IMG/VR virus record: IMGVR_UViG_3300017605_000956
Span: 1 to 64,000 of that record
Origin: a virus
Length of the DNA: 64,000 nucleotides
Direction: 5' to 3' (one strand)
A program made the translations under genes and the position numbers. The notes under the pieces are model-generated. The model searched no databases, had not been told where the DNA came from, and saw nothing but the letters and a program-made list of their open reading frames with translations. Positions 1 to 64,000 of the stretch are shown here, piece by piece (position 1 is the first letter of the stretch; each line of letters opens with the position of its first letter).

Positions 1-8
1 AGATCCCG

Positions 9-734
9 ATGACCGTGCGCGCCCACTCGTTCGAGTTCACCGACTCGATCGTAGCTCAGACCCTCGCGATCCCGCAGCTCGAGCGGCTCTACCTGTTCCC
101 CCACCTGGCGCGTCTCGTGAACCACCCCAAGGTCGTCGCGCTGCCCGTCGCGTTCGACTCGATCCGGTACCCGGGCATGGCGCAGGGGAAGGATCGTCGT
201 CTCGCGCTTCGTCTCGGCGCAGGCCTGCCCACCAAGCGTCTCGGGGACTTCTTCCGCGTGTCGGAGCTCGAGCCCCGGTACCGCTACGTCGCGGGGATCG
301 CGTCGTGCGATCCGAGTGGTGCCGTGGCGGACCAGCTCCAGCGCGACAACCCGAAAGCGAAGGTCTCCGTCTTCAAGAACGTCGGCTGGGAGGCCGCGTC
401 GCAGCTCACCCGCCGCGCCGGCGTCTTCATCCACACCTACGACCAGGCGGCCCATCCCTTCGGGATGCCGATGTCGATCGCGGAGGCCCTCTCGACCGGG
501 AGCGTCGTCTTCACCCGGGACAGCATGGCGGCCCGGGAGTTCGCGAGCGATGCGGCGTTCTACTACAACGACCCTGCCGAGGTCGCCGCCACGATGGCGC
601 AGATCCTTGACTGGTCGGAAGAGACGTGGGCGAGGCAGTCGCAGCGCGCGGTGATGCAGGCGTCCCTCTACCGGGACAACGTCGTCCTCCCCCGCGTGCT
701 GCACGACTGGGAGCAGCTCCTCGAGCGACGTTGA
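9..734 (+). CDS. GT-B (GT4-like) glycosyltransferase, probably 5'-truncated by the window edge
   Basis: HPFGMPMSIAEALSTGSVV matches the GT4 ExFG..x.EA...G motif. Confidence 0.7.
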   Translation: MTVRAHSFEFTDSIVAQTLAIPQLERLYLFPHLARLVNHPKVVALPVAFDSIRYPGMAQGKDRRLALRLGAGLPTKRLGDFFRVSELEPRYRYVAGIASCDPSGAVADQLQRDNPKAKVSVFKNVGWEAASQLTRRAGVFIHTYDQAAHPFGMPMSIAEALSTGSVVFTRDSMAAREFASDAAFYYNDPAEVAATMAQILDWSEETWARQSQRAVMQASLYRDNVVLPRVLHDWEQLLERR

Positions 735-759
735 CAAAGATCCGCAACGGCGGTACTCT
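731..759 (+). promoter_or_regulatory. sigma70-type promoter
   Basis: TTGACA-N17-TACTCT upstream of the 786 ORF. Confidence 0.75.
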
Positions 760-785
760 TCCACCGAGACGGAGGCACAGCCCTC

Positions 786-1469
786 ATGAGCCTGAACAGC
801 GTCGTCGTCCTTCACGAGGCTCTCGGTAAAAAGATCCGGCACCCCATGCGTTCCGACTTCCGTCGCATCGTCTACAGCACCTACCCGGCGGCCATCGAGG
901 ATCTCGACCAGGAGGTCGCGGAGCTCGAGGCCCGTCACGACATCATCATCGTGGGCAGGGTGGGTGCGGCCATGCAGGTCCGCCCCGCCGTGGTCATGAA
1001 GCTGCGCGGGCGCGGCTGGATCGAGTCCACGAAGAACGGCCTGGTCCTCCTCTCGCCCCCCGGCTTCGTGGCGGCCCTGAAGGGCCTGGGCATGATCCAC
1101 GGGCTCGGTGAGATCACGCCCGAGCCGCTCCTCACCCCCGGCGAGCTGGTGGGTGGAGGCGTGGGCGCCGCGATCGCCGTCACGGGCATCGTGCTCGAGG
1201 GCAAGGTCGGAATCATCCTGGGCGTGCTGGGCGGTCTCGTCACGCTCATCGCGGGCGGATCCGCCGCCATCCGTCACCTGAAGTCGTCCCAGACCAGCGC
1301 GGCAGCCGGCTCCTCCCTGGCTCCGGCCGCTGCTGCGGCGGCGGCGGCTCCGCCGCCTCCGCCGCCCCCGCCTCCGAAACCCACGTCCCAGCAGCGTCTC
1401 CAGGCGGCCGTCACCGCCTACGGCCCGCTGGCCGCCGAGCTCATCAAGGGCGTGGTGTCGCTCTTCTGA
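786..1469 (+). CDS. putative virion membrane protein (2 TM, Pro-rich linker), paralog of 7063..7497
   Basis: GLGMIHGLGEI motif, Gly-rich hydrophobic hairpin, polyPro; GGAGG RBS. Confidence 0.65.
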   Translation: MSLNSVVVLHEALGKKIRHPMRSDFRRIVYSTYPAAIEDLDQEVAELEARHDIIIVGRVGAAMQVRPAVVMKLRGRGWIESTKNGLVLLSPPGFVAALKGLGMIHGLGEITPEPLLTPGELVGGGVGAAIAVTGIVLEGKVGIILGVLGGLVTLIAGGSAAIRHLKSSQTSAAAGSSLAPAAAAAAAAPPPPPPPPPKPTSQQRLQAAVTAYGPLAAELIKGVVSLF

Positions 1470-1470
1470 T

Positions 1471-1965
1471 ATGCAGCCCACGATGATGTTTGTCCGGGGT
1501 CGCATGGGGAGGATCTCCTCCCTGGGGAGCGACGTCTACAAGCGCCTCGTCACCTTCCGCCTGCTCGTGAAGGACTTCAAGGAGCGCGTCTTCCCGAACG
1601 TCGAGTTCGAGATCGTGCGCCACGGAGTCGGGGAGATGATCCTCTCGGGGAAGACCGACGGCAACGGGACCGCCGTGGTCGACTTCGAGACGTCGGCCCC
1701 CGAGTTCCTCGTTCGCGTCTATCTGCCCGAGGGCATGGTCATGAAGTCGGTGAGCGTCACCGCCGCCGACAGCGAGCCCATGGTCGTGAAGTCTCTCCAG
1801 GAGGCCCCACAGGTCCTCCTCAACACGATGGAGATGCTCGCGGGCGGCACGGGGCTCGCGCTGATCCTGATCGGCCTGCTGTCGAGGGTGACGCTGGTCG
1901 AGCGCATCGGAGAAACCGCCGTGATGGCGACCGTTTTCTACCGCGTGGGGAGAGCGGTCATATAA
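1471..1965 (+). CDS. membrane-anchored protein with prealbumin/Ig-like beta domain
   Basis: GKTDGNGTAVVDF beta motif and C-terminal hydrophobic helices. Confidence 0.55.
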   Translation: MQPTMMFVRGRMGRISSLGSDVYKRLVTFRLLVKDFKERVFPNVEFEIVRHGVGEMILSGKTDGNGTAVVDFETSAPEFLVRVYLPEGMVMKSVSVTAADSEPMVVKSLQEAPQVLLNTMEMLAGGTGLALILIGLLSRVTLVERIGETAVMATVFYRVGRAVI

Positions 1966-1991
1966 TCGTTGGTCGGAACCGGAGGAATGGA

Positions 1992-2507
1992 ATGGAGAAC
2001 ACCGAGAAGGCAGATGCCATGGCCGCGATCGACGGCCTGGCTGCCGAGATCCACGGGGAATACGTGAAAGCCGCCGAAGCGCGCGGCTCGAGGCTTCCCG
2101 CGTGGACCGAGATCCCCGAAGACGCCAAATCCATGTGCCGCACCCTCGCGCGGCTCACGATCTCGAAGATGGAGAAGACCTACTTCGAGGCTCGCGAGAG
2201 CGCGATGAAGGACTTCGAGAAGCGCCTCGCGGAGCGTCCCGCGGCCGCGGCGCCGGCGAAGACCTCCACCCTCGACCCCTTCAACGTGATCAAGGAGATC
2301 AATGTCCAGATCGACAAGGTGCTCGACCGGGTCTACGAGATCAAGTCGGGCAACCCGCTCGAAAAGGGAATCGACTCCGCGATCGAGATGTTCGCCCAGA
2401 AGCTCGCCCTCGAGGTCCTGAGCTCGAGCCCGGAGCTCGTGGCGAAGCTGAAGGACAACGTCATCGGAGCCCTCACGGAAGGTCTTCTCGGGGACAAGGA
2501 GGAATAG
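1992..2507 (+). CDS. hypothetical helical protein
   Basis: strong RBS; typical codon usage. Confidence 0.7.
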   Translation: MENTEKADAMAAIDGLAAEIHGEYVKAAEARGSRLPAWTEIPEDAKSMCRTLARLTISKMEKTYFEARESAMKDFEKRLAERPAAAAPAKTSTLDPFNVIKEINVQIDKVLDRVYEIKSGNPLEKGIDSAIEMFAQKLALEVLSSSPELVAKLKDNVIGALTEGLLGDKEE

Positions 2508-2510
2508 ACC

Positions 2511-2741
2511 ATGTTCAAGAACCTGCTGTCGAATCTCGGCCTGGGCCAGTCGGATCTGATCCACGTCTTCGAGGAGACGCTGAAGCGCATTGACCAGCGC
2601 GACCTCTCGACGCCCGATCTCCGCAAGGGCCAGTCGATCGCCATCATCGAGATGATGAACGTCCTGCGCGACGAGGACGTCATGGCGAACGCCACCTACC
2701 AGCTCCTCCAGAAGAAGCTGATCGAGTGGCAGGGCAAGTGA
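2511..2741 (+). CDS. hypothetical protein
   Basis: AGGAGG RBS; stop overlaps the next GTG. Confidence 0.7.
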   Translation: MFKNLLSNLGLGQSDLIHVFEETLKRIDQRDLSTPDLRKGQSIAIIEMMNVLRDEDVMANATYQLLQKKLIEWQGK

Positions 2742-4021
2742 ACGAGAACGAGATCGAGACCGCCGGGCAGGAGCAGCAGCCTACCATCCCAAGCCGCCTC
2801 GCCGGTTTCATGAACCGGATGCTCCGCCCGGCGTCGGCCAAGATCGCAGACCAGACGCTCGGGGTCGGGGGCCACTGCTGCACCGAAGACGGCCGCAAGC
2901 TGCTCAGTCCCGGCGTGCGGTGGGAAGGCGTCTTCTCGGGCTACTCCGGCTACGGCAAGGCGAACCGCGAGATCGTGATGCGGGTCGCGAACTCCATGGC
3001 CGTCGAGCTCCATCACTCCTTCGAGCCGCCCTACCGCGACGAGTACCAGCGCGCGCGGTACAAGCTCTACGAGAACTTCCGCGTGGCGAAGAAGGCGCCC
3101 TTCGTGCGCTTCTTCGGTCCCGATAAACCCGTCTCCGGGCAGCACCTCCCGAAAATCTGCTACACGATGATGGAGACGGAGCGGATCCACGCCGACATGG
3201 TGAACCACCTCAATGCGAAGTTCGACGAGCTCTGGTGCCCGACCGAGTGGAACATCAAGGCCTTCCAGAAGTCGGGGCTCAAGATCCCGGCGCGCGTGAT
3301 GCCCCTCGGCGTCGACCCGCTGCTCTACCGCCCCATGCCGCCGAAGGACTTCCCGCCGTGCCGGCTGCTCTCGACGAAGAACGCCGGGAAGAAGCACAGA
3401 CCCGACGGCTTCATCTTCATCTCGGTCGGGCTGCCGTCGATTCGCAAGGGCTTCGACGTTCTCACCCGCGCCTTCGAGGACGCCTTCGCCGGCGACAAGG
3501 ACGTCTCCCTCGTCTGCGCCGTCACCCACTACACGTCGAACGTCCAGGCCTTCGCGGAGCTCGAGAAGTACAAGAGCCGGATCTACGCGCTGACCGGGGA
3601 GTACACCGAAGCCCAGATGGCCCGGATCTACGCGAGCGCGAACGCCTACGCCAGCGCGAGCCGTGGCGAGGGCTGGAACCTCCCGGTGTGCGAAGCGGCC
3701 GCCTGCGGGCTTCCCGTGATCTGCCCCAACACGACCTCGCACCGCGAGGTCGTGGGCCAGGACGCCTTCATCTTCCACGCGGAAGGCTTCGCGCCCATCA
3801 AGGGCGCCGACTCGATCTCGCCGTGGTACAAGGACGTCCCCTTCTCGGTCTTCGGGAAGAAGTCGCACGAGGAGCTGGTGAGCATCCTCCGCAAGGTGCG
3901 TCGCAACCGGACCGAAGTGAAGATCATGGCCGAGTCGCTGAAGAACCGGATGCAGACGAAGCTGACGTGGGACCACGCGGCCGCGCGCATCACGAAGCAC
4001 CTCTTGGAGATCCAGGATTGA
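2738..4021 (+). CDS. GT4 family glycosyltransferase
   Basis: SGYGKANR, RKGFDVL, SRGEGWNLPVCEAAACGLPVI motifs. Confidence 0.9.
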   Translation: MNENEIETAGQEQQPTIPSRLAGFMNRMLRPASAKIADQTLGVGGHCCTEDGRKLLSPGVRWEGVFSGYSGYGKANREIVMRVANSMAVELHHSFEPPYRDEYQRARYKLYENFRVAKKAPFVRFFGPDKPVSGQHLPKICYTMMETERIHADMVNHLNAKFDELWCPTEWNIKAFQKSGLKIPARVMPLGVDPLLYRPMPPKDFPPCRLLSTKNAGKKHRPDGFIFISVGLPSIRKGFDVLTRAFEDAFAGDKDVSLVCAVTHYTSNVQAFAELEKYKSRIYALTGEYTEAQMARIYASANAYASASRGEGWNLPVCEAAACGLPVICPNTTSHREVVGQDAFIFHAEGFAPIKGADSISPWYKDVPFSVFGKKSHEELVSILRKVRRNRTEVKIMAESLKNRMQTKLTWDHAAARITKHLLEIQD

Positions 4022-4932
4022 GCGCCAAGGTCATCTACGGACACGAGAACCCCAAGGGCGGATCCAGCGAGTTCAGCGTCGCTCTCGCCAGAGCTCGGGC
4101 TGCAGGCCTCTATTTCGAGTTCGACGGCGGCTTCGGGGACGTGCTGATCCAGGCCACGAAGACGGACACCTTCATCAAGCTCGACAACATCGCCCCCGGA
4201 CAGCAGGCCGTCATCGTGATCTTCTGCCACAACCCGCACGCCTGGGAGCTCTTCGGGTTCCACCCGAAGAGCGACCAGTTCGTGATCCTCGCCCTGGGCT
4301 TCAGCGACCGGAAGAACATGGCGACGCGCCAGCGTCACGGGATCAACTTCCCCGCGTACTACCCTGAAGGCATCCCGCCCGTCGAGTGGTATCCCCACGC
4401 ATCGAAGGAGGACGTCGCCTTCCTGAAGACTCTGCCCGACAAGTTCGTCACGTTCGCGATCAACGCCTCCGGGGGGCCTGGCGACAATCGTTCCGTCCCG
4501 CGGCATCTCGTGGCCGACATGGTGAAGGTCTGCCGGGGGCTGGGCATCACGCCGGTCATCCTGGGTCGACGCTATCCCCACGTCATGAGGGACGACTTCG
4601 TCCCCGGCGGGAACCACGTCGAGCCCGAGGACCTGCCCGACACGATCTCCGCCGTCGACCGGCTCACGATCGCCGGCTCGATGGAGGCCTTGCGGCACTC
4701 GGTCTGCAACGTCGTCTGCGACAGCTCCATGATGCTCGCCTCGTGGAGGATGCGGTGCCCGACGTACTTCATGTGCGCCTGGGCGCTCTGGGAGATGTTC
4801 CGGAAGGACGGCGTGATCCGCGCCGAGGGCTATCGCTTCGGGATCGCCTACCCCGAGAACGAGAACTGCGTGTTCGAGGACTACGAGCAGACGAAGTTCA
4901 GCCAATACCTCCTGAAGAGGCTCTCGTCATGA
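4018..4932 (+). CDS. GT9-like (heptosyltransferase-like) glycosyltransferase
   Basis: GGFGDVL at N-terminus, DRLTIAGSMEAL..VVCDSS; TTG start overlaps upstream stop. Confidence 0.7.
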   Translation: MSAKVIYGHENPKGGSSEFSVALARARAAGLYFEFDGGFGDVLIQATKTDTFIKLDNIAPGQQAVIVIFCHNPHAWELFGFHPKSDQFVILALGFSDRKNMATRQRHGINFPAYYPEGIPPVEWYPHASKEDVAFLKTLPDKFVTFAINASGGPGDNRSVPRHLVADMVKVCRGLGITPVILGRRYPHVMRDDFVPGGNHVEPEDLPDTISAVDRLTIAGSMEALRHSVCNVVCDSSMMLASWRMRCPTYFMCAWALWEMFRKDGVIRAEGYRFGIAYPENENCVFEDYEQTKFSQYLLKRLSS

Positions 4933-5810
4933 TCTTCACCAGCGTCCCCCACAACGTCGAAATCGTCCCTGCTGGCCTCCAGCGCGTCCAGCCCGACACG
5001 CACCAGCCCATGCACGTCGATTGGTACGCTGAACTGCTGGGGGGCTTGGGAGACGCTCTCTTGCGCATCTACAGCCACGAGCACGTCTACGCATCGCTCG
5101 CGAAGCTGCCCCCGGGCAAGAAGGCCGCCGTCGTCCTGATGTGCCACAACCCGGCGCTGGCGGAACTCTTCAAGTGGCACCCCATGAACCTGTCGGGCCA
5201 GCTCTCCGTCTTCGACCTGGGCTTCAACACGCCCTTCCATCCATGGGAGGATGCCTCCTGGCGTCGAGCCCACGGCCTCCCCGCGCAGTCCCCCTGCCCG
5301 ATGGGGGGAGCGGTTCAGCACCTCGAGGTCTACCCCGACCTCACCGACAAGGCGATGGTGAACTACATCAAGGCCGAGGGGCCGTACCTGATCCTGCACC
5401 CCAGCGCCGGCCAGTCGGACCGGGACGTGCCGCAGAACCAGTGCGAGTCGATGACCGAGCTGGCGAAGAAGCGCGGCCTGAAGGTCTACGTGATCGGCCA
5501 CTCGAAGTACATCCGGCACACCCCGATCCAGGGTGCCGAGGACCTCACCAACCGGCTCTCGGTACCGGGGATGATCGTCGCGATCCGGAACGCGGCCGGC
5601 GTCATCACCTCGCACAGCTCGGTGACGCACGTGGCCTGGCGGGAGTCGCGCCCGGTCTTCATGCTCTACCCGGACTGGGTGAAGAACACCTACGTCTCGC
5701 GCGGCGCCGTGGGCTACATGGAGGGGATCAACCGACCCGACTGCGACCATATGTTGTTCCCGGAGTACCGGGATGATCGTTTCTCGAAATGGATGGAGAG
5801 CTGCAAATGA
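4929..5810 (+). CDS. GT9-like glycosyltransferase, paralog of 4018..4932
   Basis: GGLGDAL, LHPSAG, DLTNRLSV..ITSHSS; shared CHNP..ELF..HP. Confidence 0.75.
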   Translation: MIFTSVPHNVEIVPAGLQRVQPDTHQPMHVDWYAELLGGLGDALLRIYSHEHVYASLAKLPPGKKAAVVLMCHNPALAELFKWHPMNLSGQLSVFDLGFNTPFHPWEDASWRRAHGLPAQSPCPMGGAVQHLEVYPDLTDKAMVNYIKAEGPYLILHPSAGQSDRDVPQNQCESMTELAKKRGLKVYVIGHSKYIRHTPIQGAEDLTNRLSVPGMIVAIRNAAGVITSHSSVTHVAWRESRPVFMLYPDWVKNTYVSRGAVGYMEGINRPDCDHMLFPEYRDDRFSKWMESCK

Positions 5811-6322
5811 GCATGAGCCTGTTCCCCGCGACCCTCATGAAGTACCGGAACGAAGCGTTCATCGAGACGGGCACCTACGACGGCCGCGGGATCATCCTGG
5901 CGCTCGCGCTGGGCTTCAAGAAGATCCGCTCGGTCGAGCTGGACCCGGGCCGCTACGACTACGCCCTGAAGTACCTGGGCGACACGCCCGGGGACTGGAA
6001 GGTCGAGCTCGACGACTCGAAGAACTTCATCCCGCGCGTCCTCTCCACGCTCGAGGAGCGGGCGACGATCTGGCTCGACGCCCACCCGATCTCGAAGGAC
6101 GACGTGGCCTTCAAGGACAAGCTCCAGTGGCCGCTCGTCGGGGAGCTGCGCGCCATCGCGCAGTTCTCGAAGCGCAAGGACCACACGATCCTCGTCGACG
6201 ACCGTCACGACTTCAAGCTGTTCGGCACCAACGACGACGAGGTCCTGGGCCTGATCCGGGCGATCAACCCGGCGTACAACGCGCGCATCGAGGCCAACAT
6301 CATCGTCGGAACCTGTCCTTGA
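5807..6322 (+). CDS. class I SAM-dependent methyltransferase-like protein
   Basis: FIETGTYDG, SVELD, WLDAH, ILVDD. Confidence 0.75.
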   Translation: MSMSLFPATLMKYRNEAFIETGTYDGRGIILALALGFKKIRSVELDPGRYDYALKYLGDTPGDWKVELDDSKNFIPRVLSTLEERATIWLDAHPISKDDVAFKDKLQWPLVGELRAIAQFSKRKDHTILVDDRHDFKLFGTNDDEVLGLIRAINPAYNARIEANIIVGTCP

Positions 6323-7002
6323 GGAAGGCCGTCGTCTCGATGGCTTTCGGCAACGACTGGTGGAAGATCGCATCCGTCTCCTTCCAGGCGCTCTCGCTCT
6401 ACGCGGAGAAGATCGGGGCCGACTTCGTGGTCATGTCGAAGCGCCGGTACCCGAACCTGCACGTCCACTGGGAGAAGCTCGCGCTGCGCGAGATCGTGGC
6501 CGAGTACGACCGGACGTTCTACGTGGACGCCGATGCGGTGATCCGGCCCACCGCCCAGTCGGTCTTCGACTTCGTCCCTGAGACTCACTTCGCCGCCCAT
6601 GACGAGATGATCGAAACCGGGCGCGTCGACGAGTACCGCCGCTGCGCGGAGTTCTACGGCGTGGACCCGGTTCCCCGGTGGTACTTCAACGCAGGGGTCC
6701 TGGTCCTCTCGCGCCGGCACGCCGACATCTTCGCTGCCCCGACACACTTCCTCGAGAACAGCGGGATGCCCGAGCAGAACTACGTCAACGTCCGCACCCA
6801 CCAGCTCGAGGCGTCCTTCATGCACCTCGACTGGCGGTGGAACACGATCTGGGGCCGTCACCAGACCGTCGAGGAGGCTGCGGAGTCAAACATGATGCAC
6901 TACGCGGGCCTGGCGAAGTTCGGGGAGGGGGTCGCCACCATCGCCTCGAAAATGAGGGAAGACCTTGCCCGCTGGAAGTGCGCCTCCCCGGCAATCATCT
7001 AA
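6319..7002 (+). CDS. GT8 family glycosyltransferase
   Basis: YVDAD (DxD), YFNAGVLV, EQNYVN, HYAG. Confidence 0.85.
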   Translation: MRKAVVSMAFGNDWWKIASVSFQALSLYAEKIGADFVVMSKRRYPNLHVHWEKLALREIVAEYDRTFYVDADAVIRPTAQSVFDFVPETHFAAHDEMIETGRVDEYRRCAEFYGVDPVPRWYFNAGVLVLSRRHADIFAAPTHFLENSGMPEQNYVNVRTHQLEASFMHLDWRWNTIWGRHQTVEEAAESNMMHYAGLAKFGEGVATIASKMREDLARWKCASPAII

Positions 7003-7008
7003 ACAGGC

Positions 7009-7037
7009 TTGACCTCCAGACTCCCATGCCGTACAGT
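7009..7037 (+). promoter_or_regulatory. sigma70-type promoter
   Basis: TTGACC-N17-TACAGT. Confidence 0.7.
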
Positions 7038-7062
7038 TCGGTCGAATGTGCGGGAGGAGAGC

Positions 7063-7497
7063 ATGAGCCTGAACAGCAGCGTCCAGTTCTACGGCGGGTC
7101 GCTCGCGTCGCCCCGTCCGATGATTCGCCACCTCGGCGTCATCAACCTGGCCCAGCCCATCGTGAAGACCGAGGAAGCGATCGGCCTCGCGGCCGGTGCC
7201 GGACTGCTGGGAGGCGGCCTCATCATGAAGGGCAAGGGCGGCATGGTCATGGCGATCCTGGGCGGCCTGACGGCTCTCGTCACGGGCGGCCTGACGCTGA
7301 TGCGCCACATGAGCCCGGCGCCCACCGCGGTCGTTCAGCTCCCCGCCGCTCCCGCGGCTCCCAAGCCCTCCAGCACGCAGCAGCTCCTGACCACGTTCGC
7401 GCCGGTCGCGCAGCAGCTCGCCCCGCTCGTCCAGAACCTCTTCGCGAAGCCCACCCCGCCCCCGGCTCCCACGGGCGCGATCGTCACCTCGCTCTAA
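7063..7497 (+). CDS. putative virion membrane protein, paralog of 786..1469
   Basis: GGAGGAG RBS; MSLNS start, 2 TM, PKPSSTQQLL..LVQNLF tail. Confidence 0.7.
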   Translation: MSLNSSVQFYGGSLASPRPMIRHLGVINLAQPIVKTEEAIGLAAGAGLLGGGLIMKGKGGMVMAILGGLTALVTGGLTLMRHMSPAPTAVVQLPAAPAAPKPSSTQQLLTTFAPVAQQLAPLVQNLFAKPTPPPAPTGAIVTSL

Positions 7498-7512
7498 TCT
7501 CGACCGAACCTT

Positions 7513-7553
7513 GAGCCCCGGTTGCCTCTCCAGGCGGCCGGGGCTTTTTCTTT
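7513..7553 (+). terminator. intrinsic terminator
   Basis: GC-rich stem gagccccggttgcct/aggcggccggggctt followed by a T-tract. Confidence 0.75.
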
Positions 7554-7605
7554 CCCCGAGCCTCTTCTCGCCCGTTCCCGGCGTCAGCCGGGAACGGGCA
7601 TGAGG

Positions 7606-7634
7606 TTGACTCCGCCCTTCGCTCGCGATAGACT
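7606..7634 (+). promoter_or_regulatory. sigma70-type promoter (leaderless or short-leader transcript)
   Basis: TTGACT-N17-TAGACT, 6 nt before ATG 7641. Confidence 0.7.
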
Positions 7635-7640
7635 CCCGGC

Positions 7641-7805
7641 ATGGGAAAGCCTCGCAAGGTCCAGTACGTCACGGGCCAGCAGAAACCCCAGCCCGGCAGC
7701 ACGGTCCTCTCGCTGTGTTCGTCGTGCCCACTCGGGCGCAAGGTCGTCGACCTCTCGACGAAGGCCGTGGTGAAGGAGCTGAAGAAGAAATGGGGAAGCC
7801 GGTAG
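7641..7805 (+). CDS. 54-aa CxxC protein (not in ORF track)
   Basis: MGKPRKVQYV...LSLCSSCPLGRKVV...KKKWGSR directly after the promoter. Confidence 0.65.
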   Translation: MGKPRKVQYVTGQQKPQPGSTVLSLCSSCPLGRKVVDLSTKAVVKELKKKWGSR

Positions 7806-7951
7806 ACCCGAAGAGCAACCCGGCGAAGCCGGGTTGTGGAGCGAAGAAAACGCCCAAGGGCGTCACCTACTACGTCTCCGCGACCTGACCCGCCGGCAAG
7901 AGGCTCGTTCGTCAGGTGACGAAGATGGTCAAGAAGGACATGGGGCTGTAG
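7790..7951 (+). CDS. putative 53-aa selenoprotein (in-frame UGA 7886-7888, SxxU)
   Basis: MGKPVDPK...YYVSAT-U-PAGKRLVRQVTKMVKKDMGL; UGA aligns to the Cys of the upstream paralog; read-through TAG abuts the next ATG. Confidence 0.6.
7908..7923 (+). promoter_or_regulatory. SECIS-like hairpin
   Basis: ttcgtc-AGGT-gacgaa; loop starts about 25 nt after the UGA. Confidence 0.5.
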
Positions 7952-8824
7952 ATGCCGCTCACGCCCGTATTCGTCGAGAAGGCCACCGGAGATCAGGCGG
8001 CTCCTCAGATGGAGGAGCAGTTCGGTGGTGTCTCGAACGACGCCCGCCTGACCCAGTACATCGACTTCGTCGGCCGCCGGATGCTCCCCTACTCGCTCCG
8101 GGGCAACGAGCCCCACAAGTTCCTGGTCCTGAACGACGACAAGGTGATCAATGCCTTCACGCTCGGGAACGGGAACATCTACGTCACCAAGGGCCTCCTC
8201 AAGATGCTGGGCGACGAAGCCGAGCTCGCGGAGGTCCTGGGACACGAGAACGGTCACTTCGGCCATCGCCACATCGCAGCCCAGATGGACCGGGGGATCG
8301 GCCTCGGGCTTATGCTCGCGCTGGCGGAGGGCTTCTACGCGCAGGGCAAGGGCGGCCGGCTCAACGACACGCAGGGCGAGGCCATCGAGAAGGCGAACGA
8401 GCTGGCGATGGGCCTGGTCCTGAACGGCTTCGGCCGGGAGCAGGAGCTCGAGAGCGACGCCCACGGCCTCGAGACGATGGTGAAGTCCGGATACGACCCG
8501 ATGGGCGCCGTCTCGACCTTCCAGAAGTTCCAGCGCCTCGAGCACGAGGTCACGGGCCTGGACGCCTTCCTCCAGTCCCACCCCACGGCCAAGACCCGGA
8601 TCGACGACCTCACCGACGCCATCGCCCACAAGTACCCCAACGTCGAGGGGCGTCGCTACGTCGACCGCTACAACCGGATCGTGAACGGCGGCGAATCCCT
8701 GGACGACGTGGGCGAAGGCCGGGACGGCGGATCCAGCGAGATCCTGGGCGTCCCCACTCCCCTCGCGATCGCCGGAGGACTCGGACTTGCCATTACGACA
8801 GGGATTGTGATAGCCTCCCTCTGA
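7952..8824 (+). CDS. M48 family zinc metallopeptidase with C-terminal TM anchor
   Basis: INAFTL, LGHENGH (HExxH), EQELESD, SHP; terminal hydrophobic helix. Confidence 0.9.
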   Translation: MPLTPVFVEKATGDQAAPQMEEQFGGVSNDARLTQYIDFVGRRMLPYSLRGNEPHKFLVLNDDKVINAFTLGNGNIYVTKGLLKMLGDEAELAEVLGHENGHFGHRHIAAQMDRGIGLGLMLALAEGFYAQGKGGRLNDTQGEAIEKANELAMGLVLNGFGREQELESDAHGLETMVKSGYDPMGAVSTFQKFQRLEHEVTGLDAFLQSHPTAKTRIDDLTDAIAHKYPNVEGRRYVDRYNRIVNGGESLDDVGEGRDGGSSEILGVPTPLAIAGGLGLAITTGIVIASL

Positions 8825-8836
8825 ACGGGAGGCCCG

Positions 8837-9079
8837 ATGCCCAAGAACCTCGAGCGCGTCGCGGAACAAGCCGTGGAGGCCTGCGGCAGATTCCACACCA
8901 GCCTTCACCAGTGGCAGGATTGCGCGCGGGGCGTCAACATCGCCAAGCGCCTCACCAAGAAGCGTGGCCTCAAGGTCGGCCGGAAGGCGGCTCTGCGCGT
9001 CTGCAAGGCGACCGAGAAGGACCGGGGTCCTCGCCGGCGCTGTTTCGAGGGAGTCCGGTTCTTCACCACGGGGGTATGA
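8837..9079 (+). CDS. small basic Cys-pair protein (putative core protein)
   Basis: two C-x12-C-x2-GV units; K/R-rich. Confidence 0.7.
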   Translation: MPKNLERVAEQAVEACGRFHTSLHQWQDCARGVNIAKRLTKKRGLKVGRKAALRVCKATEKDRGPRRRCFEGVRFFTTGV

Positions 9080-9492
9080 TGAGCGGCAAGTACAAGCCCT
9101 TCGCGACCGCCAAGCTCACGGTGAAGAACAACCGGACCGGCTTCGGCTGGAGGTCTCCCAAGGACATGAAGGTCTTCGTCGACTCGGGTGCGTCCATCAC
9201 CATCCTGCCGCCCGAGGCCCTTCCGGTGCTCAAGCAGAAGACCGGCCACTTCGAGTCGATGCCGGCGCGCGTCCAGACGGCCAACGGCATCAAGGATGCG
9301 ACGGCCCTGAAGGACGCCACGCTCTGCCTCGACGCCGTCTGCTTCCGGGGCAACGTCCTCATCAGCGACGGGATCAACGGCGACGTCCTGATCGGTTCGG
9401 ACTTCCTCACGAAGGCGGGCTGTAAGCTCGACTTCAAAAAGAAGACCCTGAACTGCGGTGGCAAGCGGATCAAATTCAAGATGGAGGCGTAG
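9076..9492 (+). CDS. retropepsin-like aspartic protease
   Basis: FVDSGASITIL, VQTANG flap, VLIGSDFL. Confidence 0.9.
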   Translation: MMSGKYKPFATAKLTVKNNRTGFGWRSPKDMKVFVDSGASITILPPEALPVLKQKTGHFESMPARVQTANGIKDATALKDATLCLDAVCFRGNVLISDGINGDVLIGSDFLTKAGCKLDFKKKTLNCGGKRIKFKMEA

Positions 9493-9531
9493 AAGGTTCC
9501 GTAGCCGAAATATTTATTTGAGGAGGCGGCT

Positions 9532-9765
9532 ATGGAACAACCCAAGGTGGGGCAGCACGTGGTGTACGTGGACGAGCGCGGAGTCGCTCGGGATGCGTTG
9601 GTGACGGCGAACTGGGGTTCGTCGATCAACGTGGTCGTGGTGGAGACGGACGAGAACCAGACCGACAGCTACGGTCGGAAGATCGCCCGGGAAACCAGCC
9701 AGGTGCATCGCAGCAACCAGCAGGCGCCGGGGCGCTACTGGCGCTGGCCCAGCGAAACCGCGTAA
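9532..9765 (+). CDS. small SH3-like phage protein
   Basis: GAGGAGG RBS; PKVGQHVVY...PGRYWRWP. Confidence 0.65.
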   Translation: MEQPKVGQHVVYVDERGVARDALVTANWGSSINVVVVETDENQTDSYGRKIARETSQVHRSNQQAPGRYWRWPSETA

Positions 9766-9837
9766 GCGGTTGAAGCCCGACGAGAGCCGACCTTGACGCG
9801 ACGCTCGACGAGGGCGACTTAGGAACAGGAGATGCTG

Positions 9838-10185
9838 ATGGCTCGACGCAAGCGCCGGATCCGCATGGGCGCGATCGACCGCGACGACATCATGAACGCC
9901 GCGGGCAAGATGAAGCACTTCTGCCTCAAGAAGTGGGACACGAAGCAGTTCGTCTCCGCCTGCTCGAAGACGGTCGACGTGATGACGAAGAACCTGCTCG
10001 CCCAAGGCCCCGAGCTCACCGCCCACAACGTCGCGGCGGCCGCCAACAAGACGGACAAGAAGTGCGAGAGCTACAAGGCCGACCGTCGTGGACGGAACCA
10101 GTACGGCAGCGTGTGCTTCCGCGTGGTGGGCGGCTTCATCCGGCTGCTCTCCCAGTCGAAGCCCGGCCTGCAGGGGAGGCGATAG
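9838..10185 (+). CDS. small basic Cys-pair protein
   Basis: MARRKRRIRMGAI..., two Cys pairs, ends GLQGRR. Confidence 0.7.
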   Translation: MARRKRRIRMGAIDRDDIMNAAGKMKHFCLKKWDTKQFVSACSKTVDVMTKNLLAQGPELTAHNVAAAANKTDKKCESYKADRRGRNQYGSVCFRVVGGFIRLLSQSKPGLQGRR

Positions 10186-10488
10186 ATGCCGATGACGAAG
10201 TTCGAGGTCGAGGACACGTTCCACGAGGTCCTGAGCGTGTGCCGCGGCAAGTACGGGAGCAACCGCTCGAAGAAGGTGTGCAGCCGGGCGGCTCTCACGA
10301 TGAAGACCGAGCTCATGGACCGCGGCATCATCAACGCGAAGAACGTGGCCTCGGTCGCCAACGTGGTCGACCAGGAGTGCGCGAAGTCCGCGAAGGGCGA
10401 CCGGAAAGTCTGCATGAGGGCCGTCGCGACGTTCATCCGTCGCCTGGCATCCCGGAAGCCCGGTCTGAACGGCAGGAAGAGGAGATAG
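10186..10488 (+). CDS. small basic Cys-pair protein
   Basis: two Cys pairs, ends KPGLNGRKRR; paralogous to 9838. Confidence 0.7.
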   Translation: MPMTKFEVEDTFHEVLSVCRGKYGSNRSKKVCSRAALTMKTELMDRGIINAKNVASVANVVDQECAKSAKGDRKVCMRAVATFIRRLASRKPGLNGRKRR

Positions 10489-10490
10489 CC

Positions 10491-10679
10491 ATGGCACGTC
10501 GTCGTCGTCGCTCCCGCATGAGCGGGATCTCGATCCCGGAGGTCAACAAGACCTGCGCCGTCGCCTACAAGGGCGACCCCAAGGCGATCGCGGTGTGCCA
10601 GCGCACGGCGGGCAGCCTGATCCGGAAGATCGTCGCCAACAAGCCCAAGGTCTGCCAGAAGTTCTGCGGCTGCAAGTAG
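10491..10679 (+). CDS. small basic Cys-rich protein
   Basis: MARRRRRSRMSGI...CAVAYKGDPKAIAVC; AGGAG RBS. Confidence 0.7.
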   Translation: MARRRRRSRMSGISIPEVNKTCAVAYKGDPKAIAVCQRTAGSLIRKIVANKPKVCQKFCGCK

Positions 10680-10691
10680 CTCGCCCGAGAG

Positions 10692-10931
10692 ATGGTCACT
10701 CCGGAAGATTTCGCCGCCATGATCAAGGTTCGCCTCTACACGAGGGAGGGGAAGTTTGTCGTCGATGCTCCGTTCCTCCCGTACAAGACCCAGCCCGATG
10801 CGGTACTCTGGGGGAGCAGGTTCTTCATCTGGCACCCGGAGCACAAGCAGTACCGGGAGGGCTACGTCCACTACTGCGTGCCGAACCCGGCCAAGGTCGA
10901 ACGCGAGGAAGGGAACGGTCATGAAAGGTAA
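10692..10931 (+). CDS. hypothetical protein
   Basis: fills the gap; typical codon usage. Confidence 0.55.
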   Translation: MVTPEDFAAMIKVRLYTREGKFVVDAPFLPYKTQPDAVLWGSRFFIWHPEHKQYREGYVHYCVPNPAKVEREEGNGHER

Positions 10932-11271
10932 AGGACTCTCGGGCGCGCTCAAGGTTCGCCAGTGGGCCATCCAGGGCTGCGTCAGACAGTACGGCGGGCG
11001 CAAGAGCGAGCGGTACGGCCGGCGAGGCGGCTACGGCGACCAGATCGAAGCGTGCGTGAAGGCGGTGGACGGAGTCGTGACGGCGATCTCGGAAGGCAAG
11101 GCTCTGTACTTCTCCGACGCGGTCGACCAGGTTTCCAAGGGCTGCGTCAAGCTGCGCGACATGGCGGAGCAGCAGGCCTGCCTCACGGGCGCAACAGAGG
11201 TTCTGCTCAGGTCGAAGGGAACGACGGCGTCGCTCGAGGGGCGTCGCCGCAAGAAGCGGAGGCACAAGTGA
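10921..11271 (+). CDS. small basic Cys-pair protein
   Basis: MKGKGLSGA..., two Cys pairs, ends SLEGRRRKKRRHK. Confidence 0.7.
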   Translation: MKGKGLSGALKVRQWAIQGCVRQYGGRKSERYGRRGGYGDQIEACVKAVDGVVTAISEGKALYFSDAVDQVSKGCVKLRDMAEQQACLTGATEVLLRSKGTTASLEGRRRKKRRHK

Positions 11272-11513
11272 GAAGCGGACTGATCCAGACGAAGGTCTCC
11301 TGTCGCGAGAAGGACAAGGCCATCCCCGCGTTCACCCATCTCGTCCGGGAAGCCAACTGCGCGGGCGTGGTGCTCTGCAACGACCGGGGCCGTCTGTCGA
11401 TCGCGTTCTCCTGCTCGAGGGGCGAGGACACGCGCAAGCTCAAGCGGTCCGTGAACCGCGAGATGCGGCTGCTCAGGCACCACGGCCTCGCGGCCGCTCG
11501 CCGGCGCCGGTAA
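11268..11513 (+). CDS. small basic Cys-rich protein
   Basis: GTGA overlap; 4 Cys; ends GLAAARRRR. Confidence 0.65.
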   Translation: MRSGLIQTKVSCREKDKAIPAFTHLVREANCAGVVLCNDRGRLSIAFSCSRGEDTRKLKRSVNREMRLLRHHGLAAARRRR

Positions 11514-11576
11514 CTCTCCCCTGAGTTGTTGACAAAGGGACCCCGGAGAAGAAACCCAACGGAGAACGAGAGCCCC

Positions 11577-11828
11577 ATGTCGAATCGAAAGCATCGCCTC
11601 CGCGGCCGCGGGAAGCGCCTGGTCGACTGCTCGGTGGTCTGCAAGAAGGCGGGCCAGGTCGACTTCAACGTGTGGCCCCGGAAAGGCGAGAGCGACAACG
11701 AGGCCTGCCTGCGCCGGGCGAAGCTCTTCGTGCCCGGGAATCACTGCGAGATTCTGCGCGCCCGCGGCATCAACGGGCTCAAGCCGATCATGGGCGCCAC
11801 CAAGGTCGGCAGGATCGTTCGAGAGTAG
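11577..11828 (+). CDS. small basic Cys-rich protein
   Basis: MSNRKHRLRGRGKR; 4 Cys. Confidence 0.65.
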   Translation: MSNRKHRLRGRGKRLVDCSVVCKKAGQVDFNVWPRKGESDNEACLRRAKLFVPGNHCEILRARGINGLKPIMGATKVGRIVRE

Positions 11829-11833
11829 CAGGG

Positions 11834-11862
11834 TTGACACCGTATCCTCCGGCGGGTACAGT
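11834..11862 (+). promoter_or_regulatory. sigma70-type promoter
   Basis: TTGACA-N17-TACAGT. Confidence 0.75.
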
Positions 11863-11884
11863 TCCCGAAGACCGGAGGATTGAC

Positions 11885-12139
11885 GTGGCGAAACACGCAT
11901 CCAAGAAGAACAAGGAACTCCACACCGCGTTCATCCCCACGAAGGTCGTCTGCGAGAGGGGCAAGAAGGACCAGCTCCTCAAGGCCGCCCGGTTCCCGAA
12001 GACGACGTGCATCGACCGGACGACGTTCTGCCACGAAGGGAAGCTGTACATCAAGGCCACGTGCGATACGAAGGGCGCGGCGATGTCCTACGCCGATCGT
12101 GTAAAGCCCCTCATCACGGTTCTCCAGAAAGTTCTCTGA
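11885..12139 (+). CDS. small basic Cys-rich protein (similar layout to 11268)
   Basis: GGAGG RBS, GTG start; IPTKVVC vs IQTKVSC; 4 Cys. Confidence 0.65.
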   Translation: MAKHASKKNKELHTAFIPTKVVCERGKKDQLLKAARFPKTTCIDRTTFCHEGKLYIKATCDTKGAAMSYADRVKPLITVLQKVL

Positions 12140-12152
12140 AGGGAGCTCGGAC

Positions 12153-12941
12153 ATGGTCGCACCCCTGGTGATCGCGGGCCTCGGCGTCCTGGCCGCCGGC
12201 GCCGCCAACGTCGTGATCGGCAAGGCGAAGACCATCTACGCCGTCATCCGGATCCTGCACCGGAATCTGGTCGGCAAGATGTTCGACGACGTCTCGAAGG
12301 CCGAGGCGTACCAGGAAGAGCTCTCCCGCCACGGCCACAGCTCCATCATCGTCCAGAAGGTCTCCGGCGACAACGGCCGGGGAACGCGCTACACGTCGCT
12401 CCACCCCGTCCAGTCGATGAAGCCCGGGATGCACGGGATGCTGGGCAAGGCCTTCAGCGTCGCCCCTCCGGGCTACTGGCTGGTCAAGTGGCGCGCGCCG
12501 GGCTCGACCAATGAGCACCTCGAAGTCTTCGAGTTCGAGCGCGAGGCGAAGGAGCGCGTCCGCAACCTCCAGCAGGAGGCGGCCTGGGCGAGCACGTCGA
12601 TGGTGCCCCGGACGAAGCGGACGGCCGCGCATCCGAAGCTGCCCAAGAACGCCGTCCGGAAGATGGGCAACGCCCGCACGCTCGACACCAAGGACCAGCA
12701 GGAACAGGCCATCCTCCTCACCACGCGCTATCCCGCGGCCGAGCGGTTCCAGCGCGCCCGCACCGGCCCGTTCCCCGAGACGGCCCTGTTCGCCCAGAAC
12801 AAGGAAGTCCAGGTCCCCCTCTTCGATCAGACCACCTCGAGCCACGAGTGGAAGACGAGCGTCGTGACGGAGGCTCCCCCGGACAGCCCCCGCCAGCCGG
12901 ATATGCTCACCGTCGTCCAGTCGCTCCAGGATCCTGACTGA
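12153..12941 (+). CDS. N-terminally membrane-anchored hypothetical protein
   Basis: hydrophobic N-terminus; typical codon usage. Confidence 0.65.
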   Translation: MVAPLVIAGLGVLAAGAANVVIGKAKTIYAVIRILHRNLVGKMFDDVSKAEAYQEELSRHGHSSIIVQKVSGDNGRGTRYTSLHPVQSMKPGMHGMLGKAFSVAPPGYWLVKWRAPGSTNEHLEVFEFEREAKERVRNLQQEAAWASTSMVPRTKRTAAHPKLPKNAVRKMGNARTLDTKDQQEQAILLTTRYPAAERFQRARTGPFPETALFAQNKEVQVPLFDQTTSSHEWKTSVVTEAPPDSPRQPDMLTVVQSLQDPD

Positions 12942-12994
12942 TCGGGTTTCGCCCCCGCTTCGCGGGGGCGAACGAAGAAGCTGGGGGAGTTGCG

Positions 12995-13312
12995 ATGACC
13001 GCGCAGATTCAAGTTCGTGAGCTCGGCCAGATCAAGGGCCTGGGCGAGATCACGTGGACCCGTCAGACCAACGAACGCCTCGTCGCCGCGGGGCTCTCGG
13101 TCGGAGTCGGCGCGCTCCTGGGCGTCGGCATCAACCTGATCCAGAAGCCCAAGGGCATGACCCGCATGGCGACCTGGCTCTCCGTCGTCGGCTCGATGAT
13201 CGCGCTGGGCTCGTCGCTCATCCCGGTCGAGGGCTCGTTCTTCACCCACATCAGCACCGTCTCGGGCGGCCTCACGGGGTATCATGCCGTGACCGCCATG
13301 ATGTCCAAGTAA
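12995..13312 (+). CDS. small membrane protein with GLGEI motif
   Basis: ELGQIKGLGEI followed by 2-3 TM. Confidence 0.7.
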   Translation: MTAQIQVRELGQIKGLGEITWTRQTNERLVAAGLSVGVGALLGVGINLIQKPKGMTRMATWLSVVGSMIALGSSLIPVEGSFFTHISTVSGGLTGYHAVTAMMSK

Positions 13313-13322
13313 GGGATCGACG

Positions 13323-13817
13323 ATGACGAAACCCATTCGCGGCCTCGGCAAGATCGGCAGTGGCATCGAGAGCGACGTGGGCCTCTCGATCATGCAGCTC
13401 GGCATGATCACGGGCCTGCACGCCGCGATCTCGCCAAGCCTGTTCACCTTCGCCTGCTTCGCCAAGAAGCCCGAGGAGTGCAAGATCGCGCGGAGGACCC
13501 TCTGGGTTTCTCTTCTCGCGACGACGCTGACCAACGTCGGCGTCCTCTTCGCCTTTGGGCGGTGGGCTCCCGCGATCGCCGGACAGATCACGGGCACCGG
13601 TCTCTTCGCGCTGGGGATGCGAGCCATCGCCAACGCCGAGGAGGCGCCGGCCGTGCCGTCGATGGAAGTGAAGCCGGAAGAGATCAGCGAAGGGATTCAC
13701 GGGCTGGGCATCATCGAGCAGCAGCCCGAGGTCCTCGTCGGCCAGGATCACTGGCTCGACCGTGAATGGGCAGATCGGTATGACGACTGGTGGGCCACGC
13801 CCGCCGCGAGACTTTGA
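13323..13817 (+). CDS. membrane protein with GLG motifs
   Basis: IRGLGKI, IHGLGII; 3 hydrophobic segments. Confidence 0.7.
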   Translation: MTKPIRGLGKIGSGIESDVGLSIMQLGMITGLHAAISPSLFTFACFAKKPEECKIARRTLWVSLLATTLTNVGVLFAFGRWAPAIAGQITGTGLFALGMRAIANAEEAPAVPSMEVKPEEISEGIHGLGIIEQQPEVLVGQDHWLDREWADRYDDWWATPAARL

Positions 13818-13829
13818 TAGGGAGATGCC

Positions 13830-14351
13830 ATGCTCAAGCAGAACGAAAAAATGATGATCGGTGGCGCGGCGACGATCGCCGTGAACTCCACCATCCACTT
13901 CCTCGTCGCGAAGACGCCCTTCAAGACGCCGGAAGCTCCGAAGGTCGGGAAGAACGACTACGTGGCGCTGGGCCTCGAGCTCGGCGTCTCGGGCCTGTCG
14001 TACCTGGTCTTCGGCCCGGTACCCGCCATCGTGGGCGGCGTCGAGGCGCTGGCGCTGTTCGGCCTGCGTCTCGCCGGCGTCGGCCCGAAGGCTCCGGTCG
14101 AGGAGGAGGAGAAGCCGGCGCCGTCGTCGGCGAGCCTCCCTGCTCCCAAGACGACGGACGCGCCCGCTCCCAAGCCCGCGGCGCCGTCGCGTGAAGAGTT
14201 CCAGAACCCCGACGACTTCTCCGGCCCGGAGGACTTCGGCAACCCCGAGGACTTCGGCGGCCGCGAGGACTTCGCCAACCCCGACGTGCTCGAGGGCCGC
14301 GGCCGCAACCGTAGCCCCGAAGTCATGAACGGCGTGAGGTTCTACAGGTAA
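13830..14351 (+). CDS. membrane protein with acidic hexapeptide repeats
   Basis: hydrophobic N-half; [ED]DFxxP repeats. Confidence 0.7.
   Translation: MLKQNEKMMIGGAATIAVNSTIHFLVAKTPFKTPEAPKVGKNDYVALGLELGVSGLSYLVFGPVPAIVGGVEALALFGLRLAGVGPKAPVEEEEKPAPSSASLPAPKTTDAPAPKPAAPSREEFQNPDDFSGPEDFGNPEDFGGREDFANPDVLEGRGRNRSPEVMNGVRFYR
14193..14300 (+). repeat. six imperfect 18-bp coding tandem repeats
   Basis: EEFQNP DDFSGP EDFGNP EDFGGR EDFANP DVLEGR. Confidence 0.85.
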
Positions 14352-14355
14352 GCCG

Positions 14356-14628
14356 ATGATCATCGAAGGGCTGGGACAGATCCATCCGGGCGCTCCCCTG
14401 GGCGCGATCCGGCTGGACGGCGTGACGAAGCTGATCGTCAATCCGTGGGCCGCGATTGGCACGGATGCCCTGCTCTTCACGATGTCGGCGGCGACGTTCG
14501 TGCTGACCAAGAACCCGATCCTGAAGACACTCTCGATCCTGGGCGGGATCTGGGGCGTGACGGCCATCGCTCTTGAGACGTCGAAGCTCACCGGCGAGGC
14601 CAGCGACCCGATCTCGCGAGAGTACTGA
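14356..14628 (+). CDS. small 2-TM protein with GLGQI motif
   Basis: IIEGLGQIH..PLGAIRLDGV followed by 2 TM. Confidence 0.65.
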   Translation: MIIEGLGQIHPGAPLGAIRLDGVTKLIVNPWAAIGTDALLFTMSAATFVLTKNPILKTLSILGGIWGVTAIALETSKLTGEASDPISREY

Positions 14629-14822
14629 TGGACACCCCTCCTGCCGAGAAGATCGACTGCGAGGGGTGTTCCGGACGGGGCTTCACGATGTCCGTCGACG
14701 AGGACACCGGAACCAGGCAGCCAAAAGAACACAGCCGGTGCAACGGCGCCGGCATTCTGATCTACAGGGGCACAGGGAATGGAGGGGAGCCGGTATACAC
14801 GGCTCCGAAACTGTGGGCATGA
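14628..14822 (+). CDS. DnaJ-type zinc-finger mini-protein
   Basis: CEGCSGRG and HSRCNGAG. Confidence 0.6.
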   Translation: MDTPPAEKIDCEGCSGRGFTMSVDEDTGTRQPKEHSRCNGAGILIYRGTGNGGEPVYTAPKLWA

Positions 14823-15364
14823 ACTGGTGGGGCCTTCACGTCAAGCACACCGTCACGTACACTAAGGCGGCCAAGTCCAAGAACCGGATCGACATCCTTC
14901 GCGCGCTGATCTCGCTGCTCGACGGCGTCGGGTGGTGGGGAGGCATGGTCGCGGCGAAGGGCGGCGAGGCCAACGGGATCCTCGCCCACGGCCTGATGGC
15001 CGAGCACATCGTCGCTGCGAAGATGCTGGCCGACCAGCTCCCGGCGAACGATGAGGGCAGCGTGAAGGTGGCGCTCGAGCTGCTCTCCCGGAACGCGGAC
15101 TTCCAGGCGATGTTCTTCGGGGCGGCGTTCAACGAGTTCCCTCACGCCGAGTTTCGCAAGCTGATGACCGGGCACCTCGAGGCGCTCAACGGCTACGTCC
15201 ACGACTGGAACGCCGGGGACGAGGCCTCGTTCAACGCCCACGTCGCGGCCGCCATGAAGAACGCCGCGGACCTCGACGAGTTCACGTCCAAGAACCTCGT
15301 CGTCCACCGTCGTCCGACTCCCCAGCCGGCGCCGGAGACGGAGGACGAGCCCGTCGCGCCTTGA
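14819..15364 (+). CDS. His-containing helical-bundle protein, possibly metal-binding
   Basis: repeated W/L..H, LMAEHI, LMTGHL, NAD/NAA motifs. Confidence 0.6.
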   Translation: MNWWGLHVKHTVTYTKAAKSKNRIDILRALISLLDGVGWWGGMVAAKGGEANGILAHGLMAEHIVAAKMLADQLPANDEGSVKVALELLSRNADFQAMFFGAAFNEFPHAEFRKLMTGHLEALNGYVHDWNAGDEASFNAHVAAAMKNAADLDEFTSKNLVVHRRPTPQPAPETEDEPVAP

Positions 15365-15388
15365 CCTGCCTACGGGCAGAGCTATACT
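15361..15388 (+). promoter_or_regulatory. sigma70-type promoter
   Basis: TTGACC-N16-TATACT. Confidence 0.65.
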
Positions 15389-15408
15389 CCATCTCGAGGG
15401 ATCTGCTT

Positions 15409-15861
15409 ATGCCGGTGTCGCACAACCTCCACCTCCGGAAGAAAGACCTGCGTGCCGCCCTCCAGAAGGCAGAGGACGACATCCGCATCACCTGCGAGAC
15501 GAGGGAGATCGGATCCGGCTGCGTCCAGCAGTGCAAGGTCGGTGGGATGATCGTCATCGGCCGGATGTACGAAGAGATCAACCGCGTTCGTGCGAACGAG
15601 GGCATGGGCATGAAGAAGATCAGGCTCGCCGGCGGGAAGCTCGGCATCATCGTCTCCCCGATGGAAGACTGCCCCAAGGGCTTCGAGGAGATCGTCGTCC
15701 GCGGCGGCAAGAACCCTCGCGTCAAAATCTGCCGCCTGGACGAGAACCACCGGAAGAAGTGGGCGCCCAAGGGCAAGCCCGCCCACAAGGGCGCGCTGCG
15801 CCGGAAGACGAAGCCCCGCTACCTGCCGGGCGTCACCACCCGGGACATCCGCGAGGGATAG
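15409..15861 (+). CDS. basic Cys-rich protein
   Basis: GAGG RBS; Cys pairs; RLAGG; K/R-rich tail. Confidence 0.65.
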   Translation: MPVSHNLHLRKKDLRAALQKAEDDIRITCETREIGSGCVQQCKVGGMIVIGRMYEEINRVRANEGMGMKKIRLAGGKLGIIVSPMEDCPKGFEEIVVRGGKNPRVKICRLDENHRKKWAPKGKPAHKGALRRKTKPRYLPGVTTRDIREG

Positions 15862-16038
15862 ATGGCGAAGCCCCGACTGTCCTGCCGTGAGGTCCAGGTC
15901 TTCGTCGAGATGGGCGTCTTCAAGTCGGGCGACGTCGCCAAGCTGGCCCGACAGGGCGTGATCTCGATGAGCTGCGCCGAAGAGACTCGGCTCAAGATCG
16001 CCCGCAAGATCCAGATGAACGGTCGACGGAGGAAGTGA
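15862..16038 (+). CDS. 58-aa basic protein (not in ORF track)
   Basis: MAKPRLSC...KIQMNGRRRK; abuts genes on both sides. Confidence 0.65.
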   Translation: MAKPRLSCREVQVFVEMGVFKSGDVAKLARQGVISMSCAEETRLKIARKIQMNGRRRK

Positions 16039-16238
16039 TGGCTCGCAAGAAGGGCAAGCGCCGCCTCGCCGGCGAGATCACCGGCACCGACCTCCAGACG
16101 GCAATCCGCCTCGGCAAGAAGAACTGCGAGCGAACCTACGCCGACGACAACAAGGTCAAGATCAACGCCTGCTTCGACGGGGTGATCCAGGGAGCTCAGG
16201 CTCTCGACTGGGTCCATCGTGGAAAGGGAAGGTCGTAA
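16038..16238 (+). CDS. small basic Cys-pair protein
   Basis: MARKKGKRRLAGEI...CERTY..NACFDGV. Confidence 0.7.
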   Translation: MARKKGKRRLAGEITGTDLQTAIRLGKKNCERTYADDNKVKINACFDGVIQGAQALDWVHRGKGRS

Positions 16239-17029
16239 TGGACAGCGTCTTCAAGCTGACCGCGCTCGACAAACCCCTGCGGCCGATCATCGGGTACCCG
16301 GGCGGCAAGAACCGCCTGGCGAAGAAGATCCTCGAGCACGCGCCCAAGCACACGATCTACGTCGAGCCCTTCATGGGCTCGGCCTCCGTCTTCTTCGCGA
16401 AGCCTCCCGCGGCGAAGAACGTGCTGAACGACATCGACCCCCAGCTCGTGAAGTTCCACCGGGACTTCTCGTGCCCCCGGCTCACGTCCTGCGTCGCGCG
16501 GAATCCCGCCACGATCGCCAACCGGAAGAAGTTCACCCAGCGGTTCCGGAAGGGCTCGACCGACACGTGCGATTACTTCATGGCCCGCCGGCTGTCCTTC
16601 AACTCCAACGGCAAGGACGTCAACCTGTCCAAGCCGTCGACGGCCCACGTCGGGAAGCACACCGTGAAGCACTGCTGGGAGCTCCGCGCGAAGCTGAACA
16701 AGGCGACGATCCTGAATCAGGACTTCCGGAAGGTCGCCAAGGACAACGACAAGGCGGGCGCGTTCCAGTTCTGGGATCCGCCCTACGAGGGTCGCGCCAA
16801 GGGCCTCTACAAGTTCGAGGAGGGCACATCGCCCCAGGCGGTCTGCGACGCCGCTCGAGGCCTGAAGAAAGCGAAGGTCCTGATCACGCACTACAACACG
16901 ACCGAGGTGCGCGAGGCCTGCGCCGGCCTCTACATGAAGACGATCCCGTACCAGTACGTCTCCCGGAACCGCAACCACGGCAAGGTCCACCAGGTGAAGG
17001 AGCTGCTGGTCGCGAACTACCCCCTCTAG
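16238..17029 (+). CDS. Dam-like (D12 class) DNA adenine methyltransferase
   Basis: YPGGKNRL, YVEPFMGSASV, VLNDID, DPPY. Confidence 0.92.
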   Translation: MDSVFKLTALDKPLRPIIGYPGGKNRLAKKILEHAPKHTIYVEPFMGSASVFFAKPPAAKNVLNDIDPQLVKFHRDFSCPRLTSCVARNPATIANRKKFTQRFRKGSTDTCDYFMARRLSFNSNGKDVNLSKPSTAHVGKHTVKHCWELRAKLNKATILNQDFRKVAKDNDKAGAFQFWDPPYEGRAKGLYKFEEGTSPQAVCDAARGLKKAKVLITHYNTTEVREACAGLYMKTIPYQYVSRNRNHGKVHQVKELLVANYPL

Positions 17030-17040
17030 CTCCATTCCAG

Positions 17041-17088
17041 CCGGGGAGCGGCTCCTCCGAGGTCCCAAGCCGCTCTCCGGTTTTTTTT
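17041..17088 (+). terminator. intrinsic terminator
   Basis: ccggggagcggct/agccgctctccgg stem followed by T8. Confidence 0.8.
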
Positions 17089-17170
17089 ATCGACCCGATC
17101 CCGCGGGGAGTCGACACTTTCGTCGGCTCCCCGTTTTTTCTCCCGGCCGACCGATTCCCCCATGCGTCCT

Positions 17171-17213
17171 ATCGCGACTGGGGCTTGCCCCAGTCGCGAT
17201 GTGGGGCTATAGT
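17171..17213 (+). promoter_or_regulatory. promoter overlapped by a 14-bp inverted repeat (putative operator)
   Basis: TTGCCC-N17-TATAGT; atcgcgactggggc-tt-gccccagtcgcgat at 17171-17200. Confidence 0.6.
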
Positions 17214-17233
17214 CCCCTTTGATGCCAACGAAG

Positions 17234-18595
17234 ATGCCAAGGCAACCTAACATCCTCGTCGGAGACAAGATCAGGCTTCCCGACGGCCGAAGAGTGCCCA
17301 CCTTCGAGTTCATCTCGTGGTGGCGAGGACTGAGGCGTCGCTCATCTCGCACCAACCGCAAAGGCGGCCAGGCAGCTCCCACCAACATCTTCGTCGACCT
17401 CCTCACCGCGATCACCTTCGTGCCCGTCACCTACACCAACACGGTCAACGTTTCCGGTGGAGGCGCAGCACTTCAGACCGCGATCGACGCCGCTGGCCCG
17501 AACACGCGCCTTCTGGTCGCGACCGGAAATTACGACGCGATCACCATCGTCAACTGTCTCGACCTCACGATCGAGGCCGACGACGGCGCGAGCGTCACGA
17601 TCCTCGCCAGCGGTGGCGCCGGAGGCCACTGCGTCACGATTCAGGGCGGGAACGTTGGGCTCGCCATCATCGGCATCGACTTCGTCGGTGGCGGCAACGT
17701 CTCCGGCACGCAGCAGAATAACGGCCTGATCTGCGGGTCGAACACGACGACAGGCATGGCGAGCCTCTCGCGTCTTCAGATCATCAACTGCACTTTCTAC
17801 GAGCCCGGCAATCCCGCCAACGGCACGGTCGGCATCGTGCTGGTCGGAGTCAGCGGTGTCTCCCACACTGGCGTCGAGATCAGCGGCTGCACATTCACGA
17901 ACGTCGGATGCAGCACGAGCGCCGGCCTCAGCAACCTGGGCGTCATCACGGTCGCTGGCTTCGACAACTCCGTCTTCATCCGGAACTGCGCGATCTACCG
18001 TAGAGAAGTCGACATCCCTCGCATCTCGAGCTCCATGAAGGGCATCCTCGTCAACAATCTCGGGACGACGATCGAGGACGTCCTCTGCTACGACCTGGGT
18101 TCGGCAGGCAACAACGAAAACTTCATGCACGCCGCAAGCCTCAGCGCGGTGAGCGGCGGCGTGACGACTATCCGCAATTGCGTCGCCTTCCGTGCGAAGC
18201 GCGGCTTCCGCTCGAATAACAACACTGCGACGGTGACGATCTCGAACTCGGTCTGGTACCAGGACACCACGGGAGTCTCCAGCGGGCAGACGATCTTCCT
18301 CCGCAGCGCCGGCAGCATGACCGTCCACGACTGCGTGCTGTCGGGCCTGCTCGAGGGCACGGCCTTCAGCCTGACCGGAATCACCGAGGACCACAACTGC
18401 GTCTACAAGATCACGGCGGGACCTGCGCTCGACCCCACGGACACGATCCTCGATCCCACGATCTCCGACGTCGGCCTGAACGACTACCGCGTGACCGCGG
18501 AGCCGGCTCTCTCCGGAGGAACGGCCGGTCTTCCAATGGGCGTGATTTATCAGGGACCGACGGATATCATCTGGGCCGGAATACTGACGCCGTAA
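17234..18595 (+). CDS. right-handed beta-helix (pectin-lyase-like) spike or receptor-binding protein
   Basis: LQTAIDAAGP, repeated I.NC.F / I.GC.F strands; G/S/T/N-rich. Confidence 0.8.
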   Translation: MPRQPNILVGDKIRLPDGRRVPTFEFISWWRGLRRRSSRTNRKGGQAAPTNIFVDLLTAITFVPVTYTNTVNVSGGGAALQTAIDAAGPNTRLLVATGNYDAITIVNCLDLTIEADDGASVTILASGGAGGHCVTIQGGNVGLAIIGIDFVGGGNVSGTQQNNGLICGSNTTTGMASLSRLQIINCTFYEPGNPANGTVGIVLVGVSGVSHTGVEISGCTFTNVGCSTSAGLSNLGVITVAGFDNSVFIRNCAIYRREVDIPRISSSMKGILVNNLGTTIEDVLCYDLGSAGNNENFMHAASLSAVSGGVTTIRNCVAFRAKRGFRSNNNTATVTISNSVWYQDTTGVSSGQTIFLRSAGSMTVHDCVLSGLLEGTAFSLTGITEDHNCVYKITAGPALDPTDTILDPTISDVGLNDYRVTAEPALSGGTAGLPMGVIYQGPTDIIWAGILTP

Positions 18596-18619
18596 CCTGT
18601 TCACCTACGGAGGAATGGA

Positions 18620-18829
18620 ATGGCCGCGAAAGTGAAGCTCGGGTACTGTGACGCCTGCAAGCCCGTCGTCGCCCTCGCCGTGGGCGCTCTGCCCTCGGCT
18701 CCCTCGCACGTCGTCGACGGCGAGAAGCACGTCGGCAAGACCGTCGTGATCCAGGCGGAGGACGCCACGCGGAAGCCCGACGAGAAGATCCAGACCTACC
18801 TCAATCGCCTCGTCAAGAAGTACGTGTAG
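18620..18829 (+). CDS. small CxxC protein
   Basis: GGAGG RBS; YCDACK. Confidence 0.65.
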   Translation: MAAKVKLGYCDACKPVVALAVGALPSAPSHVVDGEKHVGKTVVIQAEDATRKPDEKIQTYLNRLVKKYV

Positions 18830-18832
18830 GCG

Positions 18833-18985
18833 ATGTTCGTCAACACCTGGCACTCGGACCCCTGGGGCTCGTACTGGTTCCATCGGTGGGAGAACACGCC
18901 GGCGCCGATCGTCCCGCAGTTCGTGGACAAGTTCAAGGCCTGGCGACCCCAGCAGCAGCGAGCTCGGGATGGGCTTCACTCCTGA
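18833..18985 (+). CDS. 50-aa Trp-rich hypothetical protein
   Basis: MFVNTWHSDPWGSYWFHRW...; starts 3 nt after the upstream stop. Confidence 0.45.
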   Translation: MFVNTWHSDPWGSYWFHRWENTPAPIVPQFVDKFKAWRPQQQRARDGLHS

Positions 18986-19189
18986 ACCATCAGCACGGCT
19001 CGAGGCCTCCCACCTCGAGCATCCTAATACCCACCCCGTCGCCCGAGCTCGGTCGCACTGGCCCAGCGCGGGCGATCTTGTTTCCCGACCTGGAGTTTTC
19101 TGTTTTGTGGAATCGTTTCATGAATTCTGGAATCTCGCCCAGACTGGGAGCGTTTGGAGCGTGACGACCACACCAGCACACGTACTCAC

Positions 19190-19267
19190 TACTCTCTAGA
19201 GAGTACGGTACTCTACTAGCACTCAGAGGAATACGGCTCTCTTACCAGCGTAGCTGGTAAGAGAGCC
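19190..19267. repeat. palindrome plus hairpin cluster (candidate origin or control site)
   Basis: tactctctagagagta at 19190-19205; 15-bp stem with GTA loop at 19235-19267. Confidence 0.8.
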
Positions 19268-19325
19268 AGAGGGATACGTGTAGTGTCTCTCGTCTCTCGT
19301 AGAAAGGAATGGAGGAGGAACACGT

Positions 19326-19871
19326 ATGGGATCACAGGCCGCCAGCACCGCCGAGCTCCTGCGCGAGCGCGGATACTTCGTCGAGAAGGTCGAGCAGGTC
19401 GTCCACGGGACCTTCATCAAGCGGGACTGCTTCGGGGCGTTCGACTTCATCGCGGTGAAGGCGGACGAGTCGGGAGTCACGGGCGTCCAGGTCTGCGCCA
19501 GCGATCGCAAGGCCGACCACATCGCGAAGCTCAAGGAGATCGAGGCGGTCTGGGCCTGGCTGCGCGCCGGCAACCGCATCCTCGTCCACTCGTGGAGGAA
19601 GAGGAAAGAGCGGCACCCGGTGACGAAGAACTGGAGCACGCCGCGGTGGGCCGTCATCGAGTTCCCGCTCACCGAGGAGGAGCTGCTCCCGGAGCCGGAC
19701 TGGCAGATCGTTCGGGCCAAGCTCGCCAAGATCGCGGAGGAGCGGAAGGCCGCCTCCCTCGCGAAGCGCCAGAAGACCATCGCGGAGAGGAAGGCGGTCT
19801 CGGCCGCTGCGAAGGCGGCGGCGATCCCGCCCGCGGCGCCGGTGCTGCCCGAGGCGGTGCCCGGCCTCTAA
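19326..19871 (+). CDS. PD-(D/E)XK endonuclease (Hjc/resolvase-like)
   Basis: LRERGYFVE, DCFGAFDFIAV, GVQV. Confidence 0.65.
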   Translation: MGSQAASTAELLRERGYFVEKVEQVVHGTFIKRDCFGAFDFIAVKADESGVTGVQVCASDRKADHIAKLKEIEAVWAWLRAGNRILVHSWRKRKERHPVTKNWSTPRWAVIEFPLTEEELLPEPDWQIVRAKLAKIAEERKAASLAKRQKTIAERKAVSAAAKAAAIPPAAPVLPEAVPGL

Positions 19872-20171
19872 TCCCGGGGTCCTGGGCTCGTTGGGGGCTG
19901 ACGCCCCCAACTCGCCCACCCCCTCTTTTGGGAGCCATCCCCGGCTGGCTGGCTGGCTGCCAGTCTAACGCATTGGGGCTGGGGGCGACCCAAGACCCAC
20001 CCCCACCCCTTCGACGCGCCAAATCGAAGAATAAAGCGTCACGCTGGGAGGCGTGGGGGATCTCTCTTCTCTTGGGGGTCGAGACGATGGGGGAGCCAAG
20101 GAGAGCGAGCGCAGCGGAGTCCGCGGAGCGGAGCGAGCTCGACGCGGCGAGCCCAGCGGCTCGGCCACCCA

Positions 20172-20377
20172 GCACGTGCAGAGGGGGAGGAGGAGAGAGG
20201 ACGACGGACGCACGGGACCGTACCATCGTATTCCTTCTCCCCAAAGACCTTGCACGTGCATGGGTTGAGCCGCGCGAGACGCGCGGACGCCGCGCGCTCC
20301 GCGCGCGTCGTGCGGTCTTGGGCATCCGCGCCCTCTGCACCTGCATGGGGGCTTGCAGATGCAGCCCTGCACCTGCA
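20172..20377. repeat. TGCAC[CG]TGCA repeat array 1
   Basis: copies at 20172, 20251, 20336, 20368 plus a variant at 20354. Confidence 0.8.
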
Positions 20378-20740
20378 GGAGGAGCGGAGCCAGGCGTCCG
20401 CATCGAAGGAAAGGACCAGGACGTCCGCCGGCGAAGAAGGACAAAAGAACCGCGTAAAAGAGCGCGGAGAGAAGAGAGAGGACAGAGAAAAGCGGACTGT
20501 TTCAGATCCGCTGGGGGAATCCGCTTTTCCAGTCCGCTTCTTTGTTCTTCCGCTTTGTGACGTTTTCCGTCGTTTGTGGACACTTTGCGTCAAACGTCAA
20601 AACGTCATCGCGATTTCTGGCGCGCAAATCGCGTTGCGCCCCATGGCGGGTCATTTGCAACAATGGCTCGCGTCGTTCGACAGTCTGCCCAGTATCACTG
20701 GGCGGTCGAACGAAGTCCGCGTATGGAATGGAGGTTCCAG

Positions 20741-21238
20741 ATGGCTCAGAAGAACATGGCGACCCCGGCGAAGCCCGCGTCTCCCGCTCCGGCCGCTCCC
20801 ACCACCGAGAAGGCGGCGGACCCCAAGAAGCCGACGAAGATGTCCCGCGCCAACGTCATCGCGATGATCGCGGCGGGCGTCTTCCCGGCGGACACGCTGG
20901 AGAAGATGGAGAAGCAGGGCCTCGTGACCAGCGGCGATGGTGGCGGTGAGGACATCTTCGTCCAGCTCAAGGAAGGCGGCATCGACGAGAAGCTGATCGA
21001 GAAGTTCAAGGGCGTCCTGGCGGAGGTCAACGCCGCGCTCTGGAAGGACGCGAAGACGTACATCGGGAAGAACCCGAAGCACAAGTTCACCTTCCGCGAC
21101 GACGCGAAGAAGGAGTACTCCTACGAAGCGCCCGCCGAGATCGAGCTGGCCGCGTGGGTGAAGCACTTCGACCCGAAGCAGAAGGAGAACCGCGAGGCCG
21201 CCGTGAAGGCCGCCAGCGCGACTCCCGCGAAGAGCTAA
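20741..21238 (+). CDS. hypothetical protein (isolated transcription unit)
   Basis: GGAGG RBS; strongly biased codons; own terminator. Confidence 0.8.
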   Translation: MAQKNMATPAKPASPAPAAPTTEKAADPKKPTKMSRANVIAMIAAGVFPADTLEKMEKQGLVTSGDGGGEDIFVQLKEGGIDEKLIEKFKGVLAEVNAALWKDAKTYIGKNPKHKFTFRDDAKKEYSYEAPAEIELAAWVKHFDPKQKENREAAVKAASATPAKS

Positions 21239-21245
21239 CACCGCG

Positions 21246-21282
21246 AGCGGGGTGGCGGGCAACCGCCACCCCGCTTTTTTTT
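21246..21282 (+). terminator. intrinsic terminator
   Basis: agcggggtggcgg-GCAA-ccgccaccccgct followed by a T-tract. Confidence 0.9.
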
Positions 21283-21294
21283 ATCCGCACTTCC

Positions 21295-21467
21295 TGCACC
21301 TGCATGATCCAGAGCCATCCCCATGCACCTGCAGGACCCCATGCACCTGCTACGCTGCGGAAGAAAAGAACACCGCGCACAACACGCGGAGAAAAGACCC
21401 TTTCCCACTTCGGACAAACGAACACCGCATCCCATCGCGCGCTGCACCTGCAAGGGATGCACCTGCA
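21295..21467. repeat. TGCACCTGC(A) repeat array 2
   Basis: copies at 21295, 21324, 21342, 21443, 21458. Confidence 0.85.
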
Positions 21468-21891
21468 AGAGATCCGGGGGGCCTGGCTGCGGATGTTTCG
21501 TCCGCTCGATCGACGGAGAAGAAAAGCCGCGCCTGGCAGCGCCGCGGCCGGCTCGCGGTTCTTCTTCCTCGTGGACTGGGGCGCGCAGCGGATCTCCGCG
21601 CGCGCTCGCCCAGGGGAGCTGGTTCTGCCTCGAGAATCGGCATCCGTGGCCTGGCACGGGGGGCGTTTCGCGAGGAAGAACAGCCCGACAAAGCGACTTT
21701 TCGCGCCATTTTGTGACACTTTTTGTATTTTGTATGACAGAACTTGTCATTTCTGGTCATTCTGGGTGGGGGTGGGATCTACCCCCACTATAACCCCATG
21801 ATTTCGCATGGGTTACGATTGGACGTTTTTGGACACGTTCGGCGGGTCATTTGCTGCAACCCCCATGGGTTCTATTTGGGGGGTGACGAAA

Positions 21892-22530
21892 ATGCGGTCG
21901 AGTGATGTCGAAGTGATGCGCGCCGCTGGCCTGAGCGAGGAGATCATCGCGAAGGCCTTGGCGCTGAGTCCGATCAAGACGCGGGAGCCGAGAGTGCGGA
22001 TTGACGTCTGCCCGGCGTGTGGGCAGAAGTCGATGCGCGGCGACTTCGTCTGTGGCGCGTGTAGCGCCCTCAAGGCGAAGTCCGACCGGCGCTTCTGGCA
22101 GCTCGTAGACAACCGCACCCGTGGCTTCGATGGTCGCCCCATCTACGAGAAGCCCGGCCCGCAGCAGCTCCCCGCGCAGACGCCGAAACCGGTGGCCCAC
22201 AAGATCGTCGCGCTGCGGGAGACGACGCCCACGGTTGAGCGCGAGCCCGAGCGCCGGGAGTTCCTCGTCACCGTCGGCAAGCTGGGGCGCGTGGTCGTGG
22301 CGACCAGCGCGCCGCGCGCGGCAGCGGTGGCCCACGCGATCAACGAAGACCCCGAGACCGCCGGGCACGCGATCCTCGACCTGGGCGTCACCGTGGAGCC
22401 CGAGACGGAGATCCCGGCGAAGGTGGGCAAGATGGGGGCGCCGGTCGCGGTCGAGCGCCGCTTCCGCGTCGCCGGCCCGGGAATGGAGATCGAGGTGGCG
22501 ACGAATGCCGTGACCCAGAAGCGCGGATAG
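21892..22530 (+). CDS. zinc-finger hypothetical protein
   Basis: CPACG-x8-CGAC. Confidence 0.65.
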   Translation: MRSSDVEVMRAAGLSEEIIAKALALSPIKTREPRVRIDVCPACGQKSMRGDFVCGACSALKAKSDRRFWQLVDNRTRGFDGRPIYEKPGPQQLPAQTPKPVAHKIVALRETTPTVEREPERREFLVTVGKLGRVVVATSAPRAAAVAHAINEDPETAGHAILDLGVTVEPETEIPAKVGKMGAPVAVERRFRVAGPGMEIEVATNAVTQKRG

Positions 22531-22645
22531 CGCGTCCACTCGCTCCCCACGTTCGACCCCCACAATAGATGGGGGCGAATGGGTGGGGGGCGCGATGGGT
22601 GCGCGGGGGTTGTCCCCGCGACGTGAATGTGAGGAGGTCCCAGAT

Positions 22646-23707
22646 ATGTTGAGCGTGACAAGTCCACAGTATCAGCGGATTCTGCGTACCGCTTTGGCGG
22701 CGCGGTACAAGTCGGGCAACGGAGCCTTCAACGGCTCGATCATGTTGCTGGGCGACACGGGCATCGGGAAGACCGATTCGACGGAGCACGCCTTCGACGG
22801 CGTTCTCTGCCCCCGCTGCCAGAAGCACGACGTGATCGTCCTGCCGTTCTATCTCTCGCAGATGGCGACGGAGGACATCAAGGGCCTGTACATCTACTCC
22901 CCGCAGCACGACAAGGTGAAGCTCCACCCGAACCCCGACTTCCAGCTCGACGAAGAGTGCCCGCGCGTCTACTTCCTCGACGAGTTCACGACGGTCGAGC
23001 GTCCGATGCAGAAGTCCTCGCTCGAGTTCACCCTGAAGCATTCGATCGGCGGCACGAAGCTCCCGAAGGGGTCGATCGTGGTTCTGGGCGGCAACCGGGT
23101 CGAAGACGGCGCGGACGTCGAAGACATGGTGCGCCCCCAGCGGACGCGCATGACCTTCCTCCAGTTCGAGTTCTCGTCGGAGGCGTGGTTCGACTGGGCG
23201 CTGAAGAAGGGCATCCACCCCTACGTGATCTCCTTCCTCCACAACAAGGAGTCGATGATCTACAAGCCCGACGTCAACGCGCAGCACGGCGAGCCGCTCC
23301 CCCGCACCTGGGAGAGGACGTCGGAGGTCCTGCACACGTTCGATCAGGCCGACTGGGAACCGCTCGTGAACGGCACGATCGGGGACGGCGCGGCGACCGA
23401 GTTCATGGCGTGGACCGCGACGGCCGGAACGCTGATGCCGCTCGTCGACCGGATCATCGCTGGCGAGAACATCGCGGCGCCGGAGCTGTCCGCGCAGTTC
23501 TTCATCTCGGGCGTCCTGGTGGACCGCTTCGTGAAGAACGCGAAGCTGGCGGAGCGCCTGTGCCAGTACGCGATCTGGTCGGCTGACAAGAACCCGGAGG
23601 CCGCGGCGGTGATGGTGAAGGACTCCACTCGCGTCGCGAAAGACAAGATCACCGTGGCGCCCTCGTGGAAGAAGACCGTGGCCCGCCTGGCGGACTACGT
23701 GGTCTAG
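22646..23707 (+). CDS. MoxR-like AAA+ ATPase
   Basis: GDTGIGKT (Walker A), FLDEF (Walker B), GGNR, PRTWE. Confidence 0.88.
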   Translation: MLSVTSPQYQRILRTALAARYKSGNGAFNGSIMLLGDTGIGKTDSTEHAFDGVLCPRCQKHDVIVLPFYLSQMATEDIKGLYIYSPQHDKVKLHPNPDFQLDEECPRVYFLDEFTTVERPMQKSSLEFTLKHSIGGTKLPKGSIVVLGGNRVEDGADVEDMVRPQRTRMTFLQFEFSSEAWFDWALKKGIHPYVISFLHNKESMIYKPDVNAQHGEPLPRTWERTSEVLHTFDQADWEPLVNGTIGDGAATEFMAWTATAGTLMPLVDRIIAGENIAAPELSAQFFISGVLVDRFVKNAKLAERLCQYAIWSADKNPEAAAVMVKDSTRVAKDKITVAPSWKKTVARLADYVV

Positions 23708-23806
23708 GGACGGCGAGCGACCGGGCAGCCCCGCATCCGGGGCTGGTCGCTGGCGCGACCAGCCCCCCGTGTGTGAGCCATCCGAGTCTTGAGAAAGGAG
23801 AATGGC

Positions 23807-25018
23807 GTGGACGAGATGCAGAGAATGAAGCGAGCCCGAACGATGCTCCTTCTACACTACCCCTTCTTCGGCTACTTGGCGGCGAAGCTGAAGATCGTCG
23901 AATCGACGGCGTATCCGACGATGGCGACGGACGGGCGGCACATCTTCTTCAACCCGGACTTCACGAAGAAGCTGTCCGCGAACCAGACGCTCACGGGCAT
24001 CGCCCACGAGGTCATGCACAACGCCTGCGAGCACTTCAGCCGCGCCGGCTCGCGGGACCCCGAGAAGTGGAAGAAGGCGGCGGACTACGCGATCAACCTG
24101 ATCCTGAAGGACTCGGGCTTCGCGCCGATCGACATCCCCGGCGTCTTCTCGTGGCTGCTCGACGAACAGTGGCGCGGCATGACGGCGGAGCGGATCTGCG
24201 ACACGATGCCCAGCTCCCCGCCGTGCCCGAGCTGCGTGATCGTGAAGGTGAGCGGAGGCGGGCTGCCCGGGGCCGAGTCGAACGAGGATCCTGGGGAAGA
24301 CCCCCAGAAGCAGGACCCGACGGCCCCCGACCACAGCCAGTCGAAAGATCCCATCCCCCCGCCGGTCAACTGGAAGCGGGCGCTCGTCGAGGCGGCCCAG
24401 TTCGCCAAGATGCGCGGCAAGCTCCCCGCCGGGATGGAGGAGATGGTCGACGGCATCATCCACCCGAAGGTCAACTGGAAGCAGATCATCCGGAACTCGT
24501 TCGCCGCGGCGAAGAAGACGGACTGGACGTACCGCCGACCCAACAGGCGCTACGCCCACACGGGGATCGCGATGCCGGTGCCGTTCGGGTACCGCTCGTC
24601 GGTCGAGTGGTGGGGCGACTCCTCCGGGTCGGTCGGAGCCCAGGAATGGAAGATGGGGCTCGGGATCTGCGTGGACATCGCCAAGTCGATGCGGATTCCG
24701 ATCAACGTCGGGGTCTGCGACGCGCAGGTCCACCTGTTCGAGGAGAACGTGAAGGACAACGACATCGCGAAGAGAGTGAAGTTCCTCGGTCGCGGCGGCA
24801 CCGACTTCCGTCCGATCTTCGAGCACATCACGAAGGGCAAGCGCAAGCCCGACTGCGTGGTCGTCTGGACGGACGGCTATGGGACGTTCCCGCAGAACTG
24901 GAAGCCGAAGTACCAGGTCATCTGGGCGATGCCGGAGAGCTCGGCCACGGTCAAAGTGCCGTTCGGCCGGAAGCTCCTCATCGACATGAAGAACCTGGTT
25001 GGGGCGGTGAGCGCATGA
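23807..25018 (+). CDS. VWA-domain protein with N-terminal metallopeptidase-like domain (DUF2201-type)
   Basis: TMATDG, AHEVMH, DSSGS MIDAS, GRGGTDF, WTDG. Confidence 0.88.
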   Translation: MDEMQRMKRARTMLLLHYPFFGYLAAKLKIVESTAYPTMATDGRHIFFNPDFTKKLSANQTLTGIAHEVMHNACEHFSRAGSRDPEKWKKAADYAINLILKDSGFAPIDIPGVFSWLLDEQWRGMTAERICDTMPSSPPCPSCVIVKVSGGGLPGAESNEDPGEDPQKQDPTAPDHSQSKDPIPPPVNWKRALVEAAQFAKMRGKLPAGMEEMVDGIIHPKVNWKQIIRNSFAAAKKTDWTYRRPNRRYAHTGIAMPVPFGYRSSVEWWGDSSGSVGAQEWKMGLGICVDIAKSMRIPINVGVCDAQVHLFEENVKDNDIAKRVKFLGRGGTDFRPIFEHITKGKRKPDCVVVWTDGYGTFPQNWKPKYQVIWAMPESSATVKVPFGRKLLIDMKNLVGAVSA

Positions 25019-25728
25019 TCCCGATGCGATGCTGTATCTGTGGGGAAGCCGAACGGCTCCCCGGCACCGTCGTCTGCAAGAACTGCAAGGCGGAGATCGT
25101 GCTGACCGAGGGCCAGGCGGGCCTCAAAGCCATCGAGGCGCTCCACGAGCTGCCGTCGCATACGACGGTCGCGATCGGGTCACAGCCAGGTGGCCCGATG
25201 CTCGCGAAGGCGATCAAGTGCGAGAGCTGCGGGAAGTCGGAGGTGTACAACCCTCAGAAGCGCAAGGCCTCGTACTTCTGCGATCTCTGCGGCAAGCAGC
25301 TCTGCACCGCGTGCGCCGCCTACTGCAACCACAAGGACTGGAACTATCAGGCGAAGATCGTCTGCAAGCTCTGCCGCGCCGAGACGTCGCTGACCGGGCA
25401 GCCCGTCGAAGAAGTCGAGGGCTCGCTCCCCGGCCAGGGCGACGAGGTGAAGCGTGTGCCGAAGCCCCACTGCGGTCGGGCGACGTGCGTGGAGGACCCG
25501 GAAATGACCGCGCACCCGTGCCCGACTCCAGGCTGCGACCACAAGCCCTTTTGCGAGTGCAAGTGTCCGAAGTGCCGCGAGGCTGTTGCGTCGGGATTCG
25601 TGGAGCCCATGTTCGGCAAGATGCCGCCCGACCCGGATCCGGAGCCCCCGAAGCCGCCGCCGGCACCGGACGATGAAGACCTCGAAGACGAGATGGAAGC
25701 CCATCGTCGGGAGGCGGAGCAGGCATGA
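25015..25728 (+). CDS. multi-zinc-finger protein
   Basis: many CxxC pairs; two CKxCxAExxLT motifs. Confidence 0.7.
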   Translation: MIPMRCCICGEAERLPGTVVCKNCKAEIVLTEGQAGLKAIEALHELPSHTTVAIGSQPGGPMLAKAIKCESCGKSEVYNPQKRKASYFCDLCGKQLCTACAAYCNHKDWNYQAKIVCKLCRAETSLTGQPVEEVEGSLPGQGDEVKRVPKPHCGRATCVEDPEMTAHPCPTPGCDHKPFCECKCPKCREAVASGFVEPMFGKMPPDPDPEPPKPPPAPDDEDLEDEMEAHRREAEQA

Positions 25729-26045
25729 TCCTCAGAACGAAGTGGGCCGCCGCTTACGAGGCGGTGAAAGAGCGGATCGAGAAGACCAGACCGAAGAACG
25801 TGGTCATCTTCGAGCTTGTCTGCAAGGGGCTCTATCCGCCCGACGTGCGGATGAAGGACGACGCCGACAAATGCTCGGCATGCCGCGTGTCGTGGTACAG
25901 CTTCGAGCCCGCTTTCGGACACGCGAACGGGCTCCCGCACTTCGTCGCCTGGTGCCTTGAGCACCCGACCGAAGTGCGGGAGCGGTTCCCGGAGGCGGTC
26001 ATGGTGTTGACCGAGACGACGCTCATCAAGAAGGAGGCCGTATGA
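25725..26045 (+). CDS. hypothetical protein
   Basis: ATGA overlaps on both sides. Confidence 0.65.
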   Translation: MILRTKWAAAYEAVKERIEKTRPKNVVIFELVCKGLYPPDVRMKDDADKCSACRVSWYSFEPAFGHANGLPHFVAWCLEHPTEVRERFPEAVMVLTETTLIKKEAV

Positions 26046-26785
26046 AGACGATCGCGATGATCATGCTTCCTCTGGCTCTTCAGGGATACGAAGAGTCGTC
26101 CCAGAAGCTCGCGGACGATCTGGCGAAAGCCGATACCGCCCCGGCCAAGGTCGCTGTGGCGGACGAGTTCGTGAAGCTCGCGAAGAAGTTCCCGAAGCAG
26201 CGCCAGGAGGCGATCGACGGGGCCTCAAGCGCGTACCGCGCAGCGTGGCCGGATCTGGACCCGGTGTGGAAGATGAAGACGCGGGAGCGCCTGGCTCGGC
26301 TCTACGTCCCTCTCGCTCCGGTACCGGAGAAGAAGCTGCCTGTCGCTGGCTGGGGTGCGATCAGTGGCGCGAAGGCGGACTCGTTGCGCGTCCACTCAGG
26401 ATCCGCATCGCTCCACCTGAAGATCGCGAGGAAGGATGGTGGGCTGGCCGACATGGGCGGCACCGACTTCTTCGAGGTGAAGCCGGGCAAGGAGCTCGAG
26501 CTCTCCGCCTGGGTGCTCACCGATGGGACGGATGGGCTCGACGACAAGTTCGGGTTCGTCCTCTACGATGCTGCGGGCAAGTCGCTCGTGACGAAGGAAC
26601 TCGTCGCGCCGAAGGACATTCCGGCCTGGACGCGGCTGTCTGATCGGTTCGAGGTTCCTGCCGGCGCCGTGAAGGCGAAGATCGGCATCCTCGTGTCGTC
26701 GAAGGGCGGCGATCTCTGGTGGGACGACTTCTCCGTCAAGATCGACGGCAAAGAGCAGCTCCGGAATGGGGGCTTCGAGAAATGA
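26042..26785 (+). CDS. exported protein with carbohydrate-binding (CBM4/9-like) domain
   Basis: signal-like N-terminus; VHSGSASL, VKPGKELELSAWV, LWWDDFSV, NGGFE. Confidence 0.7.
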   Translation: MKTIAMIMLPLALQGYEESSQKLADDLAKADTAPAKVAVADEFVKLAKKFPKQRQEAIDGASSAYRAAWPDLDPVWKMKTRERLARLYVPLAPVPEKKLPVAGWGAISGAKADSLRVHSGSASLHLKIARKDGGLADMGGTDFFEVKPGKELELSAWVLTDGTDGLDDKFGFVLYDAAGKSLVTKELVAPKDIPAWTRLSDRFEVPAGAVKAKIGILVSSKGGDLWWDDFSVKIDGKEQLRNGGFEK

Positions 26786-26991
26786 GCAGGAAAGAAGACC
26801 CTAACCAGTACTGGTTCTGGCTCCAGCCCCTTCCCCCGTTCGAGGTACGGTACGCCCCGAACTGGGAGGGCCGGGGTCGCGGCTTCGTCGGCCCCTTCAC
26901 GTTCCGCGCTTGCGCGGAACGTGAGAGGACCGATCGGCTTCTCGCTGGGGCGCCCCTGCGACTGATCGGGCCAAAGAGAAAGGAGCAATAG
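26782..26991 (+). CDS. hypothetical protein
   Basis: ATGA overlap. Confidence 0.5.
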   Translation: MSRKEDPNQYWFWLQPLPPFEVRYAPNWEGRGRGFVGPFTFRACAERERTDRLLAGAPLRLIGPKRKEQ

Positions 26992-26992
26992 C

Positions 26993-27661
26993 ATGGCCGC
27001 GAAACCGCTGGTCAAGCCGAAGCACAAGGTGCTGTCGGTGCCGATCGGGATGGTGAACTACAACATCCCGAGCCCCGAGGCGGCGAAGAAGCGCAACGCC
27101 CCCGAGGAGACCGTCAAGTTTCTCTCCCGCGCGACGTGGAGCATCCCCGGAGCGATGCGCCGCGTGTCGATCCCTTGGGATGGCAGCTTCTACATCTACG
27201 CGATGGTGAACGACGCGGAGATCAAGAAGATCCGGGACGAGTGGAACGAGGAGAAGGGCATCCGGTTCCACGTCGTCGAGGACTGGACCTCGAAGAACCC
27301 GGAGGAGACCGCCGAGATCGTTCGGGGCTGTATCGCCCGCAGCCTGGGCGACATCATCGGCTCGAAGGGCGAGGAGCCCGGGGACGAGCCCAGCGGCCTC
27401 CGTGGGTCGCTCGCGAAGCTCTCGAAGCGGTACGAGGAGCTGGACTCGACGGACGCCGATGGCCTCATCGTCGACCGCATCCAGGACGCGAAGAAGAAGC
27501 TGGAGGACGCCATGGTCGTCGCCGCTTCCTTCGCTCTCACCGAGGACTACGAGGAGCTGCGGAAGACGGTTGTCACGACGATCGAGGCGGAGCTGGAACT
27601 GGCCCGCATCGAAGTCGGCAAGGTGGCCCTCTCGCGCATGAAGGCAGCCGGGGTGATCTAG
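26993..27661 (+). CDS. hypothetical protein
   Basis: AAGGAG RBS; typical codon usage. Confidence 0.75.
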   Translation: MAAKPLVKPKHKVLSVPIGMVNYNIPSPEAAKKRNAPEETVKFLSRATWSIPGAMRRVSIPWDGSFYIYAMVNDAEIKKIRDEWNEEKGIRFHVVEDWTSKNPEETAEIVRGCIARSLGDIIGSKGEEPGDEPSGLRGSLAKLSKRYEELDSTDADGLIVDRIQDAKKKLEDAMVVAASFALTEDYEELRKTVVTTIEAELELARIEVGKVALSRMKAAGVI

Positions 27662-27765
27662 GAGAGCCGGGACCTCCTCTCCTGGGTACGGGTGGGGTGG
27701 GGGCGCAGCCCCCACCCCACTTCGGGAGAGCGACGAAGGGGAAACGACCGAAAGATTTTTGGAGG

Positions 27766-28131
27766 ATGACCATGACCACGATGCTCGGCACGTTTGGGGT
27801 AGCCGAAGAGGAGATCGGGAGATTCAACCGGACGCTCCCGCCTCAGACCAAGGTGAAGTACGACGCCCGGTGGGAGCTGGGGCTCGAAGTCGTGCGGTGG
27901 TTCCACTACCGCTACAACGTCGACCACACGTTCATCGGCCGGATCAACTCGGTGGAGGAGCTGCGGAAGAACATGGTCCCGCGGTACCAGGCCTACTTCA
28001 TGTCGAGAGGCGTCCCGAAGAAGATGTTCCCGGCCCTCGACACGATCCTCATTGAGCCGCGGATCCAGGAGTTCTGCGAGATGTTCAAGGACGTCCTGGC
28101 GGAGATCGAACTTCTCCGGGAGGCACAATGA
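27766..28131 (+). CDS. hypothetical protein with C-terminal AExxL tag
   Basis: GGAGG RBS; ...FKDVLAEIELL. Confidence 0.7.
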   Translation: MTMTTMLGTFGVAEEEIGRFNRTLPPQTKVKYDARWELGLEVVRWFHYRYNVDHTFIGRINSVEELRKNMVPRYQAYFMSRGVPKKMFPALDTILIEPRIQEFCEMFKDVLAEIELLREAQ

Positions 28132-28433
28132 AGACGAAGCCGACGAAGTGGACCCTCGTGCAGCACTCGGGCTACGGCTACGCCGCGAAGCCCGCGTTCA
28201 AGCTCGGGGTCGAGACGCGACAGGTCGAAGGCGCCAAGGAGATCGAGCGCGTCCGCCGCGCCGGCGGGATGCTCTTCGACTCCTACGGCGAGGCCGAGGA
28301 CCAGGCGGACATCGAGAACTACCCGAAGGGGTACGAGGGGCTCGAGCCGCGAGTTCTCGGTACGTTCGCGGACGCGGAGGTGGATCAGCTTCGGGTGTAC
28401 ATCCCGAAGCTGGTATCCGCAGCATCGAGATGA
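28128..28433 (+). CDS. hypothetical protein
   Basis: ATGA overlap; GGAGG RBS. Confidence 0.7.
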   Translation: MKTKPTKWTLVQHSGYGYAAKPAFKLGVETRQVEGAKEIERVRRAGGMLFDSYGEAEDQADIENYPKGYEGLEPRVLGTFADAEVDQLRVYIPKLVSAASR

Positions 28434-28486
28434 AAAGAGCGTGCGGGGGCGCGGTCGTTTTGACCGCGCTTCCCGGCTCTCGAGGG

Positions 28487-28525
28487 TTTGCACGTGCTGG
28501 CCTTCCTGCGGCTTTGCACGTGCTG
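28487..28525. promoter_or_regulatory. tandem tttgcacgtgctg sites (putative operators)
   Basis: identical 13-mers at 28487 and 28513, upstream of the HTH gene. Confidence 0.6.
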
Positions 28526-28683
28526 ACGAAAGATTGGCGGACGAAAAATGCTCCGCGTTTGGACGACGCGGCTGTATGGCTGGCCGGGGCCTTTTCCGGC
28601 AGGGAAAAGAGTGAGGCGAGAGGTGGACGATGGTTCTTCGAGGTTCAGCGTAATCGCCCCTCACGGGGCGGAAGGAGTGATGA

Positions 28684-28947
28684 ATGTCGCAGGTGAAGAT
28701 CAACGGGTCGAAGCTGAGAGAGGTTCGGATGGGGAAACGCATGACGACCAAGGAGCTCGCGGAGCGGTCGGGTGTGTCCCCCCGGACGATCGACCGCATC
28801 GAATCCGGGGCGCTGAAGGAGGGCGTGAGGGAAGGAACCCTCTTCGCCATCACGAAGGCGCTCGAGGTCGAGCTGGACGTTCTGATCGAGTCCGCGCCGA
28901 TTCCCGCGGAAGTCGGAGAGAAGAGTGAAGACAAGAAAACCGCGTAA
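28684..28947 (+). CDS. XRE/Cro-CI family HTH regulator
   Basis: LREVR..MTTKELAERSGVSPRTIDRIESG. Confidence 0.92.
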   Translation: MSQVKINGSKLREVRMGKRMTTKELAERSGVSPRTIDRIESGALKEGVREGTLFAITKALEVELDVLIESAPIPAEVGEKSEDKKTA

Positions 28948-29449
28948 CGCCGCTCTTGAATTCGCCAAGGGCTTCACGGTCCTCGTGGCGCGGGAGGCGC
29001 TGCGGCAGGGCCGCAAGAGAGTCCTGAACCCGGCGAAGTTCGAGAAGTGGGCGCGCAGCGCGATCCGGTCGGGCGGTGGGGACCCCGACCGGATCGGGGA
29101 GGCCGTCGGAAGGCGGCTTCACTGGATGGTATTCCCTCAGAAGGCGAAGTGGCAGCAGGACGTGGAGTACTGCATCCGTCGCGGGCGTTCGTTCGCCCGC
29201 CGGCATAAGGTGCTGATTGCCGAGCAGGTGCTGACGGGAGACGCGGAGAGGACCCAACTTGAGATGGCAGCGGAAGAGATGGTCCGCATCCTTGGGCCGA
29301 AGAAGGTCTTGGACCTTCTCGGCAAAGGGAAAGAGAGTAGGGCGTGCGTAAGTCGAAGTCGGAAGCGTTCGAGGATCTCGCGGCGCCGCTTGGCGAGTTC
29401 GTGTTCGAGCTGCGGGCGTCGTGGGGGACGAAAGCGATCGGCACGGTGA
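28925..29449 (+). CDS. hypothetical protein (AEQVLT)
   Basis: ORF; 3' end overlaps the next gene. Confidence 0.55.
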   Translation: MKTRKPRNAALEFAKGFTVLVAREALRQGRKRVLNPAKFEKWARSAIRSGGGDPDRIGEAVGRRLHWMVFPQKAKWQQDVEYCIRRGRSFARRHKVLIAEQVLTGDAERTQLEMAAEEMVRILGPKKVLDLLGKGKESRACVSRSRKRSRISRRRLASSCSSCGRRGGRKRSAR

Positions 29450-29664
29450 GGGACCTGTCGTGGGGGCTGAGGAATGGTCTTCGCCTCGTCGTGGTGTCAC
29501 CGGAGCCGGAGCTGGCCCTGGCGTTCATGATGACGGCGGTGGTCTTGAACGTGTCGGCTGACAAGCTCGACCGGCCGGATCCGATCGTTGAGCGGTACGC
29601 GCAGGACTTTATCGAGAAGCATCGGAGAGAATTTGCGGAGGCGATCCTGACGTGGCAGGCATAA
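29344..29664 (+). CDS. hypothetical protein with C-terminal AEAILT
   Basis: ORF; shared tag. Confidence 0.6.
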   Translation: MRKSKSEAFEDLAAPLGEFVFELRASWGTKAIGTVRDLSWGLRNGLRLVVVSPEPELALAFMMTAVVLNVSADKLDRPDPIVERYAQDFIEKHRREFAEAILTWQA

Positions 29665-30134
29665 GCAAAATGAATGGGAAGCCGCTGATCATCGAGGGCT
29701 TTTGCGATTTCGACCAGCCGCTTCGGCGAGTCGAGATCGGGAAGCACACGACGATCGAGGCGTTCGAGCGGTCGAAGAAGCGCGCCCAGTCCGGGGGCGA
29801 GTCGACCTATGGCTGGGTCTGGGCGGAGTTCCCTGATCCGCAGAGCGTCAACCCCATTCCGATGCGGCCGTGGAAGATGCACGAGGTCATCGTGGGAAGC
29901 CACCAGGCGGGCTGGCTCGCGGCGAGGGATCGCGCCCATGCGGAGCGTCCCGGCGTGTGCTGGTGGACGGCCACGCCATCCTGCTGCTCGAAGCTCGTCG
30001 CCGTTCCGCTCGGGGAGCATCAGAAGTCGGTGCGGCATTTCTTCTACACCGCCATGGAGTTCCAAGAGCTGACGGTGAGGCTGTGGCCCTGGATGAAGCC
30101 TTTGATCGCGGAGGAGGTCTTGTGCGAAAAGTAG
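29652..30134 (+). CDS. hypothetical protein with C-terminal AEEVL
   Basis: ORF; shared tag. Confidence 0.6.
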   Translation: MAGISKMNGKPLIIEGFCDFDQPLRRVEIGKHTTIEAFERSKKRAQSGGESTYGWVWAEFPDPQSVNPIPMRPWKMHEVIVGSHQAGWLAARDRAHAERPGVCWWTATPSCCSKLVAVPLGEHQKSVRHFFYTAMEFQELTVRLWPWMKPLIAEEVLCEK

Positions 30135-30505
30135 AGCCTCAGATCCAGCTCGCCAATTACTACCTCGCGCTGTGCTACTCGCTGTGGGCGAGGTACGAGT
30201 GGCTCGGGATCAACCTGAACTACGCGGGCATCCAGAGGGTCATGGAGCGTTTGGCGCTGGGGATACCGCTCCGGTGGCAACGTGATGGGGAAGCGCCGAA
30301 GGACATGGAAGAGCGGCTCGCGCAACATCTCACCTGGCTTGTGGTGTCGCGCGGCCGAAAGGTCGAGGACAGCGTCGTGAAGGACCTGCGCGTCGAAGCT
30401 GCGGCGTTCGTCGCGAAGCATCGAGAGCTGTTCGCGGAGATCAAGCTCGCCGGCGCGAGCAAAGACCTGAACAAAGAATTGGCGGAGACGGGGAGCAGGG
30501 TATGA
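30122..30505 (+). CDS. hypothetical protein (HRELFAEIKL)
   Basis: GAGGAGG RBS, GTG start. Confidence 0.65.
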   Translation: MRKVEPQIQLANYYLALCYSLWARYEWLGINLNYAGIQRVMERLALGIPLRWQRDGEAPKDMEERLAQHLTWLVVSRGRKVEDSVVKDLRVEAAAFVAKHRELFAEIKLAGASKDLNKELAETGSRV

Positions 30506-30831
30506 GCAGGATGACGCGGATCCAGGTGATCGCGATCCTCGAGAAGAGGATCAAGGACTTCGTCGAGTCCGCTACCAACGAGAAGATGTGGCCTCCGTTG
30601 TCGCTGACTTCGGGCCAGCTCTCGAATCAGGAAGCGATGATCGGGCTGATCATGATGAGGCTGTCGAAGCCCCGGTTCCTGAGAGAGCATTTCACGGATC
30701 AGCACGTCCCGCAACACTGCAACCTGTGTCAGACGTTCATCTCGAACTACCGGTATGAGTTCGAGGGCAAGGCCAGAGAGTTTCTGAGCACGAACCGTGA
30801 GCTCTTCGCGGAGCTCAACCTGTTGGGCTAA
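30502..30831 (+). CDS. hypothetical protein (NRELFAELNLL)
   Basis: ATGA overlap. Confidence 0.65.
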   Translation: MSRMTRIQVIAILEKRIKDFVESATNEKMWPPLSLTSGQLSNQEAMIGLIMMRLSKPRFLREHFTDQHVPQHCNLCQTFISNYRYEFEGKAREFLSTNRELFAELNLLG

Positions 30832-30853
30832 TTTTACGAGGGTGGGGTAGCAG

Positions 30854-31357
30854 ATGAGAGAGATGGCAGAGCCGAAGTGTCCGAAGGGGTGCCGGGCGCC
30901 CGTTGCGCGCCTGGCGGGGACGGATGGCTACAAGCGATACCAATGCGGAAACATGGACTGCCTCGAGACGTGGGATGTTCCCATCGAGAAGAGACGGTCA
31001 GATACGCCGGAGCCCGAAGCTCCGGAGACTCAGGAGGACGACGTGGCGAAGCCCAAGCTGACGTGCCAGTACAACTGCGGGCACAAACCCTTCTCGTCGG
31101 AGAAGTGGAAGCTGAAGCACGAGGAGGCTTGCGCGAAGGAGAAGGACGGCTCCGTCGAAGAGAGCCCGGATCTCCCCCACACGCCGGCGACGGAGACGGC
31201 GAGGAGCGCCATGGGCTCGGTGATCGACTCCCTCAGGAACAAGCGCGAGTCGATGATCCGGGACAACGAGGAGATCCAGAAGATCATCGCGGAGCACCCC
31301 GACATCAGGAAGATCGACGCCGCGATCAAGCTGCTGGAGTCGGTTCAGGATGTGTAG
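30854..31357 (+). CDS. zinc-finger protein
   Basis: CPKGC..YQCGNMDC and C2H2-like CQYNC..HEEAC. Confidence 0.65.
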   Translation: MREMAEPKCPKGCRAPVARLAGTDGYKRYQCGNMDCLETWDVPIEKRRSDTPEPEAPETQEDDVAKPKLTCQYNCGHKPFSSEKWKLKHEEACAKEKDGSVEESPDLPHTPATETARSAMGSVIDSLRNKRESMIRDNEEIQKIIAEHPDIRKIDAAIKLLESVQDV

Positions 31358-31640
31358 GCTCTGCGACGCCGAGTGCGCGCTGACCGGCGAGATGGAGCGG
31401 GTGATCCTCGAGAACACGAACCCGGGTCACAACAAGCAGTACACCGTCTTCATCGAGCTGGTCGAGGACAACGGCACCGGCAACGTCCGGGTCATGGGCC
31501 GCTGGGGACCTATTGGCGAGAAGTGGACGAGGTCCCAGGAAAAGGGTCGCTTCGTGGCGATCTCGAGTGCGCGGCAGGCGGTCTATGACCTGGTGCGAGA
31601 AAAAGAGGGCCGTGGCTACAAGAGGAGGATCTGTCCGTGA
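31350..31640 (+). CDS. WGR-domain protein
   Basis: HNKQYTV, RWGPIG, KEGRGY. Confidence 0.8.
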   Translation: MCRLCDAECALTGEMERVILENTNPGHNKQYTVFIELVEDNGTGNVRVMGRWGPIGEKWTRSQEKGRFVAISSARQAVYDLVREKEGRGYKRRICP

Positions 31641-31927
31641 AGCCGACGACCACGCGCACCCTCGCCTCCCGCTTCGTTCGGTTCTGCCTGGATGAGGCGG
31701 AGGCGAGGGGCGTTTGGCCCCGTGATCTGCGGTTGGCTTTTGTCGAGCGGGAGTTCTCGGACTTCGGCTCGAAGAATTTGGTGAACCGGTTGACGAACGT
31801 CTACCGACGCATTCTTTACGGGAGGCCGGGAAGCCACCTCGAGGACGAGCTGAAGGTCCGGGTGGAGTTTTGGATGGGCCTCCCAGAGAACAGGGAGTTC
31901 TTGGCGGAGATCGTGCTGACGAGATAG
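31637..31927 (+). CDS. hypothetical protein (NREFLAEIVLTR)
   Basis: GAGGAGG RBS; GTGA overlap. Confidence 0.65.
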   Translation: MKPTTTRTLASRFVRFCLDEAEARGVWPRDLRLAFVEREFSDFGSKNLVNRLTNVYRRILYGRPGSHLEDELKVRVEFWMGLPENREFLAEIVLTR

Positions 31928-31929
31928 CG

Positions 31930-32250
31930 ATGCCGAAAGAGAAGGCGACGCACACGAGGTTTCGGACCTACTGGTCGCTCTCGTCGACGGGCCAGCGGTC
32001 GACGTGCAGCGATTGCGGCCGGCGCGAGCTGCGGGTCGGGTACCAGTGCCGCGGCATGGACTACGGGCACGGCTTCTGCCAGCGGGTGCGCTGCTGGCTG
32101 TGTGCCGGGATCAAGAGAGTCGAGAAGAAGACGATGACCGATATGTGGACGCTCTGCCTCTACTTCGCGGTGATCGAGAACCAGCTCTGCAAGCCCTGTC
32201 GCGCGGAGAACGAGCTGCTTGGCGAGATAAAGGTCATGGTGTCCTCGTGA
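31930..32250 (+). CDS. Cys-rich zinc-finger protein
   Basis: CSDC, CWLC, CKPCRAENELL. Confidence 0.6.
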   Translation: MPKEKATHTRFRTYWSLSSTGQRSTCSDCGRRELRVGYQCRGMDYGHGFCQRVRCWLCAGIKRVEKKTMTDMWTLCLYFAVIENQLCKPCRAENELLGEIKVMVSS

Positions 32251-32621
32251 GCTGCGCTCTCTGTCACCGAGGGGTCGAGACGCTCGCGCTGAACATGAAC
32301 GACCTCTCGCGCGGACGCCAGCTTGCCGAGAAGCTCGGGGTGAAGTGGGGCGAGAGTGCAGCGGTCTGTATCTGCAAGCTATGTGTTGCGGAGTTTGAGT
32401 TTACGGGAGAATGGACCGTGATCTGCTCGGCTTGCAAGAAGGGGTTCGCCAAGGTGCCGCCGCTCTGCGATAGCTGCGGGCAGCCCACGTGCGAGGATTG
32501 CGCTGCGAAGGAGATACCGCCTGGTCGGTGGGAGATCAGGCACAGCGCGGTGCTGCGGGCCGGAGATCGAATCCGGATCTGCAAGAACTGTCGAGCGGAA
32601 CGAGTGCTTACGGAGGACTGA
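32247..32621 (+). CDS. Cys-rich zinc-finger protein
   Basis: six CxxC; ends CKNCRAERVLTED. Confidence 0.65.
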   Translation: MSCALCHRGVETLALNMNDLSRGRQLAEKLGVKWGESAAVCICKLCVAEFEFTGEWTVICSACKKGFAKVPPLCDSCGQPTCEDCAAKEIPPGRWEIRHSAVLRAGDRIRICKNCRAERVLTED

Positions 32622-33157
32622 TGGAGACCGCCGAGATTCAGATGTCGCCCAGGGCTGCACGTACCGAAGCCGAGAGGTATTCACGGTGCCGGGACCTGAC
32701 GAAGACCGACCGCCTGATCATGAAGGCGTACAAGTCGATCGCGCACGGGAGCCGGATCATCGACCTCAAGAAGACGATGGAGATTGCGGGCTTCGACGAC
32801 AACGGGCGGCCGCGGCTGGCGATCTGCTGCGCCAATGCGACGCGGGTCGACGTGCGCTGCTGGCCGGGGTCGACGGAGTTCAAGTGGAACCATCGGTACT
32901 ACGACCGGAGCTCGATGAGGATCGTGGGCTTTGGGAACAACAGGACCTCCACCGTCGATGGGTGGGCGACGACGCCGTACATCCCGCCGTACATCCGGCG
33001 CGCTCGGATGAGCCGGTACTTCGTGCTGTGGGAGGCGACGTGGCACAACGTTCCGGCGGGAGATCCCTACCTGCTGGAGCAGATCGACCAGAACCTCTTC
33101 CGCGTGGTCGCGGCGTGGGACATCACGCCGCTCGAGGCGGCGGTGCTGAGGCGATGA
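32621..33157 (+). CDS. hypothetical phage protein
   Basis: YFVLWEA, DPYLL, AAWDITPLE. Confidence 0.7.
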   Translation: METAEIQMSPRAARTEAERYSRCRDLTKTDRLIMKAYKSIAHGSRIIDLKKTMEIAGFDDNGRPRLAICCANATRVDVRCWPGSTEFKWNHRYYDRSSMRIVGFGNNRTSTVDGWATTPYIPPYIRRARMSRYFVLWEATWHNVPAGDPYLLEQIDQNLFRVVAAWDITPLEAAVLRR

Positions 33158-33495
33158 GAAGAAGAACGATCAATCGGCCTCCGGTCCACACGTTCTCCCG
33201 CCGTCTCGTCCACGAGGCGAACGAGTACGCGAAGAGGGTGGGCCTGAAGCAGATCGACAAGGACCTGCATCTCCCGGCGTGGGAACAGCTCGAGGATATT
33301 ATGGCATTGGGCGACGCCTGGAAGGTGGCTGACGTGCTGGCTCTGCACTTCACGAAGGTCTACGATCCGACCGGGAAGGTGGAGCGGCACGTGGAGGTCA
33401 TGAGGAAGTTCGTGAGCGACAACAAGGAGCTGGTGGCCGAGGTCGTGTTGACCTATGTGCCTCGACCCAAGATCAAAGGGAGGAGATTTCCGTGA
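33154..33495 (+). CDS. hypothetical protein (NKELVAEVVLT)
   Basis: ATGA overlap. Confidence 0.65.
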   Translation: MRRRTINRPPVHTFSRRLVHEANEYAKRVGLKQIDKDLHLPAWEQLEDIMALGDAWKVADVLALHFTKVYDPTGKVERHVEVMRKFVSDNKELVAEVVLTYVPRPKIKGRRFP

Positions 33496-33698
33496 AGGGG
33501 CAACTGATCCGGGCGATCCACGTCGAGGCCTCGAGGCTGTCGACGGCCGGCAGGATGATCCGGGAGGACCAGCTCGAGAAGATGGACGAGCTTTCCCTCC
33601 GGGCGCTCCTGTCGACGCTGCGGGACGCGCAGGGCGAGATAGATCGGGCGAAGAGGACGTTCCGGCCGTTTCCCGGTGGCCCCAGGATGCGAATGTAG
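33492..33698 (+). CDS. hypothetical protein
   Basis: GGAGGAG RBS. Confidence 0.6.
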   Translation: MKGQLIRAIHVEASRLSTAGRMIREDQLEKMDELSLRALLSTLRDAQGEIDRAKRTFRPFPGGPRMRM

Positions 33699-33708
33699 GA
33701 GGTGGTCG

Positions 33709-34260
33709 ATGAAGCTGTGGGTCAAGATTAGAGTCCACGTCCTGTTGGCGCTTTGCGGAGTCGCGTCAACGATGCACGCCTGGAACGACGGTCGGAAGGC
33801 CGGCGTCCAGCAGAAGATCGGCGGGCCGGGAGAGTTCCGAACGGCGATCGTGGAGTGGCAGGACTTCAACACGAAGAAGGTGGTGCTGTACCTGAACGAC
33901 GGGGCCAACGGGTACGCCTTCTGGATGAAGCTGGACCCGGGCTTCCTCCACTACACCGCGGCCGCGAAGGTCTTCGTATGCGACAACGAGGACCCGGTCG
34001 ACATGAAGGAGAAGCTTGACTGGGCTCGCGAGTGGTGCCGCGAGGACAAGGAAGGTCACGACTCGAGAATCATCGGTGGCGAGCTGAAGCCGCGCGCCGA
34101 TGACGACGAAGCCCCGGCGGGCCTGGATGAGCGGGACTGGCACGCGATCCAGTACGACCGCGAATGCCTGGAGCAGGCGCGGAAGGACATCAGCCAGTTG
34201 GCCCTCGAACGGGATCTTCTCCGGTCGAGGCTTGAGAAGTACGAGAGCTTGAGCCGATAG
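33709..34260 (+). CDS. hypothetical protein with N-terminal hydrophobic segment
   Basis: AGGAGG RBS. Confidence 0.65.
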   Translation: MKLWVKIRVHVLLALCGVASTMHAWNDGRKAGVQQKIGGPGEFRTAIVEWQDFNTKKVVLYLNDGANGYAFWMKLDPGFLHYTAAAKVFVCDNEDPVDMKEKLDWAREWCREDKEGHDSRIIGGELKPRADDDEAPAGLDERDWHAIQYDRECLEQARKDISQLALERDLLRSRLEKYESLSR

Positions 34261-34270
34261 GAGGTATGGG

Positions 34271-34720
34271 ATGGGGAAGTTCAAGGCGTCGTTCGAGGGG
34301 TACTCGAACGATCTGGTCATGATGGTCGGGATGTCGATGAACGCCTGCGTGCGGAAAATCTGCGAGGAGCAGAGCTGCAAGCCCGCGAAGTCGTCGTTCC
34401 TCGTGCCCGAGACGGCGAACCCCGAGTGGCTACGGAACAACATCGCCTGGCAGGTCGCCACGGCGATCTTCGCGAAGCCCACGGAGAAGCGCAACGTCAA
34501 CGAGCTGCACCGCAAGGTGCTCGAGGTCTACGCCGACGTGATCGAGGAGTGGATTCAGGAGAACAAGGCGAACCTGGCGGAGATCGGCTTCCTCTTCACG
34601 CCAGAGGACACCGTGATCCAGACCCAGTCGCCTCCGGTGCAGCACTTCGCCCCCGCGGCAGCGCCTGCGGCGCTGCCGCCGGGGATCAACGCCATCGTTT
34701 GCAGAAGGGGACGGAGATAG
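34271..34720 (+). CDS. hypothetical protein (NKANLAEIGFL)
   Basis: AGGAGG RBS. Confidence 0.7.
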   Translation: MGKFKASFEGYSNDLVMMVGMSMNACVRKICEEQSCKPAKSSFLVPETANPEWLRNNIAWQVATAIFAKPTEKRNVNELHRKVLEVYADVIEEWIQENKANLAEIGFLFTPEDTVIQTQSPPVQHFAPAAAPAALPPGINAIVCRRGRR

Positions 34721-35023
34721 CCGGTGAAGAAAGCGCAGCAACGCGGCGGGGACAGACCCGCAGCGACAACGACTAGCGCCGAGTCAAAGAAGAGGTCGAC
34801 CGGATCCGGCGAAGGCAAGCCCGGAAAGGATGACTCTCGGCAGCCGGTAGGAGAACGACCGGCCGTTGCTGCGCCCTGTGATTGTCGGACGACGCACCCC
34901 GCGGCGGCGTGGAGGTGCGAGGGGTGTGGTCGATGCCTGTGGCGGCATGGGTACCATACCACGGGGATCTACTACATCTGCACGGCGTGCGGTGTTCCGA
35001 ACGCCAGAGCTTAGGAATGGAGG

Positions 35024-35974
35024 ATGGGTGTGGGAAAGAAGCTGAAGGGAAAGTATCGGTCCTATTCGCAGTTCTCTACTTTCGGGATGTGTCCCCGGAA
35101 GTGGCAGCTCTCGAAGAAGTTCGAGCCGAAGATCATCGCGGCGCCGCTCGCGGAGGGTGACATCTTCCACCTCGCGGTGGGCAAGATGTACGCCCAGAAC
35201 GACCCCAACGCCGGGAAGGCGGTCTTCGACTTCGCGAGGAACGACTATCTCCAGCGGCTCAGTACCGCGAAGGCCAGCCAGGAGCAGATCGACCGGCTGA
35301 CGGTGAAGTTCGCCGCCCTCGAGGCCATGATCACCTGCTACGCGAAGTCGATCTTCTCGATGGACATGACGCGGTTCGAGGTGCTCGAGACGGAGAAGGA
35401 ATTCCGGGTGAAGGCCGGCCCCGGCCTGGTGCTCGGAGGGTTCATCGACGGGATCTGGCGCGACAAGCAGAGCGGGGTGCGCTTCATCGTGGAGCATAAA
35501 TACAAATCTGCACACGAGCCAGAGCTTATGCCCCTTGACTTGCAAGTCTCGCTCTATACACTGGCACTTCTCGAGGAATATGGACCCCTTCCCACGCTCT
35601 ACAACGTCGCGCTGAAGCCAGCGAACCGGCAGGGGAAAAACGAGACGACTGCCGAGTTCGTAACGAGGCTGACTGCCTCGATCGACGAGGAGATGCAGGC
35701 CTTCCGGTGGACGCCGGGAGACTTCAAGGAGAAGAGGTTCGTCAGGCAGACGTATTCGAGAGGACGAGCAGAGCTCACCGCGGCGCTGTCGCAGATCAGG
35801 ACGCAGCACAAGGCGATGACGGCCGTGGCGAGGACGGGAGAGGCATGGCGCAACGTCGGGGACCACTGCCTGTGGATGTGCCCGTTCAAGAACATCTGCA
35901 TCGAGGAAGACGCTCTCGTGATTGATCGGTTCTTCGACCGGAAGGACTTGGGGAAGCCCGCGCCGGCGAAGTAG
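35024..35974 (+). CDS. PD-(D/E)XK (RecB/Cas4-like) exonuclease
   Basis: SYSQ..CPRKW, GDIFH, GFIDGI, IVEHK, QVSLY, C..CPFKNIC. Confidence 0.88.
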   Translation: MGVGKKLKGKYRSYSQFSTFGMCPRKWQLSKKFEPKIIAAPLAEGDIFHLAVGKMYAQNDPNAGKAVFDFARNDYLQRLSTAKASQEQIDRLTVKFAALEAMITCYAKSIFSMDMTRFEVLETEKEFRVKAGPGLVLGGFIDGIWRDKQSGVRFIVEHKYKSAHEPELMPLDLQVSLYTLALLEEYGPLPTLYNVALKPANRQGKNETTAEFVTRLTASIDEEMQAFRWTPGDFKEKRFVRQTYSRGRAELTAALSQIRTQHKAMTAVARTGEAWRNVGDHCLWMCPFKNICIEEDALVIDRFFDRKDLGKPAPAK

Positions 35975-36007
35975 GGGTAGAGGTTCGGTTTTCGAGGGAA
36001 GGACGAC

Positions 36008-36277
36008 ATGGACGCAATCACAGCATCTCAGTCTCCCGCTATCGACGGAGTGCTGCTCTTCGACCTGTTTTCGATCAGGACGAGCGAGCCGTTCCTGGTG
36101 ATGTACGGGATCTCCGCCGCCTTCGGGTACAAGCCCACCGCGGATCAGGTGAAGCTGATCCGGAAGAACATGGGCAACCGCGCCATCTTCGAGAAGTGGG
36201 AGAAGCTCGGCCAGGAGATGAAGGCCGGGACGCGCCCCTTCCCCGAGTGGCTGACGAAGGTGGAGGCGGTGCGATGA
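36008..36277 (+). CDS. hypothetical protein
   Basis: RBS; overlap with the next gene. Confidence 0.6.
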   Translation: MDAITASQSPAIDGVLLFDLFSIRTSEPFLVMYGISAAFGYKPTADQVKLIRKNMGNRAIFEKWEKLGQEMKAGTRPFPEWLTKVEAVR

Positions 36278-36543
36278 ACGGAAAACTGTTCCAGAACTTC
36301 TCGGGCGTCATCCCGCAGCACGCCCAGGTGAAGGGGTCGGGCAATACGATGTCGAACGCGACGTCGGACACGCCCTTCTTGACGCTCGGGCTCTACTCGG
36401 ATTCTGACGGCTCGGGGACCGTCCCGTGGCTGCTGTGCCTGCTCCAGGGCGGCCAGGTGGTCTCGGTTCGGGCGACTGACGTGTGCATCGAGATGACGGA
36501 TGAGATGAAAAAGTCGCTGGCCGAAGTGGTGCTGAAGTCATGA
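36274..36543 (+). CDS. hypothetical protein (SLAEVVLKS)
   Basis: ATGA overlap. Confidence 0.6.
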   Translation: MNGKLFQNFSGVIPQHAQVKGSGNTMSNATSDTPFLTLGLYSDSDGSGTVPWLLCLLQGGQVVSVRATDVCIEMTDEMKKSLAEVVLKS

Positions 36544-36758
36544 CGTTCTCGAGGCCGCTTCCGGGGATCGTGAACATCAACAGGGAGCCTGAAGCCGTGG
36601 CCGTACTCGGGGTCGAGTCCGGGTCGAGCGGAGGCATCGCGATCGTGTGCCTCAACGGCAAGGGCCAGATATTCACGATGCCGCCCGGCTCGGTGAAGGT
36701 GCTGGTGGATAAAGAGCTCCGCGAGTGTATCGCGGAAGCAGAGTTGCAGAAACCCTAG
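36540..36758 (+). CDS. hypothetical protein (CIAEAELQ), similar to 36274
   Basis: ATGA overlap. Confidence 0.6.
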   Translation: MTFSRPLPGIVNINREPEAVAVLGVESGSSGGIAIVCLNGKGQIFTMPPGSVKVLVDKELRECIAEAELQKP

Positions 36759-36775
36759 TTGGAGGAGGTGGAAGC

Positions 36776-37528
36776 GTGGATTTCGACACGTACCTGTCCC
36801 AGTGGACCTTCTTGAAGACGTTCGTGAAGGGTCCTCCGGGCAGCGGCAAGACGTTCTTTGCCGCTCAGATGACGCACCTGTGGAGGACGCTCTACATCGA
36901 CGTGGAAGGCGGCCTGTTCAGCGCCTTCCCCACGGTGAAGCGGGACAACATCGAAGTCCGGCTGATCCGTGAGCCCGAGCCGAAAGAGTTCTTCGAGAAG
37001 CTCGGGGACGCGGTGGGCGAGGCCGAGAGCGGGAAGTACGAAGCCGTGGTGGTCGACTCCCTGACCGAGATTTCGGGCAGGATGGAAGACGACTACGCGC
37101 AGAAGTCCGCGAGCGGCAAGCTCGAGTTCGGGGCCTGGTACGAGCTCCAGGAGCGGCTCCGTCGTATGTGCCGCCGGCTCAAGGACCTGAACTGCCACGT
37201 CTGCGTCACGAGCCTGACGAAGCCCCAGGGCGGGGACAAGGCGGAAGCGGCGTTCGAGCCGGTGTTCCCCGGCCAGAGCGCGACCGTCATCCCCAGCTTC
37301 TTCGACACCGTCGGGCTCATGCGGAAGTCGTCGACCAAGACCGGGTCCGAGTTCGTCTTCACGACGGACGGCCCCGCGATCTACCAGGTGCGCGATCGGT
37401 ACCGGGCTCTCCGGCCGGAGGAGCGCGTGTCCGAGAAGGACCCGCTCGCGGTCTGGAAGAAGCTCAAGGACGGCATCGTCTCGATGGCGAGCAGCGGAAA
37501 GGAGGCCCAGACGGCAAGCGCGAAATAG
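36776..37528 (+). CDS. Sak4-like (AAA_24) recombination ATPase
   Basis: GPPGSGKT, LYIDVEGG, VVVDSLTE; lies between exonuclease and SSB. Confidence 0.85.
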   Translation: MDFDTYLSQWTFLKTFVKGPPGSGKTFFAAQMTHLWRTLYIDVEGGLFSAFPTVKRDNIEVRLIREPEPKEFFEKLGDAVGEAESGKYEAVVVDSLTEISGRMEDDYAQKSASGKLEFGAWYELQERLRRMCRRLKDLNCHVCVTSLTKPQGGDKAEAAFEPVFPGQSATVIPSFFDTVGLMRKSSTKTGSEFVFTTDGPAIYQVRDRYRALRPEERVSEKDPLAVWKKLKDGIVSMASSGKEAQTASAK

Positions 37529-37601
37529 AGAGCGTTTCGCGGCCTCGCCTGTCGCGAGGCCGCTGGGGTTTGAGAGAAACGAAATTCGGAGACACGCGAC
37601 C

Positions 37602-38147
37602 ATGGCAAAGTTCACGACCGATCCGAGCGAGAAGTGGAAGTCCGTTCCCAAGGGCGAGTACAACGTGATGATCACCAAGGCCGAGATCAAGGAGTCCCGG
37701 CCCGACAAGAACGACCCGTCGAAGGAGAAGTTCCCCTACATCGAGGTCTCGATGCAGATCCTCGACGGCGAGTACACCGGAGAAGTCGTCTCGGACCGGC
37801 TCTCGCTGTCGCCCAAGGCGAAGCCCCGGCTCAACGGGTTCCTCTACGCCGCGAACCTGGCGGCCGCGGACGCGAAGGGCGAGATGGAGTTCGACACCGA
37901 CGACTTCGTCAACAAGTGCCTGACCGTCAAGGGCGACGTCGAGGTCTTCAACGGCCAGGAGCGGTTCCGGCCGTCGAGCTTCAAGCAGCACCCGGACGTG
38001 GCGCGCACGAACGAGGCCCAGGCGGCGGGAACGCCCCCGGCCCCGGCGCCCACGCCGACCGGCGCTGCTCCCGCTCCGGCCCCGGCGGCGCGTCCGGCTC
38101 CCGCTCCGGCGCGTCCCGCCCCGGCTCCGGCCCGGAGGCCCATCTAG
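37602..38147 (+). CDS. DUF669-type phage single-stranded DNA-binding protein
   Basis: VPKGEYNVMITKAE, ILDGEY; PA-rich tail. Confidence 0.8.
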   Translation: MAKFTTDPSEKWKSVPKGEYNVMITKAEIKESRPDKNDPSKEKFPYIEVSMQILDGEYTGEVVSDRLSLSPKAKPRLNGFLYAANLAAADAKGEMEFDTDDFVNKCLTVKGDVEVFNGQERFRPSSFKQHPDVARTNEAQAAGTPPAPAPTPTGAAPAPAPAARPAPAPARPAPAPARRPI

Positions 38148-38259
38148 TTCTCCCAGGCGGTTCCTCATGCTGCCAGCGGGCTCTGCCCGCTGGCAGCACC
38201 GGAGGCGCCTTGGGGAAACGGGGCGCGGTTTTCGAGTCGCGAGTTGAGAGGGTAGAGAG

Positions 38260-38436
38260 ATGGGGCTTGAGGTGACGTCGGAGGACCCGGACGAATTGAT
38301 CCGGATCGCGGTGCGCCTGTGGGGGCGCATCAAGGAATCGAAGGACAAGACGAGGACGCTGGAAATGGAGCTGGCGAAGATCGAGGACAAGATCGCGCTC
38401 AAGATGCCAGGGAATCGGGAGGCGGCAAGTGCTTAG
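38260..38436 (+). CDS. small coiled-coil protein (not in ORF track)
   Basis: MGLEVTSEDPDELIRIAV...; stop overlaps the next gene. Confidence 0.5.
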   Translation: MGLEVTSEDPDELIRIAVRLWGRIKESKDKTRTLEMELAKIEDKIALKMPGNREAASA

Positions 38437-39421
38437 GTTCGCGGACTTTCTATCGAAGGCGCATTCGGTCTTCGACAAGGCCGACTGGGTCGATCCCGAC
38501 CTGAAGATCCCGCCGCTGTCGGAGAGCCACGTCTTCCTGCTCGGGGAGGACGCGGACTTCAACGAGGCGCTGAAGGAGATCGACCGGGACCTGCTGGACG
38601 AGATGAAGGATGGCGTGCCGCTCCCCTTCAACGACGTCGCGGTCTGCTCGCTCGTTCGCAAGCCGATGGACCCGCAGCGCGAGATGGAGCTGCACAACAC
38701 AGTGAAGGAGATGTGGCCCACGAAGGTCGAGGTGTCGGGCGATCTGATCGTCGCCTCCGGCGGAAAGCCGGTATGGGTGATGGACCGGCTGATCCAGGTC
38801 GACGTGAGCCACCCCGCGGTGCAGGAGATCGTCCGCGCGCCCGGCTCTGGCCCGATCGACAGGGTCAAGCAGTGGTTCGTCATGATCCGGTACCACGGGG
38901 TCGAGGGCATGAAGAATATGCCGATGGCGTGGGCCTTCGGCTACGCCGGTGTCGGCCAGCGAGGGGACCTGAGCGTCGTCGCGCTCTCCATCGCCTCGCC
39001 CCTCTGCAACGAAATGTGCGAGAGCATGAGGTACATCGCGGCGATCTCGCACCCGGCGAACTACGTCGTCCGCGTGACGCCGGAGCTGACGCCAAGGGAG
39101 AGACGCCGCGTGACCGAAGGCAAGCAGGTTCCCCGAGAGAAGACCCCGCACTTCATCGTGTGCGACCACGAGGTGATCGTCGGACTGCGGCGGGACCCCG
39201 TCACGAAGCACGCGAGCCCGGTACCCCACGAGAGGCGCGGCCACTGGGCTCGCCTGGCGGAGCGGTGCCGGCACGCCCGCCTGCTCGGGAAGGACAAGGT
39301 GTGGAAGCGGCCCACGTTCGTTGGTGAGCGAACTTTCCGTGACGAAAAGAACCTTTACGAGGTACTCTTGGATTTCGGGAAACGAGATAATGTGAATTCC
39401 GGTATGGGGACGCCCCAATGA
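38429..39421 (+). CDS. hypothetical phage protein with HxRRGHW motif
   Basis: HASPVPHERRGHW...VWKRPTFVG. Confidence 0.7.
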   Translation: MLRFADFLSKAHSVFDKADWVDPDLKIPPLSESHVFLLGEDADFNEALKEIDRDLLDEMKDGVPLPFNDVAVCSLVRKPMDPQREMELHNTVKEMWPTKVEVSGDLIVASGGKPVWVMDRLIQVDVSHPAVQEIVRAPGSGPIDRVKQWFVMIRYHGVEGMKNMPMAWAFGYAGVGQRGDLSVVALSIASPLCNEMCESMRYIAAISHPANYVVRVTPELTPRERRRVTEGKQVPREKTPHFIVCDHEVIVGLRRDPVTKHASPVPHERRGHWARLAERCRHARLLGKDKVWKRPTFVGERTFRDEKNLYEVLLDFGKRDNVNSGMGTPQ

Positions 39422-40017
39422 CGCTACCGGTATCGGTTGTGATCCCCCACCTGAAGACTCGCGAGGAGTTCTTCCACACGGTCTGCCTGCCCTCGGTTGA
39501 GGCGGCCAGGCCCGCGCAGATCATCGTGGTGGATCGCGAGGGTGGGGCTGCGGAGAAGCGCAACGAAGGGGCCGCCAAGGCTCGCTTCCCGTACCTGATC
39601 TTCCTCGACGACGACGCGGAGCTCGAGCTGGGCGCTCTCGATGTCGCGCTCCACTGGCTCGGCGTGGACCCGGGCGCAGCGTTCGCCTACGGCGACACGC
39701 GCTTCGTATCGCACGTGCATCCCGTGGGGGAGTTCACCAAGGTCGCCGTCGGGTGGAACGCGGAGACGCTCCGCCGATCGAACTTCATCGACGTGACGGC
39801 GCTGATCCGGACTGAGAAGTTCCCTGGCTTCGATGTGAGAGTGAGGCGGTTCCAGGACTGGGATCTCTGGCTCACCATGGCGGCGCGCGGCGATCGCGGG
39901 GTGTACTGCCGGCGCGCGCTCCACCGCACCCACCGGCTGTCGAACGAGAGGATTTCGGAGAGGGAAGACTACGACATGAATTCGGAGTTCGTGAAACGTA
40001 AGCACGGTATTTCGTAG
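39418..40017 (+). CDS. GT2 family glycosyltransferase
   Basis: VSVVIP, RNEG, FLDDD, FQDWDLWL. Confidence 0.9.
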   Translation: MTLPVSVVIPHLKTREEFFHTVCLPSVEAARPAQIIVVDREGGAAEKRNEGAAKARFPYLIFLDDDAELELGALDVALHWLGVDPGAAFAYGDTRFVSHVHPVGEFTKVAVGWNAETLRRSNFIDVTALIRTEKFPGFDVRVRRFQDWDLWLTMAARGDRGVYCRRALHRTHRLSNERISEREDYDMNSEFVKRKHGIS

Positions 40018-40039
40018 GCCACTTTTTCTGGAGGACGGC

Positions 40040-41683
40040 ATGACCGAGGTCAAGGACGCAACCCCGCGAGAAGTGCTCGCGGAGGTCAACTTCGAGGAGA
40101 TCGAGCTCTCGAAGCTGATCGAGTCGCGGAGGAATCCGCGAAAGGCATTCGACGCGACGGCCATGAGGGGGCTGGTCGAGTCGATCAAGAGGTACGGGGT
40201 GCTCACGCCGCTGATCGTGAGGGCGGTGGGAAACGACGGGAAATTCGAGATCCTGGCTGGCGCCAGGCGCAGCAGGGCATCGAGAGAGGCGGGCCTCGAA
40301 AAGGTTCCGTGTCGCGTCATCGAGGCTGAGAACGATCTCGCCTTGGACGTGATCGTCGTCGAGAACCTCCAGCGGCAGAACGTCCACCCCCTCGAGGAGG
40401 CGGACAGCTTCGCTGAGATCCTCGAGCTCTCCGGTGGCGATCTCCATGGCCTGTGCAACAAGGTCGGCAAGGACAGGCCCTACGTCATGAAGCGACTGGC
40501 CCTCAACAAGCTGGTCGATTCGGGCAAGAAGATGTTCCTCCAGGGCAAGATGTCGGAGGGACACGCGATGCTGATCTCGCGGCTCACGCCCGAGGACCAG
40601 AAGGACGCGATGGAGTACCTCGAGAACGACGAGCCTTCGGTCACGATCATGCGGGAGTGGATTGAGTCGACGCTGATGCTCGACCTCGCGAAGGCGGGCT
40701 TCTCGAAGACGGATCCGGCGCTGGACAAGAAGGCCGGTCCCTGCACGACGTGCCCCAAGCGGACTGGCTGCTCGAAGGACCTCTTCGACGACATCAAGAG
40801 CGGGGACCGCTGCACCGATGTCGAGTGCTTCCAGGGCAAGATGCGGGCGCACATCACCCAGCTCGAGAACGCCCTCCGCGGGAAGGGCTACAAGGTGTAC
40901 GGCGTCTACGAGAGCTATCAGTCGAAGCCCGGGAAGGGCACGCTGGCATCGGGCCAGTGGGTCGAGATCAAGAAGAAGGACTTCTGCGACAACGCGGCGA
41001 AGATGATCATCCTCGACCAACCCCGTGCCGGCCACTACGTCGACGGATGCGCCAACCTGGAGAACTGCAAGATCCACGGGCGGACCGGGATGCACGGCTC
41101 GAACTCCACCATGCAGGAGCAGACGCGAAAGCAGGTCCTCGCCAACAAGATCGAGGCCGAGGTTCGCCTTCGGACCTTCAAGCTGATCTACGAGAAGCAG
41201 GAGAAGCTGACCGTCTCCGACAAGAGGCTGCTGGCCGAACACTGCTTCAGTCGCCTCTGGTTCGGAGCCAAGGTGCGGCTCTGCCGGGCGCTGGGCATCG
41301 AGCCCAAGGTGTCGAAGATCGGCGGCAAGGACTACGAGACGCCCTTCTCGAGAGTGGTGACCGAGGCGGTGAAGGAAGAGACGCTCGACAAGCTGCTCAT
41401 CTCTCTGGCGTGTGGCGGCGATCTCGACCCGAACTACCGGCACGCCGAGAACATCGACTTCTACGCCAACAAGCTCAAGCTGGACGTGAAGGCCATCGAG
41501 ACGGAGGTCAAAGCGTCCTTCGAGAAGAAGTCGAAGAAGATGCCCAAGGAGAAGCCCATCGAGGCTGAGGGCAAGAAGCCGAAGAAGGCCAAGGCGAAAT
41601 CTGTGGCGAAGGCCCAGACGAAGCCCATGGAGGTCGATCCCCTGGAGCACAGCGAGGGCATGGGGGATGACCTTCCGGAGTAG
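40040..41683 (+). CDS. parB: ParB/Spo0J family protein
   Basis: NPRK, GVLTPLIVR, ILAGARRSRA, ENLQR, HTH. Confidence 0.9.
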   Translation: MTEVKDATPREVLAEVNFEEIELSKLIESRRNPRKAFDATAMRGLVESIKRYGVLTPLIVRAVGNDGKFEILAGARRSRASREAGLEKVPCRVIEAENDLALDVIVVENLQRQNVHPLEEADSFAEILELSGGDLHGLCNKVGKDRPYVMKRLALNKLVDSGKKMFLQGKMSEGHAMLISRLTPEDQKDAMEYLENDEPSVTIMREWIESTLMLDLAKAGFSKTDPALDKKAGPCTTCPKRTGCSKDLFDDIKSGDRCTDVECFQGKMRAHITQLENALRGKGYKVYGVYESYQSKPGKGTLASGQWVEIKKKDFCDNAAKMIILDQPRAGHYVDGCANLENCKIHGRTGMHGSNSTMQEQTRKQVLANKIEAEVRLRTFKLIYEKQEKLTVSDKRLLAEHCFSRLWFGAKVRLCRALGIEPKVSKIGGKDYETPFSRVVTEAVKEETLDKLLISLACGGDLDPNYRHAENIDFYANKLKLDVKAIETEVKASFEKKSKKMPKEKPIEAEGKKPKKAKAKSVAKAQTKPMEVDPLEHSEGMGDDLPE

Positions 41684-41782
41684 CGTACGGCGCCTGGCTT
41701 TGGACTGAGGGGAACGTAGCCCGGCCGGTGTGCCACGGAAGACGTGTCGCGCCGGCCGGCCAAAATTCGAGTCGAGGACGAG

Positions 41783-42307
41783 ATGAACGAGGACGAAAGG
41801 CACGAGGTGTTCAAGTGGCTCCTGAAGAAGAGCTTTTTCTACCAGGGGCTAGTTTGGTGTTACCTACGCGGAAATGATGTCCCAGCGATTCTCGGAAAGA
41901 TGCAGGTCTGGGAAAAGAACCCCGGCCGGAAGTTCTTCGACGAAGACGGCGGCGACATCATGGTGGGGGACCTGATCATCGAGGTGAAGAGCATCGGGCT
42001 TGAGTTCACCTGCGTAGACGACTACCCCTACGGAGACGTGGTCGTCGACAACATCGGGCAGCACGACGAGAAGGTTCGCAAGGGCTACTGCCCGAACATC
42101 TACGTCTTCGTGTCTCAGGTTACCGGCGCGATGATCTGGACCTCGGTGAAGGAGTGGAAGCACGAGTGGCAGAAGAAGGTAATTCCGCACAGGTGGACAA
42201 AGGAGATGAGGCACGTTTACACCTGTTGGAAAAGCCACTGCAATCCGATCAGGGCGCTGGTGAGTGACCTGAAAGACATCTTGGGAGATCAGGCGGTAGC
42301 AGGATGA
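41783..42307 (+). CDS. putative PD-(D/E)XK nuclease
   Basis: DGGDI...IEVKS. Confidence 0.6.
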   Translation: MNEDERHEVFKWLLKKSFFYQGLVWCYLRGNDVPAILGKMQVWEKNPGRKFFDEDGGDIMVGDLIIEVKSIGLEFTCVDDYPYGDVVVDNIGQHDEKVRKGYCPNIYVFVSQVTGAMIWTSVKEWKHEWQKKVIPHRWTKEMRHVYTCWKSHCNPIRALVSDLKDILGDQAVAG

Positions 42308-42612
42308 ATGCGGCGTGGCTGGATGGCGAGTTCTCTCGCGGAGGGCCGGAATGGAAGCTGGTGATCCGGTGGACCCATTTCGTCGCGAGGAAGAAGCAGG
42401 GAATCACTTCCAGCGAGAGGCACACGTGGAACAAGGGCGTGGTCAACGTCTCGGTCAAGTTCATGGCGCAGGCAATCAAGAAGGGTGAGATCGTGCTCCT
42501 GCCCGAAGCGTTCGGGCGGGGCATGAGCACTTGGGAGCTGCTGAGGGCGTGGTGGCCGGAGTTCATGCAAACAGAAAAGGAGCTGATCGCAGAGCTGGTG
42601 TTGACGCGGTAG
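42304..42612 (+). CDS. hypothetical protein (EKELIAELVLTR)
   Basis: ATGA overlap. Confidence 0.65.
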   Translation: MNAAWLDGEFSRGGPEWKLVIRWTHFVARKKQGITSSERHTWNKGVVNVSVKFMAQAIKKGEIVLLPEAFGRGMSTWELLRAWWPEFMQTEKELIAELVLTR

Positions 42613-42641
42613 AGGCAGGGTTAGAGAGAGGATTCGGCATC

Positions 42642-43808
42642 ATGTGGATTGACGACTGGAAGGCGGAGCTCGAGCAACATCTCGACACGCCGGACGAATT
42701 CATTGAGGCAGTCGGGTATTTCGCCGTGGGTGCGGCGCTTGCGAATAAGGTCTACGTCAGAAGTCCGAAGTACGTCGGGACCAATATGTACGTGATCCTG
42801 ACGTCGCCGCCTGGGTGGATGCACAAGTCGTCCACGGTGGGCGTCGGGGTCGAGCTGCTGCGGCAGGTCATCCCGTCGGACGAGGTGTTGCCGTCGAATC
42901 CGTCGATCGAGGCGCTGGGCCGGAAGATCCCGGGCCTGTGCCATGGCGACGTGGGTCACGGCGTCCTGCTGTACGACGAGTTCCGGTCGTTTCTGACGCA
43001 CGTCCGGAAGGAGTACGCCTCGAGCTTGGCGTCGCTGGTGACGGAGAAGCTCGAGCGGGGGCTTCCGGTGACGTTCTCGAAGACGAAGGATTCGGGGACG
43101 GAGGAGTTCACGATCCCCGGGAAGTTCGTGTTCTCGTTCGTGGCGTCTACGACGACGCCGTGGCTGCTGGAGAACATGAAGGGCAGCGACATCGCGGGAG
43201 GCATGATGGCGCGCTTCCTGCTGGTCGAGGCGAGGAAGCAGACGCGGCTCTACGAGCTCCCGCCGCCGATCGACGACCAGGCGATCCAGAGGCTCGCGCA
43301 GGATCTGCTGAGGATCCGGGCGCACTACACGGGAGTCGAGTTCACGTTCCGGAGCGACTCGTCGAGGATGTACGCGGCGCTGTATCGGGACCTGAAGAAG
43401 GACGCCGAAGGACATGGGCACCCGGAGTACTCGTCGCTCGTGTCCCGTGGCCCCCTCTACCTGAAGAAGCTCTCGCTGCTGCGCGCGGCGCTGGCGGAGC
43501 GCGGATCCACGGTGATCCACCCGGAGGACGTGGACGCGGCCGCGGAGATGGTCTGGAAGAGCGTGAAGTCCTGCCAGGCCCTCGTCGACGAGGCATCGGC
43601 TCACGATGGGGTGTGGGGGAAGACGGTGATGCGGGTCAAGAAGATCGTCTCGGGAGCCAACCGCATCTCCAAGAGCGATTTACTGAAGTTCGTCCACGTG
43701 CGGCCTCGGGAGCTCGATGAGGTCCTCGAGAGCCTCGTCGCCCAGGAGTCGGTCTGCATGGAGAAAGACGGGAATCGCCCCGTGGTCGTCTGGGTGGGCG
43801 AAGACTAG
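42642..43808 (+). CDS. DUF3987/YfjI-like ATPase (putative replicative helicase component)
   Basis: NMYVILTSPPG..KSS, SIEAL, YDEF, STT, GMMARFL; C-terminal wHTH. Confidence 0.75.
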   Translation: MWIDDWKAELEQHLDTPDEFIEAVGYFAVGAALANKVYVRSPKYVGTNMYVILTSPPGWMHKSSTVGVGVELLRQVIPSDEVLPSNPSIEALGRKIPGLCHGDVGHGVLLYDEFRSFLTHVRKEYASSLASLVTEKLERGLPVTFSKTKDSGTEEFTIPGKFVFSFVASTTTPWLLENMKGSDIAGGMMARFLLVEARKQTRLYELPPPIDDQAIQRLAQDLLRIRAHYTGVEFTFRSDSSRMYAALYRDLKKDAEGHGHPEYSSLVSRGPLYLKKLSLLRAALAERGSTVIHPEDVDAAAEMVWKSVKSCQALVDEASAHDGVWGKTVMRVKKIVSGANRISKSDLLKFVHVRPRELDEVLESLVAQESVCMEKDGNRPVVVWVGED

Positions 43809-43923
43809 CGTTTATACGTCGATTTGGCGCGTCGTTGGGGGTGGGATGGGTCTGTGACCCATCCCACCCCCAGCACGTCGATTGGGGGCCATGTGTGGCC
43901 CAACTGGAATGGAGGGTACTGGT

Positions 43924-44439
43924 ATGGGACTCGGTGCTATTTTCGTGGATGGCGGCAACGTCTCGTTCGCGCTGAAGAAGCGATCTCGGGACCAGGGCAC
44001 GCCGCGGCAGAAGCTCGAGTACGGCGAGCTGGTCAAGGCGCTCGAGGGGAAGCTGGGCGTCAGCCTGGCGTTCAAGGCATACTACACGGCGCATCACGAT
44101 CCGGCCCTCTTGGTGCATCGGGCCGGGTTCTACACGCATCTCCGGCTGAACGGCTGGTCGATCTTCGACACGCCCTCGAAGCTCTGTCCCGACGGCATCT
44201 GGAGGGACAAGGGCGTCGACATGGCGATCGGCCTGGACGCCTACGCGCTGGCCCTCAAGACGCAGATCGACACGCTGGTCCTCCTGTCCCATGACGAGGA
44301 CTTCGTCGAGCTGTTCAAGCGGCTGCCAGACGGCATGAGGGGCGTCTCCGTGGGCTTCAAGGATCGCACCGCGATGGCGATCCAGAAGGTCGCGACGGAG
44401 GTGATCTGGCTCGAGGAGCTGGCCGGGGTGATCCGGTGA
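43924..44439 (+). CDS. NYN/LabA (PIN-fold) domain protein
   Basis: IFVDGGN, DKGVD, LSHDEDF. Confidence 0.88.
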   Translation: MGLGAIFVDGGNVSFALKKRSRDQGTPRQKLEYGELVKALEGKLGVSLAFKAYYTAHHDPALLVHRAGFYTHLRLNGWSIFDTPSKLCPDGIWRDKGVDMAIGLDAYALALKTQIDTLVLLSHDEDFVELFKRLPDGMRGVSVGFKDRTAMAIQKVATEVIWLEELAGVIR

Positions 44440-44885
44440 ACAAAGGCGGTACCTGGCCTGAGACAAAGTACTGGCGCGAGGCGATGGAGGCTGCTCAGAA
44501 GAGGCTCGGCAAGGTCAACCTCTTCAACGGGACCAATGGGACCGGGAGCGGCTACTACGTGGCTCACGACTCACGGGCGATGTGCTGCTCGCAGTTCGTC
44601 CCGTCGGCCAGGAACTCTCAGGGGCCACGCAAGGTGAAGGAACACCTGAGGACCGCGGTCCATTTCAGGACGTGGTGCGTCGGGAATCGGGAGAAGGCCC
44701 TGGAGCTGTTCCCGGAAGTGAAGCCGCTGTTCGCGGAGTACGAGCTGACGAAGGACGCGATCCGTCCTGGCGTCTCGTCGACTACGTCGATCGAGATGGT
44801 CGGATCGAAGCTCACAATCGTCAGGACGACGGTCGATGCGTCGAAGGCGAAGTTCACGATCAGGGATGGAGGGAGGAAACCTTGA
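44436..44885 (+). CDS. hypothetical protein (PLFAEYELT)
   Basis: GTGA overlap. Confidence 0.6.
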   Translation: MNKGGTWPETKYWREAMEAAQKRLGKVNLFNGTNGTGSGYYVAHDSRAMCCSQFVPSARNSQGPRKVKEHLRTAVHFRTWCVGNREKALELFPEVKPLFAEYELTKDAIRPGVSSTTSIEMVGSKLTIVRTTVDASKAKFTIRDGGRKP

Positions 44886-45277
44886 GTCGCAAGCGGAAGG
44901 AGGTGGTTGATCCGGATCTGGTGGAGGTGGCCCCAGGCCTTCAGCTCTGGGAGCTGGATCTCTACCGGAAGCTGATCATGTTCGGAGAATGGCACAACCT
45001 GGACTTTCTTTTTCCCCGCGCAGGTCCACTTGTGCCGACGCCGTTGTTCAACGTGCTCGTGAAAGCGGGGAGGAAGAAGGAGCCGATGTCGATCGACGAC
45101 GTGGAACTCTCGGAGGAGACGAAGGCGCTCCTCGAGCAGCGGGCAAAGGCCGGCTGCGTCTGCTGCCAGTACATCCTCGATGACTGGAAGGCGAACAACA
45201 AGCTGACCGACTACGGGAACTTCCCCGGAGAGGCGAAGCTGAACCACATCCAGGCTGAGAAGGATTGCCAGGTATGA
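44882..45277 (+). CDS. hypothetical protein
   Basis: GGAGG RBS; TTGA overlap. Confidence 0.55.
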   Translation: MSRKRKEVVDPDLVEVAPGLQLWELDLYRKLIMFGEWHNLDFLFPRAGPLVPTPLFNVLVKAGRKKEPMSIDDVELSEETKALLEQRAKAGCVCCQYILDDWKANNKLTDYGNFPGEAKLNHIQAEKDCQV

Positions 45278-45546
45278 CGGACGTAGATGCGGTGATCGTC
45301 CCGGAGAGTCGTGCCAACGAGACGTTCAAGGCCCTCGGGTTCTCGGTCTTCATGGTGAAGGGCACCGTGGGGATCGCGATGGTCGAGGTGGTCCAGCGGG
45401 CCGAGCGTCTCAACAAGGTCTACACGGCGTGGATGAAGCGAGGAGTCAACACCAACATCTCGAAGGTACTTCGGGAGCTGGCGTCCGTTTCTGACGCGGT
45501 GGAGAAGTATCAGGACGCGCAGAAGAAGGCGAGAGGAGGGGTCTGA
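45274..45546 (+). CDS. hypothetical protein
   Basis: ATGA overlap. Confidence 0.55.
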   Translation: MTDVDAVIVPESRANETFKALGFSVFMVKGTVGIAMVEVVQRAERLNKVYTAWMKRGVNTNISKVLRELASVSDAVEKYQDAQKKARGGV

Positions 45547-46034
45547 TGTCGAGGTACCTGATGTTTTTCGATGGCGCCTGTCCAGGCGGGATTCCGCACT
45601 TTGGGTGGATCTTGGAGACGGACGACGGCAAGCCCGTCACCGAGGGGAATGGTCCAGTGTTCCTCCTCGGGACTGAGCAGACGACGAACATCGCGGAGTA
45701 TGGCGGCCTGATCCACGGGCTCGCCGGCGCCATCGCGCATCTGAAGGACGGGGACGCGCTCGCGGTCTTCGGGGACAGCCAGCTCATCGTGCGGCAGGTG
45801 AACGGCTGGTACCGGATCAAGAAGGAGCACCTGCTCCCCTACGTGAGGAAGGCCCACGAGCTGATCAAGGCGCTGCAGGAGAAGAAGGTCACCGTGTCGA
45901 TCGACTGGGTCCCGCGCGAGAGGAATGAGAAGGCGGACAGGCTCTCGAAAAGGTCGACCTTGACCTATCCGACAGATGCGGAGCGTGCGCCGAAGGACCA
46001 GACGCTGAACGACGAATGCAAGAGCGATGAATAG
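45546..46034 (+). CDS. rnhA: ribonuclease HI
   Basis: FDGAC, TNIAEY, GDSQL, WVPRERNEKAD. Confidence 0.92.
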   Translation: MSRYLMFFDGACPGGIPHFGWILETDDGKPVTEGNGPVFLLGTEQTTNIAEYGGLIHGLAGAIAHLKDGDALAVFGDSQLIVRQVNGWYRIKKEHLLPYVRKAHELIKALQEKKVTVSIDWVPRERNEKADRLSKRSTLTYPTDAERAPKDQTLNDECKSDE

Positions 46035-46884
46035 CATCGAGGAGAAGCTCGCGGAATTCCGTGAGCAGTACCGTCGTGAGCGAGAGCTGGAGAGGCTCTG
46101 GAACGCGGCCTCGCGGCCGGTCCAGGCCCTGTTCTACTACTTCGAGATGGAGTACTACTTCATCCGCTGGAACTGGCGGTCCATGACCAAGGAAGAGGCC
46201 ACGATTGTGTGGCCCAAAGAGGTCGATAAGCCCCGAAAGAAATGATCCCGCAGAAGGAACCGCTCGGAAGTGAGAGCGGTCTCTTTCTGCCCGAAGATCA
46301 GAAGCGATCGTCGGGGCTGCCGCCGATGAAGCGTGTCAGGGTAAAGGTCTACTTCAAGAAGATGGAGAAGGTGATGGAAGGCGAAGAGATCGTGCTGTCT
46401 CCCGAGACGCAGGCGTACCTCGAGACGCAGCGGAACAAGTGTATGCTCTGCAAAATGATCCTCGAGGATCACGCCCAGCACGGGAAACTGACCGGGTACC
46501 CGAAGGAGATCGACGGGCGAGGGCAGTTCCCGGTCGAAGCGAAGATCCGGCACGTCCAGATCGAGAAGCTCCACGCGCCGGAGGTTCCGGCTGGGGCGCA
46601 GCCCCAGCCGGAAGGGGGAGCCGATGGGGAATAACGGCGTCTACCAGGCCAGCCTGATCATCGAGGGAATCCGTCGCGACGCGATCGACTGGGCCGCGAA
46701 GGAAGGGCTTGGCATGGCGCGAAAGGGCCGGCCCAAAAGCGAGCTTCAGGTCATGGGAGTCGCCGTGACCGACTTCGGGTTCAAGGTGACGGTGGTCGAG
46801 AAGACCGGGGACCGGATGGCGACCTGCACGTTCCTGTCGACGGGCGCGCGGTCGATGTACGAGCTCGACAAGAAAGGAGGGTGA
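46027..46884 (+). CDS. three small hypothetical proteins (46027-46245, 46242-46634, 46624-46884)
   Basis: tightly overlapping ORFs. Confidence 0.6.
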
Positions 46885-46885
46885 T

Positions 46886-47068
46886 GTGCCCGAGAAAACG
46901 TGCTGCGGCCGGAAGTTGAAGTCGCTGGGCGGGATCGGCTGGTGGAAGTTCTTCTCGTGCCCAAAGTGCGCGACGATCTGGCGACAGCATCGTGGATCGA
47001 AGGCGTGGAAGAAGGAAGGCGGCTGCTGAGGGCCGAAGAGGAAGGCCCGTGTGGCCGGATCAAGATGA
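46886..47068 (+). CDS. zinc-ribbon mini-protein; stops at TGA 47027 or reads through (GC-U-G) to 47068
   Basis: AAGGAGG RBS; MPEKTCCG...CPKC...EGGC*GPKRKARVAGSR*. Confidence 0.5.
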
Positions 47069-49582
47069 CGACCTGTATGGCCTGTGGGAAATCGCTGAAG
47101 AAAGGCGTAGACTATCCGCGGGAGACGACGGAGATCCACGGGATCGTCGTCACGCCGGAGACGCCAATCCTCTGCTGGGACCCGGACGCCTGTATCAAGC
47201 GCGCTCGTGAGAGGCGCGACTTGCCAGGGTCCGTGAGAAAGGAGCTGTTCAAATGACCAAGTACTTCTTTTTCGGAAACGTGCGTTCCGAAGGAAGCCTC
47301 GACGATCAGGATCGTGTGACGCGGGGCAAGGGTTTCGTGGTCGCCGGCGGCAACGCGAAGGACCACAAAGAGACGGTCGAGATCACTCGCCTGGTGCAGG
47401 AGGGCGTCCAGATGGACGGCATCCACCACGTCGAGGAGATCATCAAGGACGTGGTCAAGAAGGTGAAGGGATGAGCTGCAAGAAGAGGAAGATCCAGCAC
47501 CGCCCCTGCCGATGGAAGGGCGGCTGGATGTGCTTCAACTGCGGCCGTCGGTGGAAGAACTATCCGAGCAACGTGGACCCGAGAAAGGTGAAGGCCTAGA
47601 TGGCGACCAACGACGAAGTCGAGCAGTCGTTCCTGCGCCAGCTTCCGCCGCGTGTCTTGCGGTGGCTCGAGGACTACCACCGCTGCGCGCCCGAGCTGAA
47701 GGATCTCAACTTGGCCCGCCTACTGGTCAACACCTACGGACATGGGTTGGAAGACGGCGCGAAAGCTAAACCCAAGGAAAGGAGCTAGGCCGATGTCGAT
47801 GCCGATCGTGAAGTACGACAAGAAGGGCAGACTGATCTGCCCGACCTGCGAGATGACGATTCCGATCCCGGAGACGCACTGGCTCGGCAAGGGGCCGGGG
47901 ACGTGTCCAAACACCCAGTGGCGCGGAGGTCTGCACCGCTTCTGGATCACGGAGGACGTGTCCTACGCGGTGAACGACATCCGCTCGAAGAGCAATCCCG
48001 ACGGCGAGCAGAAGCGCCTCCTCAAGACGTTCGAGGAGATCCCGCGCGAGATCCGGCCGGAGCAGGAGGGCGGAATCGTCCATGGATGAGCGGTGGACCG
48101 TCATCCTGGAGTTGGCGCCTCCTACGAAGAACAAGCTCGAGGCCGCGGAGCGCGCCCTGAAGGGTGAGGACTACGGGGCGGAGTACGTCGCCACGAAGAA
48201 GAGCGTCCTTCTGTCCGTCGACGTGAGCGGTCAGTTCAAGGCCATCGTGAAGATGTTCCTCGTCGGCCGCCTGATGACGCAGTTCTACGTCGATCAGAGC
48301 GGGTCGTACCACTGGGAAGCGCCTCCCGGCGTGGAGATGAACCAGGGAGAGCGGCTCTTCTTCGTACTCGACGAGTTGGAGGAAGGCGGGGGCAGAGCTA
48401 AGGTTACGTTGGTAGGGATGCGATGAGCCTGATGAAAGGGTCGATCGGAGTGGCGCGTCGGATCCACTATCTCGACCAGGTGGATCGGCCTCAGTTCGGC
48501 GTGTGGGCGAGCTCGGCCTGCGGGTCCTGGGCCGGCTCGGTGAAGGTCGTGCCGGAGAAGGTCCCGGTGTCGTGCGGCGCGTGTCGAAAGCTCGACCCGT
48601 CGAAGATCGAGACGAAGGACATCTCGAACCGGCCTTACGAGCCGGGCAAAGGCGTTTTCTAGGATCGAGGGGGACATCATGGATATTGGCGATCTTGCGG
48701 TCTTTCCAGCGGGGCTGCCGATCAAGGATCGGAGCAGGGCCTTCCAGTACGAGATCGTGCGGCGATGCGAGTGCGGGAAGGTCGACTGCTGGATTGGACG
48801 ATTGACGTCGGGCTTGGAGATGCACTTCCAGGCCAGCAAAGCCCGCATCGTGAAGACGAAGGAGCAGCGCGCCGAGGAGCTGCTGGTCTACGGACCTGAA
48901 GACGAGCTTGAGGAGAACCCGGGTCTATGATCTGCGACGAGTGCAACGAGCGGGTGAAGACGCTTCACCAGAACTTCTACGGAGCCTACTGCGACAAGTG
49001 CGTGGGAGGTGCCGATGACCGGGCGAAGAAGCTCTATGCGGAGCTCCGGAAGGAGGAGCTGCTGTCGGGACCTGAGTTCTTCACCCTGAAGGACTTCGAG
49101 CGGTTCATGATGAAGTTCTCGCTCTACTTCCTCGACAACATGAGCCGGGAGAGCACGAAGCGGATCCGGGGGACGATCCCCCAGCTCCTCCAGCCGGTGT
49201 TCATGTGCTTGCACCTGAAGGACCTCGTGGTCGAGAAGATGCCGTTGAACTACGTGTCGTCGATGAAGTCGGAAGGACGGGACCGGTTCCACTACGGGGC
49301 GACCTACCAGTTCAAGAGGGATGTCCCGAAGGCAGTGGTCATCAAGGCGATGGAAGACGCAGGTTTGATACGAGCAGGGGAACGAGAGGAGGGTTCATGA
49401 CGGGTTACAGGATCGCGGTGTACTGGGAGAAGTTCGGAGGGACGGAAGAGGGCTCGATGAACGACGAGCGGCAGATCGTCGTCGACCGGAAGCCCTCGGG
49501 TCAGGAGATGCGAGATGTCGAGGACGCGCTCCACCTGAAGCTGATGGAGATGGGACTCAAGAAGCAGGGGGACACGCGATGA
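47065..49582 (+). CDS. run of small hypothetical and zinc-ribbon genes (47065-47256, 47253-47474, 47471-47599, 47600-47788, 47793-48089, 48082-48426, 48423-48662, 48679-48930, 48927-49400, 49397-49582)
   Basis: continuous ATGA-coupled ORFs, many with CxxC. Confidence 0.6.
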
Positions 49583-51402
49583 GGCGCAGCATTGTAGCGG
49601 TAGACCTGTTTTGTGGCGCAGGCGGAACGAGCACGGGCCTCGCCCAGGCGTGCGAGCAGCTCGGCCTGAAGGTCGAGCTCACGGCGATCAACCACTGGAA
49701 GGTCGCCATCGCGTCCCACAAGAAAAACCATCCGTGGGCGAGGCACATCGACTCCACCATCGAGAAGGTCGACCCGTTGGACGTGGCGCCAGGGCGGCGC
49801 ATCGACCTCCTGGTGGCGAGCCCGGAGTGCAGGCACCACTCGACGGCCCGCGGCGGCCGGCCGATCAACGACCAGAAGCGGTCGAGCGCGTGGCACATCC
49901 TCCGCTGGGCGGAGCTGCTCTACGTGAAGAACATCCTGATCGAGAACGTCCCCGAGTTCAGGAAGTGGGGGCCGGTGAATTCCAAGGGCAAGCGGATCAA
50001 GTCGCTCGAGGGGAAGACCTACGAGGCCTTCGTCAACGCGCTGCGCGCCCTCGGCTACCACGTCGAGGAGCGGATCCTCAATGCGGCGGACTACGGCGAC
50101 GCCACGACCCGCAAGAGGCTCTTCATCATCGCCAGGCGGCACAAACGGACGATCCCTTGGCCGAAGCCGTCCCACTCCCAGGCTCAGTGGACGCCGGCGA
50201 AGAAGATCATCAACTGGGCGCTCCCGGGAACCTCGATCTTCCGGCGCAAGGAGGCCGGGCTTCAGCCGCTCGCGGCGAAGACGATCGACCGGATCGCGGA
50301 GGGCATCAAGAAGTTCGCCGGGCCGTGGGCCGAGCCGTTCCTGGTGCTGCTCCGTGGTACCGGGAAGTCCAGGTCGATCAAGCTCCCCCTCCCGGCGCTG
50401 ACCGCGCAGGGGAACCACGTCGCACTGTGCGAACCCTTCCTGCTGTCGCACCGCGTGTTCAAGCAGAGCAACGTCGACTCGATCAAGAAGCCGATGCGGA
50501 CGATCACGTCGACGGCGAGGGACATCGCTCTCGCCCAGCCGTTCCTGATCAACCTCGAGCACTACGGCGGAAACGGGAAGAACGTCCGGTCGATGAAGGA
50601 CCCGATCTACACGATTTCCACGAAGACCGGGATGGGGATAGCGGTGCCCTTCATGGTACCGCAGTTCGGGGAGAACAAGGGGCAGAAGCCCAGGACTCAC
50701 TCTGTCGGGAAGCCTCTGCCCGCACCCACCAGTCATGGCGCCGGCGCGCTGGTCGCTCCGATCATCATCACCCCCGGAGGTCCAAATCTCAGGAAGGGAC
50801 GAAGCGTGAACGAGCCGCTGCCCACGGTGACGTGCAAGGACCGCTTCGCCGTGGCGACGCCGTTCATCCTGCCCAGGAAGGGCTTCTACCAGAGCACGGG
50901 CAACATCCCGCGATCGGTGGAGAAGCCCATCCCGACGGCCACGACCCGCGGCGCCGGGTTCCTGGTCGAGCCGTACATGGTGAAGGTCAACCACGGCCAG
51001 AACGACACGAAGAAGGGCTCTGTGGGACGTCGAGCCCACTCGCTCAAGAAGCCCCTGCCCACGCTGACGACGCACAACGGGATGGCGCTCGTCGCGCCCA
51101 TGCTGGTGAAGTACTACGGCACCGGGCAAGCCAAGAGCGTGACGGATCCGGTTCCGACGATGACCACGAAGGCGAGGGCCGGGCTCTGCACGCCCATCGC
51201 GGCCGGGGAGTACGCGATCGACATCCTGTTCCGGATGCTGACCCCGCAGGAGCTGGCGGCCGCGATGAGCTTCCCAAAGGGATACGAGTTCGCAGGGCGC
51301 AAAGAGGACCAGGTGAAGCAGATCGGGAATGCCGTGGCGGTGAAGAAGGCGCGCGCCCTCTGCACGGCGATCCTCAAGGAAGAGTTTCGAGTCAGGGCGT
51401 AG
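49579..51402 (+). CDS. C5 cytosine DNA methyltransferase
   Basis: DLFCGAGG, SPEC, ENVPEF, RKRLF, QIGNAV; repeated RSxxxPLPTxT. Confidence 0.93.
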   Translation: MRRSIVAVDLFCGAGGTSTGLAQACEQLGLKVELTAINHWKVAIASHKKNHPWARHIDSTIEKVDPLDVAPGRRIDLLVASPECRHHSTARGGRPINDQKRSSAWHILRWAELLYVKNILIENVPEFRKWGPVNSKGKRIKSLEGKTYEAFVNALRALGYHVEERILNAADYGDATTRKRLFIIARRHKRTIPWPKPSHSQAQWTPAKKIINWALPGTSIFRRKEAGLQPLAAKTIDRIAEGIKKFAGPWAEPFLVLLRGTGKSRSIKLPLPALTAQGNHVALCEPFLLSHRVFKQSNVDSIKKPMRTITSTARDIALAQPFLINLEHYGGNGKNVRSMKDPIYTISTKTGMGIAVPFMVPQFGENKGQKPRTHSVGKPLPAPTSHGAGALVAPIIITPGGPNLRKGRSVNEPLPTVTCKDRFAVATPFILPRKGFYQSTGNIPRSVEKPIPTATTRGAGFLVEPYMVKVNHGQNDTKKGSVGRRAHSLKKPLPTLTTHNGMALVAPMLVKYYGTGQAKSVTDPVPTMTTKARAGLCTPIAAGEYAIDILFRMLTPQELAAAMSFPKGYEFAGRKEDQVKQIGNAVAVKKARALCTAILKEEFRVRA

Positions 51403-51676
51403 CTATGTGCCTGAGCTGCAAGCGGTGCGCGTGTCCCCACGGCGCCGGTCCCTGTGACCTGTACACGCCGAATGGGGTTTGCGTCGCCTGTCGTAACTTT
51501 TGCGAGAAGGGGTTGAACCGTGGCCTGTCGTGGGCACATTTGGGACGTGCCTCGTCTGGAGCACCTGGACTTCGGGACGGGGCCGCGGCACAGGAAGTAC
51601 AGGAAGTGCCTTAGGTGCGAGAAGCGTCAAACGGAGTTTTCGGTTCCCTGTAATTGCGAAGGAATGGAGAAGAGAG

Positions 51677-52129
51677 ATGGGCAAGTACGCGGAGGGGACG
51701 AGCGTCCCCGTGGAGAGAAGTCAGACCGAGATCAACCGGGTCCTGGCGAAGTTCGGCGCGGACCAGTTCGCGCAGGCCTCGAGCACGACGCCTCCGGCGG
51801 TCCTGATCGGGTTCAGGGCCAAGGGCAAGCTGATCAAGTTCCACCTGCCCATGCCGACGGGAAAGGACTTCCGGGGCACGGAGCTCCAGATCGAGAAGCA
51901 GTTCCAGGCGGAGTGCCGGCGCCGGTGGCGCGCGCTGCTCCTCGTGCTGAAGGCGAAGCTCGAAGCGGTCGACTCGGGCATCACCACGTTTGAGCAGGAG
52001 TTCTACGCCCACATGGTCCTGCCTGGCGGGATGACGGTCTTCGAGTCGACGAACAAGGAGGTCTCGCGGGCGATCGAGACGGGAACGCCTCCTTCGTTCA
52101 TGATCGGCTTCGACGGGGGAAAGAAGTGA
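51677..52129 (+). CDS. hypothetical phage protein
   Basis: YAEGTSVPVERSQTEI...RWRALLL..KAKLEAV..FEQEF. Confidence 0.75.
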   Translation: MGKYAEGTSVPVERSQTEINRVLAKFGADQFAQASSTTPPAVLIGFRAKGKLIKFHLPMPTGKDFRGTELQIEKQFQAECRRRWRALLLVLKAKLEAVDSGITTFEQEFYAHMVLPGGMTVFESTNKEVSRAIETGTPPSFMIGFDGGKK

Positions 52130-52911
52130 GCGACAACATCGAGCTGGTCTTGGGGGACGGCATCCGCTGGCTCGAGCGCCAGTCGGCCAGCTCGCTCGAC
52201 GGGATCTTCACGGATCCGCCATGGGGCGCAGGCCCGGAGATCAAGGGCCAGGCCCAGTGGAAGGAGCTGATCTCGAAGATGTCGCGTGCCGCGTTTCGGG
52301 CGTTGAAGCCGAGCGGTCGGCTCCTGCTGTGGGTGGGGATCAACCGGATGGACGGGGCGATCCGTTCAGTGACGAAACGCCTGACCTTCTCTGGAGCGAT
52401 CGTTATTCGCACCATCCCGCCCACGTGCCGCGGCCGCTGGGTGCTCGGTGGCGACCACGTTCTGATCTACGGCCGCTACGGGTACGCGAGGCCTGTCGCG
52501 AAGATGGCTGCCGGGGAGATCACGCTGCCGTCGCTCTACGGGAACTTCACGAGCTCCGGCGTCCGGACGGGACCGGACACCGATCACCCATGCGCGCGGG
52601 ACCTGCGGCCGGCGACGATCATCGCGCGGCAGTGGTTCCGAGCTGGGGAGCGAGTCGCTGACCCGTTCGGCGGATCCGCCGTGCTGGCGTGCGCCCTCGC
52701 GGACGTCGGAGCGAAAGCCACGTCGATCGAGATCGACCCGAAGATGCACAAGACCGCGGTGAACCGTGTGGCTCACCGCACGCCGAATCTGTTTAGGGAG
52801 AGGGACCATGGCCCACAAGATCAGGACCATCTGTTCGATCTGCGACAAGGAGCTCGCACCCAGGAACGGCGCCCCCGGCGATCCCGCGCACATCCGGTAC
52901 GTGGACGATGA
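52126..52911 (+). CDS. N4-C/N6-A DNA methyltransferase (beta class)
   Basis: IFTDPPW before VADPFGGS; IEID. Confidence 0.85.
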   Translation: MSDNIELVLGDGIRWLERQSASSLDGIFTDPPWGAGPEIKGQAQWKELISKMSRAAFRALKPSGRLLLWVGINRMDGAIRSVTKRLTFSGAIVIRTIPPTCRGRWVLGGDHVLIYGRYGYARPVAKMAAGEITLPSLYGNFTSSGVRTGPDTDHPCARDLRPATIIARQWFRAGERVADPFGGSAVLACALADVGAKATSIEIDPKMHKTAVNRVAHRTPNLFRERDHGPQDQDHLFDLRQGARTQERRPRRSRAHPVRGR

Positions 52912-53131
52912 GCGCCACAGCGGGTGCAGCCGGCCGTCCTCGATCGGGAAGAAGCCGATCCGGGTCGGCGGCTACGACCCGGAGAAGAAGCGCGACACGA
53001 CCGGCGAGTCGGTGCGCGCCCTGGATGGGACCGGTCTGACGGAGCGCCCGGCTCCGGTCGTCTAACTTTTCTGGCCTGGTATCGGGGGGTGGGGCGGAGC
53101 CCCACCCCCCGACCGAAGACGCGAGGAGAAT

Positions 53132-53539
53132 ATGGATCTGCCCTGCCCGTACTGCCGGGGGTCCGGCAAGTTTCGTCACGAGCGTCCGAAGAACGTCTCG
53201 GACAAGTGGTGGTTCGACATGGTCGGTCAGAGGATGGCTTGCCCCCTGTGCAAGGGCGCGGGCAAGATCGTCCGAGGCGCGGACTCGCTGGTCGTGGACA
53301 CCGGCCTGATCTTCATCAAGAACCTCGACCGCAGGGTTCTGGTGGGATGCCCGGACCAGACCTGCACCCTCTGGGTCGATGCGACGGACGCCTTCGGCCG
53401 GCGCGAGATGAGCGCACCCACCGGGCGCGCGAAGACCGTGGCCGACACGCCCCAGGCCGACTTCGCGGTGAAGTGCAAGAACGGCCACGACGTCGTTCTC
53501 TCGATGACTCCGGGAGCTGCTCGGTGGAAGCCCCATTGA
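53132..53539 (+). CDS. DnaJ-type zinc-finger protein
   Basis: CPYCRGSG, CPLCKGAG. Confidence 0.65.
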   Translation: MDLPCPYCRGSGKFRHERPKNVSDKWWFDMVGQRMACPLCKGAGKIVRGADSLVVDTGLIFIKNLDRRVLVGCPDQTCTLWVDATDAFGRREMSAPTGRAKTVADTPQADFAVKCKNGHDVVLSMTPGAARWKPH

Positions 53540-53790
53540 TCGGCATCGCGAAGTCGCTGGTGAAGCACCTCGAGGAGGCTGGGGTCGAGGTCACTCCCGA
53601 TCTCGACTTCGCGGTCGAGGCCTGCAGGGGCTCCCTCAAGAAGGGGGTCCGGGAGTTCATGGACCTGGCCGAGAAGACGTTCACGAATCGGATCAGGCCG
53701 AGGCGGAAGGCGCTGGGCGTCTTCAGGAAGTTCCGGGAGGACGTGAAGGTGTGGCTGGCGGAATTGGTGCTCACGGAGAGAGAGGTCTGA
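53536..53790 (+). CDS. hypothetical protein (VWLAELVLT)
   Basis: TTGA overlap; shared tag. Confidence 0.6.
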   Translation: MIGIAKSLVKHLEEAGVEVTPDLDFAVEACRGSLKKGVREFMDLAEKTFTNRIRPRRKALGVFRKFREDVKVWLAELVLTEREV

Positions 53791-54227
53791 TGAACACGCA
53801 CGATGCGGTGATGCCGTTCGGGAAGTACCAGGGAGAGCGGGTGACGAGGGTCCCCGTGAGCTACCTGAAGTGGGCCGTCTCGGTGAGGGCCGAGGCGCCA
53901 GTCGAGACGAAGGAGGGCAGCTTCCCGTTCCACGAGGTCGCGAAGTCGGAGATGCAGCGCCGCGGGGAGCGGCTCGAGAACATCGACGTCTCGCTCCATG
54001 CGATCGACCGGGCGAGCCTGTACTTCGTCCCGAAGTTCCGCCTGGAGCACGGGCACATGGAGGGGATCGCGAGCTGGCTGGGCCGGCTGGCGTGGGAGGC
54101 GTGGCAGCGCCGGACGGAGCTCGGCGCGCGCAAGGAAGACGGGACCTGGAAGCTGATCCACAACGGGATCAAGTTCGTGATCGAGGAACAGGCGATCCCG
54201 GTCGTGAAGACCGTGGAGACGCTGTAG
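53790..54227 (+). CDS. DUF3820/ExoX C-terminal-like protein
   Basis: MPFGKYQG...VPVSYLKW. Confidence 0.7.
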   Translation: MNTHDAVMPFGKYQGERVTRVPVSYLKWAVSVRAEAPVETKEGSFPFHEVAKSEMQRRGERLENIDVSLHAIDRASLYFVPKFRLEHGHMEGIASWLGRLAWEAWQRRTELGARKEDGTWKLIHNGIKFVIEEQAIPVVKTVETL

Positions 54228-54237
54228 GGAGGACGCG

Positions 54238-55345
54238 ATGACAAAGTTCAAGACCGACCTGTTCGGCGGGGCGAAGAGGGGGGCGCAGCCCCCCTCTGAG
54301 CCCAGCGACCCCAATGCCCCTCCGCCGGGGCCGTTCGCCCAGGAGCCGCCCAAGCCCGAGAAGGCCAAGGGCCGGAAGGCGATCCACCCCGGGCTGGAGC
54401 TGACCACCCGGCGATGCTTGAAATGCTCGGCGTTTCTACACTTCAGGGTCTACGCCGTTGACGAGCAGGACCTAGTATTGCTGGCCCCCTTCATCCACGT
54501 CAAAATCGCCTACTGCGAGTGCGGGATCTGGACGATGGATAGTCGTGACCGGATCCGCTGGATCAGGTATTCTTCCGGGGAGGCCGTGCCGGGCGGTGGC
54601 CCGCTCTACGCGCCGGAGAAGCAGCATGAGCCCAAGGAATGAAGACGATCAACACGGGCTTCCTGGGACTCCTCAGGAGCAGGGTGACGACCCTGGAACT
54701 GGAGCGCCGGTACCAGGAGGCGGCAGCCTGCCGTTCCCTGCTCAGGCAGGCGGAGCGGGCGGTGCTCAAGCCCGAGCAAATGCTACCGGACGCACTCAAA
54801 TTGCTGGACCTGGAAATCCGCAAGATTCTGGGCATCCGCCCGGAGTGAGAAAGGGCCGTCGGTCGGCCGTCCGGGGTGAGCAGGACTTCTTCGCCGGCCA
54901 GGTGATCAAGGCCCAGATCGTCAACCGGATGCCCCAGGCCTACTTCAAGAAGCTCATGAAGAAGGGCTGGGACCCGGGGTACTTCGTGGAGCTGGAGCCC
55001 GACGACTACCCGACGCTGGCGACCCGCATCAGGTTCGAGAGGTTCGGGATGGTCGACCACGGCAACGGCAAGAAGGTCCCGATCCTCAACGAGTACAGGA
55101 CGCGGGCCGTGGTCCTCTCGAAGGGTATCGACGACACCAACCGCCGGATTGTTGGGCAGGGAGACGGGTGGGTGATCGGTCTGTGGATCTCGATCCTCCG
55201 GCGCCAGATCAAGCAGGGGTCCCTGGACGTGAAGGCGTGGGCGTTCGAGGTCCTGACCGGGCTGGAGCGCGACGACGCCTACTGGCACACCCAGGCCGAC
55301 AACTGGACGACGGACCTTCTGCAAAAAAACGCGCCGGAGGCGTGA
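54238..55345 (+). CDS. three hypothetical proteins (54238-54642, 54639-54848, 54845-55345)
   Basis: coupled ORFs. Confidence 0.6.
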
Positions 55346-55357
55346 CCGCCGCGCGCA

Positions 55358-55488
55358 TAGTACTCGAGTACTAGAGGAGAGTAGAGTAGTACGTATCGGG
55401 CTCGGCCACCCCTTCGGGGTGGCCTCGCCCGAACTGGGTGAATGGTGTCTCGCGCCCCCCCTACCCCCCGGAGGGGGGTTATGGGGGG
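55358..55488. repeat. palindrome plus hairpin cluster (second candidate origin or control site)
   Basis: tagtactcgagtacta at 55358-55373; tcgggc-tc-ggccacccc-ttc-ggggtggcc-tc-gcccga; polyC/polyG stem with GGA loop. Confidence 0.8.
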
Positions 55489-55542
55489 AAACGGGATTTT
55501 TGTCAAGATGGAAAACGCTTTTCGATTTCGGATAAGCTACAA

Positions 55543-56259
55543 ATGCTGATGACGCGAAATCTGCTGTTCCACCTGTACCCGAAGCGGAAGACTTTCTGGC
55601 GGTGGCACGTCGAGCAGCTCATCCGCTTCCGCGACGTGTGGAACGGCAAGAAGATCATCGTCGTCGTCGAGGACGATCACACCGAGCCGTGGCAGGACGT
55701 GTTCGAGGCACTCAGCCCGGTCGACGCCCTGGTGTACTTCAAGCGCAACACCCCCGAGCTGGGCGAGGTGAAGTACTTCATCCCGATGCTGCGCCTCCTC
55801 GAGTCGCTCGACCCCAACGAGGCCACGTTCTACGCGCACGCCAAGGGCGTGTCGCACGACTCGATGCTGGCCCAGATCCAGATGTGGTCGAAGGCGATGT
55901 ACGAGCTCAACCTGTCCTTCCCGGAGATCGTCGATCGACGGCTCGAGAAGGCGGCCACGGTCGGAGCCTTCCGCGTCCAGATCAAGCACTCGGGCGCCCC
56001 CTGGTGTTACGCGGGGACCTACTTCTGGCTCAAGCACTCCGAGCTGTTTTCTCGGAATTGGACCGAGATCGAGCAGACGCGGTATGGGGTCGAGGGGTAC
56101 CCCGGGCGCCACTTCAAGTTCAGCGAGTCCTCGGCGCTCACGGTGAACTCGATGCCCGACCACGAGCTCCCCAACTGGCTCTACGCCCGCAACAGTATGG
56201 CTGGCGTGACCCAGGCCCATCTCGGTAGGATGCTCGAGCATTTGCAGAAGGAGGGGTGA
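55543..56259 (+). CDS. putative glycosyltransferase-like protein
   Basis: FYAHAKGVS, YAGTYFW, RYGVEGYPG; adjacent to a methyltransferase. Confidence 0.55.
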   Translation: MLMTRNLLFHLYPKRKTFWRWHVEQLIRFRDVWNGKKIIVVVEDDHTEPWQDVFEALSPVDALVYFKRNTPELGEVKYFIPMLRLLESLDPNEATFYAHAKGVSHDSMLAQIQMWSKAMYELNLSFPEIVDRRLEKAATVGAFRVQIKHSGAPWCYAGTYFWLKHSELFSRNWTEIEQTRYGVEGYPGRHFKFSESSALTVNSMPDHELPNWLYARNSMAGVTQAHLGRMLEHLQKEG

Positions 56260-56795
56260 TGCACCCGAGCGTGATGGACTTCCTGGCCGCCGACATCCAG
56301 AGGTCGGAGATCGCTGGGAAGGATGTGCTGGAGGTCGGCTCCCAGGACGTGAACGGCTCGCCGCGGCAGGTGCTGGGCAAGTTCTCCCCGCAGAAGTACG
56401 TCGGGGTGGACTTCGCGGCTGGCAAGGGCGTGGACCTCGTGCTCGACGTCGCGAGGCTGTCCTCGCACTTCGGCTGCGAGAGCTTCGACGTGGTGATCTC
56501 GACGGAGATGCTGGAGCACGCCCAGGACTGGCGGACGGCCGTGAACCAGATGAAGGACGTCCTCCGGCCTGGCGGCCTTCTCGTGGTGACGACCCGCGGG
56601 CCGGGGTTCCCCTACCACGGCTACCCCCACGACTACTGGAGATACGAGATCCAGCATTTTCTCAGGATCTTCGCGGATATGCGGATCGACCGGCTGATCA
56701 GCGACCCGCAGTTCCCGGGGGTGTTCCTGAAGGCTCAGAAGGTCGACGGGACGGCCTCGATCGACCTGTCGAAGATCGAAGTGAAGAGGGTCTGA
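56259..56795 (+). CDS. class I SAM-dependent methyltransferase
   Basis: VLEVGS.DVNG, YVGVD, FDVVISTEMLEH, LRPGG, HGYPHDYWRY. Confidence 0.88.
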   Translation: MHPSVMDFLAADIQRSEIAGKDVLEVGSQDVNGSPRQVLGKFSPQKYVGVDFAAGKGVDLVLDVARLSSHFGCESFDVVISTEMLEHAQDWRTAVNQMKDVLRPGGLLVVTTRGPGFPYHGYPHDYWRYEIQHFLRIFADMRIDRLISDPQFPGVFLKAQKVDGTASIDLSKIEVKRV

Positions 56796-56965
56796 TGAAC
56801 AACGGCGTGGACCACAACAACCGGGTGCAGAGGATGTACCTCCCGCCGGCCAAGAACTCGCCGGTGGTGAACTGCTTCGCGATCCTGATCCTGGCGACGG
56901 CGATAATCTGCGGGCTGGCGACGCTCGGCTGCTTCGCAGCCATGATCTACTACTCGAGGCGATGA
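56795..56965 (+). CDS. small single-TM protein (not in ORF track)
   Basis: coupled on both sides; CFAILILATAIICGLATLGCFAAMIYY. Confidence 0.55.
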   Translation: MNNGVDHNNRVQRMYLPPAKNSPVVNCFAILILATAIICGLATLGCFAAMIYYSRR

Positions 56966-57231
56966 TGGCGAAGAAGACGAAGCTCAAGAAGCTCACGATC
57001 GAGGACCTCATGCACGAGGTCTCGAAGGTCCAGGCGGCTCTCGGGCCGGTGCTGAAGCTCAACGAGACGCTCCAGCAGCTCCAGCCCACCATGAACCAGT
57101 TGCTCGGGGAGCTCCGCGCGGTGCGGATCCTGCTCGACGAGAAAAAGCAGTACGCCTTCATGGACAAGCCCAGGGTCAAGCCCGAGGACCAGCGTCCGAT
57201 TCCAGAGAGCCTCGGCCTTCCCAGGCTCTGA
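56962..57231 (+). CDS. small coiled-coil protein
   Basis: ATGA overlap. Confidence 0.65.
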   Translation: MMAKKTKLKKLTIEDLMHEVSKVQAALGPVLKLNETLQQLQPTMNQLLGELRAVRILLDEKKQYAFMDKPRVKPEDQRPIPESLGLPRL

Positions 57232-57302
57232 ATCCAGCTAAGGCGGGGGCATACCGGAGAAATTACTCGGAGCAAATACTCAGCCGCATTCTGGCTATCT
57301 GC

Positions 57303-57331
57303 TTGACAAACTTCTGAGGTCGCCATACACT
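57303..57331 (+). promoter_or_regulatory. sigma70-type promoter
   Basis: TTGACA-N17-TACACT. Confidence 0.8.
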
Positions 57332-57358
57332 TCCGACCAAGAAACCTCGGAGGATGGA

Positions 57359-59101
57359 ATGGCAGGCGCAAAGCCGAACGACATCGAGAAGGCCCAGATC
57401 CTCGACATGGTGAAGGGGAACTACCGCATCGAGGAGATCCAGCAAAAGTTCCCGCACGTCGATGGCCGGTCGATCTCCGGAATCCACATGAGGCACAACC
57501 GGAGAGCCCCCAGCCCGGAAACCCTGCACTCCGCGACCCTGGCGCCGCCCGGCTCGCCCGCGGCCGCCATGGCACCCCCGATGGCCCCCGCGCCCGTCGG
57601 CAACCGCACTCCCCAGGACGAGGCCACCGAGTCGACCGGTTTCACCCCCGCGGCCCAGACCGTCCACACCCCCCAGGGCTTCAAGCCCGGCTACCGCGAG
57701 TACTTCGTCGTCAAGAAGCTCGACCCGCCCGGCGACGGCGTCATGAAGACCGAGTACCCGCCCTTCGGCATCCACGAGCTGATGGACCGCTACTCGAGCG
57801 GCGACTACGAGATCCAGCACTACCGCGAGGGCCGGCTGTTCAACACCTACCGTGAGAAGATCGCGACGAAGGCCACGTCGCTGATCTCGTCCGCTCCTGG
57901 CGTGCAGCGCGAGGCGACGCGCCCGGAGAGCCCGACCGATGCGCTGGTGAAGACGATCGACATCTACCACAAGATCCACACCGAGGGTCGCAGCGAGGCC
58001 GCGGCGTCCCGCCGTGACGAGGTCATCGCGAAATCCGAGGAGACGAAGGCCAAGGCCCAGGTCGAGACCGCGGCCACCGTCGGACTGATCGAGCTCGTCA
58101 AGACGATGGGCACCCCGAAGCCCACCGGCAACGAGGGCTCCATCGACCGGCTCTTCGCGCTGATGCAGGAGGACCGGAAGAACGCCGAGTCGCGCATGAA
58201 GACCGAGATCGAGATGATGCGCGAGCGGTCGAAGCTCGACCTCGAGGCCGCGCGCGAGCAGGCGAAGCTCGAGCGCCAGAAGGCGCAGGACGAAGCCGCC
58301 GAGCGCCTCCAGCGCGAGCGCGACTTCATGGGCAAGCTCCAGGAGCTCGACAAGGACCGCCAGGCTCTCTGGAAGGAGAGCTACGACAAGATGACCGAGG
58401 AACTCCGCGGGATGCAGGAGGCCCTCAGTCGCGAGCTCGACGAAAAGAAGAAGTGGTTCGACTCCTACTTCGAGATCCAGAAGGCACACACCGACGAGCT
58501 GATCGCCATCAAGAAGTCCGCCGGGACCGGCGCCGACTCCCTCAAGATGGCCGAGATCGTGCGCGACGGCTTCGTCCAGGGGCTCGATCGCGTGGGCGCC
58601 CGCATCGACATGATGGTCGACAAGGGCGTGATCCCCGGCAGCGTGAAGAATCCGGGCAACGGCAAGAAACTGGGACACACGGACGGTGGGACCACGCCGG
58701 CGGCCGCGGGTGGAGCCGCAGCTCCGGCAGCGAAGGAGGAGAAAGCCGTGCTCACGAAGGAAGGAATCCAGAAGGCGCTCAAGGAGCCGTGGTTCCTGGA
58801 CCTGCAGGATGAGATCGTCAGGACCGTGAAGAAGCGCAAGGCGGCGACCAATCCGCGCCTCAAGCCTCACGGGACGCTGCTGGGCCAGGCGTTCATCGAC
58901 AACATGAACGAGGACGTGTCCCTGCGGAAGTATATGCACTTCCTGATCTCGCGGAACTGGCAGGAGATCCTGGCCGAGGTCGGCGAAGGCTTCAAGCCGG
59001 AGTACGCAGAGGTCTTCCGCGATCCCGAGGCCGAGGTGTGGTTCGGTGAGTTCCAGGAGTTCCTCAGCGCCGCCTGGAACGCCTCGATTGGGGTGAAATA
59101 A
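57359..59101 (+). CDS. large coiled-coil protein with N-terminal HTH-like segment
   Basis: long E/K/R heptad region; own promoter and RBS. Confidence 0.8.
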   Translation: MAGAKPNDIEKAQILDMVKGNYRIEEIQQKFPHVDGRSISGIHMRHNRRAPSPETLHSATLAPPGSPAAAMAPPMAPAPVGNRTPQDEATESTGFTPAAQTVHTPQGFKPGYREYFVVKKLDPPGDGVMKTEYPPFGIHELMDRYSSGDYEIQHYREGRLFNTYREKIATKATSLISSAPGVQREATRPESPTDALVKTIDIYHKIHTEGRSEAAASRRDEVIAKSEETKAKAQVETAATVGLIELVKTMGTPKPTGNEGSIDRLFALMQEDRKNAESRMKTEIEMMRERSKLDLEAAREQAKLERQKAQDEAAERLQRERDFMGKLQELDKDRQALWKESYDKMTEELRGMQEALSRELDEKKKWFDSYFEIQKAHTDELIAIKKSAGTGADSLKMAEIVRDGFVQGLDRVGARIDMMVDKGVIPGSVKNPGNGKKLGHTDGGTTPAAAGGAAAPAAKEEKAVLTKEGIQKALKEPWFLDLQDEIVRTVKKRKAATNPRLKPHGTLLGQAFIDNMNEDVSLRKYMHFLISRNWQEILAEVGEGFKPEYAEVFRDPEAEVWFGEFQEFLSAAWNASIGVK

Positions 59102-59134
59102 AGCGTCCGAAAAAACGCTTCCCGCAATCGAAAG

Positions 59135-59163
59135 TTGACCTCGCCCGTTCTCTGGAATATAGT
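59135..59163 (+). promoter_or_regulatory. sigma70-type promoter
   Basis: TTGACC-N17-TATAGT. Confidence 0.75.
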
Positions 59164-59321
59164 CCGTACAGCCCGGGGTGCCCTCGACGCCCTGGGTTAC
59201 GTTTCCCCCTCTCCCCGGGGCCAGGTCGCGCAGGGCGCGTCCTCCCTTGTGACCTGGCTCCCACGAGAGAGGGCGGCGAAGCAGCTCCGCGAGGTAGAAT
59301 GGTGGAATGGAGGGGAACAAG

Positions 59322-59624
59322 ATGCCTCAGAGCTTGACGAAACTGAAATGGGCGGAGCTCAAGGAAGTCCTGCTTCACGTCCCGATCCGCGCGAGGACGG
59401 CCGTGTGGCGCGAGTCCATGGACTTCGTCGACAAGGTCCTCGCCGGCCGCAACAACCTCTCTCCCACGATCGACCTCAAGACGATGCAGTACTCGGTCGC
59501 GTGCGACATCTGCAAGGAAACGCTCCGCGTCGAGGACGACTACGTCTTCCACGCGATCACCGCGAAGTTCGTCCACTACGACTGTCACCACAGGTCCACT
59601 GGGAATATCGGGGAAACCACCTGA
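59322..59624 (+). CDS. small zinc-finger protein
   Basis: CDIC...HYDC. Confidence 0.65.
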   Translation: MPQSLTKLKWAELKEVLLHVPIRARTAVWRESMDFVDKVLAGRNNLSPTIDLKTMQYSVACDICKETLRVEDDYVFHAITAKFVHYDCHHRSTGNIGETT

Positions 59625-59637
59625 CCGGAGATCCGCT

Positions 59638-60399
59638 ATGTCGAATCCCATCTCTCGCCGCCGCCAGTCCCAGCTCGACGCGCTGAACGATGCGCCGCCC
59701 GGCCGCGGCGAGTCGATCCAGCGCCCCATGTCCGCCGGCGCCGACGGGATTCGCAAGCTCGAGGTCCCGAAGATGGTGCAGTACGTCCAGACCTTCAACT
59801 CGGATCCGAAGGTTGTCACCCTCGCGCAGCGCGTCATCCAGCTCTGCGAGGCGAAGGACAAGATGTGCGAGATGAACACCCTGTTCCAGTGGACGAAGAA
59901 CCACTTCCGCTACGTCAACGATCCGATCGACAAGGAAGCGATCAAGACCGCGCCGCGCATGATTGGCGAGATCATGACGCCGCCCGAGGTGATCGAGCAC
60001 ATCCTGGGACCCGAGCTCATCACGCAGATGAATGGCTTCGGCCTGGGTCACGGCTCGCTGCTCGAGGGCGACCCGCGCAAGCGTCTCGTCCTCTGCATGG
60101 GCTGCTTCGATCAGCGCCTCTCCGGCCCGGTCCACTCGAAGGGCTCCGGTGACTGCGACGACGGCGCGACGTTCCTGGCGACGCTGCTCGCGGCTGTCGG
60201 CATCACGCCGCGCTTCCGCTTTGGCGGCCAGGAAGACGATTCCATGTCCGACGGCTGCAATTACCACCACGTCTGGGTGCAGGGCCAGGACGACAAGGGC
60301 GACTGGCACGACATGGACGTCACCGAGAAACGCTCGAAGCTCGGCTGGTTCTACGAAGGCTTCTCCTGCACCGGTGTTGCGGCCATCTTCGCGGAGTAG
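59638..60399 (+). CDS. transglutaminase-like cysteine protease (putative maturation protease)
   Basis: FRYVNDP, GDCDD (catalytic Cys), HHVWVQ (His), WHDMDVT (Asp). Confidence 0.85.
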   Translation: MSNPISRRRQSQLDALNDAPPGRGESIQRPMSAGADGIRKLEVPKMVQYVQTFNSDPKVVTLAQRVIQLCEAKDKMCEMNTLFQWTKNHFRYVNDPIDKEAIKTAPRMIGEIMTPPEVIEHILGPELITQMNGFGLGHGSLLEGDPRKRLVLCMGCFDQRLSGPVHSKGSGDCDDGATFLATLLAAVGITPRFRFGGQEDDSMSDGCNYHHVWVQGQDDKGDWHDMDVTEKRSKLGWFYEGFSCTGVAAIFAE

Positions 60400-60664
60400 A
60401 GTGCCCGGCAGCGGGTCGGGGTTCGGTGGATCGGGACGGATACGCTGAAGAAGTCCCGCGCGGTTGAGTCATCCGCGCAGAGTCCATCGCCCGACTCGCG
60501 GGGTTTTCCCCTCACCGTGCTCCCCCTGCGACGGCCCGCAACGCGGGCCGGCGCATGAGCGGAATTCTTTCTGTACGATTTAGGCTTGACACACCGAGCC
60601 ACTGCGGTAATACTCCGTCTCGATGAGGTCGTCACACCCGAGCCGCCGAAATAAGGAGATGCCC

Positions 60665-61258
60665 ATGAGCTCGAAGTGCCCGCCGGTCACCGTCAACCTC
60701 GACGAAGTCGTCGACACCGTCAAGGCGAAGATCCTGAGCGAGCACCCCGAGCTGACCTCCAAGAAGGTCGACGGGAACGTCCACAGCGTCGGCATCCGCG
60801 GCCTCGGCGAGATCCGTCTCGTCGAGCCCACCGTCGATCCGAGCCAGTTCGTGATCGGCTTCGTGTCGATCCCGAGCGTCGTCAACATGGCGACGAAGCT
60901 GATGCAGGTCGGCGTCATCTTCCCGAAGGTCGACCTCGCGCTCTCGCGCGGCATCTTCGCGGGCGTCACGCTCGCGGGCACCCTCATCTCCGGCGGCAAG
61001 TCCTTTCTCCTCGGCGCCTTCCTCGGCCAGGTCCCCTCGACGATCGACGCGCTCGCGGACATCGCGGTCGCGGCCATCACGAAGGCCAAGGCAGGCTCGG
61101 CGGCGGTCCAGGGCATCGACCTGGGCGGCCTGGGCGCGACGCAGGAGGAGGAGCTGCTGAAGCTCCGCGCCGACCTGATGCAGCTCCAGGGCATCGGGCG
61201 CGACGGCGGCGAGCAGATGTCGGGCCACCGCGGCGGCTCGGTCGTGTTCCACCGGTAA
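60665..61258 (+). CDS. virion membrane protein with GLG motifs
   Basis: AAGGAG RBS; IRGLGEI, DLGGLGA, LQGIG; hydrophobic core. Confidence 0.7.
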   Translation: MSSKCPPVTVNLDEVVDTVKAKILSEHPELTSKKVDGNVHSVGIRGLGEIRLVEPTVDPSQFVIGFVSIPSVVNMATKLMQVGVIFPKVDLALSRGIFAGVTLAGTLISGGKSFLLGAFLGQVPSTIDALADIAVAAITKAKAGSAAVQGIDLGGLGATQEEELLKLRADLMQLQGIGRDGGEQMSGHRGGSVVFHR

Positions 61259-61360
61259 CCTAAAAAAAAGAGCCGTACCAAGGCTCTCGGGAAGTCGTGG
61301 CCTGTAGCCGCGGCGTCAAGTAGCCCGGGTTCGCTTGGGCGGAGTTGAAGGAGAAGTCTC

Positions 61361-61954
61361 ATGAACGTCGGATTGCTGCCCCTGTTCCCGCGCGGCGTCG
61401 ACTTCCGCGCCCGTCGGTTCCGGCTCCTGAAGGACCGGCACCTGTTCGACACCGAGGACATCGCCACGACGGACACGACGAAGCAGTTCTTCGTCTCGAT
61501 CTCGTCGAAGCGCAAGAGCCAGGCGATCTTCACCGGCGACTTCTCGCTGGTGAAGGAGGCGAACCTGTTCCTGGTGGTCGGCCTGCAGGCGCTGGTCCGG
61601 GACCAGACCCTGACGGTCTCCATCTGGCGCACCTTCTTCAACAAGGGTGCGTTCCAGTGGAACGTCATCGTCCCCGAGACGGTGACGGTCGACGAGGACC
61701 GCCTCTCGGCCATCGCGCCGGGACCGGACTGGTACTCGTCCAACTCCGCCGACGCGGTGACCGCGGCGGGGACGAAGTACGAGGACCGTCGCTCGTACCT
61801 CACCGGCGCGAACAAGATCGTCCCCGGCGGCCGGGCGATCGAGTTCACGGTGAACTGGCAGGAGTCGGCCGGCAACGGCCTCTCCACCACGACCAGCCTG
61901 AGCATCGTGTTCGCCGGGGGCGAGTACGAGCCCGGCCAGGTCGTCGGCAAGTAG
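61361..61954 (+). CDS. putative single-jelly-roll major capsid protein
   Basis: LFDT...QFF...K...FLVVGL and IVPG..IEFTVNW..LSIVFAG.EYEP resemble vertical-SJR capsid proteins; beta-rich. Confidence 0.6.
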   Translation: MNVGLLPLFPRGVDFRARRFRLLKDRHLFDTEDIATTDTTKQFFVSISSKRKSQAIFTGDFSLVKEANLFLVVGLQALVRDQTLTVSIWRTFFNKGAFQWNVIVPETVTVDEDRLSAIAPGPDWYSSNSADAVTAAGTKYEDRRSYLTGANKIVPGGRAIEFTVNWQESAGNGLSTTTSLSIVFAGGEYEPGQVVGK

Positions 61955-61971
61955 TCCGCTTCGGCGGGCGC

Positions 61972-62000
61972 TTGACCAGCGTCACCTTTCACGGTAGCGT
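61972..62000 (+). promoter_or_regulatory. sigma70-type promoter
   Basis: TTGACC-N17-TAGCGT. Confidence 0.55.
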
Positions 62001-62078
62001 GTAACCGGGTGGTGGCTGGGGGTCGCTGACCCCCAGCCACCCATCCTCACAAGAACGACGAGCTCGAGAGGGACCAAG

Positions 62079-62594
62079 ATGGCCGAAATCGACATCGGCA
62101 ACCTGAAGATCGTCAACGTCACCAAGGACCTTTCCGCGGCGACCGAAGACGACTTCTCCTTCCGCGTCCCCCCGGGCGGCGTCGGGCTCATGAAGGAGTC
62201 CACGTACCACCTGCTGCGTTCCGCTCCCCTCTCGGGGACCGTGGACGCCGCGACGGTGCTGACCCCCGGCGAAGGGGGCAACGCCTACACCTCCGAGGCC
62301 GTGATCGTCAAGTCCCTCGAGGTGACGAAGCAGGGCGCCAGCGAGCGCACCAACCTGCTCTCGGGCAGCCCGAACATCAAGGAGTTCGCGGGCGACGGAA
62401 AGCTCTCCAAACTCTTCACCGTGATCGAGACCCTGGAGAACAACGAGGACGTCGTCATCAAGGTCCGCAACGACGACTCCGTCGAGGTCAAGGTCTCCAT
62501 CACGCTCTGGTTCGCGATCAAGCCGCGCGAGCGGCGTATCGCCGGCCAGCCCGGAAGGGAGAAGGCCCCGATCGTCCCCGGCATCGACGAGTAG
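62079..62594 (+). CDS. putative second single-jelly-roll capsid protein
   Basis: beta-rich; NLLSG..FAGDG..LENNEDVVIKVRN..VKVSITL. Confidence 0.55.
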   Translation: MAEIDIGNLKIVNVTKDLSAATEDDFSFRVPPGGVGLMKESTYHLLRSAPLSGTVDAATVLTPGEGGNAYTSEAVIVKSLEVTKQGASERTNLLSGSPNIKEFAGDGKLSKLFTVIETLENNEDVVIKVRNDDSVEVKVSITLWFAIKPRERRIAGQPGREKAPIVPGIDE

Positions 62595-62633
62595 CGTCGC
62601 GCCCCTTGGGGCGGCGCATAACAAGGGGACGAC

Positions 62634-63194
62634 ATGGCTCGCCAGAAACTCGGTGAGGTCCGGGCAAGGATCAAGAAGCGGTACCAGGATGCCGCTGAAG
62701 AGGTCCGGCACTACTCCGTCCCCGACCTGATCCAGAACAAGCTGGAGCGGACCATCTGGGGGTTCCTCAACGAGTTCGGGATCAACTACCCCATCGACCT
62801 CGACCGTCCGCCGCCGGACGTCTACGTGCCGGCCCGGCAGGGTACCGGCTGCCTCGAGCCCCAGGGTTCGACCGACGAGAGAACGCCCCCGAGCCACACC
62901 GACGAGAAGTGCCTGACGTGGCGGGCTCGCGACGGTGGCATCCTCGTCATCGACTCCCTGGACTTCATCATGGAGGACCCGATCGCGGAGGAGTTCTTCA
63001 CGATCACGTACCAGTTCGACCAGCAGTACAACAGCGCGACCTTCCAGCGCAACAACGGCGACGTCGAGTTCGGCCACTGGAAGTTCAACCGCGTGGTGCT
63101 GGTCGATGGCGAGGTGCTCACGGTCTGCATCGCCAACTCGAACCCTTACGCGGGCGGTTGTTTCTCTCTCGAGTCCCGGAGCTGGAGCCTGTAG
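62634..63194 (+). CDS. putative jelly-roll minor capsid protein
   Basis: beta-strand pattern; LVDGEVLTVCIAN. Confidence 0.45.
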   Translation: MARQKLGEVRARIKKRYQDAAEEVRHYSVPDLIQNKLERTIWGFLNEFGINYPIDLDRPPPDVYVPARQGTGCLEPQGSTDERTPPSHTDEKCLTWRARDGGILVIDSLDFIMEDPIAEEFFTITYQFDQQYNSATFQRNNGDVEFGHWKFNRVVLVDGEVLTVCIANSNPYAGGCFSLESRSWSL

Positions 63195-63941
63195 ATGGCA
63201 TCGAAAGCCAAGTCCGGAATGTCCGCCGTCCGGATGTTCACCGAGAAGATCGTTGAACCTCCGAACACCTTCGTCGAGGGCGACACGTCGTTCTCGACGT
63301 CCGTCCGCGACGGCAAGGGTCATGCCGCGCTTCACGCCGGCGCGCTGAACGACACGACCGGAACGCTGGAGATCCTGCAGGCTTGGCGTGCGGCTGGACC
63401 GTTCGCCGTGCTCTTCTCGAAAGCGACCACGCTCGATTCCGAGAGCGGCCTCTATACCGTGGACATGACGGTTCCAGTGGTTCGCCGGTTCGTGAAGGTT
63501 CGCTTCACGCCCGCCGCGGATCCGCCCGGCCTGGGCGTGAACTTCGAGCTGGGCGCCTACTTCCTGCCGCGAGCCGACTCGACGCCCTTCGAGAGCGAGT
63601 CGGGCGGTGCGGTGGTGGTCGAGGTCGCCGGCAGCCCCGGCAGCGTGATCGACGCAGGGGCCGATACCACCGTCAACGTGGGCACGACCGTTCCCCTCCC
63701 GGCCATCCCCGCCGGCACGCGCCGGATGACGGTCCAGAACACCGGCCCAGCCGGGACCTGGATCCGCGTCCGGAAGGTGGGCGGCGCAGCCGGTTCCGGA
63801 AGACTCCTCCCCCGCCTGGGCGAGTACACCTACGGCGGCGCCGATGGCGCCATCGCGGCGCTCGAGGTGGAAGACGTTTCCCTCGCCGTGGGAGGTTCGG
63901 CCGTTGCGACGACGGTCCTCCTCGAATTCGAGGAGGACTAA
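63195..63941 (+). CDS. putative penton/spike protein (two beta-sandwich domains)
   Basis: GTLEILQ, RFVKVRFT, RRMTVQNTG. Confidence 0.5.
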   Translation: MASKAKSGMSAVRMFTEKIVEPPNTFVEGDTSFSTSVRDGKGHAALHAGALNDTTGTLEILQAWRAAGPFAVLFSKATTLDSESGLYTVDMTVPVVRRFVKVRFTPAADPPGLGVNFELGAYFLPRADSTPFESESGGAVVVEVAGSPGSVIDAGADTTVNVGTTVPLPAIPAGTRRMTVQNTGPAGTWIRVRKVGGAAGSGRLLPRLGEYTYGGADGAIAALEVEDVSLAVGGSAVATTVLLEFEED

Positions 63942-63944
63942 ACG

Positions 63945-64000
63945 ATGGGCGCTCCGACCTTCCTCGATCTCGCAGCCGCGATCGACCGAGTCCTCCACCG
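63945..64000 (+). CDS. 5' end of the next gene (truncated by the window)
   Basis: GAGGAGG RBS; MGAPTFLDLAAAIDRVLH. Confidence 0.5.
   Translation, partial: MGAPTFLDLAAAIDRVLH

Follow-up and report, generated by a model that had tools for sequence, protein, structure and literature searches.

Among the described systems closest to the locus reported here, SPV1 (Portogloboviridae; capsid structure 6OJ0) has a circular dsDNA genome, an internal membrane, and two single jelly-roll (SJR) proteins, of which one builds the hexamers and the other the pentamers; its core is a nucleoprotein, a packaging ATPase is lacking, and a glycosyltransferase and a methyltransferase are among its gene products (PMC8459092). 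The viruses of Singelaviria/Halopanivirales (SH1, HHIV-2, HCIV-1, SNJ1, P23-77, and IN93) are tailless, have an internal membrane, and carry small SJR capsid and penton genes side by side, with a conserved packaging ATPase gene adjoining them; genomes of the Halopanivirales are 16–31 kb, and those of sphaerolipoviruses are linear with terminal proteins. SSIP-1, which has a bacterial host, a circular dsDNA genome of 43.8 kb, and two reported types of capsid protein, exceeds in size the other tailless membrane phages compared, and it falls outside the range of 17–31 kb that an earlier sequence-only reading of the present DNA cited for viruses with two SJR capsid proteins of the P23-77/SH1 type.

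The window analyzed here, a stretch of 64,000 nucleotides, comprises positions 1–64000 of a 78,478-bp IMG/VR virus contig. Because the contig ends overlap exactly over 141 bp, the record falls in the IMG/VR class of direct terminal repeats, an open frame spans the junction of the ends, and the contigs of relatives are of similar length (72.0, 75.2, 77.6, 78.8, 79.5, 81.8, and 83.9 kb), we take the genome to be complete, although CheckV puts its completeness at only 78%. The circular map (78,337 bp) proposed in the sequence-only reading is thus confirmed by the overlap and the spanning frame, but its suggestion that the virion module wraps around the window ends was wrong, as the module continues into the 14.5 kb past the window and then over the contig junction. 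Samples containing this DNA come from soil and rhizosphere, and relatives are binned in one Thermoanaerobaculia MAG and one Vicinamibacteria MAG (both Acidobacteriota). Sigma-70-like promoters are enriched and Shine-Dalgarno sequences are present, both being bacterial expression signals. A single strand carries every gene, in phage-like early and late blocks. Pfam and PHROGs matches bore out the early-region genes listed previously, namely Sak4 (AAA_24/phrog_124), an SSB (DUF669), a PD-(D/E)XK nuclease, ParB, and several methylases; the genome also encodes a tyrosine recombinase and five or six glycosyltransferases.

We regard it as reasonably probable that this complete, circular 78.3-kb genome belongs to an uncultured bacterial virus from soil, other than a tailed phage, and that the region forms the core of its virion-building module. 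The features on which this reading draws are as follows.

57303..57331, + strand: sigma-70-like promoter ahead of the module (10/12 consensus match)
57359..59101, + strand: 580-aa protein opening the module (synteny in loci L005–L012 and L019; alignment)
59135–59163 and 60586–60614, + strand: two further sigma-70-like promoters (10/12 consensus matches)
59307..59624, + strand: conserved 105-aa protein (syntenic in 6 loci)
59638..60399, + strand: transglutaminase-like (papain-fold) Cys-His-Asp protein (Pfam Transglut_core, PF01841)
60623..61258, + strand: 211-aa protein with a Gly/Ala-rich hydrophobic center (hydropathy; conserved immediately 5' of 61361 at 13 loci)
61361..61954, + strand: single jelly-roll protein, 197 aa (AF2 model, fold matches)
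62011..62041, + strand: GC-rich hairpin without a T-run just 3' of the 61361 stop codon (GGTGGCTGGGGGTC / GACCCCCAGCCACC, read from the sequence)
62079..62594, + strand: second single jelly-roll protein, 171 aa (AF2 model, fold matches)
62634..63194, + strand: conserved acidic protein, 186 aa (syntenic in 9 loci)
63195..63941, + strand: acidic protein, 248 aa, with a two-domain look (syntenic in L003, L007, L008, and L019)
63945..64000, + strand: start of a 234-aa protein ending at genome position 64649 (phrog_20556, E 2.9e-6, residues 49–117)
786..17029, + strand: late region resumed past the contig junction (Pfam; hydropathy, pI, and Cys counts)
17219..18595, + strand: 458-aa protein with a right-handed beta-helix-like repeat pattern (pattern read by eye)

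The seven plus-strand ORFs from 59638 through 63945 are real genes, as evidenced by their GC3 (0.84–0.97), their dN/dS (0.22–0.46), and their kept order; the arrangement of the module (580-aa protein, transglutaminase-like protein, hydrophobic protein, and four small proteins) is retained in 18 further loci, whose contigs measure 72–84 kb. The three promoter sites, which are consensus matches only, compare with a mean of 0.6 plus-strand sites with 10/12 matches in shuffles. The hairpin at 62011..62041, which was not scored in the terminator scan, may serve in RNA stabilization or transcription attenuation.

The most conserved protein of the module is 61361 (42–45% identity in the most distant loci), and its gene has the highest GC3 in the genome (0.97). 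Its AF2 model is an eight-stranded jelly roll (pLDDT 79.7, pTM 0.79), whose top viral fold match is the SPV1 coat protein (6oj0_A; Z 7.6, rmsd 4.6 Å, 154 of 178 residues), this being the best and longest match, yet less than 1 Z from unrelated folds. At the sequence level, 61361 represents a new family. Two tandem 61361-type copies, 75% identical, are present in a relative (L017 and L018). For the role of the major capsid protein, which would form the hexamers, 61361 is the foremost candidate.

The 62079 model is likewise an eight-stranded jelly roll (pLDDT 82.7). Its fold matches include the C-domain of the STIV penton A223 (Z 8.7, 111 residues aligned) and the HHIV-2 penton VP9 (Z 7.9, 108 aligned; 6h82 chain b, identified as VP9 in PMC6414509), followed by HCIV-1 VP4 (Z 6.6) and SPV1 (6oj0; Z 6.1–6.5), while the cellular GOLD domain equals these viral scores (Z 8.3–8.6). 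We put 62079 forward as a possible vertex (penton) protein or, alternatively, a second capsid protein. In one relative (L014), a 285-aa protein is a fusion of two 62079-type barrels (38% identical, E 6e-31); this double barrel is a lineage-specific event derived from the 62079 type. STIV, PRD1, and PM2 (Varidnaviria) resemble the present virus in the STIV penton domain being the top match of 62079 and in the double barrel of this relative, but both of our models are single barrels, and neither a double jelly-roll capsid protein nor an A32-type ATPase is found here. No module protein has the size of, or a profile match to, a double jelly-roll capsid protein, and PRD1 P3 scores Z 5.6–6.3 against both models.

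The sequence-only reading had staked itself on jelly-roll folds for 61361 and 62079, and two confident AF2 models bear this out (pLDDT 80 and 83, respectively); of the four consecutive beta-rich genes that it described, these are the two covered by the models. The weak Z scores of these models demonstrate a fold rather than kinship. We detected no sequence or profile similarity between 61361 and 62079, or between either of them and solved capsid proteins; no Foldseek match in the PDB fell below E 1e-3 for the jelly-roll models, and TM-scores were ∼0.4. Because cellular jelly rolls (PHM, GOLD, and nucleoplasmin) score like the viral ones, the folds alone do not demonstrate a capsid role. Tailed phages, too, have jelly-roll domains, in their decoration proteins, tail fibers, and baseplates, and phage baseplate, fiber, and cement jelly rolls are among the fold matches of both models.

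The two proteins had been taken earlier as paired vertical SJR capsid proteins of the P23-77 type, that is, as the small and large capsid proteins of an oversized P23-77/SH1-type virus (Singelaviria), whose heterodimers would form pseudo-hexamers. The adjacency of the jelly-roll genes is as in that group, the gene signature of an internal membrane fits, and HCIV-1 VP7/VP4, SH1, HHIV-2, and P23-77 VP17/VP16 are among the matches at Z 5.1–6.7 (this range also covers 61361 against the HHIV-2, SH1, HCIV-1, and P23-77 capsid proteins, with VP7-type proteins at Z 6.2–6.5). Nevertheless, P23-77 VP16 and VP17 (Z 5.1 and 6.3) have no advantage over unrelated jelly rolls, pentons rank first among the viral matches of 62079, and the absence of a sequence link extends to the group as a whole. 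Moreover, the genome is circular and 2.5–4.5 times the size typical of the group, and the FtsK/HerA-type (A32-like) ATPase that defines the group and adjoins its capsid genes was not found in the complete genome: six-frame searches with PF01580 and PF04665, covering the flanks where it had been proposed to look, yielded no candidates. The P23-77-type pairing is therefore not established, and we consider such an affiliation unlikely.

Searches of all ORFs of the 78.3-kb genome against Pfam and PHROGs revealed no terminase, portal, HK97 capsid, or tail genes, so that what had been stated for 64 kb extends, at the level of these profiles, to the whole genome. Neither of the two observations that would have overturned the sequence-only reading was made: jelly-roll folds are predicted, and no terminase, portal, or tail genes were found in the flanks. 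Six-frame searches for the large terminase with Terminase_6N and TerL_ATPase (PF03237 and PF03354) gave no candidates. The only portal or HK97 profile match was a weak one (phrog_1216, E 0.38) to the coiled coil of 57359, and the search for tail genes gave partial domains only: phrog_20556 aligns with 69 residues of 63945, and the match of phrog_346 to the early gene at 26042 covers 113 of 1013 positions. P-loop proteins are limited to Sak4, a DUF3987 primase-helicase, and an accessory ATPase (phrog_1297) that has a DUF2201/VWA protein as its partner; a six-frame Walker A scan revealed no P-loop beyond these assigned proteins, and no protein of unknown function of at least 400 aa resembles an ATPase. 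To our knowledge, the large terminase subunit is the phage gene most readily detected, and a packaging ATPase is present in nearly all known tailless dsDNA phages.

These results bear on whether the genome could belong to a divergent tailed phage with hallmark proteins beyond the reach of Pfam and PHROGs, its jelly rolls being decoration, baseplate, or fiber proteins. The early genes (Sak4, SSB, exonuclease, ParB, methylases, and the phrog_1297 ATPase with DUF2201) are typical of such phages, the domain of 63945 occurs in a PHROG annotated as a baseplate protein, and the matches to phage jelly rolls noted above point the same way, as do automatic Uroviricota labels on the ESM Atlas clusters for these proteins, which are carried by those cluster members, a minority, that have an assigned phylum. 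Against this, the closed genome contains neither a terminase profile match nor a spare P-loop in any of six frames, and the ∼20 membrane proteins of its late region would be unusual in a tailed phage, making a tailed phage very unlikely.

The protein encoded at 59638, immediately after the conserved 105-aa protein (59307, for which Pfam and PHROGs gave no family match), provides a sequence link to a cultured tailless membrane phage. It matches PF01841 (E 5.8e-7, 30.2 bits, cut-off 23), and Cys, His, and Asp motifs are readable in it (GDCDD, YHHVW, and WHDMD), in keeping with its earlier designation as a protease. It is related to the SSIP-1 virion structural protein gp34 (phmmer E 1.5e-9; family profile E 4e-16), which itself matches PF01841 and is likewise encoded upstream of the other structural genes. 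It may serve in virion maturation, as a protease or cross-linker. The resemblance to SSIP-1 does not extend to the jelly-roll or other module proteins, for which no match was found (best hhalign probability 5.8%); the P-loop structural protein gp40 (AAA_25) of SSIP-1 lacks a counterpart here, and the present genome is 1.8 times larger.

Of the remaining module products, 57359 has a helix-turn-helix-like segment at its N terminus and a conserved domain at its C terminus, and it also contains a Pro-rich linker and a long coiled coil; searches of Pfam, PHROGs, and the PDB returned nothing beyond coiled-coil noise, and our guess is that it is a scaffold or core organizer. The 60623 product, described earlier as a GLG membrane protein, could not be confirmed as such, its two hydrophobic stretches peaking just below the Kyte-Doolittle transmembrane threshold (1.53 and 1.47 vs. 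1.6), but is probably membrane-associated. No family, paralogue, or Atlas lead was found for 62634. Likewise, 63195 matched no Pfam or PHROGs family, and we would guess at a vertex or spike base. Because the phrog_20556 domain of 63945 also occurs in phage receptor-binding or baseplate proteins (two copies are present in L019), this protein is a candidate spike or receptor-binding protein. Downstream, a Calx-beta/BNR protein is encoded. The late region at 786..17029 has genes for glycosyltransferases, small membrane proteins, and an M48 peptidase, and nine further products, all small, basic, and rich in Cys, are candidate DNA condensers. Of the 25 proteins with predicted transmembrane segments, ∼20 fall in the late third of the genome, as do all nine of the basic Cys-rich proteins; such a set of membrane proteins would fit a virion with an internal lipid membrane. 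The 17219 product, which had no family match and whose homologue in L019 lies close to the virion module, is a candidate spike or depolymerase by its repeat pattern.

Another reading is that of a mobile element other than a virus, such as a plasmid or an integrative element, with its conserved jelly-roll, membrane, and glycosyltransferase genes producing something secreted or displayed on the cell surface; ParB, the tyrosine recombinase, the five or six glycosyltransferases, the many membrane proteins, and the lack of a packaging motor speak for it. We judge this quite unlikely, since a full Pfam scan revealed no family of relaxases, type IV secretion proteins, or plasmid replication initiators, a search of 72,556 plasmids gave no match, the gene was present in only 1 of 401 sampled Acidobacteriota genomes, and the one-strand early and late blocks are phage-like. 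The kinship of 59638 with an SSIP-1 virion protein, and the duplication and fusion of jelly-roll genes as for capsid genes of known viruses, also argue for a virus.

Returning to the tailless virus that we favor, all of the SPV1 features listed at the outset would fit its gene content. The SPV1 hexamer protein is VP4 and its penton protein VP10. The two differ in that SPV1 is a 20-kb virus of a hyperthermophilic archaeal host, whereas the present genome is 78 kb, has bacterial signals, and shares no sequence similarity with it; the tailed-phage-like recombination module present here is also lacking in SPV1. A Sulfolobales host of the SPV1 type is not supported, given the sigma-70-like promoters, the Shine-Dalgarno sequences, and the Acidobacteriota-binned relatives. 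We know of no transglutaminase-like protein in SPV1.

Judging from fold and conservation, 61361 would form the lattice capsomers of this virus and 62079 its vertices or a second lattice subunit. Gene content suggests that the shell would assemble on a lipid vesicle bearing the small late-region membrane proteins, with 63945, the Calx-beta/BNR protein, and the beta-helix-like protein as spike or receptor-binding proteins upon it. The 59638 protein, having its relative in a proven SSIP-1 virion protein, probably acts on virion components by processing or cross-linking them. Speculatively, since the genome encodes no packaging NTPase of any known type, the nine small proteins rich in Arg/Lys and Cys would probably condense the DNA, which would become enclosed as the shell assembles, in the manner of SPV1, instead of being pumped into a preformed shell.

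As far as sequences and models can tell, the genome represents a new sequence lineage in which a jelly-roll virion module is combined with tailed-phage-like early genes and no Caudoviricetes hallmark gene was detected. The earlier suspicion of a new lineage of more than 64 kb thus held, at ∼78 kb, but probably not as one of P23-77/SH1 type. If our reading is true, the virus would unite small jelly-roll coat-type proteins and many membrane proteins with a lack of tailed-phage head, portal, packaging-motor, and tail genes, a combination known so far, in the literature searched, only from viruses about half its size or smaller.

The 78,478-bp contig begins and ends with the same 141 bases (window 1-141 = genome 78338-78478), and its IMG/VR entry is a virus record with direct terminal repeats. 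A common metagenome assembler has 141 as its largest default k-mer, and an overlap of exactly this length therefore most likely arises from a circular path in the assembly and does not mark physical ends; consistent with this, an uninterrupted open frame runs across the junction into a glycosyltransferase gene ending at 734. The circular map proposed by the sequence-only reading was therefore borne out, and the unique genome length is 78,337 bp. CheckV estimates the record to be only 78% complete, but homologues of the major capsid candidate (61361, named like other genes here by its start position; 61361-61954, 197 aa) sit on contigs of 72.0, 75.2, 77.6, 78.8, 79.5, 81.8 and 83.9 kb, so the natural genome size in this group is about 78 kb. 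The genome has a G+C content of 61-68%, with ∼112 genes picked out by third-position G+C, all on the + strand, and no tRNA genes were found in it. Soil and rhizosphere runs from several studies contain near-identical DNA, and no RNA dataset is among them.

At the level of profile searches, this closed genome of ∼78 kb lacks tailed-phage hallmark genes. Pfam and PHROGs scans of every called ORF, run singly or in a batch of the remaining 76, yielded no terminase, portal, HK97 capsid, sheath, tube, or tape-measure family, and the absence of terminase, portal, HK97 and tail genes first noticed in 64 kb thus holds for the complete genome at profile sensitivity. The packaging ATPase type of tailless dsDNA viruses is FtsK/SpoIIIE-A32, and a look for an A32-like ATPase in the flanks had been proposed as a check; six-frame searches of the whole contig gave 0 candidates with the FtsK/SpoIIIE and poxvirus A32 models, and the two main models of large-terminase ATPases gave none either. 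When all six frames were scanned for Walker A motifs, only three credible P-loops emerged, at 36725, 42531, and 22583:

36725, + strand: Sak4 (AAA_24, phrog_124)
42531, + strand: DUF3987 primase-helicase
22583-25018, + strand: a pair consisting of a 374-aa ATPase (phrog_1297, E 1e-55) and a DUF2201 metallopeptidase/VWA protein

We rejected the 374-aa protein, which has no Pfam match with E ≤0.01, as a candidate packaging ATPase, because phrog_1297 falls in the PHROG category 'other' and pairs of this ATPase type with a DUF2201/VWA protein occur in tailed phages that also have terminase. The PHROGs label of the DUF2201/VWA protein (phrog_1314, 'HNH endonuclease') looks like a mislabel. Also rejected, as a tail gene, was a match to phrog_346 ('minor tail protein') at 26435-26749 (positions 359-471 of 1013, E 5.5e-10), which is a partial shared domain inside an early gene (26042-26785). 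Among other early genes, the batch Pfam scan found RVT_3/RNase H, NYN, WGR, and QSregVF_b domains in one protein each. A tailed phage too divergent to be recognized would have to encode a terminase that shows no P-loop signature in any of the six frames, and we regard this explanation as highly improbable.

In the probable virion-building gene block, which opens at 57359, the ORFs named by the sequence-only reading are real genes: their GC3 is 0.84-0.97, their rough dN/dS is 0.22-0.46, and their order is the same in 17 metagenome loci and one MAG contig. That order (580-aa protein, 105-aa protein, transglutaminase-like protein, hydrophobic protein, 61361, 62079, 62634, 63195) is kept down to 42-45% identity in 61361, the most conserved protein of the block across relatives. 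Two of its members lie directly ahead of the capsid candidates:

59638-60399, + strand: transglutaminase-like protein, above the Pfam threshold for the transglutaminase core, with readable Cys, His, and Asp motifs
60623-61258, + strand: hydrophobic protein with a Gly/Ala-rich centre and a hydropathy just below the transmembrane cut-off used

The second had been described as a GLG membrane protein; its hydrophobic Gly/Ala-rich centre is evident, but membrane insertion was narrowly missed at that cut-off. No protein from 61361 to 63941 has a Pfam or PHROG match, the 580-aa protein gave coiled-coil noise only in a profile search against PDB sequences, and hhalign detected no paralogy among the proteins of the block (every probability <1%).

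Structures were predicted for 61361 and for the penton or second capsid candidate 62079 (62079-62594, 171 aa) from alignments of ∼36 homologues each. Both models (pLDDT 79.7 and pTM 0.79 for 61361; pLDDT 82.7 for 62079) are beta sandwiches with one short helix, and the two adjacent, conserved, and strongly codon-biased genes are thus predicted to encode jelly-roll proteins. Foldseek returned nothing below E 1e-3 for 61361, with capsid chains of Sulfolobus polyhedral virus 1 (SPV1, an archaeal virus of the Portogloboviridae), HHIV-2, and SH1 among the matches listed. A Foldseek comparison with BFVD gave generic jelly rolls only (TM 0.3-0.4). With an exhaustive aligner, for which Z <8 may mean merely a common arrangement, the top match of 61361 was the SPV1 coat protein (Z 7.5-7.6, rmsd 4.6-4.7 Å, 147-154 of 178 residues aligned), followed by HHIV-2 VP9 (6.7), the STIV A223 penton domain (6.6), P23-77 VP17 (6.3), and HCIV-1 VP7 (6.3), with PRD1 P3 (5.6-6.3) and P23-77 VP16 (5.1) lower down; peptidylglycine monooxygenase, a cellular jelly roll, scored 6.6-6.9 over ∼112 residues. 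In the top rows for 62079, the C-domain of the STIV A223 penton (Z 8.6-8.7, 111 aligned) was joined by the GOLD domain of cellular proteins (8.3-8.6), a domain from a phage baseplate (7.9-8.1), and chain b of HHIV-2 (7.9, 108 of 135), with HCIV-1 VP4 (6.6) and SPV1 (6.1-6.5) further down. Chain b is the penton protein VP9, judged by its chain lettering and its disordered first 40 residues (PMC6414509). Because values below 8 may reflect a common arrangement, we accept the jelly-roll fold of both models, and kinship with any particular capsid family is only suggested.

The sequence-only reading had seen in these two proteins a pair of vertical single-jelly-roll capsid proteins of the P23-77/SH1 type. 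The predicted fold agrees with this, but the specific link is not established: the pairing would come with an A32-like ATPase, which the genome lacks at profile level, and the structural searches were unspecific (P23-77 VP17 at Z 6.3 and VP16 at 5.1), so that nothing particular to this pairing is gained from the folds. We consider a P23-77/SH1-type virion unlikely.

The 61361 family comprises 52 clusters at 90% identity and has only 23 representatives among 1.84 billion proteins, its distant members being 23-32% identical; by these sequence comparisons it is small and new. Profile searches linked it to no Pfam or PDB sequence, and for 62079 the PDB matches were all at chance level. GenBank phages contained no family match to three queries that included distant members, nor did plasmids, and IMG/VR scans with the family and its distant relatives found nothing in a searched set that may leave out near relatives. 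The ESM Atlas supplied no structural model, and leads from it were set aside, as they led to unnamed viral clusters only, with PRD1 P2 families at a score of 0.76, below the level of a usable lead. Our literature searches found no paper describing this lineage.

Relatives carry duplicated forms of both capsid candidates. In two of them, tandem 61361-type paralogues (L017:54-659 and 743-1348; L018:3954-4559 and 4643-5248), 75% identical, replace the single copy. In a divergent groundwater relative, a single 285-aa ORF with its own ribosome-binding site (L014:1658-2515, + strand) consists of two tandem 62079-type barrels with 38% mutual identity (E 6e-31), and the same double-barrel protein is present in a second assembly. 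Duplication and fusion of small barrels is the presumed origin of the capsid proteins in the PRD1-type lineage. We would not expect this pattern of an enzyme or adhesin, yet it is no proof.

Beyond the window, the region downstream of the jelly-roll genes encodes a glycosyltransferase, a number of large proteins with membrane anchors, and a short tyrosine recombinase; past the junction there are four or five further glycosyltransferases, an M48 peptidase, a series of small proteins that are either membrane proteins or basic and Cys-rich, and one beta-helix-looking protein. Further features of this late region are:

63945-64649, + strand: protein that shares a domain with receptor-binding or baseplate proteins of phages, encoded after the jelly-roll genes
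genome 66251-68236 (7251-9236 of L001, our extract of this genome reaching beyond the window), + strand: 661-aa protein combining two Calx-beta domains with BNR/YCF48-like beta-propeller repeats
genome 74767-76308 (L001:15767-17308): 513-aa protein with ∼9 near-identical acidic units (GVSAYDLAGLREDDAxVRMG; 19-mers), a Tyr/Arg-rich insert, and a C-terminal membrane anchor
window 7641-16238, + strand: nine small proteins (pI 9.9-11.1, 2-6 cysteines each) interleaved with small membrane proteins

The 661-aa protein may be a glycan-binding spike, and the 513-aa protein gave spurious short matches only in PHROGs. All nine small basic proteins, which are candidates for a DNA-condensing core, are located in the late third. 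Of the 25 proteins predicted to have a transmembrane segment, ∼20 lie there too, making the late region rich in membrane and basic proteins. We know of no tailed phages with many small membrane proteins in the virion. Virions of cultured internal-membrane phages do carry many, as established for PRD1, PM2, and SH1 (PMC6356626, PMC6414509).

The cultured tailless membrane phage SSIP-1 has a PRD1-type architecture with two capsid protein types (PMC6356626, a review), and its record is circular with 43,788 bp; the range of 17-31 kb previously given for known viruses of this kind should accordingly reach 44 kb (PMC6356626). When its 57 proteins were compared with all proteins of this genome and with the family profiles of the virion block, the only significant link was between the transglutaminase-like protein (59638) and gp34, at 1.5e-9 in phmmer and 4e-16 with the family profile; gp34 carries the annotation of a virion structural protein and also matches Transglut_core. 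This genome therefore has a transglutaminase-like relative of an SSIP-1 virion protein. The jelly-roll candidates matched no SSIP-1 protein by hhalign or hmmsearch, and the best match of the other families was to gp46, at 5.8% hhalign probability. SSIP-1 also has a structural protein with a Walker A motif (gp40, L022 24775-25737; AAA_25, E 5e-11), which would fit a virion-associated packaging ATPase, whereas this genome has no counterpart of it.

The host is probably bacterial, because three sigma-70-like promoters precede genes of the virion block (0.6 expected), Shine-Dalgarno sites are present, and relatives have been binned with Thermoanaerobaculia and Vicinamibacteria, although binning is weak evidence and only one of 401 sampled Acidobacteriota genomes has the 61361 gene. 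ParB, the recombinase, and the glycosyltransferases would also fit a non-viral element. However, such an element would be one with no transfer or replication-initiator genes, no plasmid relatives, and a phage-like genome layout, and we find it quite improbable. What doubt remains over the virus reading lies in the weakness of the predicted fold matches and in the virus being known here from genes alone.

In SPV1, one jelly-roll protein forms hexamers and another pentamers around an inner membrane and a nucleoprotein core with a circular genome (PMC8459092). In the virion that we consider most likely here, 61361 would be the lattice-forming coat protein and 62079 a vertex or second coat protein, the shell would form on a membrane vesicle, and the beta-rich proteins encoded downstream would provide spikes. 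More speculatively, given that there is no packaging NTPase, the basic proteins might condense the DNA, with its enclosure taking place as the particle assembles; the same has been proposed for SPV1 (PMC8459092). A further-reaching possibility, well short of an even chance, is a bacterial lineage of family rank or well above with a shell comparable to that of SPV1, made of hexamer and vertex single-jelly-roll proteins over a lipid membrane and a protamine-condensed core, and with no packaging motor for its 78-kb genome.

In the literature consulted, the cultured viruses of bacteria and archaea that lack a tail and contain a membrane have small genomes of ∼10-44 kb, and this has encouraged the idea that a large dsDNA virus of prokaryotes requires an HK97 capsid with portal and terminase. 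If the present reading is true, a recurrent soil lineage of 72-84 kb with a jelly-roll shell and no recognizable packaging enzyme would mean that the tailless design scales further, and would pose the problem of how a 78-kb DNA enters such a shell without a motor. An SPV1-like virion would, in addition, bring into soil bacteria an architecture known from one archaeal family. Double jelly-roll capsids are presumed to have originated when single-barrel capsid genes were duplicated and fused, and the duplicated single barrel of one relative and the fused double barrel of another would then be intermediate stages of capsid evolution found in nature. The relatives are classed as tailed phages by automatic tools; should these labels be wrong, this part of the soil virome is currently assigned to the wrong group.
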